Part shown: positions 1 to 64,000 of the stretch, piece by piece
Position numbering within the stretch: the first letter of the stretch is position 1
Layout: every line of letters starts with the position of its first letter
Assembly: GCA_001782235.1 (NCBI GenBank)
Contig: MFOC01000007.1
Span: 13,094-77,093 of the forward strand
Length of the DNA: 64,000 nucleotides
Direction of reading: 5' to 3'
Source: Candidatus Levybacteria bacterium RIFCSPHIGHO2_02_FULL_40_18
GTDB taxonomy: Bacteria > Patescibacteriota > Microgenomatia > Levybacterales > GWA1-39-11
The notes under the pieces: generated by a model
Databases searched by the model: none
What the model was told of the DNA's origin: nothing
Seen by the model: the letters and a program-made list of their open reading frames with translations, nothing else
Made by a program: the position numbers and the translations under genes

Positions 1-565
1 AAATTTCATGTTGCAAACTATATTTCTTCTTAGGCTGAAATGTCAAAGTAAACACCCCTGTCCCATCATCGAATTTTGCCTCAAAATAATCCTTAAATAA
101 TCCGTGGCTTTTGAGTAAAGTTTTCAGCTTTTCATCGTCATCAACAATTTCGTCTGATTTTTCATTTCTTAAGACAACTCTCCATGAGGGGTTTATCTTG
201 CCCGTTGATTCATCTACCTCAGGAAGGTCAATGCTTGGTACAAGTCCAAATCTCACAGCTAGAAGTACTCCCCCGTCTTCACCCAAACCGGGCATTATTC
301 CCGATAGGTACCCTTTATCTCTTCTTCTTTTGTCTACTCTTGAGGCTTCATTTTTGAGTTTATGTCCCGACAAACCCGCTAATGCTTGGGGGATTAATAT
401 ATCTTCATCTACGGAGCCGGCTGTCACAAGCATACGGAGAAAATCGCTTTCGCCAAAGAGTTTTCCACGCAGTTGAGCGCTCGCTCCTATCAAAGTGTAC
501 TCTATGGGAGCAAGGTCTTTATTATTTGTGAATTGAATTTCCGTTTCTCTTGATTCAACGGTCAT
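1..565 (-). CDS. Hypothetical protein, partial in this window: only the N-terminal ~188 aa lie here and the gene continues past the window start
   Basis: Uninterrupted reverse-strand reading frame from an ATG at 565-563 (MTVESRETEIQFTNNKDLAPIEY...) to the window edge. It starts 3 nt downstream of the Fic stop codon, suggesting an operon. The ORF track omits it because it has no stop codon in the window. No confident family match. Confidence 0.45.
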   Translation of the reverse strand, partial: MTVESRETEIQFTNNKDLAPIEYTLIGASAQLRGKLFGESDFLRMLVTAGSVDEDILIPQALAGLSGHKLKNEASRVDKRRRDKGYLSGIMPGLGEDGGVLLAVRFGLVPSIDLPEVDESTGKINPSWRVVLRNEKSDEIVDDDEKLKTLLKSHGLFKDYFEAKFDDGTGVFTLTFQPKKKYSLQHEI

Positions 566-567
566 AG

Positions 568-1629
568 CTAGTCCTTGGTCATGATGTATTTTACACCCTT
601 TGTTACCCCCTGCTTTTTGAGCAATCCTTTCTTCACCAAATCTTGGACTTCTCGTAAAACCGTGTCTTCTGAAACCATAGGAAATAATGTATCATATGCC
701 TTGTTCTCTATATAACCGTTAGCTTGAATATATTCGATTATTTTTAATTGCCTGTCAGAAAGCATTACGGGGCCGCCGAGTTTTTTCTTAAGCTTTGAAT
801 CAATAGAAATATTTTCAATGCGATCTTTTATTTTTGAGAGTTCTGCCGCGAGACACTCTGTAAAATAGGAAAGCCACTCTGTCTGGTCCCCGTTATTTTT
901 CTCAATCGACTGCAAAGCCTCATAATAGCGCTCAGGATCCCTATCAAAATGCTCTTCAAGAGAAAAGAATTGGCGAATGTCATAACCAAGTTTATAGAGT
1001 ACCAGCATTGAGAGAGCTCGGCCTACTCTACCATTTCCGTCTAAAAACGGGTGGATACGAACAAATTCGTAGTGGACAATCCCTCCCTTTAGAACTGGGT
1101 GGATTTCCATCTCGTCATTTATAAAAATGACAAGTTCCTTCATTTGCCACGGCACCTCAACTGCCCGCGGCGGCCGAAAAGCAACATCTCCGGTGATTGA
1201 GTTTCGAATTACTACCTCTTTATTCCTGTAATCACCGGCAGAGTCATTATCTAAAACATTTTTAACAACAATCCTATGAAGCTCGCGAATTGTATCTTCG
1301 TCTACTTTTATATCTGATATTCTGTCTATGTACTCCAAAACTTTTCTATAATTTATTACTTCTTGAACATCACGCTCACGCGCAACCACGCGCTCTCCAT
1401 CCAATATCTTTTGTACCTGAATAAGACTTAGTTCATTCCCTTCAATGTGTGTTCCATAGTGAGTTGTTCTGACAAGCGCCTCATCCTGAAATTTTTTCTC
1501 CCAATAAGGAACAAGAGGCGCGTTTTCTATAATCTGCTTTGCCGCTTCAATATCCCCAATGTTTTTTAAAATCCTATTATTTATTGAGAAGTTAGGAGTA
1601 TACATTAAGTCATATTCTACCACAGGCAC
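568..1629 (-). CDS. fic: Fic/DOC family protein (AMPylation / phosphocholination-type toxin-like enzyme)
   Basis: Canonical Fic active-site motif HPFLDGNGRVGR in the translated ORF. The listed start is GTG; an ATG at 1605 is an alternative start. C-terminal region looks winged-helix-like. Confidence 0.85.
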   Translation of the reverse strand: MPVVEYDLMYTPNFSINNRILKNIGDIEAAKQIIENAPLVPYWEKKFQDEALVRTTHYGTHIEGNELSLIQVQKILDGERVVARERDVQEVINYRKVLEYIDRISDIKVDEDTIRELHRIVVKNVLDNDSAGDYRNKEVVIRNSITGDVAFRPPRAVEVPWQMKELVIFINDEMEIHPVLKGGIVHYEFVRIHPFLDGNGRVGRALSMLVLYKLGYDIRQFFSLEEHFDRDPERYYEALQSIEKNNGDQTEWLSYFTECLAAELSKIKDRIENISIDSKLKKKLGGPVMLSDRQLKIIEYIQANGYIENKAYDTLFPMVSEDTVLREVQDLVKKGLLKKQGVTKGVKYIMTKD

Positions 1630-1706
1630 TATATTTGTGTTATTATCTGGGCAATCCTATTTTTATACTTGCTCTGAGCGGAGTCGAAGGGTTCGGAGGT
1701 ATTGAT
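1630..1706. promoter_or_regulatory. Divergent promoter region between fic (-) and recF (+)
   Basis: 77-bp AT-rich spacer between divergently oriented starts. A GGAGGT Shine-Dalgarno sits 7 nt upstream of the recF ATG at 1707. Confidence 0.4.
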
Positions 1707-2795
1707 ATGGTTTTAAAAAAACTTAAATTTATTAATTTCCGAAATCATCGTTTACGACAATTCGATTTTTCGCAAACCACAATAATCATTGGACCAAATA
1801 CGGTTGGCAAAACAAACATTCTTGAGGCAATATATATTTTGTCACGTGGAAAATCCTTCCGCGCAGAACATGACAAAGACACGATTCGTGAGGGGACAGA
1901 GTTTGCACAAATCGAGGCAGATATATTTTCTCACCCCCGAGGTGAAAAGAACCTCCACCTCGGGGGTGGACAAACAGAGGATCGAATAAAGCTTAAGGTT
2001 ATTTTTTCTCTTCAAAAAGGATACCTCTCGAAAAAATTCTTAGTTAATGGCGTAGCAAGAAGGCAATATGACTTTACCTCAAATTTTGTTTCGGTTCTCT
2101 TTACTCCCCATGATATCGAATTAATAACTTCCTCTCCTTCTTCCCGCCGCCGCTATATAGATTCGGTTTTGTACCAAGCGGATAAAAGATATCGGACCGC
2201 GCTTTCAACATATGAAAAAGCACTGAAGCGCCGAAACCGCATGCTATACGACATTAAAGAAGGAAGAAAGCAGTATAAAAGCTCTGATTTTGAGTACTTT
2301 AATAAAATATTGATCGAACAAGGATCGATGCTCGCATCAAAACGCGAAGAGCTCGTCAATTTTGTAAATGAATCGATCAAAAATATTTTTGACTTTACTC
2401 TTTTTTATGATAAGAGCGAGATGTCAGAAGCAAGACTTATGAAATATCATTTTGAAGAACAAAAAGCCGGAGTCACTCTAGTCGGCCCGCAGCGGGACGA
2501 CTTCAAATTTTATTTTCCTCGAACCGAAAAGCCCATCCAGGAATTCGGTTCCCGCGGAGAAGAAAGACTCACAATTTTCCAGCTTAAAGTTCTTGAAGTG
2601 AACTACCTGCTACGCGCCACCAGCCACACGCCCGTCTTACTTCTTGATGATATATTTTCCGAATTAGATGATACCAACATCCACAAGGTGTTCGATTTGT
2701 TGCCAGATCAGCAAACAATCCTCACAACCACCCACCGCGAATTCCTCCCCAAAAAAATCCTCAACAAACAGGACGTTTCGACGATTGAGCTCTAA
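1707..2795 (+). CDS. recF: DNA replication and repair protein RecF
   Basis: N-terminus MVLKKLKFINFRNH...IIIGPNTVGKTNILEAIY (Walker A) and an SMC-like signature region near the C-terminus. 362 aa is typical for RecF. Start moved to the ATG with a good SD rather than the longer upstream ORF (1635). Confidence 0.85.
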   Translation: MVLKKLKFINFRNHRLRQFDFSQTTIIIGPNTVGKTNILEAIYILSRGKSFRAEHDKDTIREGTEFAQIEADIFSHPRGEKNLHLGGGQTEDRIKLKVIFSLQKGYLSKKFLVNGVARRQYDFTSNFVSVLFTPHDIELITSSPSSRRRYIDSVLYQADKRYRTALSTYEKALKRRNRMLYDIKEGRKQYKSSDFEYFNKILIEQGSMLASKREELVNFVNESIKNIFDFTLFYDKSEMSEARLMKYHFEEQKAGVTLVGPQRDDFKFYFPRTEKPIQEFGSRGEERLTIFQLKVLEVNYLLRATSHTPVLLLDDIFSELDDTNIHKVFDLLPDQQTILTTTHREFLPKKILNKQDVSTIEL

Positions 2796-2807
2796 TTTGA
2801 TTTAGCC

Positions 2808-3668
2808 TTGAGTTTATTTTATAATCCCCCCATGCTCGAGCTAAGAAACCATCTCCCTGACTGGAGACTTCAGGTAGAATCATCATCTTTTATAACAGAG
2901 AGAAAAGGTGACGTTACAGAGGGGTCGCAAGCTACTGTATTTACGAGAACGGGTATAGACGTAGTAGTTAAGGTTCCTAAGCACCCTATATTTTTAGAGA
3001 ACTATATTTCTGCAGGAAGAGTCGTCCCGGCTTCAATAGTACCTTTTGAAGTAGTAGAAAATCTCAGTTTACGTGTAGACCATAGAGCCGCTAATTTCTC
3101 GAAAGCTATAGTACAAAAGAAAGTTGATATTGTTCACCCTCTGATTGTAGCCGCAGCCAGGAGTCGTGATGCCGCATTGGTTGAAAGATTAATTGTTGCA
3201 GCTACAGGGGCTGATCGTAAAATGTTTGGGGAAGGTGTATTTGTTTCTGACCCCGGTTTTTCAAACCAAGGGTTAGATAAAGATGGCAGTGTCAAATTCA
3301 CAGACGTAGGGAGTGCCCGAACCAAATTCCCCAACAATATGGATTACAGTAATGTAGCGTTGTGTCGGGCTTTAACTCACTACACGGCGTACTATATGAT
3401 TCGGAGTATATGCTGGGGTATGAAAACTTCATCAGGCATAAGCTTTAACGATTTATATGCTAAAGTGGTAGGGTTTGAGCCAAGAACAATCCCCAGTGCA
3501 TCGTCGACTCGAGAAATTCTGAGAAACAGGTTTGCACCCCAAGTCTCTTTAGCGCTAGCGAAAGCAGGAGATGAAGAATTTAAAAGATTTGCTTCAAACG
3601 GTGCGCCTTTTGATCTCTATACAGAGTTCTTACAAAATTTACCCAAATCACTTTTATGGAAACAGTAA
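2808..3668 (+). CDS. Hypothetical protein, possibly protein-kinase-like fold
   Basis: VVVKVPKHP (beta3 Lys-like), FVSDPGFSNQG and KFTDVGSA (DFG-like) are loosely reminiscent of RIO / Kdo / aminoglycoside-kinase-like proteins. Weak evidence. Confidence 0.3.
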   Translation: MSLFYNPPMLELRNHLPDWRLQVESSSFITERKGDVTEGSQATVFTRTGIDVVVKVPKHPIFLENYISAGRVVPASIVPFEVVENLSLRVDHRAANFSKAIVQKKVDIVHPLIVAAARSRDAALVERLIVAATGADRKMFGEGVFVSDPGFSNQGLDKDGSVKFTDVGSARTKFPNNMDYSNVALCRALTHYTAYYMIRSICWGMKTSSGISFNDLYAKVVGFEPRTIPSASSTREILRNRFAPQVSLALAKAGDEEFKRFASNGAPFDLYTEFLQNLPKSLLWKQ

Positions 3669-4565
3669 AAGATCTTTCATTACATGAGGTATTTCATTGG
3701 CGAGGTCTGAGGCATTGAAGTAGATTCCCATTTTCTTCTCTAAAGACTCGCCGGCTTTTTTGTTGATATATGAACCCGCACACGCCGATAAAAAGGAGTC
3801 GTTTTTGCAATAAAGCGCGGCAACCAAACCTGCCAGCACATCCCCCGTTCCGCCTTTGGTCATTCCGGGATTTCCGCCTGAAATTCGGTTGCACCGAATT
3901 TCACCCTGAGCGATGGTGAGCGAAGTCGAACCAGAGTCGAAGGGTCCACATACAACATCGTACTCACCCTTAAGTAAAATCACGCAATTATATTCTTTCG
4001 AAAACAGTTCAACTTGTTCTTCAATTTTTGATTTTTGAGTTGTAGTTTTGAGTTTTGAGTTTTGAGTTTTGAGTTTTAAAATCTCGAATTCTTTTCTATG
4101 TGGTGTTAATATTGGCACTGTTTTCAAACTTCGAAGAACTTCCGGATCTATGGTTTGAAGCGATCCCCCATCAACCACCCACTTCTTCTCGGGATGCGAA
4201 CGAAATAGCCTCTCGGTCATTTCTTTTGTGTCATCATCGCCTTCTTCTTGTCCCTCGGGGCGGGGTAAACCCGGTCCAATCAGAACACAATCCGCCTCTT
4301 TAATATAATTCTCGACTTTTGACCGGGGTACAACTATTCCATTTCTAAATTCTTTTTTTGCGCGTTTAACGATTTCATTATTGGTGGGAACAGATGAGTA
4401 AAAAACCATGTCGACAATTCTTGAAGCAACTGCCAGTGCCCAAAGTGATGCGGCATGAAAAAGCTGTGAACCGCCAACAATCAGAAGTTTTCCATTCTGC
4501 CCCTTATGCGAATCAGAAGCCGGCCTGTAGAGATTTTTAAGCAAACTCGAATCAAACTCCTGCAT
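3654..4565 (-). CDS. nnrD: ADP/ATP-dependent NAD(P)H-hydrate dehydratase (YjeF C-terminal / carbohydrate-kinase-like domain)
   Basis: HKGQNGKLLIVGGSQLFHAASLWA near the N-terminus and GGTGDVLAGLVAAL near the C-terminus, typical of Nnr. Carries an in-frame heptamer repeat insertion (KLKTQNSKLKTTTQKSK). Confidence 0.7.
   Translation of the reverse strand: MQEFDSSLLKNLYRPASDSHKGQNGKLLIVGGSQLFHAASLWALAVASRIVDMVFYSSVPTNNEIVKRAKKEFRNGIVVPRSKVENYIKEADCVLIGPGLPRPEGQEEGDDDTKEMTERLFRSHPEKKWVVDGGSLQTIDPEVLRSLKTVPILTPHRKEFEILKLKTQNSKLKTTTQKSKIEEQVELFSKEYNCVILLKGEYDVVCGPFDSGSTSLTIAQGEIRCNRISGGNPGMTKGGTGDVLAGLVAALYCKNDSFLSACAGSYINKKAGESLEKKMGIYFNASDLANEIPHVMKDLLLFP
4025..4078. repeat. Tandem heptamer repeat (TTTTGAG/TCAAAAC family) lying in frame inside nnr
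   Basis: tttttgagttgtagttttgagttttgagttttgagttttgagtttt, read directly from the sequence. Confidence 0.8.
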
Positions 4566-4611
4566 AATGGGATTATATCAAGTCAGTGGTTAGTTGTCAG
4601 TTGTTAGTGGT

Positions 4612-5313
4612 CTATCCTTCAATTACTGTTCCTACAAATTCTCGGCCCGCAAAATAGTGCTCAAGATTTTCAAAATTATCTCCCTTAAGAATTACAACCA
4701 TCAGTCCCAGTTCCTGCGCTTTCTTTGAAGCAATGGGGTCAAATGGTAAATTCATGCCCGGTACCCATTTATCGCCTACAATTTTCCGAAACTTGTCCCA
4801 TGTAATTTTTTTAATTGGGCGGGCATCAGGATTATGTCTAGGATCGCTGTCATAAACCATATCGATATTACTCAAATTAATAACCGTTTTTACATTGTAA
4901 TCTTCACATATCATTGCAGAACAAAAATCTGTTGACCATCCGGGTTTCCATCCTGATGCAACAACAACAGACTCGGTAACCTTTCTTATAATTTCATAAT
5001 GCTTAAGAATGTATGGATGAGCAAGATCACGAAAAATAGTTCTGACAAGATGAGCGTTGAGTCGTGTTGCATGGATCCCTAGCCAATCAAGATCTTCGGG
5101 AACTAACTCGTGACCTGTTACATTTTGCGCGGCGTCCTGATAATGTCTTGTGGTGGCACCTCCCCCTGTCACAATAAAAAACTGGCGCCCATGATTGTGC
5201 GCCAGTTGTTTTCTGATAAAGTCGTTAAACTTCTTAAGAAATGTAACATCAATTCCCCCATTTGGAACAATAAGTGACCCTCCAAGAGAAATAACAACCT
5301 TATCTTTCTTCAT
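4612..5313 (-). CDS. pyrH: Uridylate (UMP) kinase-like, amino-acid kinase family
   Basis: MKKDKVVISLGGSLI and FFIVTGGGATTRHY glycine-rich motifs of the amino-acid kinase fold. At ~233 aa it resembles archaeal-type UMP kinase; isopentenyl phosphate kinase is not excluded. Confidence 0.55.
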   Translation of the reverse strand: MKKDKVVISLGGSLIVPNGGIDVTFLKKFNDFIRKQLAHNHGRQFFIVTGGGATTRHYQDAAQNVTGHELVPEDLDWLGIHATRLNAHLVRTIFRDLAHPYILKHYEIIRKVTESVVVASGWKPGWSTDFCSAMICEDYNVKTVINLSNIDMVYDSDPRHNPDARPIKKITWDKFRKIVGDKWVPGMNLPFDPIASKKAQELGLMVVILKGDNFENLEHYFAGREFVGTVIEG

Positions 5314-5428
5314 TAAAAAGGCCCCGCCTGGAGCCTACTTTACCCCACCATCGGCGGGGAAAGTGATTACACCATAAAATATCAAAAACTGTTGACAAAT
5401 GCAAGGGCATTCGACTAATATATAGTCC

Positions 5429-6205
5429 ATGCCAAAAGCCAAATCCCCCCTGCCGGGCCGGAGGCCCTCAGGGCCGGAGGCCTTAACGCTTGGGGATCTT
5501 CTGAAAAAGGTCACTCAAATAAAGGCAAATCAATTACTTTATATTGTTCTTCTAAATGCGGCGTTTCTTCTTGGGTATCTAACAGCTCGGGTTCAATTAC
5601 TTGAGAAAAATCAAGCCACAACTACTCCAAGTTCTCAAACGGCCGGGACTGCTCCTCCTGACAAGGTAGAGGTAAAAGAAGGAAAACTTCCTGTCGTTGG
5701 GCAAACCAACGCTCGCGTAACCATGATCGAATTTTCAGACTTTGAATGTCCTTTCTGTAAAAGATATTTTGACGAAACACTCTCTCAAATTAAAAAGGAC
5801 TACGTTGACACCGGAAAAGTGAAGCTTTACTATAGGCATTTCCCTCTTGACTTTCACCTTGCGGCGCTACCTTCTGCCCTCGCATCAGAATGTGCTAATG
5901 AGCAGGGAAAATTCTGGGAATATCATGATAAAATTTTCACCGAGCAGGATAAAATTTCAGGCAAAACCGCTGATGTAATCACTACACAGCTTAAAACTTG
6001 GGCAGAGGAGCAAGGACTGAACACCCAACAATTCAACAGCTGTCTTGATACGCAAAAGTATAAATCAAATGTAGATGCCGACTTAAATGATGGAAGAACT
6101 GCGGGAGTCTCAGGAACTCCAACCTTCTTTATAAACGGCAATAGATTAGTTGGCGCCCAACCCTACGCCTCCTTCAAAACCCTAATCGACGAAGAACTCA
6201 AATAG
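5429..6205 (+). CDS. DsbA-family thiol:disulfide oxidoreductase, membrane-anchored
   Basis: N-terminal TM helix followed by a thioredoxin-fold CPFC active site (FECPFCKRYF). The 5' coding region contains a GC-rich direct repeat, GGCCGGAGGCC twice. Confidence 0.75.
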   Translation: MPKAKSPLPGRRPSGPEALTLGDLLKKVTQIKANQLLYIVLLNAAFLLGYLTARVQLLEKNQATTTPSSQTAGTAPPDKVEVKEGKLPVVGQTNARVTMIEFSDFECPFCKRYFDETLSQIKKDYVDTGKVKLYYRHFPLDFHLAALPSALASECANEQGKFWEYHDKIFTEQDKISGKTADVITTQLKTWAEEQGLNTQQFNSCLDTQKYKSNVDADLNDGRTAGVSGTPTFFINGNRLVGAQPYASFKTLIDEELK

Positions 6206-6294
6206 TAGGGCATCAAGGGTACCAAGTGTACCACGGGTACCACAAGCGATTTCCCCCGTGATACTTTTGATACATGTGATACTCGTGATACTCT

Positions 6295-7161
6295 TTATTG
6301 TTGACAATTTGGGCAAAAGTAGGTTCCGCGGCCCCCGATTCGTATAAATTTAATTGTCGAACCGCAGTTGGGGCATTTTTGACCGCGTTTTCCATAAACT
6401 AATGTGTGGTTTTGGTATTCTCCTTCCTGACCCAAAATATTAACGAACGAAAGTTCGGATGCGCCCCTACTCGCGAGGCCTTTTTTGAGTACGAACAAAA
6501 TAGAATCATAAAGTTTCTTAAGCTCTTCTTCCGAAAGGCTTTTCCCCGTCTTTCGGGGATCAATTCCTGCGCGAAATAACGCATCGTTTGCGTAAATATT
6601 CCCGATCCCTCCCATATTTGTCTGGTCCATTAAAAGCGGCTTAATCTTTGTAACCTTTTTCCCAACTACGAATTTAAATCGTGCAAAAGTTAAATCTTTG
6701 AAGGGCTCGGGCCCCATATCCCGAAAAAAGGGAAGCTTCGAAACCTTATCCGATTTAATAACCTTAATCCAGCCGAATCGCCGTTGGTCGTTGTAGTACA
6801 AGTAGGCTGTTGGCTTTTGGCTGTTGGCAGTTAGCTTGGATAGTTTGAATATAACGTGTGTAAATTTATTCGGAAGATCACCCCCAACTTTTGCAGAGAG
6901 CGAAACATTTTTGGTCTTTTCGTCTCTGTAAATAAGCTGACCCGTTAATTTTATATGTATAGCCAAACAATAACCGTTCGATAATTCTAAAATTAATCCC
7001 TTCCCTACTCTTCGAGCATCTTTAACAGTCGAACCGATTACTTTTTCTTTTTCTCCCTGAAAAACCTTTGGGTGTAATATCTCGACATCTAAAATCTTAT
7101 GCCCCAAAACATATTTAATTAAACCAAGTCGAAGCGTTTCAACTTCGGGCAATTCAGGCAT
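6295..7161 (-). CDS. mutM: Formamidopyrimidine-DNA glycosylase (Fpg/MutM)
   Basis: N-terminal MPELPEVE (catalytic Pro2/Glu3) and a C-terminal zinc finger CPNCGSTIKFIRIGGRGTYFCPNCQ. Contains an in-frame GCTGTTGGC-family repeat (…LTANSQKPTAYLYY…). Confidence 0.85.
   Translation of the reverse strand: MPELPEVETLRLGLIKYVLGHKILDVEILHPKVFQGEKEKVIGSTVKDARRVGKGLILELSNGYCLAIHIKLTGQLIYRDEKTKNVSLSAKVGGDLPNKFTHVIFKLSKLTANSQKPTAYLYYNDQRRFGWIKVIKSDKVSKLPFFRDMGPEPFKDLTFARFKFVVGKKVTKIKPLLMDQTNMGGIGNIYANDALFRAGIDPRKTGKSLSEEELKKLYDSILFVLKKGLASRGASELSFVNILGQEGEYQNHTLVYGKRGQKCPNCGSTIKFIRIGGRGTYFCPNCQQ
6806..6836. repeat. GCTGTTGGC-family tandem repeat lying in frame inside mutM
   Basis: gctgttggcttttggctgttggcagttagc; the same motif family occurs again at 51092-51126. 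Confidence 0.75.
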
Positions 7162-7285
7162 TTTATTTAAATCTCCTTCCCAATTTTAATGTTCTTGCCC
7201 CGTACAATCGCCCCTTCGACGCGAGGATGTAAACCTCGGGAGAAGGCAAGCTCTGTATGGGGTCTACTTCTGGTAATTCCGGCAT

Positions 7286-8293
7286 TTATTGAAAAGGTTG
7301 CGACTTTGCTTGTTCGATACTTCCGATGTTTGCCAGTTTTGCATCAGGATTAATCCTTTTAACCAAACCTGTTAAAACACTTCCATGGCCGAATTCACGG
7401 AATGCACTAATACCTCTTGCTTTCATATTGTTAACCACAGAAACCCAATCAACGGGTTTTGCAATTTCCCCTGGCAGAAAACGTGTTATATCCCTCCCCA
7501 TAGCAAGGGGCTGACCTGTAGAATTAAGGTAGACTGGAACCTTAGGGTCATTAATTTTTACCCTGTCAACAGATTTTGCAAAAAGCTCGACAGCAGGCTT
7601 CATCAACTCCGAGTGATGAAAAGCATCAGATGTAGAAAGAGATGTAACCCTGTGGCCCGCAAATTTAATCCCTGCTCCCGCACTCACTACATCTTCTAAC
7701 CTTCCACTTACAACAATTTGCATTGGCGAATTTAAGTTAACAAGCTCAACATTAAATTCAGAACAAATTTTTTCAAGACCACCAATGTCGATTGGTTCCC
7801 TGTTTGTAACTGCGGCCATTGCTCCAGGTTTACGCCCTTTTTTTGCGTCTCTTATCGCTTCACCGCGTTCACGCGCTAACCAGAGGGCCTCCATCCTACC
7901 AAGCGCCCCTGCTCTCCATAAAGCACCAACTATTCCTGCACTATGCCCTGAAACTGCAAAAGGGCTTTCAACTTCTTGTCCAAATTCTTCAAGTGCGGCA
8001 ACAGATGCCATACTTACAGCAAGTACTGCAGGCTGTGCATTTTCCGTCTCTGATAGCTGTGCAACTTCTTCTTCCGAACCGTTTAGAATCAAGTCACTAA
8101 AGACCCTAATGCCGGGAAAAATTGGCCCAAGAATTGCATCTATATGAGTAAGCACTCGTTCGGCCTTTGGGGAATTAAATAGGCCCCTTGCCGTACCAAC
8201 AAGCTCCCTTGGTACAAACCCTTGTCCTGGGAATACATCTGCAATTTTTAATGGGGCCGGCTCGCTCTCATGTCTTTCGATAACCTCACTCAT
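7286..8293 (-). CDS. fabD: Malonyl CoA-acyl carrier protein transacylase
   Basis: VFPGQG start and the GHSAGIVGALW active-site serine motif; ~335 aa. Confidence 0.8.
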   Translation of the reverse strand: MSEVIERHESEPAPLKIADVFPGQGFVPRELVGTARGLFNSPKAERVLTHIDAILGPIFPGIRVFSDLILNGSEEEVAQLSETENAQPAVLAVSMASVAALEEFGQEVESPFAVSGHSAGIVGALWRAGALGRMEALWLARERGEAIRDAKKGRKPGAMAAVTNREPIDIGGLEKICSEFNVELVNLNSPMQIVVSGRLEDVVSAGAGIKFAGHRVTSLSTSDAFHHSELMKPAVELFAKSVDRVKINDPKVPVYLNSTGQPLAMGRDITRFLPGEIAKPVDWVSVVNNMKARGISAFREFGHGSVLTGLVKRINPDAKLANIGSIEQAKSQPFQ

Positions 8294-8304
8294 TGCGGCC
8301 TATT

Positions 8305-9564
8305 TTACTTTAAGCCCTTAATAAAATCCAATATCTTTTTGTCAAACACATCACTTGAAAACTTTTGGGCCTGCTTGCGGCACGTCTCCGAGGAAATTTT
8401 TAATGACTCGAACTTTTTTATCGCATCGACCAGTGAATCTAAGGTGTATTCTCTAAAAAATAATCCGGTTTTTTCATCAATAACACTCTCTTTGTATCCC
8501 CCCCCATAATATGCAATGACTGGTGTTCCAGAGAGCATTGCTTCAACTGGCGTCATGCCAAAATCCTCATCCTCGGCAAGCGCTAAAAATGCTTTTGCAC
8601 CAGAATATAACTTTGCAAGTTCCTCATCCCTTACATGCCCCAAAAACTCTACGTTTTTTTCGGCTTTTTTTGAAAGAGATTTATATCCTGTGTAATACCC
8701 GGCAGGAAGTCCAACGATTTTTAGCTTGATTCCGAGTTTTGCCGCTGCCTCAACAGCCAAATCCAAACCCTTCGAACCGACAATTCGCCCCACTACTAAA
8801 TAGTAATCTCTTTTCACCCCCGAGGGGCGGACTGAAGCGCTAGCGAGGGAGCCCGCCTGCGAGCGGAGCGAGACAGGGGTGGAGAAAGCGGGGGTGGGCA
8901 ACGTCACTGGAGGATAAATTACCGTTGCATCTCGTCTGTAAAACTTTTGAATTCTTGCTTTTGTTTCCTCCGAATTAGCAATAAAGTAGTCCACTTTTTG
9001 TGCCATTTTAAAATCATAAAGCCGCAAGAAATGGCCAACAATCATTCCGTAAAGTTTAATTGGCCAATATCTTTGCCACTCAATTGAAGTCCGATAACCA
9101 TATAACCAGCGCGGCGGGGTGTGGCAGTAACATATCTCAATTGGCCCTTTCCCCCCCGAGGGGCGGACCGAAGCGTCAGCGAGGGAGCCCGCCTGCGAGC
9201 GGAGCGAGACAGGGGTGGAGAAAGCGGGGGTGGATTTGCGACTTCCGAAACCCTTAGTCACGTACCAAGATGCCGAACTTATGACCACGTCGTATTTTGA
9301 AAAATCGAAACTTGCCCAAATTAGTGGAGTTAGGAAACGCAAAGGGCTATGAAGCTTGTCGGCAAAAAAAGGAATGTAATGAACCCAAGAAGGAATAATT
9401 TTTGCACCTTTTAATCGCGCATAAGCGGTCGATCCTTCTTTGTAAAATGCCGTGTAAATAGGCGCATCGGGAAAAAGCTTGTGTAATTCCTCCACCACTC
9501 GCTCCGCCCCTCCGTATTCCTTTATATAATCATGGACTATAGCTACTTTGATGCTAGAACTCAT
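8305..9564 (-). CDS. Glycosyltransferase family 4 (retaining GT-B) carrying two in-frame GC-rich repeat insertions
   Basis: C-terminal EDFGMTPVEAMLSGTPVIA is an EX7E-like GT4 motif. The protein contains a duplicated segment TPAFSTPVSLRSQAGSLA(D/S)ASVRPSG, encoded by the two repeat copies. Confidence 0.75.
   Translation of the reverse strand: MSSSIKVAIVHDYIKEYGGAERVVEELHKLFPDAPIYTAFYKEGSTAYARLKGAKIIPSWVHYIPFFADKLHSPLRFLTPLIWASFDFSKYDVVISSASWYVTKGFGSRKSTPAFSTPVSLRSQAGSLADASVRPSGGKGPIEICYCHTPPRWLYGYRTSIEWQRYWPIKLYGMIVGHFLRLYDFKMAQKVDYFIANSEETKARIQKFYRRDATVIYPPVTLPTPAFSTPVSLRSQAGSLASASVRPSGVKRDYYLVVGRIVGSKGLDLAVEAAAKLGIKLKIVGLPAGYYTGYKSLSKKAEKNVEFLGHVRDEELAKLYSGAKAFLALAEDEDFGMTPVEAMLSGTPVIAYYGGGYKESVIDEKTGLFFREYTLDSLVDAIKKFESLKISSETCRKQAQKFSSDVFDKKILDFIKGLK
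8816..8898. repeat. ~83-bp GC-rich repeat element, copy 1, in frame inside the GT4 gene
   Basis: cccccgaggggcggactgaagcgctagcgagggagcccgcctgcgagcggagcgagacaggggtggagaaagcgggggtgg. About 70% GC in a ~40% GC background. Confidence 0.85.
9151..9232. repeat. ~83-bp GC-rich repeat element, copy 2, in frame inside the GT4 gene
   Basis: About 95% identical to copy 1 (cccccccgaggggcggaccgaagcgtcagcgagggagcccgcctgcgagcggagcgagacaggggtggagaaagcgggggtgg). Confidence 0.85.
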
Positions 9565-9594
9565 ATGTTATAACTCAGATCTACATGTTAGATC

Positions 9595-9996
9595 TTAAAA
9601 CTTTTTTTTACCTTTTAATGTTAAGACGCTCGAGGTAAGCATTTTACAGATCTGATCCAACTCCAACAAAAGTTCCTCACATTGAGGTTTCAATTCTACA
9701 TAAGAATCTCGAAGTAAAGATAACCAGTAGCGGGATTCGTTTCCTGATTTTAGAGATATTGTGTAGTAGTTAATAAAGTCTTTTCTTGAACTAGCTGACT
9801 TGGCTTCTATCAAATTTGCTCCTATCGAAGTTGATGATCTTAATAGTTGATCACCTATTGACCAAAAGGCCCGTTTGTTGGGTAGATTATTGACGAATTT
9901 TATTATTTCGATTGAAAAATCATAAGTTCTAACTCTTAAATCAGAAGATTTTGAGTTGTAGTTCTGAGTTTTGAGTTCTGAGTTTTGAGTTCTCAT
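9595..9996 (-). CDS. Four-helix-bundle protein (23S rRNA intervening-sequence protein family, TIGR02436-like)
   Basis: FDFSIEIIKFVNNLP…LLRSSTSIGANLIEAKSASSRKDFINYYTISLKSGNESRYWLSLL matches the family signature. The N-terminus carries an in-frame heptamer repeat. Confidence 0.7.
   Translation of the reverse strand: MRTQNSELKTQNYNSKSSDLRVRTYDFSIEIIKFVNNLPNKRAFWSIGDQLLRSSTSIGANLIEAKSASSRKDFINYYTISLKSGNESRYWLSLLRDSYVELKPQCEELLLELDQICKMLTSSVLTLKGKKKF
9949..9993. repeat. Tandem TCAGAAC/TCAAAAC-family repeat at the 5' end of the four-helix-bundle gene
   Basis: ttttgagttgtagttctgagttttgagttctgagttttgagttct. Confidence 0.75.
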
Positions 9997-10922
9997 AGGA
10001 GTTTCATCTGATTCTGCTTTTTGGTCTCTTCTTTTTTTACAAATACCTCGTCCACTCTTTTTGGTAAAGTCTTAAATTCAAATTCTTCGAGTGCATTTTT
10101 AAAGGCGCCGATATCAATTTTTTGCGTCTTGCAGTCTTTTAAATTACAAACGAATGGAACATCTGTCACAATTGCGGCAAGTTTTTTTCCTAAAGTTGCC
10201 GCTTCTGCCCCATCAATTAATTTTTGAGCTAAAGCCTTATTTTTCACGGCAATATCATCGAGGTGTTTATAAATATTGTCGACAGTTCCGTAGTCGGCAA
10301 TTAAATTCGAAGCAGTTTTTGGACCAACTCCCGGTACTCCCGGATAATTATCGGACGGATCACCGGTCAGCGCTTTTAAATCTACGAATTGTGAAGGATC
10401 AACGCTATATTTTTCTTTTACGTCGGCATTATCCAAAAGTTTTACTTCTGAAATACCTTTAACAGGCATTAGCACAAAAGTATCTTGATCAACCAATTGA
10501 AGCATATCTCGGTCCCCAGTTACTATATAGGTAAAAATCCCTTGTTTATTAGCGGCTTCGGACAGCGTACCGATTACATCATCCGCCTCATATCCGTCCA
10601 CTCCTACTTCCTGAATTTTTGCCTTATGTAAAATGTCAATAATTGCCTCGTATTGGGAGGATAAATCCGATTCCATTTTTGGGCGCTGGGCTTGATAGCC
10701 TACATAAAGTTGTTTCCGAAAAGTAGGTTTTGCCCTGTCAAAGGCAACCACAATATATGCGGGTTTTAATTGCTGGATAAGTTTTAGAAACATTGCAAAA
10801 AATCCGTGAATTGCGCCTGTCGGAATACCCTTAGATGTTGTAAATGGGGGCATTGCGTGATAGGCGCGGTGGACAATTGCCGGCCCATCCACAAGCAAAA
10901 AAACATTGCGCTTTTTTTCCAT
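9993..10922 (-). CDS. 5'-3' exonuclease (stand-alone Pol I N-terminal domain-like / FEN)
   Basis: VFLLVDGPAIVHRAYHA…VVAFDRAKPTFRKQLYVGYQAQR and a helix-hairpin-helix region (LTGDPSDNYPGVPGVGPKTA). Start taken at the MEKKRNVF Met rather than the upstream extension at 10958. Confidence 0.8.
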   Translation of the reverse strand: MEKKRNVFLLVDGPAIVHRAYHAMPPFTTSKGIPTGAIHGFFAMFLKLIQQLKPAYIVVAFDRAKPTFRKQLYVGYQAQRPKMESDLSSQYEAIIDILHKAKIQEVGVDGYEADDVIGTLSEAANKQGIFTYIVTGDRDMLQLVDQDTFVLMPVKGISEVKLLDNADVKEKYSVDPSQFVDLKALTGDPSDNYPGVPGVGPKTASNLIADYGTVDNIYKHLDDIAVKNKALAQKLIDGAEAATLGKKLAAIVTDVPFVCNLKDCKTQKIDIGAFKNALEEFEFKTLPKRVDEVFVKKEETKKQNQMKLL

Positions 10923-11040
10923 GCGAACATTATAGCAAGAAAAATAAGAAAAGCGCATTGATAATTGATTATTTATTATTGATTATTGAGATTATATTGG
11001 ATTATTGGAAATTGGTAGTATTGGTAATATTTGAAATTCC

Positions 11041-12565
11041 CAGGAGGGAGAACTGAGGGTGCGGGGTAGATGTGTGTTCGTCATGAAGACGAGAATGTTG
11101 CTTGCGCAACCACACAGCTACCGCCGCACCTTTCCCGATTGAATCGGGACTCAGTCTGCGAAGACCTTCAAGCTTACGCAATCAGGCCTTTTCGCCTTGT
11201 TCAGGACGAACCTGAAGCGTTAACGAGGGCGCAAAGAGCCGCCGTCACGTGTTCAGGAAATTCGTCCCAGACGAAACCCCTAAGGGTCACTTCGTCCGTT
11301 AGCGACGTGCGAACTTTAGGGTCGCGACGCCGGCGAGGGCGAGGGCGAAGGCGAAGGCTATGGCACCAGCGATGCCAAACAGGACCGAGCTGTTGCCAGC
11401 GTCGGCCAGGCCAGCGTCACCGGCGAAAGCCGTGGACGTGTTCAGCGACAGCACCGAGATTGCTATCACGCTGATAAACGCCACAATCGCCAAAACCGGC
11501 CTGCTGAACGTAATCACCGACCTTCCGATGAAGGCGCTCATGCCGATGCCATGGAGTACTCTTCTCATGGTGTTGAGTCGTAGCAGTCGCAGTCGTCGCG
11601 ATGACGATGTCGGGTCGTGAGCTACGATGTAGAGTACGCCGATGGCGGCCAGTACGAGCAGGCTTGTTGCCAGGATGACGGCGGTGGTCGTTTCAGAGTC
11701 CATCAGGGCGACGACGGTGTTGCCGCCTGTTTTGACCACTGCCTGGTCGTACACGTCGCCTACTGCGATCGGGACCGCTTCTAGCGTGTCCGGGACCGAG
11801 TCAGTCGCCGCGTACATCGTTGTCGTGGCCGGTGGGTCGTGTCCGAGCTTCAGTCCGAAGAGACCGAAAGCTCCGAACGCTACGAGGAGAGCGGCGATAA
11901 GGCCGATCACCCCAAGCTTTCTGTCTTTCACGGCGGTTCCTCCTGTTGTCCTTCTTTGGAAGGATCTTGCCGGGTTTCTCTCTTGGCTTCGTCTCTGCCC
12001 CAGGGCACGTAGGTCCCCGATGGTTTCCCTAACGCGAGGTCTCTCCTTTTGTGCTCTGGCGGTCCCGTTACCCCCTCCTTTACCTTGAAAGGATGATTAT
12101 TGGAAGGCCCAAGATGCGGACGGCGGGGATCCCGCGCGGGGGTGTCCGTATCATTCGGCCGTAACTTTTGATGGAGACGCAGATTTCGCCCAGCCCCAGA
12201 CACTGCATTCCCGTGACAGAAGCAACGTACTCGAACTGCTCGTGCGTCTCCACCTCTCAAGACCAGCTTTTATTCGATAAACTTCTCCTTTCCAGACTAT
12301 CGTGCTTACCGATAAAATATGGTAATCTCCTGTGCCTTGCCGTCCTCGGCCGAGAATCGCAGCTACGAACAAGGCTCCAAGAGAATTATTGGCCATGGGG
12401 GGGCATACTGCTTTGTCGCATTTCGCGGGCGAGGAGATTTGCAACTTCGGCAGAAGTGTCCCCATGGGGAGGCCCACTGAGTTCGCAGCCGGAGGTGGGG
12501 CCTCCAAAAGGCGGAGCGAAAACTCCTTAGCGTGATGTAGCGGGCGGAAAGACTACGATAGCACG
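11041..12565. other. GC-rich island 1 (~55-60% GC, ~1.5 kb) lying in an intergenic position
   Basis: Abrupt composition shift relative to flanking ~40% GC sequence. Contains one plausible membrane-protein ORF with an AGGAGG SD and ~630 bp with no convincing ORF. Confidence 0.7.
11299..11931 (-). CDS. Hypothetical integral membrane protein encoded within GC-rich island 1
   Basis: GTG start preceded by AGGAGG at a 7-nt spacing. Several predicted TM helices (LIAALLVAFGAFGLFGL…, ILATSLLVLAAIGVLYIVA…, AIVAFISVIAISVL…). Confidence 0.4.
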   Translation of the reverse strand: MKDRKLGVIGLIAALLVAFGAFGLFGLKLGHDPPATTTMYAATDSVPDTLEAVPIAVGDVYDQAVVKTGGNTVVALMDSETTTAVILATSLLVLAAIGVLYIVAHDPTSSSRRLRLLRLNTMRRVLHGIGMSAFIGRSVITFSRPVLAIVAFISVIAISVLSLNTSTAFAGDAGLADAGNSSVLFGIAGAIAFAFALALAGVATLKFARR

Positions 12566-12633
12566 CGAGGAGTGTAAAGGCTTTTATTTTCTTCTTTCGA
12601 ATTGATATTCGACTGTGAACCCTATGTAGTAAC

Positions 12634-12676
12634 CGACAATTGACATTTGACAACTGACAATTGACAATTGACAAAT
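12634..12676. promoter_or_regulatory. Tandem TTGACAA-type direct repeats (iteron/operator-like)
   Basis: gacaattgacatttgacaactgacaattgacaattgacaa, immediately outside GC island 1. Confidence 0.3.
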
Positions 12677-12954
12677 TGTTGCACAGGATTCACAGCCGAA
12701 CTATATGCACCATGCTTTTAGGTGCATGCTACCAATTCCAAAAGAAGTTTACCCCGTTAGAAAATTTATTTTCTAATCGGGCTTCGCAGACTGAATTTTC
12801 AAAGAGCAAAGCATTTGTCTAAATAAATAACGCGCATGCAAAAAGCGCTTATTATTAGGACAATGCTAATATTTGAAGTATATACCCGAATAAAACGCGT
12901 TTCAAGTGGAATTTCGATGTATCTTCCTAATCCCTAGTATCTAGTCACTATTTG

Positions 12955-15174
12955 CTAACTTTGGGGTTTTCGGCCGTATCTCTCTTTAGAGTGGCGAATT
13001 ATTGCTTCTCGGTTTTCGTTTTTTACGGCAGGTAATGGCAAAGTAGTTGCCGGAAAAGGCGCAGAAGTCATACCATCAATCGATAGTTTCATAACCGTTT
13101 CATACTTTCCAAGCGAAACCAAATCATTCTCCGTATAAATTTCGGCAAATTCTTTTGTTAAAAGCTCCGCATCGTGCGCTCCGACGACGAAAGAAACCAG
13201 TGTCCCAACGTTTCCATAAATCGCATATTGTACATCCTCTTCAAGCTGGTCAGAGTATTGATTTGCTAAAGTTAAAGACAGGCGGTATTTTCGGGCCTCA
13301 GACAGTATTTTTATAAAAGAGGTGGTGGCAAAATTTTGAAACTCATCAACGTAAAGGAAAAAGTCGCGCCGAGACTCTTCTTTTTGAAAAGATCGATTCA
13401 TAGCGGCCAACTGAATCTGAGTAATTACCATGGCGCCTAAAAGCGCAGCATTGTCTTCACCTAATTTCCCTTGAGCTAAATTCAAAATCAAAATTTTCCC
13501 CTCATCCATTATTTGCTGCAAGTTAATGGAGGATGTGGGGTGCCCAATAATGTTTCGAATCATTCTTGATGATACAAACTGTCCAACTTTGTTCTGAATC
13601 GGGGAAACTGCCTCTGCTTTTAATTTATCTGGCATCTTGGCAAATTCTGCCTCCCAAAAGTTGCGAAGTACAGGATCAGAAAGTTTTGATACCACTTTTT
13701 GGCGAAAGGCTTGATCTGAAAGAATTCGAAGCGCATCAATTAAAGTACCCTCTTCTATATCAAGAAGAGTAAGGATTACGTTTCGCAAGATATACTCAAG
13801 TCTCGGACCCCATGACTCTCCATATATCTTATGGAAAATCGAAACAATCCCAGACGAAACTAAGTCTTTGTGCTGTGAATTATGAATCTCTAAAACATTT
13901 AAAGAAAACGGCCGCGTGACGTCAAACGGCTCAAGATAGACAACATCATTAAGTCTTCTTTTGGGGATAAAATCTAAAATGATCTCGGATAAATCTCCGT
14001 GCGGATCAATTATCCCAATCCCGCGATCCTTTCTTATGTCATCGATTGCCATGTTGGCAATGAGAGTTGACTTCCCGGCTCCTGTTTTTCCGATAATATA
14101 GACGTGTTTTCGCCTGTCAGGCGTTTTTATCCCAAAAATGGTATCCTGATTTTTAAATTCGGTTTTGGCAAAAAAATTAATATCCTTTTTTTCTTCCTCT
14201 GAAACATTTGTTATTGCGGGAAGATTCTCGGGCGGCTCACCCAAAAGCGTCTTACCCCATGCAACATTCTTAATCCCCGCAAGTAAAAACCCGGGAGGAT
14301 GCCAGATTGTTGCAAGTTCGGCAGCATTTAAAACTTGGTTTTTCCGCTCCAAAAAATTTACGGACCGATTCTTTATCCGAGCAAGCAGTTTTTTTTTGTT
14401 AACCGAAAGGAGGGGTTTTCTAAAAACAAATTGATTCCCCTCACCTAGAGAAAAGCTTCCAAAAGTTCCAGCCAAATTCTGCATATAGGCACGTGCATTG
14501 GGATCGTCCGAGCCAACAACCAAACGAATCACTGCCTTTCCCCCCTGAAACCCGGCTTTTTGCATCATGCGAAGCTTCTGCGGGTTTTGCGCGTATCGAA
14601 TTGTTGCACCCATGGAACTTTCACCTGTTGTTACATCTTTGACTGTCTGCTGATGAGTATCTTCAAGTAAATGCCCTGCCATTTCAACCGCCTTGTCCTG
14701 CCAGGCAAAACTTGCGGGTTTTATAACTATTTGGACAGCCATCCTGACAGTTGAATCTTGTTTGGCTAAAAAACCAAGGAGGGAGGAGAGCGGATCTACA
14801 TCCTGAAGGTCCACGTATGTTTTTATAGGAAGATAAGAATAAGAATTTAAAACCATTTCGCCAACCGCAATGTGTTTTGATTCAAGAACTTTCTCCATTG
14901 GATCATCTGTCCGCATAATGTTAGATTTTGGAAAGGATGAGGCAATCAAACTTGTCACAAGGGTCTCATTCTCAGAAAGTGTCGTGACATAGAAATACAC
15001 GGTTTGTCCAATCAGGTACACCTCAAAGGCGTGAGATTTTGGGTGAATATAAACTCTTTTCCACAAAGGTATATAAGGATAGGGCAGAAGAGATGAAAAG
15101 ATTTGGGTCGCAGCCTCAATCGGCGTTTCATCATCTTTTGGGTTTCGTACTAATAAATGCGCGAAATCATTCAT
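12955..15174 (-). CDS. VirD4/TraD/TraG-like (type-IV-secretion coupling-protein-like, DUF87/HerA-like) P-loop ATPase
   Basis: Walker A YIIGKTGAGKSTLIANMA and Walker B LYVDEFQNFATTSF. Large N-terminal non-ATPase domain; 739 aa. Confidence 0.55.
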   Translation of the reverse strand: MNDFAHLLVRNPKDDETPIEAATQIFSSLLPYPYIPLWKRVYIHPKSHAFEVYLIGQTVYFYVTTLSENETLVTSLIASSFPKSNIMRTDDPMEKVLESKHIAVGEMVLNSYSYLPIKTYVDLQDVDPLSSLLGFLAKQDSTVRMAVQIVIKPASFAWQDKAVEMAGHLLEDTHQQTVKDVTTGESSMGATIRYAQNPQKLRMMQKAGFQGGKAVIRLVVGSDDPNARAYMQNLAGTFGSFSLGEGNQFVFRKPLLSVNKKKLLARIKNRSVNFLERKNQVLNAAELATIWHPPGFLLAGIKNVAWGKTLLGEPPENLPAITNVSEEEKKDINFFAKTEFKNQDTIFGIKTPDRRKHVYIIGKTGAGKSTLIANMAIDDIRKDRGIGIIDPHGDLSEIILDFIPKRRLNDVVYLEPFDVTRPFSLNVLEIHNSQHKDLVSSGIVSIFHKIYGESWGPRLEYILRNVILTLLDIEEGTLIDALRILSDQAFRQKVVSKLSDPVLRNFWEAEFAKMPDKLKAEAVSPIQNKVGQFVSSRMIRNIIGHPTSSINLQQIMDEGKILILNLAQGKLGEDNAALLGAMVITQIQLAAMNRSFQKEESRRDFFLYVDEFQNFATTSFIKILSEARKYRLSLTLANQYSDQLEEDVQYAIYGNVGTLVSFVVGAHDAELLTKEFAEIYTENDLVSLGKYETVMKLSIDGMTSAPFPATTLPLPAVKNENREAIIRHSKERYGRKPQS

Positions 15175-15324
15175 AGGTTCATTATATATTAAGTATCAGA
15201 AATTGGAAATTAGTTATAAGAAGTTAGAAATTGGTAATAGAAATTTGAAATTGGAGAATGGTAGCTATCTAATTTCTGTTTTCCAGTTTCCATTACTACT
15301 CTCCATTTTCCAATAACCATTTTC

Positions 15325-17166
15325 TTATTTGATACCTCTGGTTCCTTTCATTATTGCTTCAAATTCATCTCCTTCAAGAGTCTCTTTCAAAAGAAGTTTC
15401 CCTGCAACTTTATCAAGCTTTGATCTATTTTGTTTTAATATTCTCTGCGCATTTTTATAGGCTTCATCGATTATTCTTCTAACCTCCCCATCAATCTTTG
15501 CTTGCATCTCAGGAGAAATTTGGGTAGCTTCCCCAAACATTCTTGAGCGTTCAATCTCATAGCTTACTGGTCCAAGCTTACTCATTCCAAATTCTGATAC
15601 CATAGTTCTTGCTACTTGAGTTGCCTTCTCAATATCATCCGCAGCGCCCGTTGTCATCTCGGAAAATATCAATTCTTCAGCGGCCCGCCCACCTAACATT
15701 GTCGCAATCTGCTCAAGCAGTCTTGTCTTTGTTTCATGAACCCTATCCTGCGCAGGAGGAATCAACGTGTGACCAAGGGACAGGCCGCGGCCGACTATCG
15801 AAATTCTGTGGACCGGGTCTGTGTGGGGCATAAAGTAAGAAACCAGCGCGTGGCCGGACTCGTGATACGCCGTAATTTTTTTATCCTCCTCTGACTGCAT
15901 TCTCTTTTTCTCGGGCCCAAGCTTAACTTTGGTTGCCGCTTCCTCAATATCTTCCATGTCTATCTGCTTTTTTTCAAAACGCGCAGCCAAAATGGCCGCT
16001 TCATTAAGCATGTTCTCAAGGTCAGCGCCAGAATAGCCAACAGTGCGTCTTGCGACTTTTTCCCAAGAAACAGAGCTTGTAAATGGTTTTCCTTTAGCAT
16101 GAATTGCAAGAATTTCCTTTCGACCCTCAATATCTGGCAATGTAAGTGCGATTCTTCTATCAAAGCGGCCGGGGCGAATAAGAGCCGGGTCTAAAATATC
16201 GGGCCTATTGGTTGCAGCGATAACAACTAGTTGTTCGTTTGGAGTAAATCCATCCATTTCAACAAGGATTTGATTCAAAGTTTGTTCGCGTTCATCATGA
16301 CCTCCCATTATTCCAACGCCGCGCTGCCTGCCTATTGCATCAATCTCGTCAATAAAAATAATCGCAGGTTGTGATTTCTTAGCCGTCGCAAAGAGATCTC
16401 TGACCCTGCTTGCGCCGACACCTACCAACATCTCCATAAACTCAGATCCGGCAATTGATATAAAGGGAACTTGGGCCTCACCGGCCACACAGCGCGCCAA
16501 TAATGTTTTCCCAGTTCCGCTTGGGCCTACGAGGAGAACGCCCTTTGGAGTTCTTGCTCCCATAGCGCGGTATTTCTCCGGGTGTTTCAAAAAATCAACA
16601 ATCTCCGTCAATTCCTGCTTTGCCTCCTCAACCCCCGCAACGTCAGCGAATGTACTTTTGGGAAAGTCTTTATTAAATAATTTTCCGCGGCTTGAGCCAA
16701 AAGAAAAGATATTCTCCTGTGCTCCTCTTGCCTGGCGAAAAATAAAGTAGAAAAAGGCAATAATTAAAAGTACCGGCAGGAAGGATGATAGAACATTAAT
16801 CCAGGCATTTACCGAAGCCTCATCTCGAACATTAATTTTGATAGTTTGGAGATCAACTTCCGCGTTTTTTAGAACTTCATATAAAGATGTACCTGTTTCT
16901 TTATAAGATACGGCCTTGCCTCCGTTTTTGTATAAAATTTCAATCTTTGAATCTGAAACTGTTACATCTTCTACCTTTTTATCTTTAATATCTTGAATCA
17001 GCTTTGAAATAGGAATATTTTGGCCGCCGCCGCCGCTTGTGAATTCTCCAATCCCCATCATTAAAAATAATAAAAAGAAGAATAAGAATCCGTAGAGAAG
17101 AAGATCTTTCCAGGTAAATCTCAAGCCAAATTTTGTCCTTTTGCCGTTTCTTTTCCTGCCGTTCAT
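15325..17166 (-). CDS. ftsH: ATP-dependent zinc metalloprotease FtsH
   Basis: N-terminal TM segments, AAA Walker [19 protein letters not shown], the second-region-of-homology motif, and the zinc-binding HESGHAL. Confidence 0.9.
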
Positions 17167-17303
17167 CTGAATAGAAAATTATACCACGCTTTGATTCAAA
17201 ATCAAAGCTACAAGTCTCCAGTTTCCATTTTCCACTCGCCAATTAATTTATCAATTGTTGAATTAGATGATTAATTGGAAATTGGTAATTGGAAATTGGA
17301 AAT

Positions 17304-17540
17304 TTAAGGGACGGGATCCCAGCCTCCTTTTGCGAAGGGGTGGCAGCGGATAATGCGTTTAAAACCTAAAATCGAACCCTTTGCCACTCCATATTTTTCT
17401 ATTGCCTGGTAAGTATAGTCGGAGCAGGTAGGGGAATATCGGCAGGCCGAATCAACCAGAAACAATGTTTTTAAAATGCCTTTCCGAAAACCAATCGTCT
17501 TCTGATAAAACCGAATAGCATTAAGAGCAAATTGTTTCAT
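17304..17540 (-). CDS. yidD: Membrane protein insertion efficiency factor YidD
   Basis: CRYSPTCSDYTYQAIEKYG…RCHPFAKGGWDPVP is the hallmark YidD sequence; 78 aa. Confidence 0.85.
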   Translation of the reverse strand: MKQFALNAIRFYQKTIGFRKGILKTLFLVDSACRYSPTCSDYTYQAIEKYGVAKGSILGFKRIIRCHPFAKGGWDPVP

Positions 17541-17580
17541 TTTCTAGCAATTTTAGCACAAAAATACGATAATTAAATTC

Positions 17581-17889
17581 GTGAAATACAAATCGGTCAT
17601 CGGAAAAACTATCGAATTAACAAATGAAAGGAAAAACTACTTTCTTGTAAGACACGCTGGGCTTAGATATCATTTCTCAAAAGTTAAGAGCGTGCTTACG
17701 GAACCTGATGAAATAAGATATAGTAAGCGAGATAATAAAGTGTTGTTATTTTATAAGTTCTTTGATAAGATACTAAGCGGAAAATATATCGCAGTCGTTG
17801 TAAGAGTGAACCGGAGAAGCTTTATAATTACAGCCTACATTACTGACAAGGTAAAAATTGGTAAAAAATATGAGCAAACAAAAAACTAA
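17581..17889 (+). CDS. Small hypothetical protein, DUF4258-like (putative toxin of a two-gene module)
   Basis: ~100 aa basic protein whose end overlaps the start of the next ORF by 32 nt. DUF4258 membership is recalled from the family profile, not searched. Confidence 0.4.
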   Translation: MKYKSVIGKTIELTNERKNYFLVRHAGLRYHFSKVKSVLTEPDEIRYSKRDNKVLLFYKFFDKILSGKYIAVVVRVNRRSFIITAYITDKVKIGKKYEQTKN

Positions 17890-18112
17890 AAAAACATTAA
17901 ATTTTTTCTACGATAAGGAGGCAGACGTTCTCTATGTTTCTCGTGGCAAACCCGCGGCTTCCGATGAATCTTCAGAAACAGAGGACGAAGTTGTAGTTAG
18001 AAAAAATCCCAAAACAGGCGAGATAACAGGCCTTACGATAATTAATTTCTCGAAAAGAAGCTCTAAATCGGATTTAAAACTCAATCTCCCTTTTGATCTT
18101 TCATTCCGCTAA
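17858..18112 (+). CDS. DUF2283-like small protein (putative antitoxin partner)
   Basis: FFYDKEADVLYVS matches the YDxEADxLYI signature that defines DUF2283. Confidence 0.45.
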   Translation: MVKNMSKQKTKKTLNFFYDKEADVLYVSRGKPAASDESSETEDEVVVRKNPKTGEITGLTIINFSKRSSKSDLKLNLPFDLSFR

Positions 18113-18189
18113 TAAAACCGACTAGACTTTGAAATATTTCGTTTGATCGCCAAATTTGTCAATTTGTTAATTCGTCAAATTGTTAATTA

Positions 18190-18471
18190 TTAAACTGAGG
18201 GTTTTTGTTCGAATTCTGAAAAAGTCTCAGACGGCTCCTGCCATTCTATTGCGGTATCTCGAACCTCTGCCAAGAACGGCCCTTTCTCACAAATCTTGAC
18301 GAACTTTTCAAGCGTTTTCTTATCAGACGATTGAACCACAACTTCTACCCTATTATCCGAAAGGTTACGAACCCATCCAGTAAGTCCTAGTTTTTCTGCT
18401 TCACGCCGAACAAACGCGCGATATCCAACCCCCTGAACAAACCCGGAGACCAATAGGTAAACTTGCTTCAT
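18190..18471 (-). CDS. acyP: Acylphosphatase
   Basis: VSGFVQGVGYRAFV…GWVRNLSDNRVEVVVQ; 93 aa. Confidence 0.8.
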   Translation of the reverse strand: MKQVYLLVSGFVQGVGYRAFVRREAEKLGLTGWVRNLSDNRVEVVVQSSDKKTLEKFVKICEKGPFLAEVRDTAIEWQEPSETFSEFEQKPSV

Positions 18472-19445
18472 CTAAGACCCATCTTCTCACGCACTTCTGC
18501 GACTGTTTCTTGCGCAACTTTTCTTGCTTTTTCCGCGCCTTCACGAATCACTCGATCAACATACTCCGGATCTTTCTCAAGCTCTGCTCTTCTTTTCTGA
18601 ATTGGTTCAAGCTCACGATAAATCGCTCCCGCCAGCTTTTCTTTAATTTCCGAATACCGCACACCTGTTGTTTTATATAATCTTTCTAATCCTTCTCTTT
18701 CTTCTAACCCCTCGAACAACTCAACAAATTCCATAAGCGTCTTAACTCCACCAACAATCTCCGAACCCTTTCCTGCGTCTGTTGGGATTTTGGCGATCTT
18801 TGATTTTATAATCGGAAGATCGTCAGTTAAATTAATATACGAGCCCTCAACCGTTTTACTCATCTTCCCTTCTCCTGTAAGCGAAGGGATATACTCGCCT
18901 TTTGTTGCAAACCTTTTTGGTTCGGGGAAATCAGTTCCGTATTCTTGGTTCATCCGCCGCGCAATCTCCCGCGTAACTTCGAGATGAGGCTCCTGATCTA
19001 TTCCAACCGGCACAAGCGAAGCTTTATAAATAAGAATATCCGAAGCCATCAAAACAGGGTAGTTCAAAAGCGCCATGGTCACGTTTTCCGGATACTGCTT
19101 AACTTTTTCTTTGAATGTAGGCAAATGCTGCATTTTTGCAACTGTTGTGACTGTAGAAAATAGATATGCTAGTTCAAGATGTTCGGGGACATGCGATTGA
19201 ACAAAAAGGACGCTCTTTTTAGGATCGAGCCCTGCCGCCAAATAGTCAATAATTACATCTCGAACGGATTGCGAAAGCGTGTTTTTATCATACGGCGTAG
19301 TCAAAGTGTGTAAATCCGCCACCATATAGAAGGTTTCGTATTCGGGGTTCTTCTGAAGTTCAAGCATACCCTTAACCGCACCAAGATAATTCCCAAGATG
19401 CAATCTCCCCGTAGCCCTGATTCCTGACAATACTCTTTTTTTCAT
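18468..19445 (-). CDS. trpS: Tryptophan--tRNA ligase
   Basis: SGIRATGRLHLGNYLGAV (HIGH-type) and KMSKT; ~325 aa is typical for TrpRS. Confidence 0.88.
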   Translation of the reverse strand: MKKRVLSGIRATGRLHLGNYLGAVKGMLELQKNPEYETFYMVADLHTLTTPYDKNTLSQSVRDVIIDYLAAGLDPKKSVLFVQSHVPEHLELAYLFSTVTTVAKMQHLPTFKEKVKQYPENVTMALLNYPVLMASDILIYKASLVPVGIDQEPHLEVTREIARRMNQEYGTDFPEPKRFATKGEYIPSLTGEGKMSKTVEGSYINLTDDLPIIKSKIAKIPTDAGKGSEIVGGVKTLMEFVELFEGLEEREGLERLYKTTGVRYSEIKEKLAGAIYRELEPIQKRRAELEKDPEYVDRVIREGAEKARKVAQETVAEVREKMGLR

Positions 19446-19461
19446 ACCCGCTAATTTTATT

Positions 19462-20165
19462 TCATTTATTGACCTTCTGCAACAATGCTCTTGCTAAAAT
19501 CTCTAGAGAATTAAAAACTGGCATATTAAAATCGGAAGAGAAAACCAAAGGTAATTCAGTGCACCCCAAAATAATCCCCTCCGCTCCTCGCTTCTTAAGG
19601 GCAAGGACAATTTTTGTCAAAGTTTTACTATCTTTTTCGTCTACTTTCCCCGCCAAAACCTTCCTAATTACACCCTCTATTAAGTTTAATCGCTGACTGA
19701 AGGAGAAATAAGACGAATATTAGACTTGCTTAGCGGCTTACTGTAAAGGCCGGAGCGCAAAGTAACCGGGGTTCCCATTATCCCTATCTTTTTTAATTTC
19801 GAATTTTTCACGTTCACTCCAACTTCTTCAATCATTGAAACAAAAGGAATGGAAATAGTCTCTTGCAATTTTAGGAGAAAAAGATGAGCTGCATTACAAG
19901 CGATAGATATTTTTTTTATTTTTGCAGCTTCAAATATCGCTATTTTATCTTTTAGAACCCTAAAAGCCTTTTTTGTTTTCTTCTTGTCTGAACTCAAATC
20001 ATCTATGGGTTCGGATATGAGAACGATTTCCGGAAAATCATCTCCATTTTTCGCACCAAATTCTTTAGCGGACAAATCCACAATTAGCTTCACCAAATGG
20101 GCTGAGGCTTGAGGTCCCATTCCACCTATAATCCCAACTGACGTTTTTAAATTTATATTTTTCAT
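19462..20165 (-). pseudogene. Aspartate/glutamate racemase family gene split by a frameshift: N-terminal part 19686-20165, C-terminal part 19462-19656
   Basis: N-terminal piece has GIIGGMGPQAS; C-terminal piece has GIILGCTELPL. These are the two conserved Asp/Glu racemase motifs. The pieces are in different frames with stop codons in the ~30-nt gap. Confidence 0.55.
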
Positions 20166-20416
20166 AATTTAGACACAAAAAAACTCGCCGGTTGGCGAGC
20201 TGTTTTTAGAAATTTGAAATCGATGCACAAACACTCTCCAACCGAAAGGTTAGTTAGCTTTGTACCAATAAGATTTCATGAATTTCATGTTCTGAAAGAA
20301 TTATAGCTTCGGGAGACTTATTTGTCAAACTAATTTTTCTACCTCTATTTGACTGTTCACCACCAAACAGCCTAACAAGTATGCCTATATTGTTTTTAAA
20401 GCTCTCTAGGATTATA

Positions 20417-21667
20417 ATGCCCAAAATGCTTCTACATGATGTAGTAGTTGGTAAAAGGGACTTCCAGAAATTTCGAGGTGTGATAGAGAACGGCCTCTTC
20501 GACGACATTATTCGTCTTTCTAAAAAGCTTCGTAATAAACGCGTGTTATATATAAACTCTAATCAAAACAGAGGTGGTGTTTATGAACACCTCACGAGCC
20601 TGGTTCCACTACTTAGGGATTTACACATCAAGATAGATTGGAAAGCAATTACGGAAGTGCCTGCTGATTTTTATGAAGTTACGAAATTGCTTTATAATGG
20701 CATACAAGGTATTGAGCACAATTTTACATTAAAAGAATGGAAGATTTATGAAGATTTTAACAAAAGAATTGCCAAGGAAATAGAAGATGATCCCTGGGAT
20801 TTCGTTTTAGTCCAGGATCACCAAATGCTCGGCTCCTCAATGCAGATGAATAAAAAAAGCAGGATCAAATGGATTTGGCAATCACATTCGGAGACCCACA
20901 ACCCAACCAAAAGTCTAATTAAACAGCTCCAAAAATATTTGGAACCTTATGAAGGCATAATTTTTTATTTTCCGGAATACGTAATTCCCGGGCTTAATTC
21001 TCGTAGACTAACCACTTCATCAATCGCAATAGATCCTCTAAGTGCTAAAAATAAAACTATTAGTATAGACGAGGCAAAACAAGTTGTTAAACGGTTTGGA
21101 ATAGATTTAGGTCGACCTTTTATAACTCAGGTTTCCAGGATAGATTCTTGGAAAGATTTTCCAGGAGTTGTTGACGCCTGGCTACTTGCAAAGAAACAGA
21201 TTCCTCAACTTCAGTTAGTGTTAATTGGTGCAGTAAGTTTGAATAATATTCATGCTAAGGCAATTATCGAACTAATTGAAAAGAAAGCTATGGGAGAGAA
21301 GGATTTGCATTTGCTTGTAAATCAAGTAGAGAGGAAAGATATTAAAGCGTTTCAAACAGCAAGCAATATTGTGATACAAAAATCCCTCAGAGAGGGCTTC
21401 GGTCTAACTGTGTCTGAAGCTTTATGGTCGGGCACACCCGTCATTGGGGGTAATGTAGGCGGTATTAAACACCAAATTGTTAATGGCAAGTGTGGTTATC
21501 TTGTTGGAAGCATTGAGGAATGCTACAGACGCATTGTTGAATTAATACAAAACCCTAATAAAGCCCAAGAAATGGGCCAATTTGGCAGGGAATATATAAG
21601 GAAAAACTTTCTTTTACCAAGGCTCATGCGCGACGAACTTAAGCTAATGGTTGAGCTAATGAATTAG
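20417..21667 (+). CDS. treT: Trehalose glycosyltransferring synthase (TreT-like GT4)
   Basis: Extended similarity to archaeal TreT: LYINSNQNRGGVYEHLTSLVPLLRDL…FYEVTKLLYNGIQG, PFITQVSRIDSWKDF, and REGFGLTVSEALWSGTPVIGGNVGGIKHQIVNG. Confidence 0.75.
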   Translation: MPKMLLHDVVVGKRDFQKFRGVIENGLFDDIIRLSKKLRNKRVLYINSNQNRGGVYEHLTSLVPLLRDLHIKIDWKAITEVPADFYEVTKLLYNGIQGIEHNFTLKEWKIYEDFNKRIAKEIEDDPWDFVLVQDHQMLGSSMQMNKKSRIKWIWQSHSETHNPTKSLIKQLQKYLEPYEGIIFYFPEYVIPGLNSRRLTTSSIAIDPLSAKNKTISIDEAKQVVKRFGIDLGRPFITQVSRIDSWKDFPGVVDAWLLAKKQIPQLQLVLIGAVSLNNIHAKAIIELIEKKAMGEKDLHLLVNQVERKDIKAFQTASNIVIQKSLREGFGLTVSEALWSGTPVIGGNVGGIKHQIVNGKCGYLVGSIEECYRRIVELIQNPNKAQEMGQFGREYIRKNFLLPRLMRDELKLMVELMN

Positions 21668-21669
21668 CA

Positions 21670-22728
21670 TTATTGAAGTTTTGTTACTTTAGCAAGTAAC
21701 TTGTGTGGGTCAACCACTCTGGGACTGGCCTCGAATTCTTTAATGCGTGACATATCACAACTGACAGTGAGGCGTCTCTGCCAACGGTCAGTACCATCGT
21801 ATTTCGGATAATCTTCTTCACTGTAAGGTGCGCGGCCATGTAGTACTCGACGATTATCAAAGACGACAACTTCGCCGGCTTTTGCCCCCACAAGTACTCT
21901 CTGCCCGTTAACATGGTCCGTAAACTCATTCAGCGCATGTACTTGATCAGGTTCGTACGCTTCTAGATTGAGTCTACTCGTGTTCAGTCTAACCCATGGG
22001 TCGCTGTTTGGACCGTAAATTACCGAAACAGGCTTACCTAGATTATTTCTTGCTCCTCCTTGCATTGTGTTTGTTTGATTAAAAAACCATTTTTCTGATA
22101 AAAGGTTGCGTGTGGATGGAGAAATTTGGTCCCAATCCGGTATCGCAAGGATTGTTGGAACACGTTTGTCATTTCTGAAGAAATGTAATGTAAGAAAGTC
22201 TGGACTAATATCAAAACCTTCTCCTAGATTGAAAGAAGCATCTTCTACGTGTAGTCCGAGTTCATATCTTGCATTACCGCTATGACCGATTGCATCCGCG
22301 TATTCCTCAACAGGGATAATATTGTTGTGAATTACACCTTCTTGTTGAGTTGTGTAACCGTATCCGTACCAATCAACTAAAGAAACAAGTAATCCTCTGT
22401 AAATATCGGGGTCATAAATATTTTGATTTCCTTCATTTATCTTATATTCTGTTGGTGTAGGGCCAATATTCTTAACTGAATCAGGCCCCAAGTCAAAAAT
22501 AGCGACTTTTGCCCCGCCATGCGTAGACATTCCTTCTAGAAAATCTGTTACTTGACCTACTCTAGCTTTGAGAATTAATCCTCTTTGTCGGAGTTCGTCT
22601 AAAAACGTTGCTTCTGTGAATCGTGGAATACTTGCCCTTATGTCGTTGGCTTCGTTTTGTAAGGCGGATCGCTCGGGTTCATCAAGCTTTATCGAAACTA
22701 CACCGGGACGAAGTTCTGCTGATTGCAT
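21670..22728 (-). CDS. TauD/TfdA-family (clavaminate-synthase-like) Fe(II)/2-oxoglutarate-dependent dioxygenase
   Basis: HVED facial-triad-like motif and the C-terminal VVFDNRRVLHGR motif typical of the family. GC content is slightly above the local background. Confidence 0.5.
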   Translation of the reverse strand: MQSAELRPGVVSIKLDEPERSALQNEANDIRASIPRFTEATFLDELRQRGLILKARVGQVTDFLEGMSTHGGAKVAIFDLGPDSVKNIGPTPTEYKINEGNQNIYDPDIYRGLLVSLVDWYGYGYTTQQEGVIHNNIIPVEEYADAIGHSGNARYELGLHVEDASFNLGEGFDISPDFLTLHFFRNDKRVPTILAIPDWDQISPSTRNLLSEKWFFNQTNTMQGGARNNLGKPVSVIYGPNSDPWVRLNTSRLNLEAYEPDQVHALNEFTDHVNGQRVLVGAKAGEVVVFDNRRVLHGRAPYSEEDYPKYDGTDRWQRRLTVSCDMSRIKEFEASPRVVDPHKLLAKVTKLQ

Positions 22729-22776
22729 GATTAGTAAATTTCCTTAGGCACATTCTAATTTTCGTGTCGCCATTTG

Positions 22777-24165
22777 TCAAGAGGAGCTTAGATTTTCCAC
22801 CTCTTTTTTGAATTGTTCTCCCCGCTCTTTGTAATTTTTAAACATATTAAAGCTAGCTGCGCCGGGAGACATAAGGCAAATTTTCCCCGGGTTTGTATGT
22901 TCATAAGCTGTCAGAACAGCTTCCTTCATTGAAGCTACATCAAACTTCTTTGGCCTCAAGCTTTCATTAGGTACCTCCACACATAACGACTCCCAAATCT
23001 TTTCTCCGGTTGCAGGAAATAGAATTAGTGTACGAATTTTCGAATCCGACAGATACTTTCCAAGTTCTCTATAATCAAGGTCACGATCATATCCACCGGC
23101 AATTAATGTTTCAACATCCTCCCCGAGCGCCTCAATCCCTTCTATTACGGCCTCGGGGATTGTTGCAAGTGAGTCATTATAGAATTTAATTCCATGATGC
23201 TCTCCCACAAACTCCAGTCTATGCTCAAGACCTTTGAAGTTTTTAAGAACAGTAATTATAGTCTGCGCGTGCGCTCCAGCAATGGTCGCGGCAAGAATTG
23301 CGGCGCAAACGTTCTCAAGATTATGCTTCCCGGCAAGAAGTACCTCTGATGTAGGCATAATTTGCTCTTCCCGTGTGCCAATTTTAAGCCAAATATAGCC
23401 ATCTCTTACAAAGCATCCTTGCTCAACTTGCTGTTCTCGGCTAACACAGTAAAGCTGCCCATGTGTATGGACATCACTCTCATTTGATGCAGGATAATCT
23501 TTATTGAGAATTGCAAAATCATCCGGTCCTTGATAGCGTAAGATGTTTCTTTTTGCTTCTATATACTCATTTATGTCACGGTGGTAATCCAAATGTTCGC
23601 TTGTAACCATCAAAAACACGGCAATTTGAGGGCTTTTATTCAAATCCTGTAATTGGAAGCTTGATAGTTCTAAAACTACCTTAGAATCGATTTTAAGGTC
23701 GTTTAGAAAATCTAAGGGCGGTTTTCCCACATTGCCACCTAAATACGCATCTATCCCCCCACTTTTAAGCATTTCGTAAATAAGAGTTGCAGTCGTACTT
23801 TTCCCCTTTGTGCCCGTAACACCAATAATTTTGCATGGGCACAAGTCAAAAAAGATTTTCGTGGAACTTGTTATCTCTTTTCCTTCAGATTTTGCCTTTT
23901 CTATCACGTTTGATGAGAGCCTAATTCCGGGAGAACGAACCACCAAATCAAAATTTTCAAATGTCCTAGGATATGAATCAAACATAAAAGAGACCCCCTT
24001 GTTCTCAAAATCGGAAATTTTCTCCTCCTCAAACTTGTCACGAGAACGAACATCTACAACAAACGCCTTTGCACCGTTCTCAAGCAGAAAATTCGTAGTG
24101 CTCTCCCCTTCCAAGCCAAACCCCAAAATAACTACGTTTTTATTCTTAAAGTCCTCTTTTTTCAT
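22777..24165 (-). CDS. murD: UDP-N-acetylmuramoyl-L-alanine--D-glutamate ligase
   Basis: N-terminal VVILGFGLEGESTT and Mur ligase P-loop GVTGTKGKSTTATLIYEML; 462 aa. Confidence 0.88.
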   Translation of the reverse strand: MKKEDFKNKNVVILGFGLEGESTTNFLLENGAKAFVVDVRSRDKFEEEKISDFENKGVSFMFDSYPRTFENFDLVVRSPGIRLSSNVIEKAKSEGKEITSSTKIFFDLCPCKIIGVTGTKGKSTTATLIYEMLKSGGIDAYLGGNVGKPPLDFLNDLKIDSKVVLELSSFQLQDLNKSPQIAVFLMVTSEHLDYHRDINEYIEAKRNILRYQGPDDFAILNKDYPASNESDVHTHGQLYCVSREQQVEQGCFVRDGYIWLKIGTREEQIMPTSEVLLAGKHNLENVCAAILAATIAGAHAQTIITVLKNFKGLEHRLEFVGEHHGIKFYNDSLATIPEAVIEGIEALGEDVETLIAGGYDRDLDYRELGKYLSDSKIRTLILFPATGEKIWESLCVEVPNESLRPKKFDVASMKEAVLTAYEHTNPGKICLMSPGAASFNMFKNYKERGEQFKKEVENLSSS

Positions 24166-25481
24166 TATGGAATAATTGATTTGAATTCATCCGGAATTTT
24201 ATCTTCTGATGACGGCCCGAGCAATTGCTCCGAACTCTTTTCAATTACTTGAAATTCTTGATTAAACTTCTCATAAAACATTTTAAAGACCGGAGTTTCA
24301 TTGTAAGAACCCTTTTTATAGGCAAGGAGTAAGGCAAGTTTTACCTCTTCAGGGGTTCCTACACAGTCAAACGGCTTAACATCTCTTACTCCAAGAAGTT
24401 CTTCGTAAGTTGGAATTAGGCTTTCGGACTCATAAAGATTCTTACCAAATATGCTTATTAGCTTATCCTTATCTATAAAGGCTGAAAGTAGACAAAAGAC
24501 AAAAGCACACTTTGGGCACTCTCCGCACCAAAGAATATTCGAAGGGTCTTTGAACCTGAAGTTTTTATTACAACTTGTGAAGACGTGGAAGTATTTATTA
24601 AATCTTGCAAACACTTCAGCTATCTTAATCTCGTGGTACGGACGAAGTAGTGAAAAATAAATAATGTCCGGGGTAATAAATCCAGAGATGTAATGCCGGA
24701 CAAAAGCTTCAAACTCCTCAGACTTACTCCACTGATGATTAATCTCTTCCCCCAAGTATTCAACATTACCGTAATTTGCGCTCTTCTCATTTGGCATAAT
24801 AATATATTTATAGTCAAAAAGTGCTGCTGCGAGAAGCCCTGTGAAAGCATATATAGAAGAAATCGGTATATGCCCGTTATACACATCTTCCCGTTTATGC
24901 AGCGCAAAAATCTGTGGATCAAGTTCTCGCCTGATATTTATATTCTCAATTCCCATGATTTGTGCTATTTGTCTGTGAACCTGTGTGGGATTAAGAACAA
25001 AGCCGCTGAATTCGCGGCCGTTTGACTTGAGAAGTTCACCCGCAACAGCTGAATCTTTTCCTCCACCCACACCAAGTAAGGACCTATTTTCCCTTGGCAA
25101 GGAGATCGGAGCGTCAAGGTTATCTTGATACGGAAAATTTATAAGCCTTCTATAGTTGATTTTATTTTTATAAAAAAACTCGCCTAGACCCTTTGCATAA
25201 ACGGTGTTCCAAAAATTGGCTTGATTTTGTGAAAGAGAAATTTTTGGCGTCAAAATTTCTTTCGGACAAAATAGCTTCCAATAACTTACCCCCAAGGCCA
25301 AGTGGAGACTGTCAAGGATTTTTTTGATAACGTCCGGATCGAAACCCGAAACGGGGTCGAAGGTTATTTTCTCGGTGAATTTAAATTCCTCCCAGCCGCG
25401 TTTTATTGTATAGAAAAAATTGACATACCCCTGCTCTATTTGAGCATCGTATCCCGCAAAGATAAACTCTCCACCCTGCAT
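24165..25481 (-). CDS. PP-loop superfamily ATP pyrophosphatase (QueC-like C-terminal Cys cluster), function unknown; translationally coupled to murD
   Basis: LLGVGGGKDSAVAG is an SGGxDS-type PP-loop. CGECPKC lies near the C-terminus. There is an N-terminal ~130-aa extension. Its stop codon overlaps the murD ATG (ATGA). Confidence 0.5.
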   Translation of the reverse strand: MQGGEFIFAGYDAQIEQGYVNFFYTIKRGWEEFKFTEKITFDPVSGFDPDVIKKILDSLHLALGVSYWKLFCPKEILTPKISLSQNQANFWNTVYAKGLGEFFYKNKINYRRLINFPYQDNLDAPISLPRENRSLLGVGGGKDSAVAGELLKSNGREFSGFVLNPTQVHRQIAQIMGIENINIRRELDPQIFALHKREDVYNGHIPISSIYAFTGLLAAALFDYKYIIMPNEKSANYGNVEYLGEEINHQWSKSEEFEAFVRHYISGFITPDIIYFSLLRPYHEIKIAEVFARFNKYFHVFTSCNKNFRFKDPSNILWCGECPKCAFVFCLLSAFIDKDKLISIFGKNLYESESLIPTYEELLGVRDVKPFDCVGTPEEVKLALLLAYKKGSYNETPVFKMFYEKFNQEFQVIEKSSEQLLGPSSEDKIPDEFKSIIP

Positions 25482-25543
25482 TGGTATATTATATACTTTT
25501 TTATTTCTTTCTAGCTTTATTTTATGGTAAAATTAGGCCCATT

Positions 25544-25615
25544 GGCTGGGTAGCTCAATGGTGGAGCGGTCGTTTCATAAGCGACAGGTTGTCGGTTCGA
25601 TCCCGACCCCAGCTA
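25544..25615 (+). tRNA. tRNA-Met (anticodon CAT)
   Basis: Manually folded cloverleaf: acceptor GGCTGGG/CCCAGCT; D stem GCTC/GAGC; anticodon stem GTCGT/GCGAC with loop TTCATAA; T arm GTCGG-TTCGATC-CCGAC. Confidence 0.85.
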
Positions 25616-25669
25616 CAGACTTGACAATCACGATTCTTTTTATATAAACTATCAAAGAATTTATCTTCC

Positions 25670-26044
25670 ATGGAAACTCTACTTACCGGCATTGCAAGCT
25701 TTACGCTTTTCCATATTATTTCTCACCCCAAATCACGCGTAAGTAAAAAGGTCCCATATGCTCGAATTAAAAGAGTGCAATTCCTGCCGAATTTAAGAAT
25801 AGAAGTAAAAAATAGAGTTCTTCACATCCATCACTGGATGTTATTTGCTCCTGTTTACCTTTTCACTCAAACGAAAGGCGCAGGCATTTTTCAGTCGGAT
25901 CTCCTGCAAGGCTTTTTAATAGGGGGGATTCTTCAGGGATTAATGTATAAAGACAGTTTAAAACTTATTCATTCGGCAGCAAAACCATTTGAAAAACAGG
26001 GTTATACCGCTTATCCCATCCGCCTCTTCAAAAAAATCTTCTAA
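25670..26044 (+). CDS. Hypothetical small protein
   Basis: ORF between tRNA genes; hydrophobic segments; no recognised motif. Confidence 0.3.
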   Translation: METLLTGIASFTLFHIISHPKSRVSKKVPYARIKRVQFLPNLRIEVKNRVLHIHHWMLFAPVYLFTQTKGAGIFQSDLLQGFLIGGILQGLMYKDSLKLIHSAAKPFEKQGYTAYPIRLFKKIF

Positions 26045-26124
26045 AAAGCATGCACTGAGCGAGTTAAACGCGTTGAAGTGATTGCTTCAAGCCTTGAAAT
26101 AAACTAAAATACACATACTGTCTT

Positions 26125-26200
26125 GTGCCCGTAGTTCAACGGATAGAACACCTGGTTGCGGTCCAGGCGGTTGGAGGTTCGATTCCTCTCGGGCACGCCA
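26125..26200 (+). tRNA. tRNA-Arg (anticodon GCG by manual fold), CCA encoded
   Basis: Acceptor GTGCCCG/CGGGCAC; D stem GTTC/GAAC; anticodon stem CCTGG/CCAGG with loop TTGCGGT; T arm GGAGG-TTCGATT-CCTCT; 3' GCCA. Confidence 0.8.
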
Positions 26201-26285
26201 GGAGGGTTCGCATAGAGGCCAATTGCGCGAGTTTCGAAAACTCGAGGGAGCAATCCCTTCACAGGTTCGAATCCTGTACCCTCCG
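26201..26285 (+). tRNA. tRNA-Ser (anticodon CGA), long variable arm; directly abuts the preceding tRNA-Arg
   Basis: Acceptor GGAGGGT/ACCCTCC; anticodon stem CGAGT/ACTCG with loop TTCGAAA; long variable arm; T arm ACAGG-TTCGAAT-CCTGT. Confidence 0.85.
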
Positions 26286-26449
26286 CAGGTCAGAACGATA
26301 TTTAAGAAATAGCTAATCCTATTAGCTTTAACAAGCTAACTTTTCTTTTAATCAGAAGTTCCAACGGGTTTAGCTATTCCTAAGGACATTTTTTTAAAGT
26401 TTTACAATTTTGTGCCTAATTGGTGATTTTAAACAGGTTCCAACCGAGA

Positions 26450-26926
26450 CTAACCTTGTTTAGGAGCTTGCTCAAATGCGGGTTTGTTTGGAGTAAAAGG
26501 CATCGTTCCTTCTTTGGAAATGTACGCATCATATCCGCCTTTAATTAGCAGGTCATGTTGTTGACCAACGCAAATGGCATCATATGCACCACAGACTATT
26601 ATTGGTCTTCCTTCCGGGACATTGGCTCTTTCAAAAGGGCCCGCAGTAGTGTAATCGAAGTTATGTTCTATAAAGTCTAATTCTTTGAGTAATCTTTGAC
26701 GGGTTTCCTCATCTCTTTCTTGATTGTTTTCTATTTCGCTTTTATGAACAACTACATAAAATGGTGATTTGTCTTTAACATGACCCTCTTCATCCAAAAA
26801 CTCCTGATAAGACTTTACTAGTGGATTCTTTATTCGTTCTTTGGCTTTTTCTTCAAACTCTAATCTTTTTTTATGTTCAGCATCAGCTTCGTCAAAAAGT
26901 TTGTCAATGTCAATATCTTCGCTCAT
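26450..26926 (-). CDS. Hypothetical protein (C-terminal isochorismatase/cysteine-hydrolase-like segment)
   Basis: IIVCGAYDAICVGQQHDLLIKGGYDAYISKEG resembles the C-terminal part of the isochorismatase fold. The N-terminal half is acidic and low-complexity. Confidence 0.35.
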   Translation of the reverse strand: MSEDIDIDKLFDEADAEHKKRLEFEEKAKERIKNPLVKSYQEFLDEEGHVKDKSPFYVVVHKSEIENNQERDEETRQRLLKELDFIEHNFDYTTAGPFERANVPEGRPIIVCGAYDAICVGQQHDLLIKGGYDAYISKEGTMPFTPNKPAFEQAPKQG

Positions 26927-27007
26927 GTTTATATTATATAATACACATTGGGTCTTGTTGCTTGGGATTTGTAAAAGGTTCCAACATAGTCAACTAGGCA
27001 CCGCACG

Positions 27008-27079
27008 GCCCTTGTAGTTCAACGGATAGAATAGGGGATTCCGGATCCTCTGATGTGGGTTCGATTCCCGCCAGGGGCA
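27008..27079 (+). tRNA. tRNA-Arg (anticodon CCG)
   Basis: Acceptor GCCCTTG/CAGGGGC; anticodon stem GGGGA/TCCTC with loop TTCCGGA; T arm GTGGG-TTCGATT-CCCGC. Confidence 0.8.
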
Positions 27080-27089
27080 CCTTAATTTT

Positions 27090-27524
27090 ATGAAATTTGA
27101 GTTTTCAGCAGGAGGCGTTGTTTACAAAAAAGAGGATTCCAAAATTTATATTTTGGTTTCCCAGCATTCCCAGCATTTGGGCTGGGTTTTCCCAAAAGGA
27201 TTGATAGGTGACCATGTTAAAGAAGAAAAAAAGGAAGAAACTGCTGTCCGGGAAGTAAAAGAAGAAACGGGAGCAGAAGCGGAAATTATGGGTGAAATCA
27301 CACCAGTTACTTATTGGTATGCGTGGGAAGGGGAAAAGCGCAAGAAAACCGTCTATTATTTTGTTATGAAATTTACTGGCGGAGATATAACAGAACACGA
27401 CCATGAAATGTCTGCTGTTGAATGGCTCCCAGAAAACAAAGTTATGGAACGTCTAAGCTACAAAAGTGATAAGGATGCTTTTCTTGAGGCACTTCCTCTC
27501 ATCAAAAAGCTCGCAAAATCCTAA
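27090..27524 (+). CDS. NUDIX hydrolase
   Basis: Nudix box region …ETAVREVKEETGAEAE…; 144 aa. Confidence 0.7.
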   Translation: MKFEFSAGGVVYKKEDSKIYILVSQHSQHLGWVFPKGLIGDHVKEEKKEETAVREVKEETGAEAEIMGEITPVTYWYAWEGEKRKKTVYYFVMKFTGGDITEHDHEMSAVEWLPENKVMERLSYKSDKDAFLEALPLIKKLAKS

Positions 27525-27575
27525 CTCTTATTTTATAATTCACATACGAGCCTTATTGAAAAATGGGGAAAACCA

Positions 27576-27665
27576 GGTGGGATGTCCGAGTGGTTTAAGG
27601 AGCACGCTTGGAGAGCGTGTATGGCCGTAAGGTTATCCCGGGTTCGAATCCCGGTCCCACCGCCA
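27576..27665 (+). tRNA. tRNA-Ser (anticodon GGA), long variable arm, CCA encoded
   Basis: Acceptor GGTGGGA/TCCCACC; anticodon stem CACGC/GCGTG with loop TTGGAGA; T arm CCGGG-TTCGAAT-CCCGG; 3' GCCA. Confidence 0.85.
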
Positions 27666-27666
27666 A

Positions 27667-28224
27667 TTAGGTCTTTTCAAGGGGAAAGTTGTGTGAAAGC
27701 CACTCTGCAGATTTTTCCATAAAAGTTGGGTGGACATATTCACGATATGGAAGATAGCGAACTAAAATCTTTCGAACGTGTTCACGGGGAATATCTCCTA
27801 ACGAAATCTTAAGTTCCCCAGGTAAAAACGCTTGCGTTCTCACTATCAAGACGTCCGTTCTGTCTATAAATTTAAAGTAGAAATCATAAAGCTCTGACCA
27901 TATATAAAAATAGTCTTCTACTTTAATTCCTTCGGTTGTAATTTTGTAATGGAAATTGTGCGGCGGCACACTCGATAGTACTAGTGAAAGAAAAGTCAGC
28001 GCAACAAGAACTAGCATGAGTTCATATTGACTGAATAAGAATAAAATTACTTCAAAAAGACCCAGAAGCAGAATAACGGACAGATAAAATTGCCTTCCCT
28101 TTTTTGTAAATGGACGGCCGGGCGCACTCCAGGAGAGAAGAGTCTTTACATCAAAATCGTGCTCCGTATGTTCTGAAGGTTTATGTTGCGGTTGATGTTG
28201 ATCTTGATCAGGCGCGGCCTCCAT
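27667..28224 (-). CDS. Hypothetical membrane protein
   Basis: His/Gln-rich N-terminus followed by two TM helices; its end lies 2 nt from the tRNA-Ser 3' end. Confidence 0.35.
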   Translation of the reverse strand: MEAAPDQDQHQPQHKPSEHTEHDFDVKTLLSWSAPGRPFTKKGRQFYLSVILLLGLFEVILFLFSQYELMLVLVALTFLSLVLSSVPPHNFHYKITTEGIKVEDYFYIWSELYDFYFKFIDRTDVLIVRTQAFLPGELKISLGDIPREHVRKILVRYLPYREYVHPTFMEKSAEWLSHNFPLEKT

Positions 28225-28295
28225 ACTCTAATAATGCACCAAAACGACCACAGAATCAAGTGGTTCGAAAACTCTGGCCCGCCGAGTGTTCTGGA

Positions 28296-29168
28296 TTATA
28301 GTTCGAGGAGGTTAGTACTCTCGCCCTTTTTGGAGTCTTTGATATACTGCAGGTATCGCTCGGTTGAGGAAAGTCTTTTGTGTCCCAATACCTTTGACAG
28401 GAAAACCATAGAAATCCCATGTTTCAGATGGTGGGCGACAAAAGTATGCCTAAGATCATTTATCTTCGCACTCTCAATTCCTGCTCTCTTAAAATACCGC
28501 TCAATTGCGTCTCTAATATTTCTTACCAAGAAGGGCCTGCCGGTTTTTGTAACAAAAAAGTGGTCATTTGCGCTTTGAGGCCTTGCGGACAAATATCTTT
28601 TTAGCGCATCTTTTGCTCGTTTATTTAACGGTACTGTTCTTTGGGGGTGGCCTTCATAAGGCCGGACCGTAAGAACGCTATCTGAGACATCTTCCACCCT
28701 AATATTTGCTAGTTCTCCAATTCTAATGCCTGTTTGAAGCAGAACCTCGACAATCGCGTAAATTCTTGGATCTCCTGAGGCAGCATCTCTTAATGCCCTA
28801 TATTCAAGGGGGGACAAAATCCTGGGAGGATTTAACTCATATTTTGGATGTTTGACCAGAAGCGAGGGATCGTCTGTAATGTATTCACTGACCTTCAGGA
28901 ACCTATAGAAGGTTCTTGTAGAGTTAAGTTTTCTTGAAACAGACTTTGGTGTATATCCCCGGGACTCCATTGAGGCAAGAAAGGCCGCAATATCATCGCT
29001 TGTCACCTCATGAATGTGCTCACGTTTTAATTCCTCAAGAAATGATATAAGTTGGTCAATATCTTTACCGTATGCTAAGATAGTGGCAGAGGCCTTATTT
29101 TTGGACCTAAGAAAGCCCTCAAATTTTGCCTTTGCTTCTCTTATTTTTATGGGATTCATAAAATTCAA
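28296..29168 (-). CDS. Tyrosine site-specific recombinase (XerC/XerD / phage-integrase family)
   Basis: N-terminal SAM-like domain; C-terminal catalytic residues in conserved order (…GIRIGELANIR…, HTFVAHHL, LGHKRLSSTERYLQY). 290 aa. Confidence 0.8.
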   Translation of the reverse strand: MNFMNPIKIREAKAKFEGFLRSKNKASATILAYGKDIDQLISFLEELKREHIHEVTSDDIAAFLASMESRGYTPKSVSRKLNSTRTFYRFLKVSEYITDDPSLLVKHPKYELNPPRILSPLEYRALRDAASGDPRIYAIVEVLLQTGIRIGELANIRVEDVSDSVLTVRPYEGHPQRTVPLNKRAKDALKRYLSARPQSANDHFFVTKTGRPFLVRNIRDAIERYFKRAGIESAKINDLRHTFVAHHLKHGISMVFLSKVLGHKRLSSTERYLQYIKDSKKGESTNLLEL

Positions 29169-29245
29169 TAAAGCCTATAATATCAACAGGAAGTATATTT
29201 GTCAATCCCGAGTATTAACCGGGGATTGACCCTTCCACTTTCACA

Positions 29246-29581
29246 ATGAAAAAAATCCTGCCCGTAATTGCTATTATTATTTTGCTGATTGTTATTAAAA
29301 ATAACATATCCGGAATTTTTAAAACGCTTGAAGATGAAAATACTGCCGGAAATCTTAAAGAGAAACTGAGCGAGGAACAAAGGGAAAACCTGTTTTTGAA
29401 AGAACGGCTGTTTTACGTTAAAACAAATCAATTTGTTGAGGAAGAAGCTCGGGAGAAGCTTTTGATGAATAGGCCTGGAGAATATGTGGTGATTGCACCT
29501 ACTTCTGCCCCGCTCAACCGCGAAAAAATCGAAGTTGAAACCCGCCCCAACTGGCAAAAATGGTTCGAACTATTTTTCTAA
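29246..29581 (+). CDS. Cell division protein FtsB/DivIC family (septum formation initiator)
   Basis: N-terminal TM helix, coiled coil, and the hallmark EEEAREKLLMNRPGEYVV motif. Confidence 0.6.
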   Translation: MKKILPVIAIIILLIVIKNNISGIFKTLEDENTAGNLKEKLSEEQRENLFLKERLFYVKTNQFVEEEAREKLLMNRPGEYVVIAPTSAPLNREKIEVETRPNWQKWFELFF

Positions 29582-30007
29582 TTTATCTCTATATAGCCTT
29601 ACGAATTCGGGCCACTGAGAATGCATCGGCGAAGGCAACATCTTAAACGTAAACCATCCTAGTCTTTCATGCCTCTTAGGGTCTCCATTCTTTACCTTTT
29701 TTGGATCAATTCGAACCTTGTAATCAAATGCTATCCAGTGTGTTTTTCTTCCTTTTTCATCCTTTCGATGAACATCACGAAATCCTAAAAATTCAGCTTC
29801 GATAATATCAGTACAATACTCTTCCCGAATCTCCCGTGCAAGTGTTTTGAGAATTGGCTCTCCAAAATTCACTCCCCCACCCCCAGGATCCCATTTTCCA
29901 TGCTCATCCCGAGCCTTATTTGTTCGCTTTGCAAGAAGAAAATTACCATCCCCATCATGGCAAAAGAATACAACTCCAACCCCAACATGATCCACACCTT
30001 TTCTCAC
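29570..30007 (-). CDS. NUDIX hydrolase
   Basis: GGGGVNFGEPILKTLAREIREEYC Nudix box. Confidence 0.7.
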   Translation of the reverse strand: MRKGVDHVGVGVVFFCHDGDGNFLLAKRTNKARDEHGKWDPGGGGVNFGEPILKTLAREIREEYCTDIIEAEFLGFRDVHRKDEKGRKTHWIAFDYKVRIDPKKVKNGDPKRHERLGWFTFKMLPSPMHSQWPEFVRLYRDKLEK

Positions 30008-30102
30008 AAGTCCGATTATAGCAAATGTGTTGCCTGCCCTGAAGAATTTGAAGGGCGGAGATTGGAGGAAATTAGAAAGAATTTCCTGAAGAAAATTTGA
30101 GG

Positions 30103-30357
30103 CTAAATTTTGAGTTTTAAAATTTTTATTTTCTTTTCTCTACTCCAGCCTTTGATTCGACTTTCCCGTTTTAAAGCAGCGGATTTTGATTCGAGTCGTT
30201 CGGTATAGACTAGTTTAATTGGCTTATGCGAGCGTGTGTATCTACCACCTTTGCCATTCTTATGATCTTTGAACCGTGCTTGCGGATTATTCGACGACCC
30301 AGTATAAAGACTGTCATCAGAACATAAAAGAATGTATACAAACCACATCTCTTTCAA
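30103..30357 (-). CDS. GIY-YIG nuclease family small protein
   Basis: WFVYILLCSDDSLYTGSSNN…RFKDH in an ~84-aa UPF0213-like protein. Confidence 0.75.
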   Translation of the reverse strand: MKEMWFVYILLCSDDSLYTGSSNNPQARFKDHKNGKGGRYTRSHKPIKLVYTERLESKSAALKRESRIKGWSREKKIKILKLKI

Positions 30358-30436
30358 TTGTAACTCGAAAGTGGTATAATTTTTGAACGTAAAACGTGCG
30401 GGGTAGTGTAAAGCTGCACAGGAGGCTCATAATCTC

Positions 30437-32173
30437 CTAGACAAGGTGCGATTCCTTGCTCCGCAACACAGTAGGAATTGAGGCATACTTTTCTTCAAAT
30501 TGTGCCCGTAATTCAGCCTCTTTCTCAGGTGCGACCCTTTCCGCAATCACCGGAGATTCTTTTCTCATTCTTGCAATCGCTCCAATGTATTTTGGACTGT
30601 CAAATATAACCTTTTTATCCATAAGTGTTAGGTGCAACCCTAATCCCATAAAAATATCCCGTTTCACTTTAATATCCGGAAGGGCAAATCTCGCTCTAGC
30701 TCTTGCTACAAAATTGAAAGCGCTGGCAGTATCGTTATTGGATTGAATCATCTGCTCATCAAAGTTGCCGAGTTGCTTCTCAATAGCCTTTAATTCGCTC
30801 TCTAGTGCCTCTTTTTGCTCTTTGTATTGTTCGTCTGATAAAAGACTGCTATCAGCATTTGTTGGCGATATTTTAAGCTGTAAGAGGTTGTTCAGTTTTA
30901 TCCTGCAGGAATCGTGTGCCTTTTTAATACCTTTAACTGCTTCTTCCTCAAAATCCTTATTTGCTTCGTTCATTTTGCGAATTTGTTTTATTGCCCAATT
31001 CATAAAAAGAGGGGAAATTTCAACCTGTGAAAGCCTGTTGTCTATTTGTTCCTCAAGGTTATCTACTCTGACTGCGCGCTGTAAGCACGCAGAATTTTTC
31101 TTTCTTCCACACCTGTAATAAACATAGTGAAGTATTTTAGGATTATTCATGTTCTCAATAATTGTTCCACAATCCGTGCATTTATCCTTGTTCTTTTGGG
31201 TAAGGGAAAACTTTGTCTTACAGCTTGAGCAGATACATTGCCATTTTTGTTCAGCTACTATTCCTGAATTACAGAACCCGCAGCGCATAAGGGCATTGAA
31301 AGCATAATCATTATGTTTGAGCTTGTATTGACTCCTACCACCCAACTTCATTTGAATTTCATTAAAAACTTCCTCACTCACGGCTTTTTCATGGCCGCCT
31401 TCATACCATTTCCCACTCCCCAAGGGATATTCAAACTTTCCGCAGTAGAAGGGGTTAGTCAAAATAAAATATATCATAGATAGAGAAAGTGGCTTGCCGC
31501 CTATTCTCTTGTGTTGCCTAGTTTTAAAATGCCATTCTTCATCCGCGATTCTGTGAATTTCAATCGCAGGCGTCCCGGAATGAAATAGCTCAAAAATCTT
31601 TTTTACGTATGGCATACGCTCCGGGTCTGTGGGTATTTTCCTTAATCCGCTTTCGGTTGCTTTGTCATTCAAATATCCTTGTGGGGCTACTCCCGGTCTC
31701 CATCCGTTGCGCGCTTTTCCTTCCAAACCCCTACTTACGACGATACTTTTATCATCACTGTCTTTCTTAGACATTCCAAATTCAAGGGCTAACATAAATT
31801 TATCTTCCGGCGTGTTGCGATATGCACGAGAAGGGGTGCGGATTTCAATAAGTTTTCCTTCGTCCATTAGGTATAATAGTTGTCCTGCGTCAAGAGAGTT
31901 GCGGCATAGTCGGTTAGGATGCCATGTTAATATTGCATTTGCTTCACCTTTCTCTATTCTTTGAAGCATAAGGTTAAAAAGGGGTCTACCTGTCTTAAAA
32001 GCTGATTGGGATTCTTGTAAAACATCAACTACTGAAAGATTTTGTTTCGTTCGGACTCCCTCAATAATGTAAAGTTGGTCAGGTAAAGAGGCGGCTTGTC
32101 TCTCGCGGTTGTCTTCGGAAGATTTACGGGCGTAGCCTATATATTTCAATCTCAATTGTTCATTCATCTTCAT
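30437..32173 (-). CDS. Large serine recombinase (resolvase/invertase catalytic domain + recombinase domain + zinc ribbon)
   Basis: N-terminal YIGYARKSSEDNRERQAASLPDQ (catalytic Ser), recombinase domain, Cys-rich zinc ribbon (CGFCNSG…CSSC, CTDCG), and a C-terminal coiled coil. Confidence 0.85.
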   Translation of the reverse strand: MKMNEQLRLKYIGYARKSSEDNRERQAASLPDQLYIIEGVRTKQNLSVVDVLQESQSAFKTGRPLFNLMLQRIEKGEANAILTWHPNRLCRNSLDAGQLLYLMDEGKLIEIRTPSRAYRNTPEDKFMLALEFGMSKKDSDDKSIVVSRGLEGKARNGWRPGVAPQGYLNDKATESGLRKIPTDPERMPYVKKIFELFHSGTPAIEIHRIADEEWHFKTRQHKRIGGKPLSLSMIYFILTNPFYCGKFEYPLGSGKWYEGGHEKAVSEEVFNEIQMKLGGRSQYKLKHNDYAFNALMRCGFCNSGIVAEQKWQCICSSCKTKFSLTQKNKDKCTDCGTIIENMNNPKILHYVYYRCGRKKNSACLQRAVRVDNLEEQIDNRLSQVEISPLFMNWAIKQIRKMNEANKDFEEEAVKGIKKAHDSCRIKLNNLLQLKISPTNADSSLLSDEQYKEQKEALESELKAIEKQLGNFDEQMIQSNNDTASAFNFVARARARFALPDIKVKRDIFMGLGLHLTLMDKKVIFDSPKYIGAIARMRKESPVIAERVAPEKEAELRAQFEEKYASIPTVLRSKESHLV

Positions 32174-32351
32174 CTTTTTTTATTTTATACACTAAGTTTA
32201 ACTTTTGGCAAGTTGTCGCCGTAAATAGCTTTTATAAACTTTATAAGCTTTGTTGCAAGCCCTACAGCTTCTTGATCGTTTAATTCTTCTCCATACTCTT
32301 TCAGGTATAACTCTTTAAATTCGGCAACAGCTTGAGGGTCTAATTGCACAG

Positions 32352-32888
32352 TTATTCCCTCTCCCTTTCTGTATCCTCTTGGAAACTACTATCAAAAGAA
32401 CCTAAATCAACCCTAGAAGAACGATAAAGCCTTTGGGGGGTATTCCGATCTCGTTTCTCTTGCGAAATTGCATATTTCTCTTGCAATTCTGCATTAATCC
32501 TATACATATCTGCATAAAGGTCGTGCGGATTTGCATAATCTTTATCATACATTTTGTCAGCGACGTCGGTCAGAAAAAGAGGTAAATAGCCTAGAAGTAT
32601 GTATCGTTTGTGTTTAATTGCATACTTTCTGTCTTTGGCTTCTAGCTTATCAAGTCCTCTTGAGAGTTTGCTTTGGCTAATATTGAGAAGGGCAGCTATT
32701 TCCGTCTGCGTCCCAACAACATGGCCAAATTGATTTGGATACTTCCTGTCCCACCTTGCGTCAATCACTAACGCTATGTAGAGACTAAACAGGTGATAGC
32801 CAATATCCTGTCTAAGCATTTTAGAATGTCTTGGTAGCGCTAGATAGCCATGATACCGTTTAGCTTCATCTTTATTCATATTCATCAC
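32352..32888 (-). CDS. Hypothetical protein with a putative HTH
   Basis: EIAALLNISQSKLSRGLDKL is HTH-like. Confidence 0.3.
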   Translation of the reverse strand: MMNMNKDEAKRYHGYLALPRHSKMLRQDIGYHLFSLYIALVIDARWDRKYPNQFGHVVGTQTEIAALLNISQSKLSRGLDKLEAKDRKYAIKHKRYILLGYLPLFLTDVADKMYDKDYANPHDLYADMYRINAELQEKYAISQEKRDRNTPQRLYRSSRVDLGSFDSSFQEDTERERE

Positions 32889-32900
32889 TCCATTGCATAT

Positions 32901-33155
32901 TTATCGCCTTGCAAATAGGCGGTCTTTTAGTGTTTTGATTGAGGTTGCGTATTCTTTGGCGTCAACTTGAAGTTCGCCTGCCCAATAAGCATTAGAGGAG
33001 TGTTCGCAGGAGTTCTTGTCAGCAAATACGAACCAATAGAAGTTTTGCTCTTGCTCTAGCCGGAGTAGTTTTGCCCCTTTGGCTGTCAAGGCGGCCGCTT
33101 CTGATAAATCCTTTGTTCTATAAATATCTTTTCCCCCTACATCCCCATTTTCCAT
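32901..33155 (-). CDS. Small hypothetical protein (possibly DUF5659-like)
   Basis: 84 aa; YRTKDLSEAAALTAKGAKLL… pattern recalled as recombinase-associated; weak. Confidence 0.25.
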   Translation of the reverse strand: MENGDVGGKDIYRTKDLSEAAALTAKGAKLLRLEQEQNFYWFVFADKNSCEHSSNAYWAGELQVDAKEYATSIKTLKDRLFARR

Positions 33156-33222
33156 ATAAAAAGACTAAATGCTATGCTTGGGCTAATCATAAAGGATGAG
33201 GCGGATTGAATATAAGAGACGG

Positions 33223-33891
33223 TTAAGGACTTGCTAAATGTCCCCCTGAATTTAAGAAGGCTTTATATCTTTTAATCTGTTTCTTTACATTGTCTACAAA
33301 TGCTCTCGGATCAATTGCTCCTCTGTATGGCGTTCCTGTCGCGATCTGCAGGAGTTTTGCCCCACTTTTCCTTAACCAATACCATTCTCGATCCCTTTTT
33401 ATTTCCTGCTTGGTATCTCCCTTATAAGCACTTTCTAATGGAAGATAAATATTTGAAACTGTATATAACCAATCTCCGTATTTAAAATTTTTCTTTGAGA
33501 TTTCAGACTCGTTTAGATCTTCATTCCTTACCTCTCCGCATACCAATGCTCGTAAAATAAGATCATATAGCGATGGTGAAATGCCGAGCCTTTTTAATAA
33601 TTGCTCAGCCTCGAACTCAACAGGATCCAAATATGCAATCTCGCGTTCTTTGGATGGATCATCTCCTAAATTGTCTTTTGCTTCATAGAGAATCGAAGCG
33701 GCATGCGAACTTAATGGGAAGTCATGGTATGATTCGCGCCATGAATGATACTTATCATAGGGAATCAGACCCTTATTGAGCCTCCAACACTGTCTGATTT
33801 CAATGAAGCTGTTAAGAAGTTTATCCTGATCGAGGATAAATGCAACTCCTGCAAATGTCTTTAAATCGTCAATCTCAATATCAATCTCCAT
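33223..33891 (-). CDS. Hypothetical protein
   Basis: 222-aa ORF, divergent from the next gene; no recognised motif. Confidence 0.35.
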   Translation of the reverse strand: MEIDIEIDDLKTFAGVAFILDQDKLLNSFIEIRQCWRLNKGLIPYDKYHSWRESYHDFPLSSHAASILYEAKDNLGDDPSKEREIAYLDPVEFEAEQLLKRLGISPSLYDLILRALVCGEVRNEDLNESEISKKNFKYGDWLYTVSNIYLPLESAYKGDTKQEIKRDREWYWLRKSGAKLLQIATGTPYRGAIDPRAFVDNVKKQIKRYKAFLNSGGHLASP

Positions 33892-34407
33892 TTGAGGACA
33901 TTCTACACAAAACCCCTACTCGGTTGCCACCTGTGGGCCGCGAGGATGCCCTGTGGCAAGAGATTATATGAGGTTTTAGGAAATACCCCGACTTGCAAAC
34001 GGGTTTATAATATAAATATGGAAAATTCAGTGGTAGCCGTCCCTATTGGTAGGCCGGCATTGAGTAACGATGACATAAACCTCATTTTCCGCAAATTAGA
34101 GCCACACTTAAAGATGGGATTGTCTATCAATAGAGCTTGTTATAAAGCCTCGATTCCAAAATCTACAGTCTATGATTTATACAATGAAAATAGTCAATTT
34201 GCGGAAAGAATCGATACTGCTCGAAATTACTTTACAGACTTAATAAATAACATAATACATACTGAATTATTAGACATAGTTGAGTTTCAAAAGATTAGCT
34301 TGGGCCCTTTAAATACAGATGAGAAAAAGTTCATACTATGGATTGCCGCAAATAGCAACGCCATGAAAGAGTATTATTGCTCCAACATCCAAAAGATAGA
34401 TGAGTAA
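33892..34407 (+). CDS. Hypothetical protein (possible HTH; the true start may be the internal Met near 34018)
   Basis: LSINRACYKASIPKSTVYD is HTH-like. Confidence 0.35.
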   Translation: MRTFYTKPLLGCHLWAARMPCGKRLYEVLGNTPTCKRVYNINMENSVVAVPIGRPALSNDDINLIFRKLEPHLKMGLSINRACYKASIPKSTVYDLYNENSQFAERIDTARNYFTDLINNIIHTELLDIVEFQKISLGPLNTDEKKFILWIAANSNAMKEYYCSNIQKIDE

Positions 34408-34728
34408 TTTATAAAATCAGCTTCAAAGTGGCTCAGAAAACTCGGGTCTTCACCTTTTAAATGGCTCCACAAACTCTACAAATCTCTTTTTAATGGCTCT
34501 AAAAACTCCAATTGACCAAGAATGCTATAATCAAGCTATAATTTGATTGCCTAAACTCACAGTAATGTGGGCATGGCACAAAAACCTTCGCAGAATTAAG
34601 CTCGTCGTCAGAGCATCTGCGAAGGTTGTCGCCCGAAAGGACGGCAGGTGGGGCAACCCATCGTTGGCGGCGAGCTTTGCTATTGTTCGCCTCCAACAAA
34701 ACCTAAACTGTCGAGGGAGGTGAAAAAT

Positions 34729-35172
34729 ATGGGTAAATTAAAATTAGCAGGAATTATTTTTGTAGCATTTATTATCGGCGTATTCGTTGGTATTTCAGGA
34801 AACGGTAGGAGTTCTACTACAAATAGTCAGGAGATAAAACAATCTACAAGCACCAATAGTCCTGCCCCATCAGAAGAAGCAAAAGATACGGGTAAAGTTG
34901 AGGTCAAAAGCCAATCGAAAAAGATATCATCAATTGGATATATGGAAATAGTCGGTGAAGTAGTAAACAATACAGATAGACCTGTGTCATCTATCAAAAT
35001 AACAGCAACCTACTATGATGAGGAAGGTAAAGTCATAGGGACGAGCTTCTCTTATGCAGGGGACACATCAGATACGCCGCTTGCGGTTGGAGCGACAGCT
35101 CCATTTGAGGTAAGCAGCTATCCGGATAAAATAGATACTGACAACTATAAACTTGATGTTAATTGGAATTGA
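34729..35172 (+). CDS. Hypothetical secreted/membrane-anchored protein
   Basis: MGKLKLAGIIFVAFIIGVFVGISG signal-anchor, then a Ser/Thr-rich linker and a beta-rich domain. Start taken at the Met with a GGGAGGTG SD. Confidence 0.4.
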   Translation: MGKLKLAGIIFVAFIIGVFVGISGNGRSSTTNSQEIKQSTSTNSPAPSEEAKDTGKVEVKSQSKKISSIGYMEIVGEVVNNTDRPVSSIKITATYYDEEGKVIGTSFSYAGDTSDTPLAVGATAPFEVSSYPDKIDTDNYKLDVNWN

Positions 35173-35239
35173 TTCCTTTTTTGTTTTTTGGTCAGTTGCT
35201 TTTATGAGTCAAGCTCTACATTAAGTAGGAAAATCTTAT

Positions 35240-36007
35240 GTGGTATATTCTCGTCCTATAGGTATGATTAAAGCGTTAGTCGTCATTTTAGCTTTTCTTG
35301 CATTTCTTATATCCCTTACTCCTACTTCTCATGCGGCATATAAAGAAACTGAAATGGACAAGAAAAAGCTTTTCAAGATAGTGAGTATTACTGATGGCGA
35401 TACAATTACTGCAAGTATTCGCAGAAAAAATGAGAGTTTAAGGTTGCTCGGAATTGATACTCCTGAAAGCGTTGATCCAAGAAAGCCGGTTCAGTGTTTT
35501 GCGAAAGAGGCCACAAACAAAATGAAAGCATTTGTTTTAGGCAAGTTTGTAAAGTTGGTTGACGATCCAACGCAGGGGAATAGAGATAAATATTCAAGAC
35601 TTCTCCGTTATGTTTATTTGCCTGACAGCAAAGCGACTTTTGTAAATGGAGAGATGGTTAAACAAGGGTATGCTTTCTCCTACAGACAATACCCGACAAA
35701 AATGCTCGAGAAGTTCAATGCTTTTGAAAAATACGCACGAGAACATAATTTGGGCTTGTGGGGTTCATGTCCTATAAACGTGAACCCGTCAGCAACACTT
35801 AAACCTGTAAGAACTACAAACCTACCTGTTCAAAATCAACGACCATCACAGTCAGGACCAACTTATACCGGAGGAGACAAGGATTGTTCTGATTTTGCGA
35901 CACACGCGGAAGCTCAAACCTTCTTTATTTCACAGGGCGGGCCGGCAAGCGACCCTCACAGACTTGATGCAGACCATGACGGTCTTGCTTGTGAAACTCT
36001 ACCCTAA
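35240..36007 (+). CDS. Secreted thermonuclease (SNase-like) with a C-terminal Excalibur calcium-binding domain
   Basis: Signal-anchor; SITDGDTITA…LGIDTPES; YVYLPDSKATFVNGEMVKQGYA; C-terminal DADHDGLACE Excalibur motif. Confidence 0.7.
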   Translation: MVYSRPIGMIKALVVILAFLAFLISLTPTSHAAYKETEMDKKKLFKIVSITDGDTITASIRRKNESLRLLGIDTPESVDPRKPVQCFAKEATNKMKAFVLGKFVKLVDDPTQGNRDKYSRLLRYVYLPDSKATFVNGEMVKQGYAFSYRQYPTKMLEKFNAFEKYAREHNLGLWGSCPINVNPSATLKPVRTTNLPVQNQRPSQSGPTYTGGDKDCSDFATHAEAQTFFISQGGPASDPHRLDADHDGLACETLP

Positions 36008-36074
36008 ATCTATTTAGGTTAAAAGTTGAGGTAAAACAATCTCAATGTATGACGCCTCTATTAAAATAAGCGCC

Positions 36075-36896
36075 CTATGTAAAACTATTGTTTAAAAAGA
36101 ATTCTCGTATATCAAACACTCTTTTTGAATAATCAACAAACATCTGTATATTGTGTAAAGCGACCTTTCTCACAGGCATATTCCCGGTAGGATGTCCTGC
36201 TTGATTTCTGTTAACACGGATGAAATTGAAAATTCCATCAAGATATGTATCAAGATCTTGTTTAAGGTCTGTAGGAATTTGGTTTAGAAAGTGAGATAGC
36301 TCTGCTTTGAAGATTGTATATTGAGAGGTAATCCATTTATCTCTTATTCGATTTTGGAAAGAAGATCGTCTAGTCGTATTTGGAAGCGCTTGAGCAAAAG
36401 ATTCGATTAGAAGGAGGACTACATTTTCAGATGCAACACCAAGAGTAATAGCAGATGAAAGGAGCAGGTCTCGATTATATGCTGTAATTGCTTCGCCTAG
36501 ATATTTTAAAGTAATATCATCTACGCTTGCTACTTGAGCTTTATACTCCGCTAAATATCCATCAGGATCGTAAGGAAGAATTATCTCATTTTGGAAACAC
36601 TCCTCGCCGTAGCTCGTAACTGATATATACCCAAAACTTTGAGCATCCAAGTCATTTTTATTTCCAAAAGCAAGAAGTCCATTAGAAACCCATTCGTTGA
36701 TTATTTCAAGAATTATTGGGTTAGTTTTTGCTTCTTCGAGGTGATTATATTCGGGCATCATATTCCTAAACAAATCCCTGACGGATTGAATAAGCGTCTG
36801 CCCTTTATAATTACATACCGATTGAAAATCGTCAGAGGAGCACTTTTTAAAGAAAGTGAACATGTGTGTTCTTATCTCGTCTCTCGTCATACTCAA
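36075..36896 (-). CDS. Hypothetical protein with an Rx4H motif (HEPN-like; possible Abi-type defence protein)
   Basis: RVNRNQAGHPTG contains R-x4-H. Otherwise alpha-helical and acidic; no other recognised motif. Confidence 0.35.
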   Translation of the reverse strand: MSMTRDEIRTHMFTFFKKCSSDDFQSVCNYKGQTLIQSVRDLFRNMMPEYNHLEEAKTNPIILEIINEWVSNGLLAFGNKNDLDAQSFGYISVTSYGEECFQNEIILPYDPDGYLAEYKAQVASVDDITLKYLGEAITAYNRDLLLSSAITLGVASENVVLLLIESFAQALPNTTRRSSFQNRIRDKWITSQYTIFKAELSHFLNQIPTDLKQDLDTYLDGIFNFIRVNRNQAGHPTGNMPVRKVALHNIQMFVDYSKRVFDIREFFLNNSFT

Positions 36897-37147
36897 TGAT
36901 AATATTATACCTTACAAGAAAAAAGGGTAGATTATGAAATAATAGTGGTGAAATTAAGCTAATTGTGGTATAAATACAGGTGTGGTTTGGGTGAGGAAGT
37001 AGGTGCGGATTTCTTCCAACCCCCGCAACAACGAACCATTCGCTATCGCTCAGGTTCATCGCTGCGCAGCCTAAGAAGCGAGTGTGAGGCAGGAATGTAC
37101 CGGAGTCCTACGACTGGTACGTTCCAACGAAAAAAACCTCTTATCCT

Positions 37148-37411
37148 ATGAAATTCTTCTACGTCTACGTTCTCAAGAGCATTGATAAAGATTTTATTTA
37201 TGTAGGTATCACAGCAAGTCTCGAGAAACGCTTCTTCGAACACAACAACAAGGAAGAGCTTTCAACCAAACAGTACGCTCCATTTGAATTAATATTTTAC
37301 GAAGCATATCTAAACGAAAAAGATGCCAAAAGGCGAGAAGAATATTTCAAAACCACAAAAGGCAAAGTCACACTCCGCCAAATACTAAGGGAATATTTGA
37401 AAGAGACTTAG
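37148..37411 (+). CDS. GIY-YIG nuclease family small protein
   Basis: FFYVYVLKSIDKDFIYVGITASLEKRFFEHN in an 87-aa UPF0213-like protein. Confidence 0.75.
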   Translation: MKFFYVYVLKSIDKDFIYVGITASLEKRFFEHNNKEELSTKQYAPFELIFYEAYLNEKDAKRREEYFKTTKGKVTLRQILREYLKET

Positions 37412-37468
37412 GTTTTAGCTTCAAATATCACAACAGGGTCGAAATGGTTCGCGCCTTTTAAAGTAAGC

Positions 37469-38005
37469 TTAAGTGGTTGATTGCTTGTGGGCTGCAAACT
37501 GTTTGAAGGCCTTTTCAATTCTTCTTTCTATAGAATTATTCCATTTTGAATTCGGTCGTAAAACCCATGCAGGATGAAGAGAATGTGAATCCCCCTTTGA
37601 AAGTTCCTGTAATAATAATGGCATAATTTCAACGAAGACCATGGGAACTCTTCTCTTTTTCCATTCTAGTCTTTCCTCTCCATCTTCAAGAAAAGGGAAT
37701 ACGATTACCCCACTTTTCTCAACTCCTTTAATTGCGGCTTTTGCTGTCTTTTCGTTTACCCCTTCAAAAACCAAGCTATCTGCCACTTCCGCTCTGGCAA
37801 CCTCATTAATTTCACTTTCCGAATTAATGTCGCCAGTTAAATAAGGGTCATCGTTATAAGAATTATGGTCCCTCCAGTAAAAGAGGTGGGGCTCTCTTCC
37901 TCTTATTGCCCACGTCACAATTACAATATGTTTTTGGACACGAGGTTCTACTTGAGGTGTTAGCTCTGGGGCAGAACTACGCTCTGATAGCTCTGGATTA
38001 GCCAT
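37469..38005 (-). CDS. Hypothetical protein
   Basis: 178-aa ORF; no recognised motif. Confidence 0.35.
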   Translation of the reverse strand: MANPELSERSSAPELTPQVEPRVQKHIVIVTWAIRGREPHLFYWRDHNSYNDDPYLTGDINSESEINEVARAEVADSLVFEGVNEKTAKAAIKGVEKSGVIVFPFLEDGEERLEWKKRRVPMVFVEIMPLLLQELSKGDSHSLHPAWVLRPNSKWNNSIERRIEKAFKQFAAHKQSTT

Positions 38006-38112
38006 GACGCATTCTATTATATTTTTATTTCTGCGTCAACAATCAAAAATTAAGAATCCTCAACTCTCTTCTTTTTGCTTTTTATTCCCCTTTTTAGTAC
38101 AATAACAACTTA

Positions 38113-38910
38113 ATGAAAAGAGAGAGTTTAAAAGTAGATAAGCGAACAATTGCCGGCAAAAAGGTTAGGAAACTCCGGCGGGAAGGGATTCTTCCTGCCA
38201 ATATTTATGGCAAGGAGTTTAAATCTACCTCTGTTCAGCTCCCAATCAAAGATTTCTTAAATGTATTTAATATCGTACACGAAACAGGTCTTGTGGATAT
38301 TGCATTCGATAGCCAGATAATCCCGGTTCTTATCCATAATGTTCAAATAGATCCCAGAAGCCAAAATCCGGTTCACGCAGATTTCTTTAAAGTAAATCTT
38401 AAAGAAAAAATCACTGCCCGCGTTCCAGTAGTTGCAGTTGGCGAGGCAAAGGCAGTACTTGATAAAGTAGGACTTCTTGAACAGCCGGTTTCAGAGCTTG
38501 AGGTTGAAGCTCTTCCAACAGATCTTCCTGAAAGAATTGAAGTTAATGTCGAGAACCTAGCAAAGGTGGACGATCAAATAATGGTCTCGGACATAAAAGT
38601 TCCGGATGGCATAGCTATCTTAAATGAAACATCACAACTAGTATTTAAGATTGGAGAGCTTGTGACAAAAGAAATGGAAGAAGAGATTGCGGCAGCGGAA
38701 GCTGAGGCGGCAGCTGCAGCGGAAGCACAAGCAGAGACCGCACCTGCCGAAGGTGAGGTTCCTGCTGAAGGAGAAGCGCCAGCAGAGGGCGAAACTCCCA
38801 CCGAGGCTCCAGTCGCACAGACCGAGGGCAAACCTAAACCTGAAGGCGCCGTCCCAGAGGGCTCTGCCCGGAGGGAAAAACCGACCGAAGCAGAAGCTCC
38901 CAAAGAATAA
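38113..38910 (+). CDS. rplY: 50S ribosomal protein L25 / general stress protein Ctc, with a long Ala/Glu/Pro-rich C-terminal tail
   Basis: N-terminal LKVDKRTIAGKKVRKLRREGILPANIYGK, typical of L25/Ctc. The C-terminal ~90 aa are low-complexity (AEAEAAAAAEAQAETAPAEGE…). Confidence 0.7.
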   Translation: MKRESLKVDKRTIAGKKVRKLRREGILPANIYGKEFKSTSVQLPIKDFLNVFNIVHETGLVDIAFDSQIIPVLIHNVQIDPRSQNPVHADFFKVNLKEKITARVPVVAVGEAKAVLDKVGLLEQPVSELEVEALPTDLPERIEVNVENLAKVDDQIMVSDIKVPDGIAILNETSQLVFKIGELVTKEMEEEIAAAEAEAAAAAEAQAETAPAEGEVPAEGEAPAEGETPTEAPVAQTEGKPKPEGAVPEGSARREKPTEAEAPKE

Positions 38911-38922
38911 ACTAGCTTTTAG

Positions 38923-39285
38923 CTATTGGCCGTTAGCCATTAGCTTTTCAAGCTCTCTTGCTCTTTCGAAAGACGGATCAAGCCTCAAAGCTTCATCTAA
39001 AAAATTTAGGGCTGTTTCTTCATCCCCAAGCTTTGCCGCATAATATCCCGCCTCAAAAAAAGCATCGGGAGAATTAGGGTGTTTGCGAGAAACCTCTACC
39101 CAATAGGAGAAATTCTCAAGCGTCTCTTGCCTTGCTTGTTTGGCCTCTGCCAAATTAATGAACAAGACAGCCACGAGAAGTAAAGTGAAGATGAACAAAA
39201 CGCAAAGGAAGAAAAAAAAATAGTTTATGAAGTAAATCCTTTGCGGTAAAGATTCGGTAATTCTGCGGTAATTAATAGTTAACAT
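38923..39285 (-). CDS. TPR-repeat membrane-anchored protein
   Basis: TM helix followed by TPR-like FFEAGYYAAKLGDEETALNFLDEALRLDPSF. Confidence 0.4.
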   Translation of the reverse strand: MLTINYRRITESLPQRIYFINYFFFFLCVLFIFTLLLVAVLFINLAEAKQARQETLENFSYWVEVSRKHPNSPDAFFEAGYYAAKLGDEETALNFLDEALRLDPSFERARELEKLMANGQ

Positions 39286-39348
39286 ATAATCTATGGAAAT
39301 TGGCTCATGGAAATTGGATATTGGTAATAGAAATTAAAAACCATTTTC

Positions 39349-41508
39349 TTATTTGGCTGGCCAGGACGAAACCATAATCGAGTCTTTCGCTCCCAACTTC
39401 CTACACAGCTCTTCTGTAATAAACGGCATGAAGGGGTGAAGCAACCTTAAAAGTATTAAGTATAAAGTAGTAAGTATTAAGTATGAATCTTTATCAATTC
39501 TGATTTTAACGTCTTCAATATACTTGTCCGCAAACTCATGCCAGATAAATTCATATAGTCTTTCCGCTGCCAAATTAAACTGATAATTATCGAGGTTATT
39601 AGTTAGTTGGTTAGTTAGTTCGTCGACTTTAGCTACCCACTCTTTATCGTTCTTACGTTTCGCAATTTTTTTCAATTCCTCGATACTGGATACTCGATAC
39701 TGGATACTCGATACTCGGTTCATCTCTATGAAGCGGCCGATGTTCCACAGCTTATTCGTAAAATTCCTCATCCCCTGAAGCTTTGCATATGACAATGCCT
39801 GGTCATTTCCAAGTGCCGTTCCATAGACAAGAGCAAACCTGACAGCGTCTGCTCCATACTGCTCAACGACTTCTATTGGATTTACAACGTTTCCCTTTGA
39901 CTTACTCATTTTTTTGCCATAAGGATCTTTAACTAACCCATGCAATACAACATTTTCAAATGGGACTTTTCCCGTTGCATATATTCCCACAATAACCATA
40001 CGGGCAACCCACCAGCGTAAAATATCGTACCCCGTCTCCATCACCGTCGTCGGATAGAACCTTTCATAATCCAGACTGTTCTCAATTTTTGATTTTTGAT
40101 TTTTGATTTTTGATTTTGAGCTACTTTGCGTCAGCAAAGTAGCGAACGGCCATTGCGCCGACGAAAACCAAGTATCAAAAGTGTCAGGATCCTGGGCGAT
40201 TGTTTTAGACTCACATTTCAAGCATTTTTCGGGAGTGATACCGTCTGTTACAGTCCAGTTCAAACATTTTTCACAGAACCAAGCCGGAATTCTAATTCCC
40301 CAAACAATCTGGCGCGAAATGTTCCAATCGCGGATATTTTCTAAAAACTGAAAGTAGATTTTCTCAAATGATTTGGGGTGAACCTCTATCTTTCCTTTTC
40401 GAACAGCGTCAATCGCCGGTCTAGCCAAGGGCTCCATTTTCACAAACCACTGTTCTCGAGGCAATGGCTCAATTACATTTTTACACTTGTAACACAGACC
40501 AATTCTATGAATGTAATTGTCGTCTATCTTTTCGATCAATCCTTTTTTCTGCATTTCTTCAACCACTGCTTTACGGGCTTGCTTCACATAAAGACCAGCG
40601 AATTTGCCTGCATGTTCGTTCATTTTTCCATCAAAACCAATAACCTGGCGTATCTTGAGATTATGTCTTTGACCTACTTCAAAATCATTAAAATCGTGTG
40701 CCGGAGTTATTTTCACAACTCCTGTTCCAAATTCCGGATCAACCGAATCGTCAGCAATCACTTTAATCTTAGCCTTTCCTAAAACCGTTTTTATTTCAAT
40801 CTCCTGTCCTATGTACTTTTTATACCTTTTATCATCGGGGTGAACGGCAACAGCCGTGTCTCCGAACTTTGTTTCCGGGCGAGTCGTGGCAAGAGTCAGA
40901 GGGCCGTATTTAATGTAGTAAAGAGGATTTTTTCTCTCTTCATAAACTACTTCAAGATCTGAGAAGCTTGTTCCATCATAGGTACAATAGTTAACCAGCC
41001 TTTTCGCGCGGTAGACTAGCCCGTCATCATAAAGTCTTCTGAAGGTTCTATAAACTATCGAAATTATATCCGGATCAAGAGTAAACTTCATGCGGGACCA
41101 ATCAAGGGAGAAGCCGAGTTTTCGAAGTTGACTCTCCATTCCGCCGCGGTTTTCTTGAACAAAATCCCAAATCATTTGATAGAGAGTTTCGCGATCATAG
41201 TCGAATCGAGACTTACCCTCATTGGCCAAGTGTTTTTCAAACACAAATTGGGTTTCAAAACCTGCGTGATCTGCACCCGGCAGCCAAAGAGCGGCCGCCC
41301 CTTTCATCCGCTGATACCGTATTAGGATATCTTCAATCACATACATCGCGTGTCCAAAATGGAGGGGAGCATTAGCATTTGGTGGAGGAAGAATTATGGA
41401 GTAGGACCTCCCATCCGGATTTACTTCCGGCTTAAAATATCCGTTCTTCTCCCACTCCGCATAAATCCTTTCCTCAACCTTTTTATGATCGTAAACCTTA
41501 TCCATCAT
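39349..41508 (-). CDS. valS: Valine--tRNA ligase (compact form, 719 aa)
   Basis: PPPNANAPLHFGHA and KMSKSKGN class-I motifs and an editing-domain-like middle region. Carries three in-frame tandem-repeat insertions. Confidence 0.75.
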   Translation of the reverse strand: MMDKVYDHKKVEERIYAEWEKNGYFKPEVNPDGRSYSIILPPPNANAPLHFGHAMYVIEDILIRYQRMKGAAALWLPGADHAGFETQFVFEKHLANEGKSRFDYDRETLYQMIWDFVQENRGGMESQLRKLGFSLDWSRMKFTLDPDIISIVYRTFRRLYDDGLVYRAKRLVNYCTYDGTSFSDLEVVYEERKNPLYYIKYGPLTLATTRPETKFGDTAVAVHPDDKRYKKYIGQEIEIKTVLGKAKIKVIADDSVDPEFGTGVVKITPAHDFNDFEVGQRHNLKIRQVIGFDGKMNEHAGKFAGLYVKQARKAVVEEMQKKGLIEKIDDNYIHRIGLCYKCKNVIEPLPREQWFVKMEPLARPAIDAVRKGKIEVHPKSFEKIYFQFLENIRDWNISRQIVWGIRIPAWFCEKCLNWTVTDGITPEKCLKCESKTIAQDPDTFDTWFSSAQWPFATLLTQSSSKSKIKNQKSKIENSLDYERFYPTTVMETGYDILRWWVARMVIVGIYATGKVPFENVVLHGLVKDPYGKKMSKSKGNVVNPIEVVEQYGADAVRFALVYGTALGNDQALSYAKLQGMRNFTNKLWNIGRFIEMNRVSSIQYRVSSIEELKKIAKRKNDKEWVAKVDELTNQLTNNLDNYQFNLAAERLYEFIWHEFADKYIEDVKIRIDKDSYLILTTLYLILLRLLHPFMPFITEELCRKLGAKDSIMVSSWPAK
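39450..39486. repeat. AGTATTAAGTA-family tandem repeat, in frame inside valS
   Basis: aagtattaagtataaagtagtaagtattaagtatgaa. Confidence 0.75.
39681..39718. repeat. GATACTSGATACTCG tandem repeat, in frame inside valS
   Basis: cgatactggatactcgatactggatactcgatactcgg; encodes NRVSSIQYRVSSIEE. Confidence 0.8.
40084..40118. repeat. TTTTTGA heptamer tandem repeat, in frame inside valS
   Basis: aatttttgatttttgatttttgatttttgattttgag; encodes SKSKIKNQKSKIEN. Confidence 0.8.
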
Positions 41509-41711
41509 TCAGATCTTAGATATTAGATCTTTGATCTTAGACAAAACATCTAACATCTATTATCCGTGATCTAACATCTAAGCTAGGATTCTAGCATAAC
41601 ACAATTCTTGCTTCAATCTAACTTCATGTAACTACTTGCTTGCTACCCCCTGGACTTCGGCATTTACCCTGTTAAATTGCGGAGCAATATTTAACAAGGT
41701 ATAATACATTT

Positions 41712-43283
41712 ATGGATCCCACCCTACCTAAACTCAGCAAAGACTCCGATTACTTAATAAAAGCCCACGAGGAGGCAAGCCGCAAAAAACATGATCAAGC
41801 TTTCGCAACCGGAATTGCGTCAGAGCTTGCCGCATGGTATGAGAGACTTCGGACCGCAATTGAAAATCGAGATGAAGAAGTAATTTTGCGAGCCGCGATT
41901 GAACGTATTTTAAGACGGCGCCTTCTTCTTGGTGGAAACGGAAAGACTGTTGGGGCAATTTTAGTACGCGAGCTTATCTGGGCAAGGTATTTCCCAGAAG
42001 AAAGTATATCTGATGATCAAATCGGAGAAGTTGAAGAAATTATTGACCTATATCTAGAACTTCGCCAGTTAATTCCAAAACACAATAGGGTCAAAGAGTC
42101 GGAGTTAAATGAATGGATTTACCACTTGATGGCTTCAGATATTGAGGACAGGCTTAATCCAACCCCCCAAAAAGAAGCCATGATTTCATACATTTTCAGA
42201 ACTCTCAAAAGAATGATTACAATCAAAGACGATTCAGAAGAAACCCGCGATGTTCAAGTTTTTATAGCTATTCGAAAATCCTTTGCAAAAGAGGATTTAC
42301 CCTTTCTTCGCTACGCACTTTTCAACCAATATTTCGGGAGGCTCTCATCTAAAAGTCTTGCGGACACTTCTAAAAAGTTCTCGGAAGGAAAAAAAGTAAT
42401 TGAAGAGCAATTGAATTATCCGGGCAGATTCAAAATATTTGAATTTGCCAAACGCCAGATGCCCCCATTCCTGATTCTTGAGGACGTTTTGGAAAAGTAT
42501 AATAGTCGTTTCCGGGGGTTAATATCAAATCCTGAAGAATTTATAAATGTGGTTACTGAAACTTGTAATGCCCGCTATGCCAATATTTCAGGAAAGGTAA
42601 GAAGAGCAATAATCCGCTCGATCATTTTTATTCTTCTTTCAAAATCATTCTTAGCATTTACTGTTGAGGGGACTTATGACAGACTCGCGTATGGCCATAT
42701 TCTCTGGGGAGTTCTTGCAATAAATATTGCTATTCCTGTTGGGATGATGATTATTATATCGTTTTTTATAAGAGCTCCGGGGAAAGATAACACTCAAAGA
42801 ATTATCGATAGAATTAACTCGCTTCTTTTTGATGAAACGCCGGATCTTGGAAGATCACTCTCGTTCAGTCATAAGCCAAAGGCACAAACTCTTCTTGATT
42901 CAATATTCACAATAATTTGGTTAGGAACATATCTTTTAAGTTTTGGTATCATCATTTATATCTTGAGTGCTCTTCGGTTCAGCTTTGTTAGCCAAGCTTT
43001 CTTTATTTTCTTCTTTGCAATAATCACATTTTTATCATATCGAATCAATCAAGCGGCAAATATTTACACTGTAAGAGAGAAAGCGGGACTCTTAACGCCG
43101 TTTGTAGACTTTTTCTTTATGCCTGTTGCGCGCGTTGGAAGATATTTAGCAGACGGAATCCGCCAAATCAACGTTTTTATTTTTGTTCTTGATATGATAA
43201 TTGAAACGCCGCTCAAAGGCATAATCGCCTTTTTTGAACAATGGTTCTCCTTCCTCCATTCAAAACGCGAGGATTTAGCATAA
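41712..43283 (+). CDS. Hypothetical membrane protein (soluble N-terminal half, multi-TM C-terminal half)
   Basis: 523-aa ORF with several C-terminal TM helices; no recognised motif. Confidence 0.4.
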   Translation: MDPTLPKLSKDSDYLIKAHEEASRKKHDQAFATGIASELAAWYERLRTAIENRDEEVILRAAIERILRRRLLLGGNGKTVGAILVRELIWARYFPEESISDDQIGEVEEIIDLYLELRQLIPKHNRVKESELNEWIYHLMASDIEDRLNPTPQKEAMISYIFRTLKRMITIKDDSEETRDVQVFIAIRKSFAKEDLPFLRYALFNQYFGRLSSKSLADTSKKFSEGKKVIEEQLNYPGRFKIFEFAKRQMPPFLILEDVLEKYNSRFRGLISNPEEFINVVTETCNARYANISGKVRRAIIRSIIFILLSKSFLAFTVEGTYDRLAYGHILWGVLAINIAIPVGMMIIISFFIRAPGKDNTQRIIDRINSLLFDETPDLGRSLSFSHKPKAQTLLDSIFTIIWLGTYLLSFGIIIYILSALRFSFVSQAFFIFFFAIITFLSYRINQAANIYTVREKAGLLTPFVDFFFMPVARVGRYLADGIRQINVFIFVLDMIIETPLKGIIAFFEQWFSFLHSKREDLA

Positions 43284-43376
43284 GCTAGGAAATAATTTAC
43301 CCGTGAAAATCAGCTATCGATCAGCGTGAATCGAGGCGGTGATATAATGGATTAAACTCTATTTAAAATTTGAGGT

Positions 43377-43814
43377 ATGGAAAATTCAAAAACCTTTATG
43401 ATTTATGCGGATGGAGGAGCGAGGGGAAATCCCGGGCCTGCGGCATATGGCTTTGTTATTTATGACGAACAAGGTTCAAAAGTTTATGAGGAGGGGAGTG
43501 CAATGGGTAATGCCACGAACAACGTCGCCGAGTACTCCGCAGTTGTCGCCGCACTGAAATATTTAGTATCCAGTATTCAGTACCCAGTATCGAGTATTAA
43601 GTTTATTTTGGATTCGAAATTAGTAACGGAACAATTATCTGGGAACTGGAAAATAAAAAATGAAAACCTTAGAAATCTCTACTTTACAATCAAAGAGCTC
43701 GAGCAAAAGATCGGGGCAAAATTTATTTATTCCGCTGTTCCTCGCGAACAAAACCAGGAAGCCGACCGGCTCGTCAATGCCGCACTCGACGCCAATCTAG
43801 TTGAAGGTTCGTAA
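43377..43814 (+). CDS. rnhA: Ribonuclease H-like (RNase HI family) protein
   Basis: MIYADGGARGNPGPAAYGFVIY…NNVAEYSAVVAALKYL…D…; carries an in-frame repeat insertion (VSSIQYPVSSIK). Confidence 0.7.
   Translation: MENSKTFMIYADGGARGNPGPAAYGFVIYDEQGSKVYEEGSAMGNATNNVAEYSAVVAALKYLVSSIQYPVSSIKFILDSKLVTEQLSGNWKIKNENLRNLYFTIKELEQKIGAKFIYSAVPREQNQEADRLVNAALDANLVEGS
43563..43602. repeat. AGTATYSAGTAT-family tandem repeat, in frame inside the RNase H gene
   Basis: ttagtatccagtattcagtacccagtatcgagtattaagt. Confidence 0.75.
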
Positions 43815-43929
43815 AGTTCATAAAGTTTATAAGGGATTACTTTACAAACCTTAAAAACTTGAAACTTTATAAACTATTTAGTCCTTGATGCTCTTGATAC
43901 TCTTGGTACCCTTAAAGTAAACTATCTCC

Positions 43930-46581
43930 ATGTCATTAACTCTTGAAACCCGCGAAAAACAAAAACCAATAATTTTAATCTACGGCAATAACCCGTTGGT
44001 GCCGCTCTTGTTAGAAGAATATTCAAAAGAATTTAAAATCGCTTACGTTGGAGAGTTGGAGCAAACTGAAAAAAGAAAGGATTTTTACCGAATTCCGCGA
44101 GCAAACGTTCAATTTGTTAAAAATCTTGAAGAAAAAATAGATTACGCGGTGATTTTCCTGTCAAAAAAGGAAGATAAAAATCTAATCCCTTCTTTCATGG
44201 AAAAAATATCTAATGATGGAACCCGTACAGCGGTGATCATTAATGTCGAAAATTTAGAAGATTTTTATGATGTACTTCTTGAATATAAAAATATATCTCC
44301 CCTAAAGTTCCTGTTTTTAGGGGATGTTTATTCGGAAAACCCTTCTTTTAATATCGGGCATAAATTGTTTAAGATTATTCAGCAGGCAATTTCGGAAAAG
44401 TCTATAAGAATCTCTCAAGATTTTGAACCAATATTTGCAATCTATTATAGGGATGCGATATTGGGGATAAATCAAACACTTTTTGGGCCAAAAAAAACAG
44501 ACAAATTTTACTATCTTTTCTATTCGGAGCCCCAAAGCATTAACTCTCTGGCGTATATATTGCATCGGGTTGAGCCTGATCTTGAAATTCACTATCAAGA
44601 ATCCCTGCCTGCCGGCAGGCAGGAAAAAGATAATGATAAAGCAAAAACTCATAACGAATTGGCAAAAGAGATAAAGGGAAAAATTGTCATTGAGCCCATT
44701 TATCTTGACAAATATTTTATTGGGTTTGAAAAAAGCCTTGCCCCGCAGCATTTTGGTGCGGGGCAGGCCAATTTTTCGAAAGAGTCGATGCCGGGTAAGG
44801 CACACGAGGAGATAAGGGATAAAATTAGCAAACCACCTTTTAATTCTCTGGTTTTATCAGCGGCAATCGCCACTCTCCTCTTTATAGTCTTAAACATTGC
44901 CATGATTGGGCTGGGATTATTACAGTTAAATGCTTCCGCCCGATATTTTCGCGATGGAGACTACAAAAAGGCCTCCTCATATATCAAGACCGCATCTTCA
45001 CTTCTTAGCATTTCTTTACCGGTTGCAAAAGTTGGCGCAAAAATAGCGGGAAATAATTTCCCCCAACTTGAGGAATCGGTTGCCCTACTGAATATAGCAT
45101 CTGATAATTTTAACTCATTGGAAAAAGCATCACTTGGTCTTGATAGGGAAGTGCTGGACAAAACAATCTCAGACGGCACCTATTTTTATTTTAGATTTCT
45201 GGAGTTAAAAAATGAACTTAACAATGCAACTTTAAACACACTTGAGAGAGAGGGGCTGTCAAACACTATTGCTCTCTCACAAATGCTACCTGCTATTCTA
45301 GGCTACAACCAGGAGAAAAATTATCTCATTTTATTTCAGAATAACGGAGAGCTAAGACCAACCGGCGGATTTATCGGTTCTATTGGGGAACTGAAACTAG
45401 TGGGTGGAAAGATAGAGAGCCTAACCATTCAAGACGTTTACGAGTATGACGGGAAGCTTAAAGCTCATGTAGAACCTCACTACATAATACGGCGCTATCT
45501 TGCGCCGCACCTTTATCTTCGAGACTCAAATTTTGATCCTGACTTTCAAGCAAGCGCAAGCACATCAGCTCTGCTTTATAATCTCGAAACGGGAAAAGGG
45601 ATTGACGGTGTAATCGCGATAGACTTTGAAGCAGTTAAAAGATTAATTGGAAAGCTCGGGCCAATAGAACTTGCTTCTTACAAAAAAACGCTTGATGAGA
45701 AAAATACTTTTGATTTCTTGCAAACAACAATTGATGACAACTTTTTCCCGGGTTCCACACAAAAAAGGGATGTCTTGACTGCCCTTTTTAATCAACTACT
45801 CTTGAAGCTTGAGGACCGAAACTCCGCTATTTTGGCAGCAAATCTTTTGCCGCAAATAATGGAAGAGAAGCATTTGCTTTTTTCTTTTAGCAATTCTTCG
45901 ATCCAAAGCATTTTTAATACTCTTGGATATGGGGGGACATTTTCAGATAAAAGAGCTGTCGAAAAAAATAAAGTGAATGATTTCCTTTCGATTAATGAAG
46001 CAAATATTGGTGTTAACAAAGCAAATATAGGTGTGTCAAGGTCAACAAATTACGAAATAAGTTTTAACAAGAAGATAACATCAAGAGTTTCTCATGAGAT
46101 TAAAAACAATAGCGATAAAGGATATAAAACATATATAAGAGTCTTTGCTCCGGTTGGCTCAAAACTTTCCTCCATTACAATAAATGGCGATCAACAAAAG
46201 ATCATCCCGGCTGCCACGGACTTTAAAATATATGAGAAGGATAACTTTAAACCGCCGGCGGGGCTTGAAGTAGATCAAATTATTAACCATAATTTACAAG
46301 AATTTGGATTTATAGTAATAGTTGACCCAAAGAGCGCTAAAAAAATTGAAATATCTTATGACAATGGTCTTATTTTGCCAAATGAAGCTATAGTTACATA
46401 TTCTCTTGCTCTAATAAAACAGCCCGGAACAGAAAACTATCCCTTCAGTTTAAAGATTTCCTATGGCGAAAATTTTGTACCTAAAGAAGTCAAGAATGCG
46501 GAACTTTTGGAGGATTCAATCGTTTTTAAACGAGATATTAAACAAGACGAATTAATTGATGTAGAACTCATTAAGCGATAG
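43930..46581 (+). CDS. Large membrane-anchored protein: cytoplasmic N-terminal domain, one TM helix, large extracytoplasmic domain (possibly DUF4012-like)
   Basis: The TM helix LVLSAAIATLLFIVLNIAMIGLGLL begins ~aa 306. Conserved-looking NNGELRPTGGFIGSIGEL motif; 883 aa. Confidence 0.4.
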   Translation: MSLTLETREKQKPIILIYGNNPLVPLLLEEYSKEFKIAYVGELEQTEKRKDFYRIPRANVQFVKNLEEKIDYAVIFLSKKEDKNLIPSFMEKISNDGTRTAVIINVENLEDFYDVLLEYKNISPLKFLFLGDVYSENPSFNIGHKLFKIIQQAISEKSIRISQDFEPIFAIYYRDAILGINQTLFGPKKTDKFYYLFYSEPQSINSLAYILHRVEPDLEIHYQESLPAGRQEKDNDKAKTHNELAKEIKGKIVIEPIYLDKYFIGFEKSLAPQHFGAGQANFSKESMPGKAHEEIRDKISKPPFNSLVLSAAIATLLFIVLNIAMIGLGLLQLNASARYFRDGDYKKASSYIKTASSLLSISLPVAKVGAKIAGNNFPQLEESVALLNIASDNFNSLEKASLGLDREVLDKTISDGTYFYFRFLELKNELNNATLNTLEREGLSNTIALSQMLPAILGYNQEKNYLILFQNNGELRPTGGFIGSIGELKLVGGKIESLTIQDVYEYDGKLKAHVEPHYIIRRYLAPHLYLRDSNFDPDFQASASTSALLYNLETGKGIDGVIAIDFEAVKRLIGKLGPIELASYKKTLDEKNTFDFLQTTIDDNFFPGSTQKRDVLTALFNQLLLKLEDRNSAILAANLLPQIMEEKHLLFSFSNSSIQSIFNTLGYGGTFSDKRAVEKNKVNDFLSINEANIGVNKANIGVSRSTNYEISFNKKITSRVSHEIKNNSDKGYKTYIRVFAPVGSKLSSITINGDQQKIIPAATDFKIYEKDNFKPPAGLEVDQIINHNLQEFGFIVIVDPKSAKKIEISYDNGLILPNEAIVTYSLALIKQPGTENYPFSLKISYGENFVPKEVKNAELLEDSIVFKRDIKQDELIDVELIKR

Positions 46582-46596
46582 AATAAACATTAACTT

Positions 46597-47334
46597 ATGG
46601 ACAAAATCACTGAAAAAGAGTTTCAAAAACATCTCGAAAGTGAGCACCAAAGGTTTTCAATCTCGGGGTATCTTAAGGAAATTGTTTATGGCGGAAGCGA
46701 TGGAATTGTTACCACGTTTGCCGTTGTTGCAGGCTTTACCGGAGCACAAAGCGGTCTGCTTTCTCAATATCCTGTCTTTATAGTTCTTATTTTTGGGTTT
46801 GCTAATCTTTTTGCCGATGCTGTATCTATGGGTCTTGGGAACGTTTTGTCGATTATGGCAGATAAAGACGTTTACAAAGCGGAACGTGACAAGGAGCTTT
46901 ATGAAATAAGAAATAATCCCGAGTTTGAGAGGATGGAAACAATCTATATTCTCAAAAAGCGCGGATTTTCAGAAGATGCGGCTAAAAAAATAGCAGAGTT
47001 GTATTCAGAAAATGAAAATTATTGGGCAGACTTTATGATGAGATTTGAGCTTGAGATGCCAACACCTGAACTTGAAAATTCACTAGTCACGGGTCTTACA
47101 ACATTTTCCTCTTTTGTCCTCTTTGGTTTTATTCCCTTAATCCCTTATGTTTTGGCAACAGAAGGTGATAAATTTTTAGTTTCCGTAATATTTACATTTA
47201 TTGCCCTCGCTCTCTTAGGCGCGCTCCGCTGGAAGGTAACAACAGAAAAATTATGGCGAACAGTTTCTGAAACAGTCTTGCTTGGTGGAATTGCGGCGAG
47301 TATAGCCTACTTCGTCGGCACCCTCTTCAAGTAA
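46597..47334 (+). CDS. VIT1/CCC1 family iron/manganese transporter
   Basis: GGSDGIVTTFAVVAGFTGA and multiple TM helices. Confidence 0.72.
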   Translation: MDKITEKEFQKHLESEHQRFSISGYLKEIVYGGSDGIVTTFAVVAGFTGAQSGLLSQYPVFIVLIFGFANLFADAVSMGLGNVLSIMADKDVYKAERDKELYEIRNNPEFERMETIYILKKRGFSEDAAKKIAELYSENENYWADFMMRFELEMPTPELENSLVTGLTTFSSFVLFGFIPLIPYVLATEGDKFLVSVIFTFIALALLGALRWKVTTEKLWRTVSETVLLGGIAASIAYFVGTLFK

Positions 47335-47337
47335 AGT

Positions 47338-47450
47338 TAAAAGTCAAAATGCAAAATTCAAAATTACAATTCAAAAGTAAAAAGTGTTCGAAGACTTTTA
47401 AATTTTAACTTTAACTTTTGACCTTTGACTTTTGAGTTTTGAATTTGGTT
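47338..47450. terminator. Long imperfect inverted repeat built from TCAAAAC-family heptamers, between convergent genes (putative bidirectional terminator)
   Basis: Left arm aagtcaaaatgcaaaattcaaaattacaattcaaaag; right arm cttttgacctttgacttttgagttttgaattt. Confidence 0.5.
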
Positions 47451-48456
47451 AGTCTGTGAATTCTTGGACAAACATTTTACCAAAGATCCCAGCATCAATT
47501 ACTCCAATTCCGCCTTTTTTAAAATTCGGCGATAAAATATTTTCCCTGTGCCCTGGGCTTTTCATAAATCCATCCATCGCAATCTCAACATCCGGTGCAA
47601 AAGCCAAATTCTCACCAGCAAAAGCGTAGCTTATTCTTGCCATTTCCAAACGATCAAACGGGGACAATCCCTCCGGGGTGTAATGAGAAAAATATCCTCT
47701 CTCAAGCATATCTTTTGCGTGGGCGCGTGCCACCTCCCTAATTGATCCATCCGAAATTAATAAAGGAATTCCCCTTTTTGATCTCTCTAAATTTACCAAA
47801 CTTAACATCGCGTCTTCCGATTTTGGATCCGTCTTATATTCTTTTGTTGTGAAATTAAGGCGAACCGATTCTTGCGACGCTGGTTTTATTGTTAAGAAAT
47901 TAATTGTCTCCTCAATTGCACCGCCAAAGACTTTCCGAACTTCTCTTTCTATTCCTTGCGTCCTTGTGAATAAAAATCTGCCTGTTACTGAACTTCTTAT
48001 CGAATCTTTTATTACGGCGGACACGGGAAATGAAAGAAGAAGGGCCACGGCAAAAGAAGCAATGAAGAAAAAGGAAAGTGTGCCAAAGACAGCACCTCCT
48101 GCCATGTCAATTTTTCTCCCGAATTTTATGGAAAGATATTTTCTGCGAAGAATTGATAATATGCTTGATATTAAAACGAAACTAACTCCGGTGGCAAGTA
48201 AAAATCCAATAGCATCTGAAATGCCCTTAGTCAGCAAGAATTTATCAACCACAAGAGAGGAGATTTGAGGATAAATAGCCAAACCTACAAAAAAAGAAAG
48301 AAGAGTTGCCGTAAGCCCAATGGCCGCTGGAATTATTCCAAAAGAAACATCTTCGAAAATATATAAGATGAGAGTGACAAAGATAATGTAATCGAAAATA
48401 TTAAACGGGATACTTAGAATTAAATTTCTTAGAAATTCAATGTAGGCTTTAAGCAT
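47449..48456 (-). CDS. CvpA-like membrane domain fused to a C-terminal CAP/SCP (PR-1-like) domain
   Basis: Four N-terminal TM helices. The C-terminus SLVNLERSKRGIPLL…ARAHAKDMLERGYFSH…GENLAF…GHRENIL is CAP-domain-like. Confidence 0.55.
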   Translation of the reverse strand: MLKAYIEFLRNLILSIPFNIFDYIIFVTLILYIFEDVSFGIIPAAIGLTATLLSFFVGLAIYPQISSLVVDKFLLTKGISDAIGFLLATGVSFVLISSILSILRRKYLSIKFGRKIDMAGGAVFGTLSFFFIASFAVALLLSFPVSAVIKDSIRSSVTGRFLFTRTQGIEREVRKVFGGAIEETINFLTIKPASQESVRLNFTTKEYKTDPKSEDAMLSLVNLERSKRGIPLLISDGSIREVARAHAKDMLERGYFSHYTPEGLSPFDRLEMARISYAFAGENLAFAPDVEIAMDGFMKSPGHRENILSPNFKKGGIGVIDAGIFGKMFVQEFTD

Positions 48457-48708
48457 GTTTATATTAAGTCCGCAATTGTCATTCTGAACCCGATTCTAAC
48501 GGGGGAAAAATCTTTACTTAAAGTCTCCAGGAAAGATCCTTCGTTAACACTCAGGATGACATAAAGCTTGAGCATGTTTATATGATAGCATGTTTCTGAG
48601 TCGGACTGACCCCGATTTGATCGGGGGAAGGAGATAGCGCTGCGAAGCTAAGCGGAGACAGCGGTAGCTCCATTGAAAACATTTGCTTAATCGAATATAC
48701 TAGCCTTT

Positions 48709-50943
48709 GTGTACCTACGGAAAATTCTCTCATTACTTAAATTTTGGAAAATAAATCCCGCACCAATTTGGTGCGGGATAAAAGGAAAGAGATACATTGT
48801 ATTGATTCTTGTGATTTTGGGTTTAATTGCAGCCTACTTCTATATCCTCAAGGACATCCCATCCACAGCAACAATTGGCTCAACCAGTTATCCACAATCA
48901 ACTAAGATTTATGATAGAAACGGAAAGCTTCTTTACACAATTTTTACCAGCCGAAACCAAACTTATGTACCGTTTAAACAAATCCCAAATTATGTCAAAA
49001 ACGCAACAATTGCTTTAGAGGATAAAGATTTTTATAAACATGGGGCAATAGACATTCGGGGCATAACAAGAGCATTTATCTCAACAGTTTTTAAGCGAGA
49101 AATACAAGGCGGATCTACAATAACACAACAGCTAGTTAAAACATCTCTTTTAACTCCCGAGAGAACCATATCAAGAAAAATAAAGGAAATTTTTCTGGCG
49201 TTTATTGTTGAGTCTGTTTATTCAAAAGATAAAATTCTTGAAATGTATCTTAATCAGGTACCTTACGGCGGTACGGCTTACGGAGTTGAGGCTGCAAGCC
49301 ATGTATATTTTGACAAACCCGTTGAAAAGCTAACCCTTGCCGAGTCCGCTTTCCTTGCAGCCCTCCCAGAAGCACCAAGCCTATATTCACCTTTTGGTTC
49401 AAGGCCCGAACTTGGAAAAACAAGACAACTTGAAGCCTTGCGAAAAATGCGGGAGCAGGGATATATAACGACTGAAGAAGGGAAGGTGGCGGCAAGCGAA
49501 GAACTTAAGTTCTCAAAAATTCAAAATAAAATCTTAGCGCCCCATTTTGTTTTTTATATCAAAGATCTCCTTGAGCAAAAATATGGTCCAAGGGCTGTTG
49601 AACAGGGAGGACTCCATGTAACAACTTCGCTTGATCTTGACTTACAAGCATATGCAGAGGCTACAGTTGCGGCGGAAATAGACGAGCTGAAAAGACTAAA
49701 CGTTTCAAATGGTGCTGCACTGATTTCCGATCCTAGGACCGGAGAAATTTTAGCGATGGTAGGAAGCCGCAATTATTTTGACGATAGAATTGACGGGAAT
49801 GTAAATGTAACATTAGCAAAAAGACAACCGGGGTCCTCAATAAAACCGATCAATTATGCTGTTGGGTTAATAAAAGGGTACACTGCCTCAACCCCTTTTG
49901 TTGATGACAGAATTTGCTTTCCTAATCCCGGCGGCCAGCCTCCATATTGTCCGGTGAATTATGACGGAAAATTTCACGGAGTACAACAAATGAGATTTGC
50001 GCTTGCTAATTCATATAACATTCCGGCTGTTAAAATGCTTAAAGCAAATACGGTTGAGGCAATGATCGCAACCGCATCCGCAATGGGAATCACAACGTTT
50101 CAGGATCCGGCACGGTATGGATTGTCCCTTACTTTAGGAGGAGGTGAAGTAACAATGCTTGAGATGACCGAGGCATTTGGCGTGTTTGCGAACAACGGAT
50201 ATAGAATCCCGTTGCGACCAATTCTTAAAGTTGTGGACAACAGAGGGCGCGTGCTTGAAGAGTACCAACCGCCAAAAAGCCCGATTTTTGGGAAAAAGGT
50301 TTTACCTGATGGGGTGGCATTTATAATATCTGACATATTATCAGATAATGGGGGGCGCTCTCAGGCGTTCGGAGCAAGCTCCACATTAAGAGTTGGAAAA
50401 TATCCTGTTGCTGTCAAGACCGGTACAACCAATGATCTTCGAGACAACTGGACAATTGGGTATACACCATCATATGTTGTTGCCACGTGGGTTGGCAACA
50501 ACAATAACATGCCAATGAGCGGATTGGTCTCAGGTGTAACAGGCGCTGCTCCTATCTGGCACGCCCTTATGGAAAAAGTACTTGAGAACACAGAGCCCCA
50601 GTCCTTTAAAAGGCCTGACAATGTTGTGGGGAAACATGTTTGTGCGGATACTGGTCAGGTCGCACCGCCCCAAGGCACAGAAGGCCGGTGTCCAACCAGA
50701 TTTGAATACTTTATTCGTGGAATGGAAAATAGCCAAGGAAAGATTGTTCGCGAAAAAGTACTCATAAATAAAGACACGGGGGATCTTGCAAAAGCGGGCG
50801 CGACCAATGTTGAAGAGCAGGAAAAAACAGTTATTATAGACTTAAATGGAGACCGCTACTGCGTTGACTGCCCCCATCCCGAGGCACCCCCTCCGGGGCA
50901 GAGCCCCTCCGGGGCGGCGCCAACCCCCACACCAGCACCATGA
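48709..50943 (+). CDS. Class A penicillin-binding protein (bifunctional transglycosylase/transpeptidase)
   Basis: GT51 motifs EDKDFYKHGAIDIRG and GGSTITQQLVK, a transpeptidase region, and a Pro-rich C-terminal tail. Confidence 0.85.
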   Translation: MYLRKILSLLKFWKINPAPIWCGIKGKRYIVLILVILGLIAAYFYILKDIPSTATIGSTSYPQSTKIYDRNGKLLYTIFTSRNQTYVPFKQIPNYVKNATIALEDKDFYKHGAIDIRGITRAFISTVFKREIQGGSTITQQLVKTSLLTPERTISRKIKEIFLAFIVESVYSKDKILEMYLNQVPYGGTAYGVEAASHVYFDKPVEKLTLAESAFLAALPEAPSLYSPFGSRPELGKTRQLEALRKMREQGYITTEEGKVAASEELKFSKIQNKILAPHFVFYIKDLLEQKYGPRAVEQGGLHVTTSLDLDLQAYAEATVAAEIDELKRLNVSNGAALISDPRTGEILAMVGSRNYFDDRIDGNVNVTLAKRQPGSSIKPINYAVGLIKGYTASTPFVDDRICFPNPGGQPPYCPVNYDGKFHGVQQMRFALANSYNIPAVKMLKANTVEAMIATASAMGITTFQDPARYGLSLTLGGGEVTMLEMTEAFGVFANNGYRIPLRPILKVVDNRGRVLEEYQPPKSPIFGKKVLPDGVAFIISDILSDNGGRSQAFGASSTLRVGKYPVAVKTGTTNDLRDNWTIGYTPSYVVATWVGNNNNMPMSGLVSGVTGAAPIWHALMEKVLENTEPQSFKRPDNVVGKHVCADTGQVAPPQGTEGRCPTRFEYFIRGMENSQGKIVREKVLINKDTGDLAKAGATNVEEQEKTVIIDLNGDRYCVDCPHPEAPPPGQSPSGAAPTPTPAP

Positions 50944-50954
50944 GTCCATAAGGC

Positions 50955-52226
50955 TTAAGACTTAAGTTTTGCGAAAGACAATCCTAAAACTAAGGCCAGC
51001 ATTATTTGGCCCTGCTCAAGGGTTAAGAAAAAGTGATCGAACATCCCGACAACTATTATCGATATTAATACGAACAGAGTACTCCTGTAAAAGGCTGTTG
51101 GCTGTTGGCTGTTGGCTGTTGGCTTATTAATAAGTGATCGAATTGCAAAGATAAACATTGCCGGAAAAATCCACCAACCAAATATTCCAAGTGAAAGAAA
51201 CGCTAAAACAAAAATATTATGAGGCGGCTGAAAAAGAATTGGAGATATATTCTTTATTAAATCAACCTGATGGACAAAAAAATTGTTAAGGCCTATTCCA
51301 AAATAAGGATTCCCCAAAAAAATTTGAAAGGACTGAATTAACAGGTCTTGTCTAAAATCTATACCCCTCAATAAAAATTGAGCACTTAATACATCAGGAA
51401 AAAAAATACTTACCAACCCTAACAGCCCCAACAGCCCTAAAACTATGAGCATAACATTGCGTTTTCCTTTCGTGTAAATTGCATAGAAGAAAAAACAAAT
51501 TGCTAAAAGAATTGTTATTCGAGAAAAAGTCAAAACTATACCCACAGTGGATAGCAAGATGCTTGATATTAAAACCCCTTTCACTGCCGAATTTTTTTCG
51601 TAAGGTAATCTAAAAACAGTGAACGCAGTGGTTGCAAGAAAGAAGAAAGCCAAAACATTTGGATGGGGGAAGGCAGCATACGGTCTTAAGACTAGATAGT
51701 CTAAATTAACTGTTGAAATTCCAATTGTTGAAATGTTAAAAGTTCGCTCTCCCAAAAAATACCAAAGACCGCCAATAGATGACTGTTTTATAAACTGCCA
51801 GATCGCAAGGACAGATGAAATAATTGCCGAAGTCGCAAGCATTATGACAAATGGTCGAATATAAATTCTGTCAAAAGTTTTTGCGATCAACAGCCCAAAA
51901 AGCCCGAATTCCACTAATTTTAGCATTCCAAACAGATGCACAGCGGGAGATTTAGATATAAATATGTTAAGAAGAATGCTGAGAAAAAAAAGCGCAAGTA
52001 GAGCGGCTGAAATTTTGTTAATCGCAAATTTAATCCTAAACAAAAGTTTAAAATTCAACAAAATAAATAAAATAATTAAAATATCAAGAAGATAGAGCGT
52101 CGGGGAAAGATAATCTATACGAATCCCATTGATGAATGAGAAAGCAGGCCAGAAATGAAGTCCCACTTGAGAAGAACTGAAGAAAACAATCAGAAAAAAT
52201 AAAATCTTGCGAACTTTATCTAGCAC
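50955..52226 (-). CDS. Polytopic membrane protein, O-antigen ligase/polymerase (Wzy_C)-like
   Basis: ~10 TM helices; contains an in-frame GGCTGTT-family repeat (KPTANSQQPTAF). Confidence 0.4.
   Translation of the reverse strand: MLDKVRKILFFLIVFFSSSQVGLHFWPAFSFINGIRIDYLSPTLYLLDILIILFILLNFKLLFRIKFAINKISAALLALFFLSILLNIFISKSPAVHLFGMLKLVEFGLFGLLIAKTFDRIYIRPFVIMLATSAIISSVLAIWQFIKQSSIGGLWYFLGERTFNISTIGISTVNLDYLVLRPYAAFPHPNVLAFFFLATTAFTVFRLPYEKNSAVKGVLISSILLSTVGIVLTFSRITILLAICFFFYAIYTKGKRNVMLIVLGLLGLLGLVSIFFPDVLSAQFLLRGIDFRQDLLIQSFQIFLGNPYFGIGLNNFFVHQVDLIKNISPILFQPPHNIFVLAFLSLGIFGWWIFPAMFIFAIRSLINKPTANSQQPTAFYRSTLFVLISIIVVGMFDHFFLTLEQGQIMLALVLGLSFAKLKS
51092..51126. repeat. GGCTGTT tandem repeat, in frame inside the membrane-protein gene
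   Basis: aggctgttggctgttggctgttggctgttggctta. Confidence 0.8.
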
Positions 52227-52336
52227 GATGGGGGTAGTTTACCCCGTTAGATACCTCTTTTCAATATATAATTAAGTAGACGGATCTAACGGGGTCTACC
52301 AACAATAGAACAATGAAGCAATAGAATAATGAAGCT

Positions 52337-52786
52337 TTATTTCTTCCTAATTACCAGTGTCCTGTCTCGTTCTTCTCCCTCCGACTCGGTAATTACATCT
52401 TCGCTTTCTCCTAAATGCATGTGGATTATTCTTCTTTCCCAGGGCTTGAGTCCCCGCACTTGCTTCTCGGCTCCTGTTGCCAAAACCTCTTCTCTTAATC
52501 TATTCGCTAGATCTGTAAGATAATCTTCTCGTGCCTGCCGGTATCCACCGACCTCTAAAATTATTCTTTGAAACTCGCCAATTTTTTTTGCCACAATGAG
52601 TGAAAGAACTAATTCGAGTGAAGAGAGTGTATTGCCGTGTTTCCCAATCAAAAGGGCGTTTTCGGCGGCATTAATATGGACGCTAAATCCCTCATCTGCT
52701 TCTTTAACCTCAACATCGGCATCTATTCCAGCTTTTTCAAGAAGTTTTTCTGTTTCCTCTTTTATAATTTTAAATTTTTCTTCCAT
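52337..52786 (-). CDS. jag: KhpB/Jag (EloR) RNA-binding protein (KH + R3H)
   Basis: LIGKHGNTLSSLE (KH GxxG) and a C-terminal R3H (ERRIIHMHL). Confidence 0.8.
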   Translation of the reverse strand: MEEKFKIIKEETEKLLEKAGIDADVEVKEADEGFSVHINAAENALLIGKHGNTLSSLELVLSLIVAKKIGEFQRIILEVGGYRQAREDYLTDLANRLREEVLATGAEKQVRGLKPWERRIIHMHLGESEDVITESEGEERDRTLVIRKK

Positions 52787-52861
52787 GAAGTGTATAAATA
52801 GCTTAAATAGCTAAATGGCTGCATGGTTTTTAAAACTATTTAACTATTCTAGCCATTCTAA

Positions 52862-53671
52862 CTATTTCTTTATTCCGATTTTGCTAAATAACTTAGCTGC
52901 CCCTCCCGGGCCCACTAATAAATACTGCTGGAGTATACCAAAAATAGTGAACGTATTCCAATACAAAGAGAGTCCAACTGGTAAAGTAAAAGAGAAAAAT
53001 CCAATCATTACTGGGAAAATAAAAAGCGACTGTTTTTGGAATGCTGCTTGAAAATCGTCCTCTTTCGTCCCCGGAACTTGGGGAATATCTGAAGTCATCA
53101 TTTTGGATAAGAGAAATTGTAGCACCCCTGTCAAAACCGGAATCAAAACTAGATAGGGGGCCGCTGCCCAAAGCTTTGAAGGCGTAGCGCCAAGAGGAAC
53201 CCCAAGAAACATTGTATCCCAGACCGTAGAAAGTTTTAAAAAGTCAAAATATATGACATTATTGAGCTTTGAGAGACCATCGTTAGAATTGATAGCAACA
53301 GCCATGATTAATACCTGATAAAGCCCGAAAATAATAGGCATCTGTATTAGTAAAGGCAAACACCCGGCGGCAGGATTTATTTTGTGTTCGCGATAAACTC
53401 TCATCATCTCCTCCTGCTGTTTTTTCTTATCTTCTTTATATTTCTCCTTGACATCTCTCATTAAGGGAGCTAATTTTTGCATTTGGTAAGCGGACTTAAC
53501 CTGTGCTGCAGTCAGCGGCCAAAGAATCAATCTAATTAAAACCGTCAGAAGAATTATTGAAAAACCTAAGGCAAATGGGATCCCAATAGAATTAATCGAT
53601 TGATAGGAAGCGACCAGTAGATTGATAATTGGATTTGTAAATAATGTATTAAAGATCTCAAAAATTCCCAT
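52862..53671 (-). CDS. yidC: Membrane protein insertase YidC (short form)
   Basis: …LAPLMRDVKEKYKEDKKKQQEEMMRVYREHKINPAAGCLPLLIQMPIIFGLY…. Confidence 0.85.
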   Translation of the reverse strand: MGIFEIFNTLFTNPIINLLVASYQSINSIGIPFALGFSIILLTVLIRLILWPLTAAQVKSAYQMQKLAPLMRDVKEKYKEDKKKQQEEMMRVYREHKINPAAGCLPLLIQMPIIFGLYQVLIMAVAINSNDGLSKLNNVIYFDFLKLSTVWDTMFLGVPLGATPSKLWAAAPYLVLIPVLTGVLQFLLSKMMTSDIPQVPGTKEDDFQAAFQKQSLFIFPVMIGFFSFTLPVGLSLYWNTFTIFGILQQYLLVGPGGAAKLFSKIGIKK

Positions 53672-53986
53672 TTAAATTTCTTCTATCAAATCTAGCACTT
53701 GTTCAACTTCATCCTCAAGGTTTGCTATATCAAGAGCTCTTCTTTTAATGTAAAATACAAGGTTGACAGCACGGCTTTTGTCAATCTTATCGGAAAGCAT
53801 TCTTAATAATTTTCTCTTTATTTTATTACGAATTACTGCCTTCTTGTGAACTTTTTTGCTAACAACTACCGCTGTTTTTAATCCGCCCTCGCGATTCTTC
53901 CCATATCTTAAGGTAAATGATGGAAAAGACTTTGCTTTGTTGGGTAATCCCTTCTTAAAAGAAAACCTATGTTCTTTAGGTAACAT
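53672..53986 (-). CDS. rnpA: Ribonuclease P protein component
   Basis: Basic 104-aa protein; conserved genomic position between rpmH and yidC. Confidence 0.8.
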   Translation of the reverse strand: MLPKEHRFSFKKGLPNKAKSFPSFTLRYGKNREGGLKTAVVVSKKVHKKAVIRNKIKRKLLRMLSDKIDKSRAVNLVFYIKRRALDIANLEDEVEQVLDLIEEI

Positions 53987-54049
53987 GGCTCGAAATAGTT
54001 GAATAGCTAAATGGTTCTAAACCATGCAACCATGTAGCTATTTTAACCA

Positions 54050-54181
54050 TTAAACTCTTTTTCTGCCCCTCAGTCTTCTCCTCTTGATTACCTGTTTTCC
54101 TGTCCGGTTCTTTATTCGATGGCGAAACCCATGCTTCCTCGCATGTCTCAACTTTTTAGTTTTCCTAACTTTTTCCGGCAT
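54050..54181 (-). CDS. rpmH: 50S ribosomal protein L34
   Basis: Hand-translated: MPEKVRKTKKLRHARKHGFRHRIKNRTGKQVIKRRRLRGRKRV, a typical L34. Missing from the ORF track because it is under 60 aa. Confidence 0.8.
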   Translation of the reverse strand: MPEKVRKTKKLRHARKHGFRHRIKNRTGKQVIKRRRLRGRKRV

Positions 54182-54266
54182 AAGAAGTAATAATACCAAA
54201 AACAAACCTTCGAAACAATAGAACTGTTTTGCTTTTTAAAACCTTTTAAAGTAAAATCAGGGACAA

Positions 54267-54869
54267 ATGAGTCTGGCAGAAAGACTTAACGAACGAGTTC
54301 CCAATAATGAAGACGTTATCCTGCTTAGAAGGACAAGAATTAACTATGACGCTGATAAAACATCCGCATTGGCAACCGCTAAAAGACGCCTTATCGATTC
54401 GGGATCTTTTGATATTGTTGAAGAACTCTTAGAACTTGTTGAGGGTTCATGGGTTAACTTTAGTGAGGATAATCCACCTTCCGGCTTGCCCGTCTTAGGT
54501 AATCGTTCCCCATTTTTGGGTTTGGGACTTTATCGGGGACGGGATAGTACAATTACATATAACAAGTGGGTTAAGATTGAGTTTGGTTGGATTAATAAAA
54601 TAAGAGATGAAGAGGAAGATATTTCTGTTTCGGGGGAAGGATCAAAAAGCTTTTTAGCTATAACGGCACCGGAAACTTCTGACCAAATTATTATAGGAGC
54701 CAGTTCATATGATCTGGCTTTTCTTTCTGACCCAATCCGCTTCAAATATACTCTGTCAAGAGAACAATATTTAAACAGAGAACTTTTTGAAAACGTGATT
54801 GTGGAAGCTTCAGTTTTAGCAGGTTTAACAAAACCAAACTTAAAGTTGAAGGGAGCCAGAAATGAGTGA
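54267..54869 (+). CDS. Hypothetical protein A1 (paralog of 55587-56150)
   Basis: MSLAERLNERVPNNEDVILLRRTRINYD… aligns with A2 at the N-terminus (MSL.ERL..R.P.NE..ILLRRTR) and the C-terminus (LFE..IVEA..LAGLT). The two share a near-identical 5' leader. Confidence 0.45.
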   Translation: MSLAERLNERVPNNEDVILLRRTRINYDADKTSALATAKRRLIDSGSFDIVEELLELVEGSWVNFSEDNPPSGLPVLGNRSPFLGLGLYRGRDSTITYNKWVKIEFGWINKIRDEEEDISVSGEGSKSFLAITAPETSDQIIIGASSYDLAFLSDPIRFKYTLSREQYLNRELFENVIVEASVLAGLTKPNLKLKGARNE

Positions 54870-55485
54870 TTTTGAGAGAGAGCTAAAAAGAGCGAAAGTT
54901 GAGGCAGAAAGGGCCAGATTGCAAGAGGAAGCAAGAAAAAATAGAGAGGCTGATGAGCAAGATAGAACTTACAGGCAGAGAGTAAGGCAACTTGAGCAGT
55001 TAAGAGAACAAGAGGTAGATAGATATTTGGCCCCGTTTAAGAGCACGGTTGATAGATTGCTGAAAGATCTGGGTAACGCCACTTGGGGTGCGGGCAAATA
55101 CGGTTTCATCTTTAGAAAAGGGGTTCGTGTGGGGGGTTCCGGTTCTGGGCCAGAAGTTGAAAACAAAAATCACATCGCGACTTGGATTATTGGGAGACAG
55201 GAATATTTTAGTAGCATCGGTAGCCTTTTCGGTAGTGGGCATGTTTGGCGTCCTATAACTAATAAAGGCAAGTACGGCGAGGAACCCACTGGCTGTAGTG
55301 AGTATTTCTATGTTAATTTAGGTATGGAGAGTCCGCAAGGCACTTTCCACTTTGAGGGGTTAGACGGAATTACTACTGGCTCCTCAGAATCTGAACTTAA
55401 AGAAATGCTAAAAAGAGCTTATCTAGAGGGGCCTAAAAAAACATATCCTCATGTAACATATGACGCACATGGCCTTGGAGGCTAG
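54862..55485 (+). CDS. Hypothetical protein B1 (N-terminal Arg/Glu-rich coiled coil + Gly-rich globular domain)
   Basis: Overlaps A1 by 8 nt. TWGAGKY, VRVGGSGSGPEV. Confidence 0.45.
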   Translation: MSDFERELKRAKVEAERARLQEEARKNREADEQDRTYRQRVRQLEQLREQEVDRYLAPFKSTVDRLLKDLGNATWGAGKYGFIFRKGVRVGGSGSGPEVENKNHIATWIIGRQEYFSSIGSLFGSGHVWRPITNKGKYGEEPTGCSEYFYVNLGMESPQGTFHFEGLDGITTGSSESELKEMLKRAYLEGPKKTYPHVTYDAHGLGG

Positions 55486-55586
55486 TTTTTATAGAATAGC
55501 CTCAAAAGGCTAGGCCTTGGCGAGCTTACGAGACTAGAATTGTTCGTTTTGCTTTTTAAAACCTTTTGGAGTAAAATCTGACCAAA

Positions 55587-56150
55587 ATGAGCTTAAAAGA
55601 GAGGCTTGAGGCAAGGGCTCCAAAAAACGAATCTACTATATTACTCCGGAGAACCAGGCTAGAATTTGAGCAGGATAGAAATAGTCATTTGGCTCCAGTT
55701 AGAAAAAGGCTGTTAACATCGGGGGTGTTCGAAGTATTAGAAGAACTCTTGGAAACGGTTGAAGATTCTCGATTTAGCGTCAGTCCAAACTATCAGGAGT
55801 TCCCTCCCCAGCATATTCCTGCCACCGCTGCGACAGCCCTTATATGTTCTTGGGCAGTCTTTAAGACTTTTGAACATATCGACGGCGAACCTGATTTGAA
55901 ACAAACCTCAAGACGGTCTGTAAAAATTACTGCCTTCTTAAATTCGGACAATATCGAAGTTGCATCAAGAGAAGACACCGTTTTATTTTTTGAAAATAGG
56001 CGAGACCCCTTGCTACCGTCAGGCAAAGAGGTTTTCAGAAAAACCTTATCCCCTAAAGAATGGCAGAATGGGGATTTGTTTGAAACTACAATTGTTGAGG
56101 CTTTAACCTTAGCTGGGCTAACAAGATCTCAGCTAAATTTGGGAAATTAA
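55587..56150 (+). CDS. Hypothetical protein A2 (paralog of 54267-54869)
   Basis: See A1; the upstream leader at 55540-55586 is near-identical to 54220-54266. Confidence 0.45.
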   Translation: MSLKERLEARAPKNESTILLRRTRLEFEQDRNSHLAPVRKRLLTSGVFEVLEELLETVEDSRFSVSPNYQEFPPQHIPATAATALICSWAVFKTFEHIDGEPDLKQTSRRSVKITAFLNSDNIEVASREDTVLFFENRRDPLLPSGKEVFRKTLSPKEWQNGDLFETTIVEALTLAGLTRSQLNLGN

Positions 56151-56953
56151 AGAAGTTTAGGGATCAAGGAACTTCGATAGTCCTCACCGACAATTTTGCC
56201 AAGGTCTTTTCTAATCCATTCCTCGCCTTTTCTTTGAAGGTCTTGTGGGAGAGTGGAAGTTTGAGTTGATTTAGTGCACATACCAACTAAGAGATTTTCA
56301 ATTGCTTCTTTGGTTGCTCCTAAAAAATCAAACCCATCTGGATATGTTTTGGGAGAGCCGTAATTTACGGGTTTAGGATTGTTCGGATAAATAGTTCGGC
56401 TGAAACTTGAGGTGCGGCCATCCCCATATTCAATCAAAACGTCGGAATTACAGTAAACAATGAAGGGGAATTCACGGCCTGAATTGTCTGGAACTATGGA
56501 GATTCCCAAGGTAATAAATTTCTTTCCTTCAGTGCGTACTAATTTATACTTTTTCACGCCATTGCCAGAAGTGTATCTTAAGTCTACTCCTATAAAGGGG
56601 GGTGAGCTTTCAGTGTGTGAGAATTCTTTTTTTAAGGTTGGATATTTAAAGCTAAGTTCGTATTCAGCATTTAAAATTACCGATCCCGGATCTTGGGGAT
56701 CAGCGATAATTCTTGGATCTGTTATTTGTCCTGCTTTCCAGACATCGCGCCTTATTCCTTCCAGCATTTCCCTTATGCCAAGAGTTTGGAGAATAGCAAT
56801 TGCTTCGGGGGTTTTTCTTTTGATCTCTTCGGCCCTTCTCGTAGCGTCTTCTCGAGCTTTTCTTTGTCTTGCCTCTTCTTCTCTTTGAGGTTTTAGAAGC
56901 TCATCTCTAATTCTTTCTTGCCAGTTCACGGTGGAGAGATGATAACAAATCAT
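56147..56953 (-). CDS. Hypothetical protein B2 (distant paralog of B1; convergent with A2 and overlaps it by 4 nt)
   Basis: N-terminal REEEARQRKAREDATRRAEEIKRK coiled coil and VWKAGQI (compare TWGAGKY in B1). Confidence 0.4.
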   Translation of the reverse strand: MICYHLSTVNWQERIRDELLKPQREEEARQRKAREDATRRAEEIKRKTPEAIAILQTLGIREMLEGIRRDVWKAGQITDPRIIADPQDPGSVILNAEYELSFKYPTLKKEFSHTESSPPFIGVDLRYTSGNGVKKYKLVRTEGKKFITLGISIVPDNSGREFPFIVYCNSDVLIEYGDGRTSSFSRTIYPNNPKPVNYGSPKTYPDGFDFLGATKEAIENLLVGMCTKSTQTSTLPQDLQRKGEEWIRKDLGKIVGEDYRSSLIPKLL

Positions 56954-57010
56954 GGGTCTTAAGTCAAAAATGTCTTTGTGAGGGTTTAGCGGGAGGAGCG
57001 GTGGAAACTT

Positions 57011-57044
57011 ACTTAATACTTGATACTTAATACTTAATACTTTA
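57011..57044. repeat. ACTTAATACTTGATACTTAATACTTAATACT tandem repeat just upstream of gap
   Basis: acttaatacttgatacttaatacttaatacttta. Confidence 0.7.
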
Positions 57045-57054
57045 TTCTAATTAC

Positions 57055-58137
57055 ATGGTACGGGTTGCAATCAATGGTTATGGAAGAATTGGTAGAGTGG
57101 CGCATCGAGTGATTCTTCTTTCGCACACGGATGAAATCGATGTTGTTGCCATAAATGCTGGATCCTCAACTGATATAACCGGTTGGATGTATCTTTTAAA
57201 ATACGATACTGTTTATGGCGCCCTGCAAAATACTAATCTTTCGGTCAAAAAAGCAGAGGAAGTAAAACTACCATTCGAATCTCAAGCGTTGCCAATAGGC
57301 GCGCTTATTATTAATTCGAAAGAAATTCCTGTCTTCTCTGAAAAGGAGCCTGAAAAACTTCCGTGGCGGGACTTAAATGTTGATGTTGTAATTGAATCGA
57401 CTGGCCACTTTACAACCAACGAGGGTTTGCAAAAACATATTACTGCAGGATCAAAGGCAGCAATTTTATCTGCGCCATATAAAGATGAAGCTTCAGGTAG
57501 CACTTATGTTTTAGGGGTAAACCTTCCACAAGATGGATCTATTCGAACCGAGAATATTGTGAGCAATGCCTCTTGTACTACAAATTGTATTACTCCGATT
57601 GCACATGTAATAGAGCAAGCTTTTGGAATAGAAAAAGCCATGATGACAACAATTCATGGATATACATCGGATCAAAGAATTCAGGACGGAGGACACAAAG
57701 ATTATAGACGCGCAAGAGCTGCGGCAGAAAACATTATCCCAACATCAACAGGCGCGACAAAAGCTGCTGCAAAAGCTATCCCAACGCTCGAAGGAAAATT
57801 TAACGGGCTGGCGATTCGCGTTCCGGTGCCAACAGGATCTTTATCGGACTTTACTTTTTTGGTAAAGCGAAATACAACCGTTGAAGAAGTTAATCAAGCA
57901 CTTGAACAAGCATCCAAAGAGCCGCAATTCGAAGGAATACTGCAGGTGACCCACGATCCAATAGTCTCATCAGATATAATCGGAAATTACCATTCGGCAA
58001 TCGCAGATCTTTCCCTCACGCAAGTTGTCGGCGGGAACATGGTAAAAGTGATTGCCTGGTATGATAACGAATTCGGCTACTCAAATAGATTGGTAGAAGA
58101 AGCAATTATTCTAGGCAAGCAAGTCCTTCCAACATAA
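57055..58137 (+). CDS. gap: Type I glyceraldehyde-3-phosphate dehydrogenase
   Basis: MVRVAINGYGRIGR and the SNASCTTNC active site. Confidence 0.9.
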   Translation: MVRVAINGYGRIGRVAHRVILLSHTDEIDVVAINAGSSTDITGWMYLLKYDTVYGALQNTNLSVKKAEEVKLPFESQALPIGALIINSKEIPVFSEKEPEKLPWRDLNVDVVIESTGHFTTNEGLQKHITAGSKAAILSAPYKDEASGSTYVLGVNLPQDGSIRTENIVSNASCTTNCITPIAHVIEQAFGIEKAMMTTIHGYTSDQRIQDGGHKDYRRARAAAENIIPTSTGATKAAAKAIPTLEGKFNGLAIRVPVPTGSLSDFTFLVKRNTTVEEVNQALEQASKEPQFEGILQVTHDPIVSSDIIGNYHSAIADLSLTQVVGGNMVKVIAWYDNEFGYSNRLVEEAIILGKQVLPT

Positions 58138-58231
58138 TTCAAAATTCAAAGGTCAAAGGTCAAAAGTTAAAGTAAAAATCCAAAAGATTTAGAGACTTTT
58201 AACTTCTGCGGTCTTTTTGCTATACTACATT

Positions 58232-58816
58232 ATGGCTTCGCCGTTTGATGTTCCCGGTATTCGTATTGTTACTATTTCCGGCCGCATTGCCTCGGGTTCT
58301 ACAACGCTTGCAAATCATTTGGCAGAAAAATTAGGATGGCGTCATCTTGAAGGTGGAGAAATATTTTGGGAAACGGTTCGAAAGAAAATGGGACTTGCAG
58401 AGAAAGATACAAATCTTCGGCCTGACCAGGAGGACGAATTATTTGATGCAAAGCTTAAACAGATTCTAAAAGAAGAAAAGCACATTGTTCTTGAAACAAA
58501 ACTTGCGGCTTTTAATGCACAGGAGATTGAAGGAATATTTAAGATTCTTGTTCTTTGCGAGAAGAATGGGGAAGACCAGCCGCAAATAAGAATTGACCGT
58601 TTAATAAATCGTGAGGGTATAAGCGTTGATGAGGCAAAGGAAGAAGTTTTACACCGAGAGCAAAGTGACCTTGAAAAATGGAGAAAACTCTATGCAAACT
58701 CTGACCCCAATTGGGTTTATTGGGACAAAAAATATTATGATCTAGTTATTAATACATATGACAAAAATAGTGAACAAACCTTCCAGACTGCCCTCACAGC
58801 TTTAGGTATTGGTTGA
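58232..58816 (+). CDS. cmk: Cytidylate kinase (archaeal-type CMP kinase family)
   Basis: ITISGRIASGSTTLANHLAEKLGWRHLEGGEIF P-loop; LINREGISVDEAKEEVLHREQSDLEKWRKLY; YDLVINT. Confidence 0.65.
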   Translation: MASPFDVPGIRIVTISGRIASGSTTLANHLAEKLGWRHLEGGEIFWETVRKKMGLAEKDTNLRPDQEDELFDAKLKQILKEEKHIVLETKLAAFNAQEIEGIFKILVLCEKNGEDQPQIRIDRLINREGISVDEAKEEVLHREQSDLEKWRKLYANSDPNWVYWDKKYYDLVINTYDKNSEQTFQTALTALGIG

Positions 58817-58928
58817 TGGGTTTAGTTTGTGCTGCCAGTATGGTCATAGTTTGAGTTTTAGATCAAAACTTACCGAAAACCACACCCAGTTACCATACGA
58901 GCTGCCACAACCATGCCTTCTAAACTAG

Positions 58929-59294
58929 TCAAAACCCCGATATATTCTCAAGATGCTCAAGACTTTCTACCTTGTTACCGGGCGAAAGAATAATACCTAT
59001 TGCGTCTATTCGCATAAAATCTGGGAGATTAGGATGGAGTTGTTTGTAAAATTGCGCGAGACGTACAAGATGTTTTAATTTCCAAGGGGTAATTGATTCA
59101 AAAGGCGAGCCGAACGAATCAGATCTTCGAGTCTTGACTTCAACAAATACCAAAGTCGAATTTTTGATTGCAATAATATCTATTTCTTGATATTTCTTGC
59201 GAAAGTTTCGCTCAATAATCTTATAGCCTTTGCTCACCAAATACTCGCACGCCAAATCCTCCCCTATTTTTGCAATCGGATTGACTATTTTCAT
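58929..59294 (-). CDS. yraN: YraN family (UPF0102) endonuclease
   Basis: IGEDLACEYLVSKGYKIIERNFR…IDIIA…VFVEVKTR. Confidence 0.8.
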   Translation of the reverse strand: MKIVNPIAKIGEDLACEYLVSKGYKIIERNFRKKYQEIDIIAIKNSTLVFVEVKTRRSDSFGSPFESITPWKLKHLVRLAQFYKQLHPNLPDFMRIDAIGIILSPGNKVESLEHLENISGF

Positions 59295-60421
59295 TTTTCA
59301 AGAGGGGTGAGGCCGGGGAGTTTGTGGCCGGACAGGAATTCTAGCATTGCACCGCCGCCGGTTGAGACAAAATCGAAATTATCAAGAAGATTTATTCGGC
59401 GAAGATACGCCAATGTGTCTCCCCCTCCAACCACTTTATACGCTTTTGTCGAAACAATAAATTCTGCAAGTTCTCGTGTGCCTTGCTCGCTATCTATTTT
59501 GTCAGAAAAATTGATCATTCCGACTGGCCCGTTCCAAACAATAGTCGCGGCCAACCCCAAAATCTGTTTAAAATTCTCTATTGACTTTGGAGTAATATCA
59601 AAACCGTCTTCTCTCAAATCCGCCACTAACACCGCGGACTTTGGCCCTTTTATTTCTTCGTGCTGAACCTTTATTAAAACGCGGGTTTGTTCGGCAATTT
59701 CTCCGCCAACCAGAACATAGTCGGCAACATGGTGCATCTTTGAAACCAGGGGCAGTTTTGTTTCAATTTTTGCCCCTCCAATAAGTACCGCTAGGGGACG
59801 TCTTGCCGCCGGCCCAGAGGGCCTCTGGCCCGGAAGGGGATTATTTAAAATCTTTGAAAGTTCACTAACTTCTTTTGCAAGATGCAATCCGGAATAAGAA
59901 GAAAGAAATTTTGTCACCCCCACAATACTTGCGTGTTCGCGATGACAAACCGCAAAAGCATCATTAACATAAATATCTCCCAGAAGCGCCAATTCACGAG
60001 CGAACGCGAGTCCTGAGGCGGTCGTTGGATTCTTTTCTTCTCCTTTGAAGAATCGAACGTTTTCGATGAGATTAATTCGATCAGTAATTTTCCACCCTGG
60101 AAAATCTCCAATTTTTGTCTCTTCGACTTTCCCATCGAATTTTTTCGCGTACCAATGCGCAATCGATTTTAAACTAAATTCGTTATTTATACTTAATACT
60201 TTATACTTACTACTTAATACTGGCTCCGGCCGCCCAAGATGTCCTACAATATTCACATCCGCCCCTTTTTTTAATAGAAATTCGATTGTCGGAATCGCAG
60301 AAGAAAGTCTTGTATCATCTATTATTCGACCATTTTCGATATCGACATCAGTATCAATCCTAAGCAAAACAGTTTTTCCAGAAAGATCTGAGAGAGAATC
60401 TATTGCGCGAAGTTTACTCAT
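59291..60421 (-). CDS. pgk: Phosphoglycerate kinase
   Basis: Typical Pgk N- and C-terminal domains (…VLLRIDTDV…, …GGGDTLAYL…). Contains an in-frame tandem repeat (SSKYKVLSINNEF). Confidence 0.88.
   Translation of the reverse strand: MSKLRAIDSLSDLSGKTVLLRIDTDVDIENGRIIDDTRLSSAIPTIEFLLKKGADVNIVGHLGRPEPVLSSKYKVLSINNEFSLKSIAHWYAKKFDGKVEETKIGDFPGWKITDRINLIENVRFFKGEEKNPTTASGLAFARELALLGDIYVNDAFAVCHREHASIVGVTKFLSSYSGLHLAKEVSELSKILNNPLPGQRPSGPAARRPLAVLIGGAKIETKLPLVSKMHHVADYVLVGGEIAEQTRVLIKVQHEEIKGPKSAVLVADLREDGFDITPKSIENFKQILGLAATIVWNGPVGMINFSDKIDSEQGTRELAEFIVSTKAYKVVGGGDTLAYLRRINLLDNFDFVSTGGGAMLEFLSGHKLPGLTPLEK
60190..60222. repeat. TACTTAATACT-family tandem repeat, in frame inside pgk
   Basis: tacttaatactttatacttactacttaatactg. 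Confidence 0.75.
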
Positions 60422-60769
60422 TACCTTTTTATACTATTTTTCAGGCAAAGAAAAAAGCCCGGACCGAAAAGTAGTAAGTTGATGAAATGCGTGTGAACGC
60501 ATAAACAGCATGCTAGACGCTGTTGATTCATCAACCGTTCCTAATCGGTCGGGGCTTCTCCTGCACTCTTTGAGTGTCATTCAATTGTTCGCGTACTTAG
60601 CACGACGGGGGTGGGGATGGCCATCTCTTCTCAAGGAAGTGGGCGAGAATTCCGCAAGGAATGCTTGTCACTCCTAGAGCAAAGTAGCCAACCATCACTG
60701 CGTAGAGAATCGAGTCCATTTCGTGCTCCTTTCATGAACGGCGAATCCCGATTTTTCGGAAACCCCAGG

Positions 60770-61192
60770 CTAGGACGAGCTGAGTACTCTCAGCACATCG
60801 TCGAATCGCTCATTCAAGACGAGATCAGCGGGCGTTCTCCCTTCGAGTTGGTGGTTCCTGGTTCGAAGCCATTCACACGCCTTGTCCATGTCTGGAAAGG
60901 CTTGTCGTAGCCTCCTCATAAGGGTTGTACCTGAGGCGAGGTGGCTCGCTTCGATTTTCGAGTAAATCAAGGCGCAGGGGATTTTCTCCCATTCGACCTC
61001 AACCTCATATTCAGGACCTCGTTGCTCTCGGCGATGAATCGCGAGGGCTGCACGTACCCATTCCGAGAACGGAATGCCGCGTTGTCGCGCTTTATCCGCC
61101 TCTTCACGGGCCTTTGCTCGATCCCAACCAAGCTCAACAACCATGTCGTAGACTTCATCTTCTGCCCGAGTGGGTTCATGCATTTGTTCCAC
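60770..61192 (-). CDS. DUF2384-like (Xre/MbcA/ParS-type) antitoxin-domain protein; no cognate RES toxin nearby
   Basis: C-terminal ACEWLRTRNHQLEGRTPADLVLNERFDDVLRVL resembles the toxin-binding domain of MbcA/ParS-type antitoxins. Confidence 0.45.
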   Translation of the reverse strand: MEQMHEPTRAEDEVYDMVVELGWDRAKAREEADKARQRGIPFSEWVRAALAIHRREQRGPEYEVEVEWEKIPCALIYSKIEASHLASGTTLMRRLRQAFPDMDKACEWLRTRNHQLEGRTPADLVLNERFDDVLRVLSSS

Positions 61193-61259
61193 GTCTTTTC
61201 TCCTTGTCTCGCCAAAGGCGGACTGAACGGCGATCCTTCGATGAACTCAGGACCCCGGG

Positions 61260-61451
61260 CTAGATGATGAGGCTTGCTGCGCCAATCAGGATAAGCAATA
61301 CCCCTATTGCCCCTGCAAAACCTAGGAAAACTATCTTGATCGAAACCTCGGTCGCAACGTCGGCCCTTCTTCTAGGCACACCCCAGACATTGAGCCAAGC
61401 AAAGATGATCGCTGCGGCTATGAGGAAGCCTCCGATCTTAATCAGTTCCAT
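61260..61451 (-). CDS. Small hydrophobic membrane protein
   Basis: GGAGGAGAAATG start context; two TM helices. Confidence 0.35.
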   Translation of the reverse strand: MELIKIGGFLIAAAIIFAWLNVWGVPRRRADVATEVSIKIVFLGFAGAIGVLLILIGAASLII

Positions 61452-61485
61452 TTCTCCTCCTTGAGAGAATTAATTTCTTACCATC

Positions 61486-61537
61486 AATATGTGGCATTCC
61501 GAATACCAACTACTTGCTATCCAGAGCGCCACATATT
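61486..61537. promoter_or_regulatory. 10-bp perfect inverted repeat (AATATGTGGC…GCCACATATT) upstream of the island-2 operon; putative operator
   Basis: Read directly; lies ~35 bp upstream of the small membrane-protein start on the minus strand. Confidence 0.4.
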
Positions 61538-61843
61538 ATGGTTTTCCACAAACCCCGAATAATCTTAACCGTTCGCCTTTTCAGTTCTGTTCGAACACGG
61601 CTCACGGAGCGATTTTACGGGGCAGGCAGCTGAATATGTCAAAGTGCTGCGCCTCTTCGGCGCACCCGCCGGCGAGGCGGGAAGAAAATGATTCGAGGCA
61701 AAATTCAAGCCGCTTCAACAACAGCAAAGCTTGCTGGATTAGCTCGGAATTTGCCCCAAAATACGCCTCCGATTATATACTAGAGAAAACAGTTAATCAA
61801 ATCTTATAGGATCTCCTATCTACTGGTATCTAGTTGCTATTCG

Positions 61844-63925
61844 CTAATTTGTTTGTGGAGTAGGAGTAACCGAAGGTATTGAAGCGCGGCAATTTACTGA
61901 ATTTTCGGTTCCTTTTATAAAATACCTATCCTGTCCAAGACAAAATTTCTTTACAACATTTCCGGGAATTATTGTTGCTTGCGGCGTACCGACTTTCTCA
62001 ATCATCATTGTCATTATTTTATTCCACATGGGGGCCGCACCGGTGATCCCTGATGCGAGAGCAGGATTTAGCGGGCTGTTATCATTATTTCCAACCCATG
62101 TAGCAACAAGTACATTTGGGGTAAACCCTACTGTCCAGTTATCACGCTTATTGTCAGTAGTCCCGGTTTTGACGGAAACGCGAGCTCCGGGGATAGCAAG
62201 CGGCGTGTCGATACCAAACTCAATTCTTCTTGCATTGCTGTCCGAAAGTATATCGGAAATTATAAAAGCAACTCCATCATCAAGAACAGAAGTTGCAACA
62301 GGCTCTTTCTCATAAATTGTCTTACCGAACGAATCTTTCACCGAAAGTATTGGATTTAAATTAACTCTATTGCCGCCATTCGCAATTACTCCATAAGCAG
62401 TTGCCATATCCGTCATTCTTACCTCAAGCCCGCCAAGCGTGATAGAAACACCGTAATTTTTGGCCCCTTGCCAAGATGCGATTCCCATTTTTTCTCCAAA
62501 TTCTTTGATTGCCGAGGGGCCCACTTTTTGAGCAACGCGAACCGCCGGGACATTGAAAGAATTGGCAAAAGCAGTGCGAAGGGGTACTTTTCCGTGAAAC
62601 GCTCCGTCATAATTAACAGGTGTATAAGACGGGCCTCCCGGTGTATGAATTGTCAATGGGGTGTCATCAAGAATTGTTGCCTCTGTGTAGCCATTTGATA
62701 AAGCCAATGAATAAGTAACAACTTTTATTGCTGAGCCGGGCTGACGAAGCGCGGTTGTAAGATTAACGTTCCCATTCTGCTCATCAAAATAGTTTTTACT
62801 TCCAACCATAGCAAGAATGTCTCCGTTTAACGGAGCCGTGATTAAAGCCGCGCCGTTTCCAATGTTAAGATAGGCGTTTGCCTCAACTTCTGAAGCAACA
62901 ATCTTTTCTACTTCCTCTTGAAGTGGAAGGTCAATACTTGTAATTACGCTCAAGCCCCCGCGTTCAACTTCACTTAATCCATATTTTTCAACCAGAAGTT
63001 TTCTAACATACATCACGAAATGAGGAGCTTTTATGGGGCTTTGAGGCTTTTTAATAATCAACTCCTCCCGATATGCTTTTTCGGCATCGGCGCGAGTTAT
63101 AAATCTTTCGCGCACCATGGCGTCAAGAACTTCTTTTTGGCGTTTTCTCCAAAGTTCACCATTCCCAAAAATAGGAGAGTAGATAGATGGCGCCCGCGGA
63201 AGCCCTGCAAGGAAAGCAGATTCCCCAAGAGTCAAGTCGGAAACATTTTTCCCAAAATAAATCTCAGCAGCCGATTGTATTCCCCAAGCAGTACCCCCAT
63301 AGGGTACATAGTTTAAATAAAGCTCGAGAATTTCATGTTTGCTGTAAATTCTCTCGGCCCAAAAAGCAAGCGCAACTTCGCGGACTTTTCTTATTATTGT
63401 TGGTTCAGGTGTCAGAAAAGCGGACTTTATAAGCTGCTGGGTGATGGTTGAGCCTCCCTGAAGCTCTGCGCCCTGAAGGTTTGAGACAGCGGCGCGGACA
63501 ATGCCTCGTAAATCAAAACCGGGATGATTGTAGAAATCTCTGTCTTCTATCGCAACTGTTGCATCACGAAGTGCCTTTGGAATATCTTCTAAAGAAACCA
63601 CAGTTCTATTTTGATTCGCAAATATTTCATATAGAAGATTGCCATTCCTATCATAAATTTTAGTAGTTTTAGGAATGTGATTTAAAGAGAGATTGGCAGG
63701 ATTTGGCAGGTCCTGTACAAAGATCAAAGAGACAAGAGGCGCAAAAAGGAAAACAAAGGAAAAAACAAAGCCTATGAAAACATATTTCAACTTATAAAGA
63801 AAAGACGGCCTGTGAATACCATTTCTTAATCTTGCCAGTTTTCTTTGCGAAGTTGTTCTTCTTCCTCTTTTAACAGTAGCCCGTGTTAAATACCATTTCC
63901 AAAAGCTCCCGAAAAAACCTCCCAA
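61844..63925 (-). CDS. Class A penicillin-binding protein (second copy)
   Basis: EDRDFYNHPGFDLRG, GGSTITQQLIKSAFL, transpeptidase region. Confidence 0.85.
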   Translation of the reverse strand: MGGFFGSFWKWYLTRATVKRGRRTTSQRKLARLRNGIHRPSFLYKLKYVFIGFVFSFVFLFAPLVSLIFVQDLPNPANLSLNHIPKTTKIYDRNGNLLYEIFANQNRTVVSLEDIPKALRDATVAIEDRDFYNHPGFDLRGIVRAAVSNLQGAELQGGSTITQQLIKSAFLTPEPTIIRKVREVALAFWAERIYSKHEILELYLNYVPYGGTAWGIQSAAEIYFGKNVSDLTLGESAFLAGLPRAPSIYSPIFGNGELWRKRQKEVLDAMVRERFITRADAEKAYREELIIKKPQSPIKAPHFVMYVRKLLVEKYGLSEVERGGLSVITSIDLPLQEEVEKIVASEVEANAYLNIGNGAALITAPLNGDILAMVGSKNYFDEQNGNVNLTTALRQPGSAIKVVTYSLALSNGYTEATILDDTPLTIHTPGGPSYTPVNYDGAFHGKVPLRTAFANSFNVPAVRVAQKVGPSAIKEFGEKMGIASWQGAKNYGVSITLGGLEVRMTDMATAYGVIANGGNRVNLNPILSVKDSFGKTIYEKEPVATSVLDDGVAFIISDILSDSNARRIEFGIDTPLAIPGARVSVKTGTTDNKRDNWTVGFTPNVLVATWVGNNDNSPLNPALASGITGAAPMWNKIMTMMIEKVGTPQATIIPGNVVKKFCLGQDRYFIKGTENSVNCRASIPSVTPTPQTN

Positions 63926-64000
63926 TCCAAAAATTATTTTTTTTATGGGTATATTAAATGCTATTCTTTTTCTTGGGTTTTTTTTAGCTGGTAACTTAAA

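Follow-up and report, generated by a model that had tools for sequence, protein, structure and literature searches.

A MurL/MurD2 gene pair in a Levybacteria genome as a probable two-step route for D-glutamate into peptidoglycan precursors

The stretch analysed here (the window) is 64 kb of a Candidatus Levybacteria contig and carries, on its minus strand, two adjacent genes with a likely common role in peptidoglycan precursor synthesis. The upstream gene (murL, 24165..25481) starts with ATG and encodes a protein of 438 aa, and the downstream gene (murD2, 22777..24165) encodes a ligase of 462 aa. At the junction, which reads CCATAATGAAA on the minus strand, the TAA stop of murL (24165-24167) and the ATG of murD2 (24163-24165) have a single base in common, so that the two genes meet in a TAATG overlap of 1 nt (24163..24167). 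This agrees with the first-pass annotation of this DNA, which had described a stop codon overlapping the murD ATG, and the overlap suggests that the two genes may be co-translated.

On the same strand lies a racemase-type pseudogene (19462..20165, minus), disrupted by a single frameshift near 19,690-19,710: a stop codon closes the frame after the N-terminal 159 aa (19686-20165), and the rest of the gene, with the second catalytic-Cys motif GCTELPLV, is read in a different frame (19462-19707). When the two parts are rejoined, the 235-aa product reaches 150.2 bits with TIGR00035, for which the cutoff is 93.1, but only 42 with the MurI model TIGR00067, and by these scores the interrupted gene is of the Asp-racemase type, not MurI. 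The earlier suggestion of an inactivated Asp/Glu racemase therefore stands as to the inactivation, since the region is identical at 731/731 positions in four independent assemblies, frameshift included, and needs narrowing as to the type, which is Asp racemase. No other racemase-superfamily gene was found in the window. The dioxygenase, GT4 and NUDIX genes and the other neighbours in the window are not conserved in 80 related loci, and we therefore do not treat them as part of the MurL/MurD2 system. A promoter and terminator scan of 21500-25800 gave counts not above shuffled background, and against that background the TTGACA-17-TAGAAT site in the interval from murD to the dioxygenase gene is at most a candidate.

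By its sequence, the 438-aa protein is MurL and belongs to an already known enzyme family. The NCBIfam model for MurL, NF041275, matches it with E=5.7e-102 and 341.5 bits, in an alignment that runs from residue 6 to 435 of 438 in the protein and from position 10 to 441 of 447 in the profile. This score does not reach the equivalog cutoff of 700 bits, which was set for a model named for and tuned to Xanthomonadales; the annotated MurL of X. sacchari scores 836.5 bits on the same model and is 33.2% identical to the window protein over 98% of the query length. At the same time, a Pseudonocardia plasmid encodes a MurL homologue that has no murD beside it and yet reaches 323 bits, so that scores in the range of about 323-341 are not diagnostic by themselves and homology score alone is no proof of function. 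Residue-level agreement is considerable, with 53 of 61 residues conserved in CPR homologues being identical in the X. sacchari protein, among them the PP-loop, the four clustered cysteines and C373. Our Pfam-A scan of the ORF returned no family, the release scanned being one without MurL models, while the domains MurL_N and MurL_epimerase_C (PF26299 and PF26298) are recorded on a protein 100% identical to it and likewise on the gene in a second locus that is 99.995% identical. GenBank lists the window protein as "hypothetical protein", which can now be named MurL, and for the window itself our result is mostly corrective. The label "uncharacterised" given to it in the first-pass annotation cannot be kept, given that NCBIfam and Pfam models exist and that the family has been characterised biochemically since 2017 (PMC8788868, PMC5808125).

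Three parts can be distinguished in the protein. The N-terminal domain (25098..25481, minus; residues 1-128) is predicted to form a three-stranded beta-meander with helices; it had been described as a novel domain of about 130 aa, and while the domain is real, it is not novel, as it corresponds to Pfam PF26299 MurL_N. It is followed by a PP-loop ATP-pyrophosphatase core (24477..25097, minus; about residues 129-335) and by a C-terminal helical domain of about 100 aa. The PP-loop motif GGGKDS (G139-S144; 25050..25067, minus), also found as GGGKDS in X. sacchari MurL, is conserved in a sample of 44 CPR homologues at about 50% identity, where G139, G140, G141, K142 and S144 are invariant and D143 is kept in at least 90%. 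The same sample shows an invariant four-Cys cluster, C304 plus C319-x2-C322-x2-C325 (24507..24572, minus; CGECPKC being residues 319-325), which is also kept in the X. sacchari and Pseudonocardia proteins, and a K369-P-F-D-C373-V-G motif (24357..24377, minus) in which K369, P370, C373, V374 and G375 are invariant and likewise retained in the Xanthomonas and Pseudonocardia homologues. The PP-loop of SGGxDS type and the Cys cluster noticed at first reading are thus both borne out, and all of the family motifs (PP-loop, Cys cluster, NHQWSK and KPFxCVG) are present in the window protein. Conservation across 44 homologues shows that selection acts on these motifs, which are thus no accident of the sequence.

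A predicted structure gives this arrangement a fold. The model has a Rossmann-like core with the SGGxDS-type PP-loop after the first strand, and its closest solved folds are QueC, Cap9 and QatC, then TilS, TtuA and ThiI, which makes the predicted MurL fold QueC/Cap9-like within the PP-loop ATP pyrophosphatases. On the model of QueC, the nearest of these folds, the four-Cys cluster is probably a structural zinc site, and the invariant C373 is a candidate catalytic residue. A sequence search of the PDB with MurL gave no match at E<=1, which indicates that no MurL structure has been deposited. Reviews describe MurL as having no known domains (PMC8788868, PMC5808125); a QueC-like PP-loop fold would offer a concrete and testable footing for its unusual ATP-to-AMP epimerase chemistry.

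The partner ligase scores 386.8 bits on TIGR01087 (cutoff 212 bits), a model that also accepts the MurD2 of X. sacchari (298 bits) and therefore does not discriminate between D-Glu and L-Glu ligases. GenBank annotates the window ligase as a D-glutamate ligase. At the positions of E. coli D182, K319, K348, A414 and L416, the window ligase has E190, L333, R361, A437 and F439, and X. sacchari MurD2 has E, I, R, P and F. The Glu and Arg found at the first and third of these positions in X. oryzae MurD2 (E197 and R358) are thus both present in the window ligase; double reversion at E197 and R358 switches the X. oryzae enzyme to D-Glu specificity, and K319T lets E. coli MurD accept L-Glu (PMC8788868). 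Of the X. oryzae pair P433/F435 (E. coli A414/L416), the window ligase shares the Phe only, and the P433A and F435L mutants leave specificity unchanged, with L-Glu use kept in P433A (PMC8788868). In a panel of 13 canonical MurDs neither E182 nor P414 occurs (0/13 each), the combination of E182 and R348 is absent (0/13), and K319 is kept in 12/13; the Pusillibacter MurD of the control panel also lacks K319, and Arg at 348 is also seen in canonical MurDs of Bacilli. Ligases linked to MurL in CPR genomes vary at some of these positions: Pro stands at the A414 position in 70 of 72 (Ala in the window ligase), and position 182 is Asp in 15 of 76 loci, so that Glu is not universal there. Among fusion-length representatives, 10 of 18 have Asp at 182, and all 18 combine R348 with a residue other than Lys at 319. 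Taken from E190/R361 and the loss of K319, the window ligase is probably an L-Glu-adding MurD2 and not the D-Glu-adding ligase that the first-pass annotation had made of it.

We examined the association of the two genes in the 80 related loci that were kept, all of them from MAGs and nearly all labelled CPR, 76 of which had room downstream of murL for the count. A murD gene follows murL on the same strand in all 76, mostly directly, and in 36 of them the two are fused into a single ORF; where they are unfused, an overlap or a gap of at most 30 nt separates them in 35 of 40 cases. The murD linkage, proposed earlier as something to check in relatives, is therefore conserved. Fusions, one type of which is 865 aa long, exist in both orders, MurL-MurD2 and MurD2-MurL, which provides independent support for a two-step pathway and makes these proteins attractive for structural work on the hand-over of the intermediate. 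A genome scan using two patterns, one of them the KPFDCVG motif, which is specific enough for that use, matched at least 594 species-level genomes, and the MurL family comprises 2,649 clusters at 50% identity; murL also occurs on closed CPR chromosomes, for example CP066689.1 and OZ246396.1. Our literature search found nothing relevant on MurL in Patescibacteria, on MurL as a PP-loop enzyme or on glutamate racemase in CPR. Published reviews describe the MurD2/MurL route as confined to relatively few genera, with hosts among Gamma- and Alphaproteobacteria and rare actinomycetes and with Levybacteria and CPR absent (PMC8788868, PMC5808125). Our counts indicate that the pathway is far more widespread than these reviews state, and this breadth bears on proposals for MurD2/MurL as a narrow-spectrum antibiotic target.

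Together, these observations lead us to propose, with a probability of roughly 0.87, that MurL and MurD2 form a two-step alternative route for bringing D-glutamate into the peptidoglycan precursor. In the first step, as the specificity residues suggest, MurD2 would join L-Glu, and not its D-enantiomer, to UDP-MurNAc-L-Ala at the expense of ATP. In the second, by homology with the Xanthomonas enzyme and by the predicted fold, ATP would be bound at the PP-loop of MurL, which would adenylate the alpha-carboxylate of the terminal L-Glu with release of PPi. Adenylation would acidify the C-alpha proton, allowing it to be taken off and put back from the opposite face, with the invariant C373, H204, H249 and K253 as candidate bases; an oxazolone or a Cys373 thioester may serve as an alternative intermediate, and the cluster C304/C319/C322/C325 would probably hold a structural zinc as in QueC. 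PP-loop ATP pyrophosphatases adenylate their substrates and release PPi. This behaviour matches the published stoichiometry of MurL, in which 1 ATP is converted to AMP (PMC8788868, PMC5808125). Because ATP is consumed, the reaction would be unidirectional, and hence neither a pool of free D-Glu nor a glutamate racemase would be needed. We infer the epimerase activity of the window MurL from its homology to the Xanthomonas enzyme and from its fold. The earlier idea, in which a PP-loop enzyme working beside an adjacent MurD adenylates the UDP-MurNAc-peptide, finds support in the MurL homology and in the MurD2 residues, and its "MurL-like" variant, ATP-dependent epimerisation of Glu, is likewise supported by the NF041275 match together with the L-Glu-type residues of the partner.

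Could the ligase be a canonical D-Glu-adding MurD fed by a racemase encoded elsewhere, with the MurL homologue serving to repair or proofread mis-added L-Glu? The ligase does pass the TIGR01087 "D-glutamate ligase" model, in agreement with its GenBank annotation, but so does the Xanthomonas MurD2; and Arg at 348, taken by itself, would allow D-Glu use, as in Bacilli, but the window ligase has the full E190/R361 pair, on which the L-Glu specificity of X. oryzae MurD2 depends, and lacks K319 (PMC8788868). A murI or D-amino-acid aminotransferase gene is conceivable elsewhere, only 64 kb of the genome being in view, yet the sole racemase-family gene within view is frameshifted, and universal adjacency with fusion in 36 of 76 loci fits an obligate two-step pathway better than an occasional repair function. 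We therefore regard such an arrangement as improbable.

Other uses of a PP-loop enzyme are less probable still. It is very unlikely that MurL adenylates a muropeptide carboxylate for a different modification, such as the addition of another amine or the reaction performed by MurT/GatD, in which Glu is amidated to iso-glutamine. In favour of such a role, amidation is a frequent fate of the adenylate in PP-loop enzymes, as with QueC, NAD synthetase and asparagine synthetase, all of which turn up among the fold matches of MurL; yet the protein has no similarity to MurT/GatD, the locus holds no glutaminase domain or partner gene, and the homology is full-length to an enzyme shown to epimerise, with the 53 of 61 conserved residues in common. 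Moreover, with an L-Glu-type ligase the stem peptide would be left without D-Glu unless MurL epimerises. The amidation alternative raised in the first-pass annotation accordingly finds no support, no MurT/GatD-like match having turned up. As for a tRNA- or nucleobase-modifying enzyme of the QueC, TilS or ThiI type that merely happens to lie next to murD, the ranking of solved folds and the QueC-like C-x2-C-x2-C cluster speak in its favour, but neither Pfam nor NCBIfam gives a QueC, TilS or ThiI match, MurL has no tRNA-binding domains, and incidental adjacency does not sit with 76/76 linked loci and 36 fusions. We also rejected membership of the QueC family on direct alignment: when the MurL alignment was compared with E. 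coli QueC in hhalign, only the 17 columns of the PP-loop (GGGKDS against SGGQDS) aligned, with a probability of 2.6%. This last explanation is effectively refuted. Neither a clear QueC or TilS profile match nor an unconserved murD linkage, the two findings that had been set in advance against the peptidoglycan reading, was obtained.

Returning to the two-step MurL/MurD2 route, we can tentatively extend it, at slightly less than even odds, to the whole group: MurD2/MurL may be a major, perhaps the usual, D-Glu route across CPR/Patescibacteria, often as one bifunctional polypeptide, with a QueC-like MurL that carries a Cys4 metal site and uses Cys373 as a general base or in a thioester, and with the decaying racemase as an unneeded remnant in this genome.

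The nearest known system is MurL (XOO_1319) and MurD2 (XOO_1320) of X. oryzae, described by Feng et al. in 2017 and treated as two genes (reviewed in PMC8788868, PMC5808125). The window MurL is homologous to its Xanthomonas counterpart over the full length and has the PP-loop, four-Cys cluster and KPF(D/E)CVG motif in common with it, and in both loci murL precedes murD, the stop of the one overlapping the start of the other (by 20 nt in Xanthomonas). The ligases agree in the Glu and Arg, in replacing K319 by a hydrophobic residue and in having an aromatic one at L416, but differ at the A414 position, where the window ligase has Ala in place of Pro. The window MurL differs in being only about 33% identical and below the Xanthomonadales equivalog cutoff, its host belongs to Levybacteria (CPR/Patescibacteria), and about half of its CPR relatives are fused, whereas the Xanthomonas genes are separate and overlapping. 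The established racemase MurI is a cofactor-independent, reversible two-Cys enzyme that acts on free glutamate before ligation, whereas MurL works on the already ligated residue, in one direction only and at the cost of ATP (PMC8788868). With QueC, Cap9 and QatC, profile kinship (tested against E. coli QueC) ends at the PP-loop; MurL has in addition an N-terminal domain of 128 aa and a helical C-terminal one of about 100 aa, its substrate would be UDP-muramyl dipeptide, not a deazapurine, and its reaction would end in stereo-inversion and hydrolysis instead of an amide or a nitrile. In the MurT/GatD system, MurT belongs to the Mur-ligase family and works on lipid II together with a glutaminase. 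Like MurT/GatD, MurL would make an ATP-dependent change at the Glu of the precursor; unlike that system, its ORF has no Mur-ligase or glutaminase domain, and its neighbourhood has no glutaminase gene.

The murL ORF (24165-25481, minus strand, 438 aa, ATG start) encodes the PP-loop GGGKDS at residues 139-144 and the motif CGECPKC at residues 319-325, whose cysteines form a four-Cys cluster with C304. No variation is seen at the PP-loop glycines, K142, S144, C304, C319, C322, C325 and C373 in an alignment of 44 homologues that share about 50% identity, and these motifs are therefore selected features. The minus-strand junction with murD (22777-24165, minus strand, 462 aa; 386.8 bits on the MurD model TIGR01087, cutoff 212) reads CCATAATGAAA, so that the murL TAA stop and the murD ATG have one base in common. 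The PP-loop ORF with its Cys cluster, and the overlap of its stop with the murD start, are thus as the first-pass annotation had described them.

The same annotation regarded the protein as uncharacterised and its N-terminal domain as novel, and neither description holds. While the window MurL has no match in the local Pfam copy, it has one NCBIfam match, to the MurL model NF041275 (E=5.7e-102), which is full-length (residues 6-435, profile positions 10-441 of 447) with a score of 341.5 bits, below the 700-bit equivalog cutoff. Thousands of homologues came up in a database search, one of them (P0001) 100% identical; the homologues listed carry precomputed Pfam domains PF26299 (MurL_N) and PF26298 (MurL_epimerase_C), and some are already named as the epimerase by JGI. 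The annotated murL product of Xanthomonas sacchari, from the plasmid collection, shares 33.2% identity with the query across 98% of the query's length, reaches 836.5 bits against NF041275 and keeps 53 of the 61 CPR-conserved positions, with GGGKDS, GH(I/V)P, NE.SA, NHQWSK, SCN, WC..C.KC and KPF(D/E)CVG among the motifs retained. MurL has known biochemistry: it acts on the product of MurD2 (XOO_1320), an L-Glu-ligating MurD paralogue, using one ATP, forming AMP and working in the L to D direction only (PMC8788868, PMC5808125). Judged by its sequence, the window MurL, deposited as "hypothetical protein" in Candidatus Levybacteria, is a member of this already known MurD2/MurL family, and the full-length profile match and the residues shared with X. 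sacchari bear out the earlier proposal of a MurL-like epimerase.

A Pseudonocardia plasmid homologue reaches a similar NF041275 score (323 bits) with no murD neighbour, which suggests that MurL paralogues with other roles may exist; the Pseudonocardia protein may be a paralogue with another substrate. This gene, on the Pseudonocardia alni plasmid pPaSha1 (locus L084, 4959-6359; also in the further plasmid matches H2 and H4), keeps a GGGRDS PP-loop and the Cys cluster, and its neighbours code for a WD40 protein on the one hand and an HTH protein on the other.

AlphaFold2 produced a confident model from the 44-sequence MurL alignment (pLDDT 94.0, pTM 0.93). Searched against the PDB with Foldseek, the model matched QatC (E=3.9e-5), QueC (4.1e-5), TtuA, Cap9, MnmA and argininosuccinate synthetase, all of them PP-loop ATP pyrophosphatases, through its central core (about residues 129-335), where a predicted strand (131-137) leads through the GGGKDS loop into a helix (142-153). 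The predicted core fold thus agrees with the enzyme class first assigned to the ORF. No informative match was found for the isolated N-terminal domain. Membership in QueC itself was rejected: the profile alignment with E. coli QueC covers 17 columns at a probability of 2.6%, and since only the PP-loop aligns, the relation is at superfamily level. Enzymes of the PP-loop superfamily act by adenylating the substrate, PPi being released, which fits the reported ATP-to-AMP stoichiometry and supports the proposed adenylation-first mechanism for MurL. Inversion could then occur on the adenylate itself or through an oxazolone or a Cys373 thioester, with C373, H204, H249 and K253 as candidate bases, while the four-Cys cluster might, by analogy with QueC, be a structural Zn site.

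The partner ligase had been taken for the D-Glu-adding enzyme, and its specificity residues point the other way. The L-Glu specificity of X. oryzae MurD2 becomes one for D-Glu when E197D and R358K (E. coli D182 and K348) are combined, while P433A and F435L leave it unchanged; in E. coli MurD, K319T makes L-Glu an accepted substrate (PMC8788868). Alignment to E. coli MurD, allowing for the one-residue offset of the removed initiator Met, places E190, L333, R361, A437 and F439 of the window ligase at D182, K319, K348, A414 and L416, where X. sacchari MurD2 has E, I, R, P and F. As controls we used 13 canonical MurDs, namely E. coli MurD and 12 annotated or clearly orthologous enzymes from chromosomes misfiled as plasmids (Firmicutes, Bacteroidota, Alpha-, Beta- and Gammaproteobacteria, Leptospira). 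Among these, position 182 is D in nine, A in three and N in one, never E; position 319 is K in 12; position 348 is K in ten and R in three; and P never occurs at 414. Streptococcus agalactiae MurD (3LK7) has Thr, Lys and Arg at 182, 319 and 348. The three MurD2-like states occur together only in MurL-linked ligases, with no example in the 13 canonical MurDs or 3LK7. With both published determinants and the loss of K319, the window ligase is, on these residues, of the MurD2 type.

X. sacchari MurD2 (L083, 6301-7737) itself passes TIGR01087 at 298 bits, as the window ligase does at 387, so this model cannot tell MurD from MurD2, and given E190, L333 and R361 the GenBank name "D-glutamate ligase" is probably wrong. 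TIGR01087 and PGAP give MurD2-type ligases this name, which would be a systematic annotation error in murL-carrying genomes. The one control that also lacks K319 is the MurD on Pusillibacter faecalis pMM59_01 (L086, 1980-3356), which has N/I/S/K/T at D182/K319/T321/K348/A414, lies outside a dcw cluster and is the closest non-CPR match to the window ligase (34.5% identity); it is atypical, and its specificity may be worth attention.

A scan of one genome per GTDB species with motifs from the MurL alignment confirmed at least 594 stretches as relatives, of which the best 80, a best-scoring rather than random sample, were kept. Nearly all are labelled CPR (Levy-, Roizman-, Woese-, Moran-, Taylor-, Uhr-, Falkow-, Staskawicz- and Kerfeldbacteria, Peregrinibacteria/Peribacteria, Gracilibacteria and Saccharibacteria), the few others being apparent submitter mislabels. 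Four loci end about 100 nt or less beyond murL; all 76 others among these best-scoring loci have a MurD homologue on the murL strand, in most directly after murL, so that the neighbourhood conservation proposed as a check was found throughout. The two genes form one continuous ORF in 36 loci, overlap or lie within 30 nt in 35, and are separated by 31-300 nt in two and by more than 300 nt in three. Among 1.84 billion cluster representatives searched exhaustively with HMMER, 2,649 belong to the MurL family at E<=1e-3 (1,227 at E<=1e-30), and 18 of the top 150 matches are 795-894 aa long. The MurL-MurD order is common (P0137 and P0141, homologues of 865 and 883 aa, have this architecture by NCBIfam), and the reverse is seen in P0245 (878 aa; MurD 25-445, MurL 454-845); the two orders imply independent fusion events. 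In the ligases of the CPR loci and the fusion-length proteins, respectively, position 348 is R in 72/73 and 18/18, position 319 is never K in either (I or L in 71/73 CPR loci), position 414 is P in 70/72 and 15/17, and position 182 is E in 61 and D in 15 as against E in eight and D in ten. Glu182 and Pro414 are thus not universal in MurL-linked ligases.

No other window neighbour of murL recurs in the best 80 related loci, so the conserved unit is the murL-murD pair only. A gene for an Fe(II)/2-oxoglutarate dioxygenase (21670-22728, minus strand) lies 48 nt downstream of murD, across a gap holding a consensus-like promoter (TTGACA-17-TAGAAT); it scores 123 and 92 bits, below cutoff in both cases, against the arginine/enduracididine beta-hydroxylases GntD and VioC, which it resembles, and since no counterpart adjoins murL-murD in the 80 other CPR loci, a link with the pair is unlikely. 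Between it and a racemase pseudogene lies a GT4 glycosyltransferase with a trehalose-synthase-type (TreT) N-terminal domain (20381-21667, plus strand); a related genome (L002) has trpB and trpA at this position, between murD and trpS. Divergently upstream of murL is a loose cluster of five tRNAs (25544-27665, plus strand; Met-CAT, Arg-GCG, Ser-CGA, Arg-CCG, Ser-GGA) with small ORFs between, the first of them starting at a distance of 63 nt from the murL ATG. Further on, adjoining tRNA-Met (30397-30467), is an insertion of some 6.55 kb (30469-37022) that varies between strains. It is missing from assemblies L099 and L101, two of a set of four that are identical in all other respects; there 30468 runs straight into 37023, with 8 nt of overlap. 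The inserted DNA encodes a 578-aa serine recombinase (30437-32173), contains the sole Rfam sRNA match of the window (LOOT RNA, 34548-34662, 87 bits) and has the look of an integrated mobile element.

The nearby Asp/Glu racemase gene is inactivated, as had been suspected. A 159-aa ORF (19686-20165, minus strand) encodes the N-terminal two-thirds of a protein of this superfamily, and the remainder, with the second catalytic-Cys motif GCTELPLV, is read in a different frame that extends to 19462. When rejoined, the protein scores 150.2 bits on TIGR00035 (amino-acid, Asp-type; cutoff 93.1) and 42 bits on the MurI model (cutoff 146.65). The 731-nt region is identical in all four independent assemblies, from four samples, so the frameshift truly exists in this population and does not stem from a one-off assembly error. 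The decay of the gene would fit a free D-amino-acid supply that is dispensable here, though it is no proof of one.

Reviews place MurD2/MurL in "relatively few bacterial genera" (PMC8788868, PMC5808125), and the very wide CPR distribution seen here goes beyond them. So do, relative to the accessible literature, the frequent MurL/MurD fusions in both orders, the predicted QueC-like PP-loop fold of MurL and the loss of K319 as a putative additional MurD2 hallmark; we found no prior report of any of the four in that literature, subscription journals lying outside its scope. Compared with the Xanthomonas MurD2/MurL pathway, the window system would probably work alike, and by sequence the pair belongs with that family, the lineage-tuned score cutoff and the Ala at A414, where X. 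sacchari MurD2 has Pro, being the points of difference.

Follow-up and report, generated by a model that had tools for sequence, protein, structure and literature searches.

The window analysed here, a 64,000-nucleotide stretch of DNA from Candidatus Levybacteria, carries the features collected in Table 1. As the original prediction had it, host genes lie on both sides, with NUDIX and DivIC on the left and L25 and ValS on the right. The two GIY-YIG genes, the large serine recombinase (LSR) and the nuclease combining SNase and Excalibur domains that it had named are likewise borne out by Pfam. The LSR also matches the PHROG integrase (2e-55) and aligns over residues 11-489 with SPbeta SprA (9dxh; SprA residues 15-481), its S18 standing opposite SprA S22, which places it in the same enzyme class. 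The small ORFs had been described as divergent pairs, which holds only loosely: one pair is divergent (the 222-aa and 129-aa genes) and one is convergent. Composition does not mark the region, with a GC content of 0.35-0.43 both inside and outside.

Table 1. Features of the locus in window coordinates, with strand and supporting evidence.
Feature	Coordinates	Strand	Evidence
Left GIY-YIG gene, 84 aa, host flank outside the element	30103..30357	-	Pfam 73 bits; adjoins the tRNA in L002/L006
Host tRNA-Met(CAU), integration target, attB at its 3' end	30397..30466	+	ARAGORN; Rfam tRNA 46.8 bits
LSR, 578 aa when integrated	30437..32173	-	Pfam Resolvase 57 bits, Recombinase 36 bits
attL copy of the 8-bp common core CCGCAACA	30461..30468	+	L002/L006 junctions
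54-aa protein, directly upstream of LSR	32185..32349	-	tblastn matches
178-aa winged-HTH DNA-binding protein	32352..32888	-	Weak MarR/HTH_24-type matches, residues 60-85
84-aa DUF5659 protein	32901..33155	-	Pfam PF18903, 32.7 bits, over cut-off
222-aa protein, new helical N-terminal domain and C-terminal sigma-4/LuxR-like HTH	33223..33891	-	
129-aa HTH protein, weakly like small terminase subunits	34018..34407	+	Pfam Sf6_terminase 21.7 bits, cut-off 27
Three 23-nt direct repeats (CTTTTAAATGGCTC.A.AAACTC), spacing 33 and 32 nt	34421..34508	+	Repeat search
LOOT RNA (RF03000)	34548..34662	+	Rfam 87 bits, gathering score 46.4, full length 1-121
147-aa protein with FxLYD domain	34729..35172	+	NCBIfam NF038353, 42 bits, cut-off 23
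SNase-fold nuclease with C-terminal Excalibur Ca-binding domain	35240..36007	+	Pfam SNase 81 bits, Excalibur 27 bits
271-aa winged-helix (wH) and HEPN protein, invariant RNxAGH motif	36075..36890	-	
Detached 3' segment of the LSR gene, P arm of attP	36954..37022	-	attP-form ORF reconstruction
attR copy of core CCGCAACA, right end of the element	37023..37030	+	L002/L006 junctions
Right GIY-YIG gene, 87 aa, outside the polymorphic element	37148..37411	+	Pfam 60 bits; kept in the empty site

The leftward operon, comprising the genes for the 222-aa HTH protein, the DUF5659 protein, the 178-aa winged-HTH protein, the 54-aa partner and the LSR, is most likely a regulation and recombination module. 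The 178-aa protein has 30 homologues, a few of which carry precomputed winged-HTH Pfam domains. The 54-aa gene is the sole accessory gene conserved with the LSR, as a homologue is located directly upstream of the recombinase in 11 of 17 related loci (tblastn). Its product, for which Pfam, PHROG and NCBIfam searches gave no family match, may act as the LSR's partner in directionality or regulation; a recognisable recombination directionality factor was not found in the element. The cargo would consist of a rightward unit (the 129-aa HTH gene, the repeat array, the LOOT RNA as leader or small RNA, the FxLYD membrane protein and the SNase-Excalibur nuclease) together with the wH-HEPN gene. Both the FxLYD protein (read from the translation) and the nuclease (judged by eye) begin with a hydrophobic segment, which is signal-like in the latter. 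The nuclease is NucI-like and a PADLOC candidate for SNc+LTD (132 bits). The wH-HEPN protein may be an RNase toxin or an effector of abortive infection; no antitoxin was identified next to its gene. Replication, packaging or conjugation genes were not found in the element by Pfam, PHROG and NCBIfam searches. The functions of the cargo are predicted ones, and the element encodes no transfer route.

The three-repeat array is situated just upstream of the LOOT promoter and is a candidate operator or iteron array. This promoter contains a perfect TATAAT (34537-34542), with the first base of the RNA 5 nt downstream, and, as read from the sequence, TTGACC at 34512-17, separated from it by a 19-nt spacer. 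The RNA ends 66 nt ahead of the following ATG. The description of the LOOT family is limited to metagenome-derived RNA (PMC7779021), whereas the present RNA can be assigned to a delimited mobile element and a named host lineage, and it occupies the 5' end of a transcription unit. Another copy, on an IMG/VR contig that also carries an LSR (L068), scores 47.1 bits against the gathering score of 46.4. Neither the LOOT RNA nor the tRNA-Met(CAU) gene featured in the original prediction.

The limits of the element are given by two contigs of the same strain in which the site is empty (L002 and L006). They lack exactly the 6,562 bp between both cores (30469-37030) and match the window at 100.000% identity across 8,918 + 11,888 bp of flank (20.8 kb). 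The junctions overlap by exactly 8 bp, i.e., the core CCGCAACA, which is made up of the final 6 nt of the tRNA and a further 2 nt; dyad-symmetry scoring was ambiguous as to the crossover dinucleotide within it. The tRNA is intact in the occupied and the empty sites, with the same sequence in L002. In the empty site both GIY-YIG genes are kept, 238 bp apart, with the tRNA gene between them. The earlier claim of an integrated mobile element with genes for an LSR, a nuclease and a HEPN protein is upheld by this precise presence/absence polymorphism, revealed by the empty-site comparison that had been suggested alongside it, and by a near-identical copy in another host (see below). Its proposed limits (30103-37411) have to be narrowed to the absent segment, and the GIY-YIG genes, taken as the bounds of the element, turn out to flank its tRNA target. 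The anticipated short direct repeats do exist, as 8-bp repeats of the tRNA 3' end, but they lie at 30461-30468 and 37023-37030 rather than around 30090 and 37420. The strain with the empty site may be a never-occupied ancestor rather than an excisant.

Integration changes the 3' end of the recombinase gene. In the integrated form, the last seven codons and the stop of the LSR ORF (30437-30460) are derived from host tRNA DNA past the core, and the protein ends in the tRNA-antisense read-through SKESHLV. The detached segment near the element's right end specifies a C-terminal peptide of 22 aa, GLEEIRTYFLTQTTPVFIPQLA, which is conserved and is followed by a stop. Only in the excised circle, as reconstructed for the window and five relatives and then for further relatives, is this peptide in frame with the LSR ORF, yielding a protein of 593 aa. 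The tail is coding, since the peptide is conserved across elements (consensus LRG[LI]xE[IL]R[TN][YFW]FL...P.FIP.L), its nucleotide differences amount to 73/47/130 at codon positions 1/2/3, its Arg codons vary between elements (CGC, AGG, CGA, AGA) and the position of the stop is constant. The exact 593-aa protein was absent from a collection of 15 billion proteins. A probe for the attP junction retrieved nothing in IMG/VR and, among JGI metagenome contigs, solely chromosomal relics of another element, with no excised circle seen.

The same layout is present throughout the family. In 17 out of 17 related Microgenomates LSR loci (37-73% identity), the 3' end of the LSR gene directly adjoins an oppositely oriented tRNA gene, and where an intron-less tRNA is called, the ORF enters it by ~20-30 nt. 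The targets are tRNA-Met (sometimes intron-bearing), tRNA-Phe, -Asp and -Ser. Distal att sites with the motif TTCTGATTTC-N8-CCCCGCAAC occur in 12 relatives, corresponding to element sizes of ~4-11 kb, and the distal tail segment was likewise detected in 12 of the related LSR elements. The element has also spread between hosts. Contig L013 belongs to a different host (XerC 81%, FtsB 59% and GIY-YIG 84.5% aa identity) and carries the element at the same tRNA site with 7 mismatches in 5,160 nt of its interior (99.86% nt identity). In L011, it is joined to a third left flank, where the tRNA contains a group I intron. Across these host backgrounds the interior is 99.86-99.98% identical, against protein-level differences of 19-41% between host genes. 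Several MAG accessions at NCBI list an identical LSR protein, with Levybacteria as the names displayed, and a MAG labelled Woesebacteria is given for the HEPN protein; such bin-level host names depend on metagenome binning. Altogether, we estimate a probability of about 85% that positions 30469-37030 constitute a 6,562-bp integrative mobile element of Candidatus Levybacteria (Microgenomates, CPR) that employs its LSR and an attP within the LSR ORF as proposed below.

It is rather unlikely that we are dealing with a PICI/PICMI-type phage satellite, i.e., a minimal island that is excised upon helper-phage infection and packaged in helper capsids. The element's small size (6.6 kb), integrase, several HTH regulators, divergent promoter pair and lack of structural genes would fit, as would the spread between hosts at 99.86% identity. 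Moreover, related elements contain typical satellite modules, namely a Terminase_2 small subunit above the Pfam cut-off (L017) and a Toprim+AAA_25 primase-helicase (L028). The 129-aa protein itself weakly matches small-terminase families (E 2e-4 to 7e-3 in PHROG), but its Pfam match is below threshold and mainly covers the HTH, and it has no similarity to the L017 protein. Furthermore, a helper phage is not known, capsid-remodelling and interference genes are absent from the element, and there are no matches in IMG/VR or GenBank phages. Considerably less credible is a decaying, immobile prophage or island remnant whose polymorphism would go back to an insertion or loss long ago. The lack of transfer and replication genes, the circular form that went undetected in IMG/VR, the JGI contigs and the protein collection, the integrated LSR devoid of its native tail, and the relic att sites and LSR fragments common at the same locus in relatives are compatible with this idea. 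Yet, every ORF is intact, occupied and empty sites do not differ at all over the 20.8 kb of flank, and the near-identity of the interior contrasts with the divergence of the host proteins. The whole 7.3-kb block as the mobile unit, with GIY-YIG genes as terminal nucleases, is highly implausible: these genes do face outward at 110-120 bp from each end and their homologues in relatives reside in att-motif-flanked cassettes, but both persist in the empty site, their proteins are just 30% identical, and the left gene in L013 diverges with the host (~85% nt identity) whereas the element does not. As those homologues (L023, L028 and L035) sit in short cassettes flanked by P-arm/core att-type motifs, the right GIY-YIG gene may represent a relic cassette left by an earlier insertion at the tRNA site; it is followed by a weak, degenerate att-like motif (37410-37435).

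As a probable LSR-driven integrative element, it resembles LSR phages and islands (phiC31, Bxb1, A118, SPbeta SprA, SCCmec CcrAB) in the order of catalytic N-terminal domain, recombinase domain and Zn-ribbon/coiled-coil, in its short common core with non-identical attP and attB, and in its precise conservative insertion. Unlike these, it targets the 3' end of a tRNA gene, has its attP within the integrase ORF and encodes an LSR with an extra C-terminal region of ~90 aa and a detachable tail. It also differs from LSR phages in having no phage structural genes, and its LSR shares at most 25% identity with any GenBank phage LSR. The SSV1-type archaeal integrase gene, encoding a tyrosine recombinase, is complete only in the excised circle and is split into two large parts, and TnpX of Tn4451 is properly expressed only from the circle, where the joint forms a promoter and not a coding sequence. 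In the present element, by contrast, only the last 22 codons of the LSR gene are detached. Its small size and its content of integrase, regulators and cargo are reminiscent of PICI/PICMI and of integrative mobilizable elements/CIMEs; relatives share small-terminase or primase-helicase genes with phage satellites, and where several intact and decayed units line up at a single tRNA, the arrangement recalls the site-specific tandem accretion of CIMEs. Unlike satellites and mobilizable elements, it has a serine-type instead of a tyrosine-type integrase and a CPR bacterium as host, and neither a helper phage nor a packaging site or mobilisation gene was identified for it. In the integration-dependent immunity of the mycobacteriophages BPs and Brujita (PMC4557955, PMC9262239), attP lies in a gene, attB overlaps a tRNA 3' end, and virus and prophage proteins differ at the C-terminus; the element has all three traits. 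In BPs, it is the repressor gene that is cut, a tyrosine recombinase serves as the integrase, and the tail removed on integration is a degradation tag of the ssrA type. In the Levybacteria element, the cut gene is that of the serine recombinase, and the tail (…TPVFIPxL) has no evident ssrA-like ending.

We propose that the LSR recombines attP with attB at the extreme 3' end of the tRNA-Met(CAU) gene. The crossover would take place somewhere inside the shared core, so that the tRNA stays intact. In the circle, the LSR ORF would cross attP and terminate with the 22-aa tail; after integration, the tail segment would be 6.5 kb away at the opposite end and the ORF would end in the tRNA-derived residues. 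Because attP is located inside the LSR ORF and the ends are swapped on integration, the state of the element would dictate which of two recombinase isoforms is produced, a swap that may have functional effects.

The insertion is delimited by comparison with an otherwise identical genome that lacks it. A look-up of proteins identical to ribosomal protein L25, encoded to the right of the site, yields contigs with occupied loci (L001, L003) and contigs in which the site is empty (L002, L006). In the latter, the two GIY-YIG genes lie 238 bp apart with the tRNA alone in between, and the target reads ...CCTTGCTCCGCAACAACGAACC... L002 and L006 align to the window at 100.000% identity over 8,918 + 11,888 bp (20.8 kb of flank without a mismatch), and the two alignments share exactly the 8-bp core CCGCAACA as overlap, so that the element measures 6,562 bp. 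This exact length difference, the short common core and the precise, conservative insertion correspond to the att sites of a serine integrase. The insertion point comprises the last 6 nt of tRNA-Met(CAU) plus 2 nt, and leaves the tRNA sequence unaltered. The original prediction of an integrated mobile element is thus strongly supported, both by the empty site, for which it had proposed a comparison with related genomes, and by a near-identical copy in a divergent host. Its boundaries, placed at the outward-facing GIY-YIG genes, are refuted: both genes stay in the empty site, outside the element. Near 30090 and 37420, where att repeats had been suggested, only chance-level short direct and inverted repeats occur; the true core is too short for the repeat finder and was recovered through the empty-site comparison. 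The crossover dinucleotide was not placed by a dyad-symmetry search (best attB centre between CC and GC, 12/22; four equal centres in attP), which lends no support to a manual estimate of crossover between C and A. The interpretation of 37000-37030 as a displaced 3' half of the tRNA was rejected, as the tRNA at attL is complete; the likeness stems from the attP arm, itself coding sequence of the large serine recombinase (LSR). In base composition, neither GC nor skew shifts abruptly at the element boundaries in this compact genome of about 40% GC. The highest local GC peak in the profiled 24000-44000 (about 0.50) comes from a C-terminal Ala/Glu/Pro-rich low-complexity extension of L25. Host proteins identical to those of the window (e.g., L25) are labelled Candidatus Levybacteria (Microgenomates, CPR) in several NCBI MAGs.

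One strain occurs both with and without the element (L002/L006 vs the window). In L013, a contig of a different host (amino acid identities of 81% for XerC, 59% for FtsB and 84.5% for GIY-YIG, with other genes further out), the element interior is 99.86% identical (7 mismatches in 5,160 nt). A third type of left flank, with a GIY-YIG gene of 79% identity and a tRNA-Met interrupted by a group I intron of ~190 nt, is joined in contig L011 to the element, which together with its right flank is 99.98% identical; L011 may have been assembled across strains, but its left flank as such is real. Two further contigs, L014 and L015, are short (6.7 kb) and made up of the element ending in attL and attR, the pattern expected at an assembly-graph branch from a polymorphic insertion. 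The element was apparently recently mobile. An excised circle did not surface: the attP-junction probe GAGGAAGTAGGTGCGGATTTCTTCCAACCCCCGCAACACAGTAGGAATTGAGGCATAC has no match in IMG/VR, and the exact 593-aa circle-form LSR is not in the protein collection searched, assemblies being a weak test. Four probe hits in long JGI metagenome contigs, first read as circles or tandem copies, are chromosomal relics of a different decayed element beside the tRNA-Met of a related genome, whose cassettes end in a P-arm/core motif; one such cassette holds a 45-nt LSR 3' relic in attP configuration. Genes for replication, packaging or conjugation are not recognised in the element. In the proposed check against phage and plasmid databases, the DNA has no match among GenBank phages and PLSDB plasmids, and no relatives of the LSR were found in IMG/VR. 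Transfer may proceed as a satellite, by transformation or otherwise.

The two GIY-YIG genes, which share only 30% identity and are the sole ones in the 64-kb window, flank the target tRNA and belong to the host side. In related genomes, arrays of short cassettes lie downstream of tRNA-Met, each with a terminal motif GGTTCTGATTTC-N8-CCCCGCAAC; some contain a GIY-YIG gene and some LSR 3'-end relics in attP configuration. A homologous GIY-YIG gene is situated between two P-arm/core motifs in three related loci (L023, L028, L035), and in L028 it adjoins a decayed LSR fragment. These arrays suggest tandem accretion and decay of elements at tRNA-Met, GIY-YIG mini-cassettes included. For the window, the mini-cassette reading is kept tentative because only a degenerate att-type motif is present, after the right-hand GIY-YIG gene. 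A short way to the left of the site, a XerC/XerD-like tyrosine recombinase gene adjoins ftsB/DivIC, with five clustered tRNA genes nearby. Synteny between the XerC-ftsB pair and the tRNA-Met site holds in most of the related genomes, which makes the pair a host feature outside the element. As for gene content, most predicted ORFs are borne out by ORF listing and profile searches; the tRNA-Met(CAU) and a LOOT RNA had been overlooked.

Features of the element, its flanks and related loci (plain positions refer to the window; L-numbers denote comparison loci, L068 being an IMG/VR contig)
Feature	Position	Strand	Remark
Five-tRNA gene cluster	25544-27665
XerC/XerD-like tyrosine recombinase	28296-29168	-
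Left host genes			XerC-like, DivIC, NUDIX
GIY-YIG gene, left	30103-30357	-	ORF listing and profile search
tRNA-Met(CAU)	30397-30466	+	3' part overlapped by LSR ORF end
LSR, 578 aa	30437-32173	-
Leftward operon	33891 to 30437	-	Members include DUF5659 protein, 178-aa wHTH, 54-aa protein, LSR
attL core	30461-30468
Element	30469-37030		6,562 bp
Divergent rightward unit		+	129-aa HTH, repeats, promoter-like site, LOOT, FxLYD protein, SNase-Excalibur nuclease
Three 23-nt direct repeats	34421-34508
LOOT RNA (RF03000)	34548-34662	+	87 bits vs gathering 46.4; model 1-121, full length
SNase+Excalibur nuclease	35240-36007	+	Hydrophobic, signal-like N-terminus
271-aa Rx4H-motif protein	36075-36896	-	Convergent with rightward unit
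attR core	37023-37030
GIY-YIG gene, right	37148-37411	+	ORF listing and profile search
Degenerate att-type motif	37410-37435
Right host genes			178-aa protein, L25, TPR protein, ValS
L25 (rplY)	38500-38910	+
Cassette arrays	L035 9283-11050; L028 150-2620; L023 1420-2600
Group I intron in tRNA-Met	L011 11756-11946; L017, L018, L019, L020, L022, L027		Last six: beside LSR end
DruA + NurA + HerA-like genes	L024 3637-7772		Defence-like
Toprim+AAA_25 primase-helicase	L028 7903-9525
Terminase_2 small subunit	L017 6559-7125
Second LOOT copy	L068 4386-4511		47.1 bits vs gathering 46.4
Circle-form tail, window			LRGLEEIRTYFLTQTTPVFIPQLA, stop
Circle-form tail, L017			LRGLEEIRNFFLSQTTPIFIPDLS, stop
Circle-form tail, L018			LRGLEEIRIFFLTQSTPLFIPDLR, stop
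Circle-form tail, L024			LRGLEEIRTYFLTRNDSVIIPNLA, stop
Circle-form tail, L030			LRGLEEIRNYFLTLPVPIFIPDLR... (no stop given)
Circle-form tail, L031			LRGIQEIRNYFLTLQTPVFIPTL, stop

The LSR comprises a catalytic domain (PF00239, 57.2 bits against a cut-off of 23.3), in which R16 and S18 align to R20 and S22 of SprA, the SPbeta serine integrase, and a recombinase domain (PF07508, 36.1 bits). The Zn_ribbon_recom match stays below its cut-off (16.7 bits); despite this, the protein is counted as having the recombinase plus zinc-ribbon/coiled-coil architecture since the SprA alignment runs through residue 489, Cys-rich and coiled-coil stretch included. By its domains and att sites it is classed as a large serine recombinase/serine integrase, and is predicted to recombine attP with attB. 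No phage LSR exceeds 25% identity to it. Among 17 related LSR loci taken from GTDB species genomes, 15 encode proteins that are 52-73% identical, from Levy-, Blackburn-, Gottesman-, Woese- and Amesbacteria and other Microgenomates, and the other two reach about 37%. In all 17, a tRNA gene of opposite orientation directly adjoins the LSR gene at its 3' end, and the LSR ORF runs ~20-30 nt into the tRNA where an intron-less tRNA gene is called. The usual target is tRNA-Met(CAU), intron-bearing in several loci, with tRNA-Phe (L021), tRNA-Asp (L032) and tRNA-Ser (L033) as further targets. The LSR coding sequence right before the core, ...ATTCCTACnnTGTTGCGG (encoding ...IPT[VL]LR), is conserved. The intron in the anticodon loop of the target tRNA-Met(CAU) of several relatives is a group I intron (RF00028, 52-77 bits; ~190-200 nt); the tRNA-Met of the window and of the empty-site contigs has none. 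A 54-aa ORF directly upstream of the LSR is the sole accessory gene kept with it (11/17 loci). According to a review, mycobacteriophage serine integrases do not use tRNA genes (PMC9262239), which makes systematic tRNA targeting by this LSR family unusual. A literature text search found no paper on LSRs in CPR bacteria, although such an absence is no proof of novelty.

After integration, the LSR reading frame continues through the core and stops seven codons further in the tRNA antisense (...IPTVLR-SKESHLV, stop). In a simulated circle, with the right end joined to the left, the same frame continues as ...IPTVLR-GLEEIRTYFLTQTTPVFIPQLA and a stop. The ORF hence spans the core in both states, with attP inside the ORF and an exchange of C-termini of the BPs type, and since attP falls within the LSR coding sequence, a conserved C-terminal peptide is encoded by the excised form alone. 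The motif TTCTGATTTC-N8-CCCCGCAAC led to the distal att site in 12 relatives, and a similar tail is encoded in each. Across six loci (the window, L017, L018, L024, L030 and L031), nucleotide differences in the tail number 73/47/130 at codon positions 1/2/3, and its Arg codons differ between elements (CGC, AGG, CGA, AGA). By this codon-position bias and the varied Arg codons, the segment is under selection at the protein level, beyond selection on the att site. The integrated-state tails are unconserved read-through of 7-48 residues. As the SprA alignment stops at residue 489, the tail is part of an additional C-terminal stretch peculiar to this LSR family.

The nearest documented concept is the integration-dependent immunity of phage BPs, in which the repressor gene contains attP and the repressor loses a C-terminal tag on integration (PMC4557955, PMC9262239). 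A serine integrase gene spanning attP was not found in any paper by literature text search, which does not prove novelty either. We give a probability of roughly 0.3 to the proposal that a Microgenomates LSR family with attP in its own gene produces two state-dependent isoforms, with the tail serving as a built-in switch of directionality or activity. The circle would yield a full-length LSR with the conserved 22-aa C-terminal peptide, and the integrated copy an LSR in which this tail is swapped for tRNA-antisense read-through. For example, the full-length LSR would be competent for integration, while the tail-less form would be competent for excision together with the 54-aa partner, or silenced. 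That the tail swap would alter activity is an inference.

The cargo is arranged in a leftward operon and a divergent rightward unit. A fold search with a 222-aa protein gave nothing beyond HTH. A PICI/PICMI-like phage satellite would be expected to carry a small terminase subunit or another gene that redirects packaging; the 129-aa HTH protein has a Sf6_terminase match below the cut-off (21.7 bits against 27) and matches PHROG TerS families (E 2e-4). The relative L017 encodes a Terminase_2 protein above the cut-off (32 bits against 26.1) that is unrelated to it. No helper phage is known, and the element has no match in the phage collections searched. The three 23-nt direct repeats (74-87% alike), which separate the 129-aa HTH gene from the LOOT promoter, are spaced by 33 and 32 nt, or ~three helical turns, and could be operators or iterons. 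The 147-aa FxLYD protein has a hydrophobic N-terminal segment. PADLOC returns a single hit, the nuclease, to a candidate family, and none for the HEPN protein. The latter, of 271 aa, belongs to a family of 83 members in CPR and DPANN with no Pfam domain, in which R228 and H233 are invariant and N229 nearly so (38 sequences), a motif of the Rx4-6H HEPN form. Its AF2 model (pLDDT 88.5) has an all-alpha HEPN fold matching HEPN proteins and the RnlA/LsoA toxins, with an N-terminal domain that matches winged helices. The family profile gave nothing significant against PDB sequences, and no cognate antitoxin (MNT or other family) was found in the element. LSR relatives at the same tRNA differ widely in cargo (L024, L028, L017). 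The tRNA-Met locus emerges as an accumulation site for small elements with defence-like cargo, such as HEPN here and DruA/NurA/HerA in a relative.

The LOOT RNA is preceded by a promoter-like TTGACC-N19-TATAAT that ends 5 nt before its first base, and is followed after 66 nt by the start of the FxLYD-protein gene. LOOT has so far been described only as a metagenome-derived RNA. The second copy, on a contig of 26% GC that encodes an LSR and several DNA methylases as well, lies ~70 nt upstream of a small ORF on the same strand, followed by a membrane protein. It is the sole confirmed hit of a pattern scan of IMG/VR, the other 37 of 38 looking like chance; the first 19 loci (L038-L056) were judged by Rfam, with no LOOT match, and the rest by eye on the flanking consensus. 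Scans of nine related LSR elements (L017-L023; L024, L027, L028, L031) gave no LOOT match. The element supplies this orphan RNA with a host lineage, a probable promoter and a context as mobile-element cargo, at the head (5') of a unit for a membrane protein and a nuclease.

Taken as a whole, the element is a variant of known LSR-integrative elements; it stands apart by the tRNA 3' end of a CPR host as target, by an attP-spanning LSR gene that is deprived of a conserved tail on integration, and by LOOT with nuclease/HEPN cargo. Integration vectors are by a standard route built on serine integrases with known sites, and to our knowledge almost no genetic tools exist for CPR bacteria. Here, a precisely bounded element with a defined LSR/attB/attP set is available in a CPR (Levybacteria) genome. 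The LSR family departs from the textbook in targeting tRNA 3' ends and in carrying attP within its own coding sequence, and the tail is a testable candidate for a state-sensing or directionality mechanism. If true, this would be a new control of serine-integrase directionality, coupled to unusual tRNA targeting.

Follow-up and report, generated by a model that had tools for sequence, protein, structure and literature searches.

Two copies of a rare Levybacteria gene pair, possibly a conflict-type module, in an islet between rpmH and gap

Introduction

Type II toxin-antitoxin and toxin-immunity pairs, such as TriTu of the Rhs toxin TreTu (7zhm_D), form small autonomous bicistronic modules with overlapping stop and start codons and a promoter of their own, in which an acidic first gene precedes a more basic second one. 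Their distribution is accessory and patchy, with tandem multiplicity and partner swapping. Class I chaperones of type III secretion systems (T3SS), among them AvrPphF ORF1/ShcF (1s28), ExsC (3kxy), ShcA (4g6t) and SycN (1xkp), are acidic alpha/beta-sandwich proteins of about 130-150 aa with an alpha-beta3-alpha-beta2-alpha topology, encoded beside a partner. Further points of comparison are frataxin/CyaY (4jpd_A, 4hs5_A, 7n9i_A) with the frataxin-like Nqo15 (2fug_7), the YbjN-like or T3SS-chaperone-like proteins Tll0839 (2plg_B) and DR_1245 (4h5b_B), and the Med17 C-terminal domain (4h62_Q) with the RWD/UEV-type subunits Ctf19 (6qld_P) and Spc24 (8ppr_F), in which a helix or coiled coil is joined to an alpha/beta sandwich in paired paralogous subunits.

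Hypothetical proteins restricted to single lineages abound in CPR bacteria, and very few of them come with an experimental or structural handle. Here, we describe a well-delimited case from Candidatus Levybacteria. Within the 64 kb of contig sequence that was analysed (the window), an islet with defined boundaries, for which relatives offer an isogenic-like empty site, holds four uncharacterised genes, A1, B1, A2 and B2. Two new protein families are involved, with confident fold predictions for A1 and B1, and pairing follows a clear rule, with a B gene after every A and B types that can be swapped. We tentatively propose that the islet is accessory and that its genes make up two copies of a rare A-B module confined to Levybacteria, a conflict-type pairing of binder and partner that may be toxin-antitoxin-like.

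The traits of toxin-antitoxin pairs listed above recur at the locus, the exception to the compact operon with its own promoter being B2, which is inverted and has a separate promoter. However, neither A nor B matches any known toxin-antitoxin or defence family in sequence. Moreover, both are large for a classical pair at about 200 aa, B has no known toxin fold (B1 resembles A), and A has no recognised DNA-binding domain. With the class I chaperones the locus shares an acidic sandwich encoded beside a would-be partner, but A is modelled as alpha-beta5-alpha with an extra four-helix N-terminal region, is about 50 residues longer and shares only 8-13% sequence identity with them, and the module lies outside any T3SS context. 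A carries an acidic helix where frataxin has its helix 1, yet it is only 6-15% identical to frataxin/CyaY and has no match to Pfam Frataxin_Cyay (PF01491), which places it outside that family; furthermore, the module is accessory rather than core, is paired with B and has no link to Fe-S cluster genes. A place among the YbjN proteins is likewise contradicted by the lack of a match to Pfam YbjN (PF10722), by a different arrangement of the N-terminal helices and by the 73-residue helix that B adds. As Med17, Ctf19 and Spc24 belong to large eukaryotic complexes, their likeness goes no further than an analogy in fold and architecture.

An islet in the gap-rpmH intergenic region

The islet extends over approximately 54202..57039 (about 2.8 kb) in the divergent intergenic region between gap and rpmH. 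Its flanks, assigned from the ORF list and synteny and lying outside it, are rpmH (L34; 54050..54181, minus strand) on the left and gap (GAPDH; 57055..58137, plus strand) on the right. Two relatives, L014 and L019, are collinear with the window over at least eight genes on each side and lack the block: tblastn synteny puts gap 80-120 bp from rpmH in both, and a junction alignment follows L014 homology from rpmH to about 54201, where it breaks off; it is picked up again at about 57040, shortly ahead of the gap ATG. Since gap directly abuts rpmH in both relatives, the block is, on this comparison, an indel. YidC is 83% identical to the window protein in L014 and 67% in L019, and flanking host orthologs are 81-87% identical between the window and L014. 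Among 80 related yidC loci, none (0/80) carries relatives of A, B1 or B2.

No direct or inverted repeats that could represent target-site duplications or terminal inverted repeats were found flanking the islet. The site also lacks mobility genes, a tRNA and any GC anomaly, the GC content being the genome average, and the ORFs include no integrase or transposase. With such plain surroundings, the polarity of the event (gain here or loss in the relatives) is a question of parsimony only.

The position had also been taken as that where dnaA and oriC would normally lie. The adjacency to rpmH, just to the left and divergent, is real; the origin is not supported, as relatives have gap at this position, the large ORFs that were scanned include no dnaA, and the cumulative GC skew has no inflection at 54-57 kb. 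Other genes in the vicinity include Wzy_C, PBP and YidC, and a second small islet nearby (60422-61843) bears an Xre/MbcA-type antitoxin gene.

The A proteins

All four ORFs of the initial annotation exist, B2 having been delimited there as 56147-56953. A1 (54267..54869, plus strand; 200 aa) is an acidic protein with a pI of 5.0 that represents a new family by ORF analysis, BLASTP, profile search and modelling, and A2 (55587..56150, plus strand; 187 aa, pI 5.7) was related to it by alignment and profile search. The two align end to end with 35% identity (E 1e-30; 35-38% over the alignments), and their N- and C-termini are conserved around a variable, indel-rich middle; by these alignments they are true paralogs, as proposed initially from the conserved termini. 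A has thus been duplicated and diversified. The copies resemble each other (38%) no more than they resemble homologs from other genomes (31-48%), and their identical residues use the same codon in only 11/34 and 8/19 cases, while their promoters are 31/33 identical. We infer that the duplication is old and that the copies diverged before arrival, as pre-diverged tandem copies.

A proteins start with the motif MSLxERL, akin to the start motifs of B, and an acidic helix, [DE]I.EELLE.V.GS, is conserved among them. The predicted structure of A1 (pLDDT 75.7, pTM 0.72) shows N-terminal helices, a five-strand antiparallel sheet and a C-terminal helix. In this model of the family, the conserved N- and C-terminal helices pack on the sheet, whose loops are hypervariable.

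The B partners

B1 (54862..55485, plus strand; 207 aa) was defined by its ORF, alignment and model. It overlaps A1 by 8 nt, with an SD-like GGGAG upstream, and ends in a terminator-like hairpin and T-run (55470..55484, plus strand) that matches the consensus only weakly. B2 (56147..56929, minus strand; 260 aa) was defined by its ORF, promoter and homolog alignment; it is convergent with A2, and the stop codons overlap by 4 nt, so that both overlaps reported initially hold. Its homolog L009_B is 34% identical over the full length of B2 and lies downstream of its A gene in the same direction, so that B2 is the partner inverted in the window.

The initial description of a duplicated two-gene cassette applies to A only. 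B1 and B2 give a BLASTP E of 2, and a profile-profile comparison of their families returns a probability of 2.7%; by these measures they are two different partner families that are not detectably homologous. Extending the hhalign comparison to A, B1, B2 and the B-type of L005 left all probabilities below 3%, and at least three sequence-unrelated B types can be distinguished on this basis. The types differ over their whole length and not merely at the C-terminus. Common to B1 and B2 is the architecture only, a long, highly charged N-terminal helix (about 50% charged residues) followed by a globular domain, with start motifs MS[DE]FEREL in the B1-type and M[NS]W[QE]ER in the B2-type.

Structure models cover A1 and B1, the latter predicted with locus-derived homologs (pLDDT 76.6, pTM 0.65). 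In the B1 model, a charged helix of about 73 residues precedes a sheet and a C-terminal helix, a predicted helix-sheet-helix topology shared with A. Given the hhalign probabilities between A and B1 or B2, this shared fold is a matter of the models only. Isoelectric points range from 5.0 to 5.7 for A proteins and from 6.1 to 9.1 for B proteins; because the N-terminal helix of B is of mixed charge and not uniformly basic (pI of the first 60 residues 5.9 to 9.5), acid-base pairing of A and B is no robust argument. No hydrophobic segment in A or B fits a signal peptide or a membrane helix (maximum Kyte-Doolittle value in a 19-residue window <= 1.54). Both are predicted to be cytoplasmic, contrary to the initial suggestion of a surface-related system.

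A conserved promoter rather than a leader

Upstream of each A gene lies a 33-mer, GTTTTGCTTTTTAAAACCTTTTRRAGTAAAATC, which occurs exactly twice in the 64 kb, with 31/33 positions identical; the number of matches expected in shuffles is 0. The first copy (54226..54258, plus strand) contains a -35 hexamer TTGCTT (54229-54234), a 17-nt spacer and a -10 hexamer TAAAAT (54252-54257), and the second (55546..55578, plus strand) has its -35 at 55549-55554 and its -10 at 55572-55577. Upstream of the element the sequences are unrelated (0-3/10 identical per block), and the last ten positions before the ATG are poorly conserved, with 5/10 identical between A1 and A2. We therefore read the element as a sigma70-type promoter (TTGCTT-17-TAAAAT), predicted to drive a leaderless or near-leaderless mRNA. 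As the -10 ends 9 nt before the ATG in both A1 and A2, essentially none of the 33-mer would be transcribed and no leader is left.

The near-identity of the upstream elements had been noted initially and is borne out; their interpretation as a cis-regulatory 5' leader RNA is not supported, since the 33-mer consists of -35 and -10 hexamers with their spacer, only nine poorly conserved nucleotides remain, and the element has no Rfam match. The identity of the two promoters, spacer included, may reflect a shared operator, and with it autoregulation, or else a local event of gene conversion, which could account for it with no regulator involved. The 31/33 match is compatible with an operator and proves nothing about autoregulation.

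Distribution and pairing of the module

A profile search for A in 1.84 billion representative proteins returned the two window proteins, six true relatives and two spurious eukaryotic-type repeat proteins (P0010, P0012), which score only by summed repeats and were rejected. With only about seven relatives in that collection, all of Levybacteria type, the A family is extremely rare. Word-index homology searches with A1, B1 and B2 recovered the query proteins only, and a profile scan of genome contigs with the A1+A2 alignment gave no relatives. A four-sequence A alignment found one GTDB species representative only (the same as L009) and nothing in JGI metagenomes.

An A gene followed by a B gene of 200-285 aa was found in L005, L007, L008 (twice), L009-L012 and L094. 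A relatives are always followed by a B gene, often in tandem, and B1-type members are 25-38% identical to B1. The B gene overlaps A by 1-8 nt or follows after a gap of up to 18 nt (the overlap is 4 nt in L009, and 8 and 4 nt in the two pairs of L008), a spacing consistent with translational coupling. The module occurs in at least four genomic settings: it lies after Bac_transf and before DUF4012-RecO in L006, L009 and L010, after pgk in L007, beside a CAP-domain gene in L094, and between gap and rpmH in the window. Envelope-polysaccharide genes (GT2, GT4, NTP_transferase, Bac_transf, DUF4012) are neighbours in three loci.

A functional lead comes from L094 (1720-2577): there, the protein encoded directly before a B1-type gene joins an A-like domain to a coiled coil and a J domain. 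The J domain scores just below the cut-off of Pfam DnaJ (PF00226; E 5.7e-6, 26.8 bits vs 27.8), and its KAHPDKGG aligns with the HPD of DNAJB12. The four window proteins have no J domain, so the fusion points to partner binding or proteostasis as a possible role of the A domain and not to J-domain membership of these proteins.

Domain searches are in keeping with the initial statement that no known domains are present. Pfam, NCBIfam, PADLOC and PHROGs gave no significant match for A1, A2 and B2, a PDB-sequence search with the window proteins returned nothing significant, and A and B are without any detectable domain of a toxin, nuclease, NTPase or DNA-binding protein. B1 matches PADLOC PDC-M68B (E 2.6e-4) within the charged helix only, a match judged compositional, and that of A1 to Ntox22 (E 0.27, 11.7 bits vs a cut-off of 25) is noise.

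Possible functions

Under the conflict-type reading that we tentatively favour, A would be devoted to binding the neighbouring B, as a chaperone, an adaptor or an antitoxin-like protein, and partner specificity would lie in the variable loops of its sheet. The module itself may be selfish or of a conflict type (toxin-antitoxin-like or defence-like) and may move between Levybacteria genomes as pre-diverged tandem copies. The A family does not behave as a universal single-copy core gene, given the handful of A relatives and the empty site in collinear genomes, which leaves room for such an accessory role. In the B1 model, the likeness of the globular domain to A and the lack of a known toxin fold speak against it. 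Should its function prove toxin-antitoxin-like or defence-like, the module would add a new family to the few such systems known from these organisms. A polymorphic toxin system was considered as well and rejected, as the B types differ over their whole length, no secretion-associated domain is present and the Ntox22 match is noise.

A more specific version of the conflict-type reading, which we regard as doubtful, is a hitherto undescribed, CPR-specific module for conflict or addiction, in which A and B would be diverged copies of a single frataxin/T3S-chaperone-like sandwich fold. A, as the specificity-determining binder, would restrain its cognate B or hand it to Hsp70, the latter suggested by the J-domain fusion in L094; B would act through its charged helix and not through an enzymatic toxin domain, and the module would have spread among Levybacteria as pre-diverged tandem arrays with leaderless promoters.

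Alternatively, A and B might be subunits of related structure that form a heteromer in the cytoplasm, specific to the lineage and unconnected with conflict. This scaffold or adaptor, which might for example serve proteostasis alongside DnaK/DnaJ or help to organise the envelope or the division site, would be dispensable and patchily retained. The J-domain fusion, the absence of a toxin-like domain, the envelope-polysaccharide neighbours at three loci and the Wzy_C, PBP and YidC genes near the window islet all fit this possibility, which would make the pair one of the rare structural heterodimers with a history of recent mobility. We nonetheless think it on the whole unlikely: the family is too rare, the module is missing from close collinear relatives and recurs in at least four contexts, each copy has its own promoter outside its neighbours' operons, and tandem arrays of deeply diverged copies with swapped B types are unusual for a fixed cellular role.

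An improbable reading is a chaperone-effector pair for host interaction, in which A, as an analogue of T3SS class I chaperones, would keep B unfolded or targeted via its N-terminus, and B would be exported non-classically to act on the host of a presumed episymbiont. Although the recurring B start motifs and the diversity of B domains, which fits diversifying selection, agree with this, a secretion apparatus is neither known nor seen in the neighbourhood, and a similar N-terminal motif in A (MSLxERL) makes a B-specific export signal unlikely. Additionally, A is, at about 190 aa, above class I chaperone size, and its modelled alpha-beta5-alpha topology is frataxin-like, not that of CesT/SycE.

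The initial proposal of a duplicated A-B cassette, part of a surface-related polymorphic system under a conserved 5' leader RNA, was right about the duplicated A with its variable middle and about an element conserved far beyond chance; it is now very unlikely and largely refuted, given the sequence-unrelated B1 and B2, the lack of signal peptides and membrane helices, and an element that is a promoter without an Rfam match. That the genes are functionless cargo of a phage, plasmid or other mobile-element remnant is scarcely credible: islet-like presence and absence, orphan proteins and the neighbouring islet with its antitoxin gene would suit it, but IMG/VR viral contigs, GenBank phages and PLSDB plasmids contain no relatives, a BFVD structure search gave no match at E <= 0.001 (query-normalised TM < 0.4), integrase, transposase and terminal repeats are absent, GC content is average, and intact ORFs with 25-48% identity across genomes imply purifying selection.

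Gene starts and annotation

The promoter geometry seen at A1 and A2 is general: a -10 element lies 8-12 nt from the start codon in all modules, at each A homolog, at the B2 GTG and for each transcription unit, and about 45% of the genes in the window have a leaderless layout. As judged from the window, gene starts in this genome have leaderless promoters by default; a search of the literature on leaderless translation in CPR found nothing directly useful. Such a default bears on how start codons and promoters are annotated in CPR MAGs.

B2 is a case in point. An ATG-extended ORF reaches 56953, but GTG 56929 is the more likely start, because the -10 of the B2 promoter (TTGACT-17-(TG)TATCAT; 56939..56967, minus strand), 9 nt before the GTG, falls within the longer ORF, the alignment of L009_B begins at the GTG residue and one public gene call agrees. 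The start is mis-called in NCBI. For rpmH, an exact look-up of the L34 protein for further contexts returned no record, and the gene is left uncalled in several assemblies.

Four adjacent genes form the block studied here: A1 (54267-54869, + strand, 200 aa), B1 (54862-55485, + strand, 207 aa), A2 (55587-56150, + strand, 187 aa) and B2 (56147-56953, - strand, 268 aa as the longest ORF). The source is a groundwater MAG of Candidatus Levybacteria (CPR/Microgenomates), and the four products are identical to the NCBI ‘hypothetical proteins’ OGH15881-OGH15884 and also to their counterparts in three other MAGs from this species. ORF coordinates bear out the overlaps described in the initial annotation, 8 nt for A1/B1 and 4 nt for the convergent A2/B2.

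An accessory islet between rpmH and gap

On the left, the block is flanked by rpmH (54050-54181, - strand), rnpA, yidC, jag, a Wzy_C ligase gene and a class A PBP gene, and on the right by gap, a cytidylate-kinase-like gene, yraN and pgk. A search for close YidC relatives yielded 80 metagenomic loci for comparison, and at none of these 80 yidC loci is a relative of A, B1 or B2 encoded. The nearest loci by YidC, L014 (83% identity) and L019 (67%), keep the gene order of the window, which runs PBP-pgk-yraN-cmk-gap to one side of the block and, to the other, rpmH-rnpA-yidC-jag-wzy-PBP followed by another three genes; in both, only ~80-120 bp separate gap from rpmH. This close spacing makes the proximity to rpmH, earlier taken as pointing to the usual site of dnaA/oriC, irrelevant. 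The block is thus an accessory islet, which by parsimony appears to have been gained in the window’s lineage; aligning the junctions puts the additional DNA at ~54202-57039. A search of the islet for flanking repeats, mobility genes, tRNAs or a GC anomaly found none. A1 and A2 share 38% identity, not above the identities of A to homologs from other genomes (31-48%), while the genes flanking the islet share 81-87% identity with L014, which puts the split between the two modules long before their arrival at this site.

Promoters and leaderless transcription

The near-identical element upstream of A1 and A2 is real, reading GTTTTGCTTTTTAAAACCTTTT[AA/GG]AGTAAAATC at 54226-54258 and 55546-55578, with no further copy in the 64 kb (chance expectation, 0 matches). 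Previously described as a conserved 5′ leader, it is instead a predicted promoter, composed of TTGCTT, a 17-nt spacer and TAAAAT, with the ATG starting 9 nt past the -10 hexamer, and given the leaderless geometry typical of the genome, essentially none of the 33-mer would be transcribed. A like geometry (TTGnnn, a 17-nt spacer, a TAnAAT/TATACT-type -10 and a start codon 8-12 nt on) is found ahead of the A homolog in the majority of the other genomes recovered; for L005, the -10 box and its spacing from the start are all that is clear.

Leaderless transcription units appear to be the default in this genome, since across the whole window a TANN[AT]T hexamer ends 5-12 nt before the start codon in 28 of 62 crude gene calls, versus 8-10 at control offsets, and an SD-like 4-mer occurs in only 7 of the 62. 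The internal gene B1 carries an SD-like GGGAG. This default bears on start-codon calling, for example of B2, for which a start at GTG 56929 gives the promoter TTGACT-17-TATCAT-9-GTG. Two further observations back this start: the alignment with the B2 homolog of L009 starts at this residue, and one independent gene call is 260 aa long; the NCBI annotation of B2 is 8 codons too long. The islet comprises three transcription units (A1-B1, A2 alone and B2 alone), and each has a promoter of its own in the genome-typical leaderless geometry.

Spacer included, the A1 and A2 promoters are identical at 31 of 33 positions, whereas identical A1/A2 residues use the same codon in only 11 of 34 cases at the N-terminus and 8 of 19 at the C-terminus. 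The promoters would therefore be either constrained beyond the hexamers, for instance by a shared operator, or homogenised by conversion. Within L008, a contig with two modules, the -10-to-ATG segments also look alike, judging the sequences by eye.

The A and B families

The notion of a duplicated two-gene cassette holds for the A copies and fails for their partners. A1 and A2 are genuine paralogs, aligning end to end (E 1e-30, 35% identity), with a conserved N-terminus (MSLxERLxxRxPxNE..ILLRRTR) and C-terminus (LFE..IVEA..LAGLT) around a variable, indel-rich middle region. A relationship between B1 and B2 is undetectable (BLASTP E = 2; family-versus-family hhalign probability 2.7%), their common ground being an architecture in which an N-terminal stretch of ~50% charged residues precedes a globular domain. 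Partners of the B1 type begin MS[DE]FEREL and are 25-38% identical to B1 (L007, L008 twice, L094), those of the B2 type begin M[NS]W[QE]ER with 34% full-length identity to B2 (L009-L012), and a third type, in L005, is related to neither. In L009-L012 the B2-type gene is co-directional with A and downstream of it with a 4-nt overlap; the convergent layout in the window is therefore best read as a local inversion, with B2 having acquired its own promoter. All A proteins are acidic (pI 5.0-5.7) and the B proteins neutral to basic (6.1-9.1).

Word-index searches recovered the query proteins alone. An exhaustive A1+A2 profile search of 1.84 billion representative proteins returned 10 matches. Two are the queries themselves and six are true relatives, namely P0005-P0009 and P0011, with E-values of 4e-33 to 1e-9; the other two are repeat proteins, which are spurious because their scores arise by summation over repeats. 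On the relatives’ contigs, a gene of 200-285 aa comes after A in every case. The islet holds a rare A+B module in two copies, and the protein families are new to all libraries searched. The module lies after Bac_transf and glycosyltransferases and before DUF4012-recO in L006, L009 and L010, after pgk in L007, beside a CAP-domain gene in L094, and between gap and rpmH in the window. Tandem arrays occur in L008 (A-B, then divergent A′-B), L007 (A′, then A-B) and L094 (a truncated A, an A-like J-domain fusion, then B). Beside the double array of L008, positions 93-1025 (- strand) encode a possible secreted metalloprotease of 310 aa, in which a twin-arginine-like signal (RLTRRDVIKGTAAIALQA) is combined with a motif of the HExxH type, HEVKH; no Pfam match is on record.

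Predicted folds and function

The AlphaFold2 model of A1 (7-sequence alignment; mean pLDDT 75.7, pTM 0.72) has four helices at the N-terminus (3-57) and one at the C-terminus (165-184), with five antiparallel strands in between, and its low-confidence segments (73-97 and 114-123) correspond to the family’s hypervariable, indel-rich part. Sequence identity to fold neighbours is 4-15% throughout. The models lead us to infer a common fold for A and B1, and possibly common ancestry; both N-termini start M-[SG]-x-x-E-[RK]-[LIF], and profile comparison lends the relationship no support.

On the Levybacteria-type contig L094, positions 1720-2577 encode a single protein in which an A-like domain is joined to a coiled coil and, at the C-terminus, a J domain. 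The A-like part scores E 1e-12 against the A profile, with matches in the N-terminal helices as well as in the C-terminal one. The J domain scores just under threshold (Pfam DnaJ E 5.7e-6, 26.8 bits versus a cut-off of 27.8), and its HPD motif lines up with the one in human DNAJB12. An 83-aa truncated A remnant precedes the fusion, and a B1-type gene lies immediately downstream. J domains bring Hsp70 to whatever the remainder of the protein binds, so the fusion suggests that the A domain is a partner- or client-binding module, an idea that fits its fold neighbours, which include chaperone, adaptor and immunity-like proteins.

The reading we favour, tentatively and at somewhat under even odds, is a binder-partner module of selfish or conflict type (toxin-antitoxin-like or defence-like). 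In its favour, the module is rare, mobile between contexts, diversified in tandem arrays and compactly organised with coupled genes, and its partners are swapped. A would bind the neighbouring B via the variable face of its sheet, and the A promoters would share a common operator. Against this count the lack of toxin, nuclease, NTPase or DNA-binding signatures in A or B and the large size of both proteins for a toxin-antitoxin pair. A non-conflict, lineage-specific scaffold or adaptor complex is a possible alternative, though a less probable one, and a chaperone-effector pair is unlikely. The proposed surface-related role, coupled to a regulatory leader, is highly improbable: no surface signal and no hydrophobic segment occurs in any of the proteins, which are therefore predicted to be soluble and cytoplasmic. 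A phage remnant is just as improbable. The initial observation was real and mostly accurate, and its interpretation is corrected as to leader, B duplication, oriC and surface. The protein families may be new, but as a putative binder-partner gene pair, small and accessory, the object is of a familiar kind; it offers a clearly bounded target and is not demonstrably a system of a new class.

Other features of the window

In the B2/gap intergenic region, a 7-nt tandem repeat (TACTTAA x 4.7, 92% matches; 57010-57042) overlaps the promoter predicted for gap (TTGATA-17-TATTCT, with the ATG 6 nt further on) and is absent at that position in L014 and L019. A second small islet (60422-61843, 1.4 kb, local GC elevated to 0.465) separates pgk from the PBP gene and is missing in L014 and L019, where the two genes lie ~40-60 bp apart. 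An antitoxin gene of the Xre/MbcA/ParS type lies within this islet (60770-61192, - strand; PF09722, E 3e-8), and no adjacent ORF is recognisable as a RES or MbcT toxin. GC also rises, up to 0.48 against a window average of ~0.41, at 10001-12700, a region of many overlapping ORFs of 100-210 aa on both strands with no Rfam or tRNA match.

The rpmH (L34) gene is missing from public gene calls of the same contigs in the window (54050-54205) and at loci L001-L004, and its exact 43-aa product has no record; the longest ORF, 51 aa from a TTG start, probably extends 8 codons too far at its 5′ end. Between rpmH and rnpA, a near-perfect hairpin on the transcribed (minus) strand (54002-54042; 15-nt arms, 93% complementary, 11-nt loop) is a possible processing or attenuation site. 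A full-length LOOT RNA (Rfam RF03000; 34548-34662, + strand; 87 bits versus a gathering score of 46.4) lies immediately upstream of, and slightly overlaps, the ORF at 34648-35172.

Follow-up and report, generated by a model that had tools for sequence, protein, structure and literature searches.

A GC-rich inserted cassette encoding a DUF2384-type protein without a RES toxin lies directly upstream of pgk in a Candidatus Levybacteria genome

The window, which is the whole 64,000-nt stretch of Candidatus Levybacteria DNA analysed here, contains a compositionally distinct segment of 1,422 nt. This segment separates the start of pgk (59,291-60,421, minus strand) from the stop of the gene on the 5' side of pgk, which encodes a class A penicillin-binding protein (PBP; 61,844-63,925, minus strand). 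The ORF coordinates showed that this block, called island 2 below, sits exactly between the two genes, as the original prediction had placed it. The coding potential of island 2 was confined to the minus strand, and its ORFs run the same way as pgk and the PBP gene; the features of the island are listed in Table 1. The GC content was 51% over 60,437-61,782, 53% in the island core and 55% at the peak (300-nt windows), compared with 40.8% for the whole window; the block is GC-rich as had been claimed, while the claimed figure of 55-60% was a little high. In GC3, the island ORFs (0.54-0.59) stood above pgk and the PBP gene (0.34-0.35), indicating a shift at synonymous sites.

Table 1 Features of island 2, listed in the direction of transcription; L014 and L019 are loci of homologues of the 140-aa protein.
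Feature	Positions	Strand	Details
Whole cassette (island 2)	60437..61810	minus	From conserved promoter motif to terminator tail abutting the pgk -10 box; ~1.37 kb
Promoter-like site P1	61772..61810	minus	CCTATAAGATTTGATT, 17 nt, TATAAT; promoter scan 10/12
First leader hairpin followed by U-rich tract	61683..61766	minus	Attenuator or small-RNA-like; -27.2 kcal/mol, z -2.3
Two adjacent GC hairpins	61648..61681	minus	CCCGCC..GGCGGG and UGCGCC..GGCGCA; absent from L014 and L019
Conserved box	61636..61647	minus	GCACTTTGACAT, with -35-like TTGACA; exact, once in window
27-bp hairpin	61480..61543	minus	Three G.U pairs, 64 nt; -34 kcal/mol, z -7.5
63-aa protein	61260..61451	minus	Two hydrophobic (transmembrane-type) segments; Shine-Dalgarno AAGGAGG at 61,462-61,456
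140-aa two-domain protein	60770..61192	minus	GTG start; Shine-Dalgarno AAGGAGA
40-aa hydrophobic ORF	60597..60719	minus	Shine-Dalgarno AAGGAG, 6 nt before ATG
Branched terminator-like element	60444..60561	minus	Outer stem GAGAAGCCCCGACCGA / UCGGUCCGGGCUUUUUUC, then U-run; -58.4 kcal/mol, z -5.9
pgk -10 region	60427..60436	minus	TAGTATAAAA, one copy of a 10-nt direct repeat; 6 nt before pgk ATG

Seven contigs of different sample and assembly origin encode the exact 140-aa protein; they were 99.98-100% identical to the window, and five of them span both island junctions. GenBank has the same proteins for four Candidatus Levybacteria MAGs of Rifle groundwater, under the annotation 'hypothetical protein'. 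An assembly artefact, a caveat attached to the original prediction, would be a chimeric contig joining DNA of a higher-GC organism; the GC content does change abruptly at both island edges, but this explanation is practically excluded because independent assemblies carry the same junctions at the identity given above, and the same proteins are present in the four GenBank MAGs. An empty site was observed in four related Patescibacteria genomes (L008-L011), in which the order PBP-pgk-UPF0102 is kept, the PBP-pgk spacing is 25-122 nt, and the identity is 63-66% for PGK and 70-74% for PBP. The PBP-pgk spacer of L009 contains a GCTATTC tandem repeat. The GC and GC3 shift and the empty site in the four relatives supported the foreign origin proposed for the block, so that island 2 has both the deviant composition and the empty site in relatives by which genomic islands are recognised. 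These results demonstrated that island 2 is a true insertion of foreign DNA in the Ca. Levybacteria genome. Genomic islands have been reported to be frequent in aquifer Patescibacteria genomes (PMC12455944). Island 2 is likewise a compositionally deviant, lineage-specific insertion in a streamlined genome, but with 1.4 kb it is very small, it lacks an integrase or transposase, and it belongs to a family that has a core gene and non-coding signatures in common.

Another GC-rich block of the window, island 1 (11,000-12,600; 57.6% GC), carries a 210-aa multi-pass membrane ORF (11,299-11,931, minus strand), preceded by about 630 nt of GC-rich sequence without a convincing ORF, with no Rfam match and a fold z of -1.05. 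When the two islands were compared with each other, no DNA or protein similarity and no shared motif was found, and the GC3 of the island 1 ORF was 0.72, against the 0.54-0.59 of island 2. Apart from GC content, nothing linked the two islands, and the suggestion that they are of one kind was not upheld.

The 140-aa protein matched PF09722 (Xre/MbcA/ParS C-terminal toxin-binding domain) of Pfam at residues 95-137, with 33.9 bits against a cut-off of 24.5, which bears out the DUF2384-type gene predicted for the island. The curated full-length RES/Xre antitoxin model of NCBIfam (NF049845) gave 27.6 bits, far under its cut-off of 90. The profile of the 140-aa family matched MbcA in the PDB (E 6e-4), and the AlphaFold model of the protein (pLDDT 88) consisted of helices only, with a unit of three at the N-terminus (9-58) and a unit of five at the C-terminus (73-139). 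These results showed that the C-terminal DUF2384/MbcA-like domain, at about residues 70-139, has the DUF2384 fold. In the N-terminal three-helix unit, no Xre helix-turn-helix could be recognised with Pfam or in the AlphaFold model. Searches of PADLOC (defence systems) and PHROGs (phage families) found nothing for the island proteins. In MbcA, ParS, Xre and NatR, the DUF2384 domain binds the partner protein by inserting into the toxin active site, and the N-terminal part serves in DNA binding or oligomerisation. As a separate observation, P0005 is a predicted 670-aa protein with about ten tandem 60-aa repeats (ending ...RRGIPFSEP) resembling the N-terminal domain of the 140-aa protein; P0005 could be a genuine repeat protein, or its repeats could stem from assembly or gene calling.

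An exhaustive HMMER search among 1.84 billion representative proteins placed seven clusters in the 140-aa family at E up to 0.001, and a word-index search added one further member with 57% identity. The family members are 137-168 aa long and conserved down to 31% identity. A metagenome scan with the family profile returned the same gene only, and besides the window's own MAGs one member is named as coming from a Patescibacteria genome. The comparative sample consisted of six loci, for which the neighbourhoods of the homologues were recovered; the DNA was available for five (L014, L015, L016, L018 and L019). In all five, the homologue lies in a patch of 46-55% GC on a contig of 31-45% GC. The neighbours vary by locus; among them are membrane proteins and small soluble proteins (70-173 aa), and none of the neighbours had a Pfam or PHROG match at reporting thresholds. 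Only the pairs L014_70 with L016_81 and L014_83 with L014_128 were related, and no remnants of the L014-L016 partner proteins were found in the window. With neighbours this variable, the family has no fixed partner by which it could be defined. In L014, a 2.6-kb version of the cassette, paralogous small proteins with 43% identity (3,359-3,610 and 4,532-4,918) flank the DUF2384-type gene. In L016, the called gene upstream of the homologue (742-1,251) has an in-frame TGA, which could reflect an alternative genetic code or a gene-calling artefact; read with the standard code, it gives a 71-aa membrane protein and an 81-aa protein related to the L014 70-aa protein.

The hydropathy of the 63-aa and 40-aa ORFs agreed with the claim that small hydrophobic ORFs flank the antitoxin-like gene. 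The 63-aa ORF was called as a gene in all assemblies, and a homologue search found itself alone, under the name A3C30_03620 in Ca. Levybacteria. The 40-aa ORF was missed by gene finders and is without comparative support. A strong AAGGAG-type Shine-Dalgarno sequence stands at the right distance before each of the three island ORFs.

The cassette opens with the 16-mer CCTATAAKATTTGATT followed by N17-TATAAT, an arrangement that also opens the L014 cassette at its left edge; the 16-mer is unique in the window. A long imperfect hairpin with a U-rich tract is found in the same place and with the same topology in L014 and L019, between the promoter and the box, and a terminator-like site was detected in the leader at 61,725-61,709. 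The leaders of three homologue loci also carry the box GCACTTTGAYA, exactly in L014, as GCACTTTGATA in L019 and with one mismatch in L015, and in the window a possible -10 sequence (TAAAAT, 61,617-61,612) is found 19 nt downstream of it. When the 324-nt leader was folded, the minus (sense) strand gave -129.5 kcal/mol (z -5.8) and the plus strand -102.7 kcal/mol (z -4.0); the fold of the coding region had a z of -2.7. Rfam had no family above threshold in the island, its sole match being a meaningless miRNA-precursor hit on the hairpin.

The Shine-Dalgarno sequence of the 63-aa gene follows the 64-nt hairpin at a distance of 18 nt, and the start codon at 29 nt. The outer part of the hairpin is the perfect 10-bp repeat AATATGTGGC/GCCACATATT (61,486-61,495 and 61,528-61,537), which had been described as a palindromic operator in front of the operon. 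The palindrome exists, although it is marginal by itself, since 8% of the dinucleotide shuffles of the island have one; the complete 64-nt hairpin, by contrast, departs strongly from chance (z -7.5). The operator reading was not supported, as the repeat belongs to the 27-bp hairpin, which folds better as sense RNA and has a weaker inner stem on the plus strand. The better fold on the sense strand therefore favours an RNA structure in the transcript over a DNA operator. Protein binding to the hairpin DNA is possible.

The 3' element was less stable on the plus strand (-52.8 kcal/mol, z -4.2), and its interior contains a 9-bp inverted repeat and two small hairpins. This repeat (GTTGATGAA/TTCATCAAC, 60,478-60,486 and 60,527-60,535) had been taken as a mark of the left edge; it is present, and it is now reread as an inner stem of the branched terminator. 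The tail GGG(C)TTTTTTCTTKG ends five cassettes (the window, L014, L016, L018 and L019), and one 22-nt block is identical between the 3' ends of L014 and L018. Additional hairpins lie within the terminator stem of the window, L014, L015 and L018. A consensus RNA fold of four 3' elements had a few compensatory pairs, the sequences being too few and too divergent for a firm result.

At the junction with pgk, the -10 box stands 6-9 nt before the start codon in the window (60,416-60,436) and in L009 (5,975-6,000), L010 (5,980-6,000) and L011 (5,985-6,003). From the -10 box to the start, L011 reads TAGTATAAAAAAGAAGTG; the window keeps this arrangement (TAGTATAAAAAGGTAATG), and the island ends exactly upstream of it. 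The position of the box so close to the start codon suggests, from the sequence, that the pgk mRNA of this clade is leaderless or near-leaderless. The other copy of the direct repeat (TAGTATAWAA, 9/10 match) is TAGTATATAA at 61,773-61,782, inside P1, and the repeat pair brackets the GC-rich part. Each copy is a -10 box, of P1 and of pgk respectively, and the repeat may therefore be a target duplication, microhomology used for integration, or a coincidence. L019 has a 14/16 repeat in the analogous position.

No recombinase or transposase gene, terminal inverted repeats or clear target duplication was found in island 2. A tblastn search of phage and plasmid collections gave no match, and viral contigs searched with the profile of the 140-aa protein gave none. 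The P1 16-mer matched viral contigs 85 times, which is about the chance estimate for the collection size, and none of these matches had the -10 box or the second motif. Integron cassettes with attC sites resemble island 2 in being short, in having a structured, imperfectly palindromic 3' element and in carrying small cargo of unknown or toxin-antitoxin-like type. However, the element of island 2 finishes, as an intrinsic terminator does, with a GC stem and a U-run, and the cassette has its own promoter. The RYYYAAC/GTTRRRY cores of attC were absent by eye: the element has AAGCCCC and GGGGCTTTTTT at its ends, and GTTGATG / CATCAAC do not match the cores. The window showed no integron integrase, and its one tyrosine recombinase lies 31 kb from island 2.

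This recombinase, of the phage-integrase family (28,296-29,168, minus strand), lies in a segment of the window (25,500-37,100) that also holds a six-tRNA cluster, two GIY-YIG proteins, a DUF5659 protein and several unannotated ORFs, and that may be an integrated element. A full-length LOOT RNA was found at 34,548-34,662 on the plus strand (Rfam RF03000, 87 bits against a gathering score of 46.4). Elsewhere in the window, a Fic/DOC-family protein is encoded at 568-1,629 (minus strand). A GT4 glycosyltransferase ORF (8,305-9,564, minus strand) contains two near-identical insertions of about 25 aa (PAFSTPVSLRSQAGSLA[D/S]ASVRPSG), and it is followed by a gene for a 23S rRNA intervening-sequence protein (9,595-9,996). 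At 17,581-18,112 (plus strand), a DUF2283 protein comes directly after a 102-aa ORF, and the two could form a further small toxin-antitoxin-like pair. The segment 54,267-56,953 is occupied by four adjacent ORFs (187-268 aa) without Pfam match, and two of them (54,267-54,869 and 55,587-56,150) have clearly paralogous N-termini.

Taken together, the best explanation is that island 2, about 1.37 kb long, is a self-contained transcription unit that was acquired horizontally and inserted immediately in front of the pgk -10 box. It is a member of a rare family of small GC-rich cassettes carried by low-GC contigs; the one gene conserved among them encodes a protein of 137-168 aa with a DUF2384 domain of the MbcA/ParS/Xre type at the C-terminus and a distinct three-helix domain at the N-terminus. 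We put the probability of this overall picture, a foreign cassette of a RES-less DUF2384 family and no decayed RES toxin-antitoxin system, at about 0.55. By analogy with its solved relatives, the 140-aa protein may be a protein-binding neutraliser or adaptor that acts through its DUF2384 domain, and its N-terminal domain may serve in dimerisation or in nucleic-acid binding for autoregulation, possibly via the conserved leader box. The partner would be the variable cargo of the cassette and not a RES enzyme, here the 63-aa and/or the 40-aa membrane peptide, so that the cassette would be a small addiction-like or regulator-plus-cargo module and not the wreck of a RES-Xre system. That the 140-aa protein neutralises the cassette peptides is a tentative proposal drawn from the same analogy, and one that could well be wrong. 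Several points count against the favoured explanation: the 63-aa protein is without homologue, the 40-aa ORF is without comparative support, the neighbours are variable, the comparison covers only six loci, and neither a recombinase nor terminal inverted repeats nor a clear target duplication was found that could account for mobility.

In the main rival to peptide neutralisation, the 140-aa protein would only regulate the cassette, and perhaps pgk, at the level of transcription or RNA, with the DUF2384 domain as a sensor or oligomerisation domain and no toxin involved. Its target would be the GCACTTTGAYA box or the leader hairpins. We consider this possible, at rather long odds. It is also possible that the antitoxin has been co-opted as a regulator of the membrane peptides, as the original prediction had offered.

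Another explanation is a type I-like module, in which the 40-aa and/or 63-aa peptides are toxins checked by the mRNA structure or by a small RNA from P1, and the 140-aa gene is unrelated cargo. As in type I toxin-antitoxin systems, small membrane-type peptides with strong Shine-Dalgarno sequences, which are candidate toxins, occur together with heavily structured, very stable 5' and 3' mRNA ends, and a short hairpin-plus-U-tract unit lies downstream of P1 in three cassettes. However, the promoter scan gave no promoter-like site on the plus strand, and therefore none for an antisense RNA; no antisense RNA was detected either, and Rfam had no match. In addition, an antitoxin-fold protein is encoded between the peptides, and it is the 140-aa gene that is conserved in other cassettes, while the peptides are not. 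We regard this explanation as unlikely.

DUF2384 is known as the antitoxin domain of RES toxins (PMC3482391), and the domain is common to island 2 and the RES-Xre, MbcTA, ParST and NatRT systems (PF09722 with PF08808). The original prediction had also considered a degraded toxin-antitoxin system. On such a reading, a RES-Xre type II module of MbcTA/ParST type would have lost its toxin gene by a recent deletion, leaving the antitoxin without a present role. In line with it, no RES-domain toxin follows the 140-aa gene: a six-frame Pfam scan of 60,400-61,860 returned PF09722 alone, without a RES toxin or remnant in any frame, and RES (PF08808) was absent among the longest non-overlapping window ORFs of 70-500 aa. 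An adjacent RES toxin in the same operon, which RES-Xre, MbcTA and ParST systems require, is thus missing at island 2. On the other hand, the 350 nt downstream contained no RES remnant, and none of the six homologue neighbourhoods had RES; for five (L014, L015, L016, L018 and L019) the neighbours were scanned, and the P0007 contig was judged by its precomputed Pfam marks, which showed no RES. RES is thus missing from the subfamily as a whole and was not lost recently in this genome. The 140-aa gene is also intact, with a strong Shine-Dalgarno sequence, in a family whose conservation extends to 31% identity. It further differs from the RES-Xre systems in its N-terminal three-helix unit without a recognisable Xre helix-turn-helix, in its small membrane-protein neighbours, and in its low score with the NCBIfam RES/Xre antitoxin model. 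These results argue against a decayed RES-Xre module, which we consider quite improbable.

In the libraries searched, no description appeared of the RES-less subfamily, of the cassettes in which it occurs or of their shared non-coding signatures. A broader and distinctly speculative picture is that of recombinase-less mini-cassettes of Patescibacteria that settle at host promoters, in which the DUF2384 protein neutralises interchangeable effectors and the structured RNA ends act in control or mobility; if true, this would be a new toxin-antitoxin pairing of a DUF2384 antitoxin with a membrane-peptide toxin. Lying directly on the pgk promoter, the insertion may alter how a core glycolytic gene is expressed. 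The usual interpretation of DUF2384 proteins is that they are the antitoxins of RES toxins, which target NAD, and a RES partner was near none of the six members examined here. The cassettes that carry the subfamily are tiny and GC-rich and lie in contigs of low GC; at least two of these contigs come from Patescibacteria, which have small, streamlined genomes. If the 140-aa protein neutralises other cargo, the antitoxin fold would have a wider partner range, and a simple type of selfish cassette would be indicated for the candidate-phyla-radiation bacteria. If it is only a regulator, it would advise caution against calling 'orphan antitoxins' from a domain match alone.
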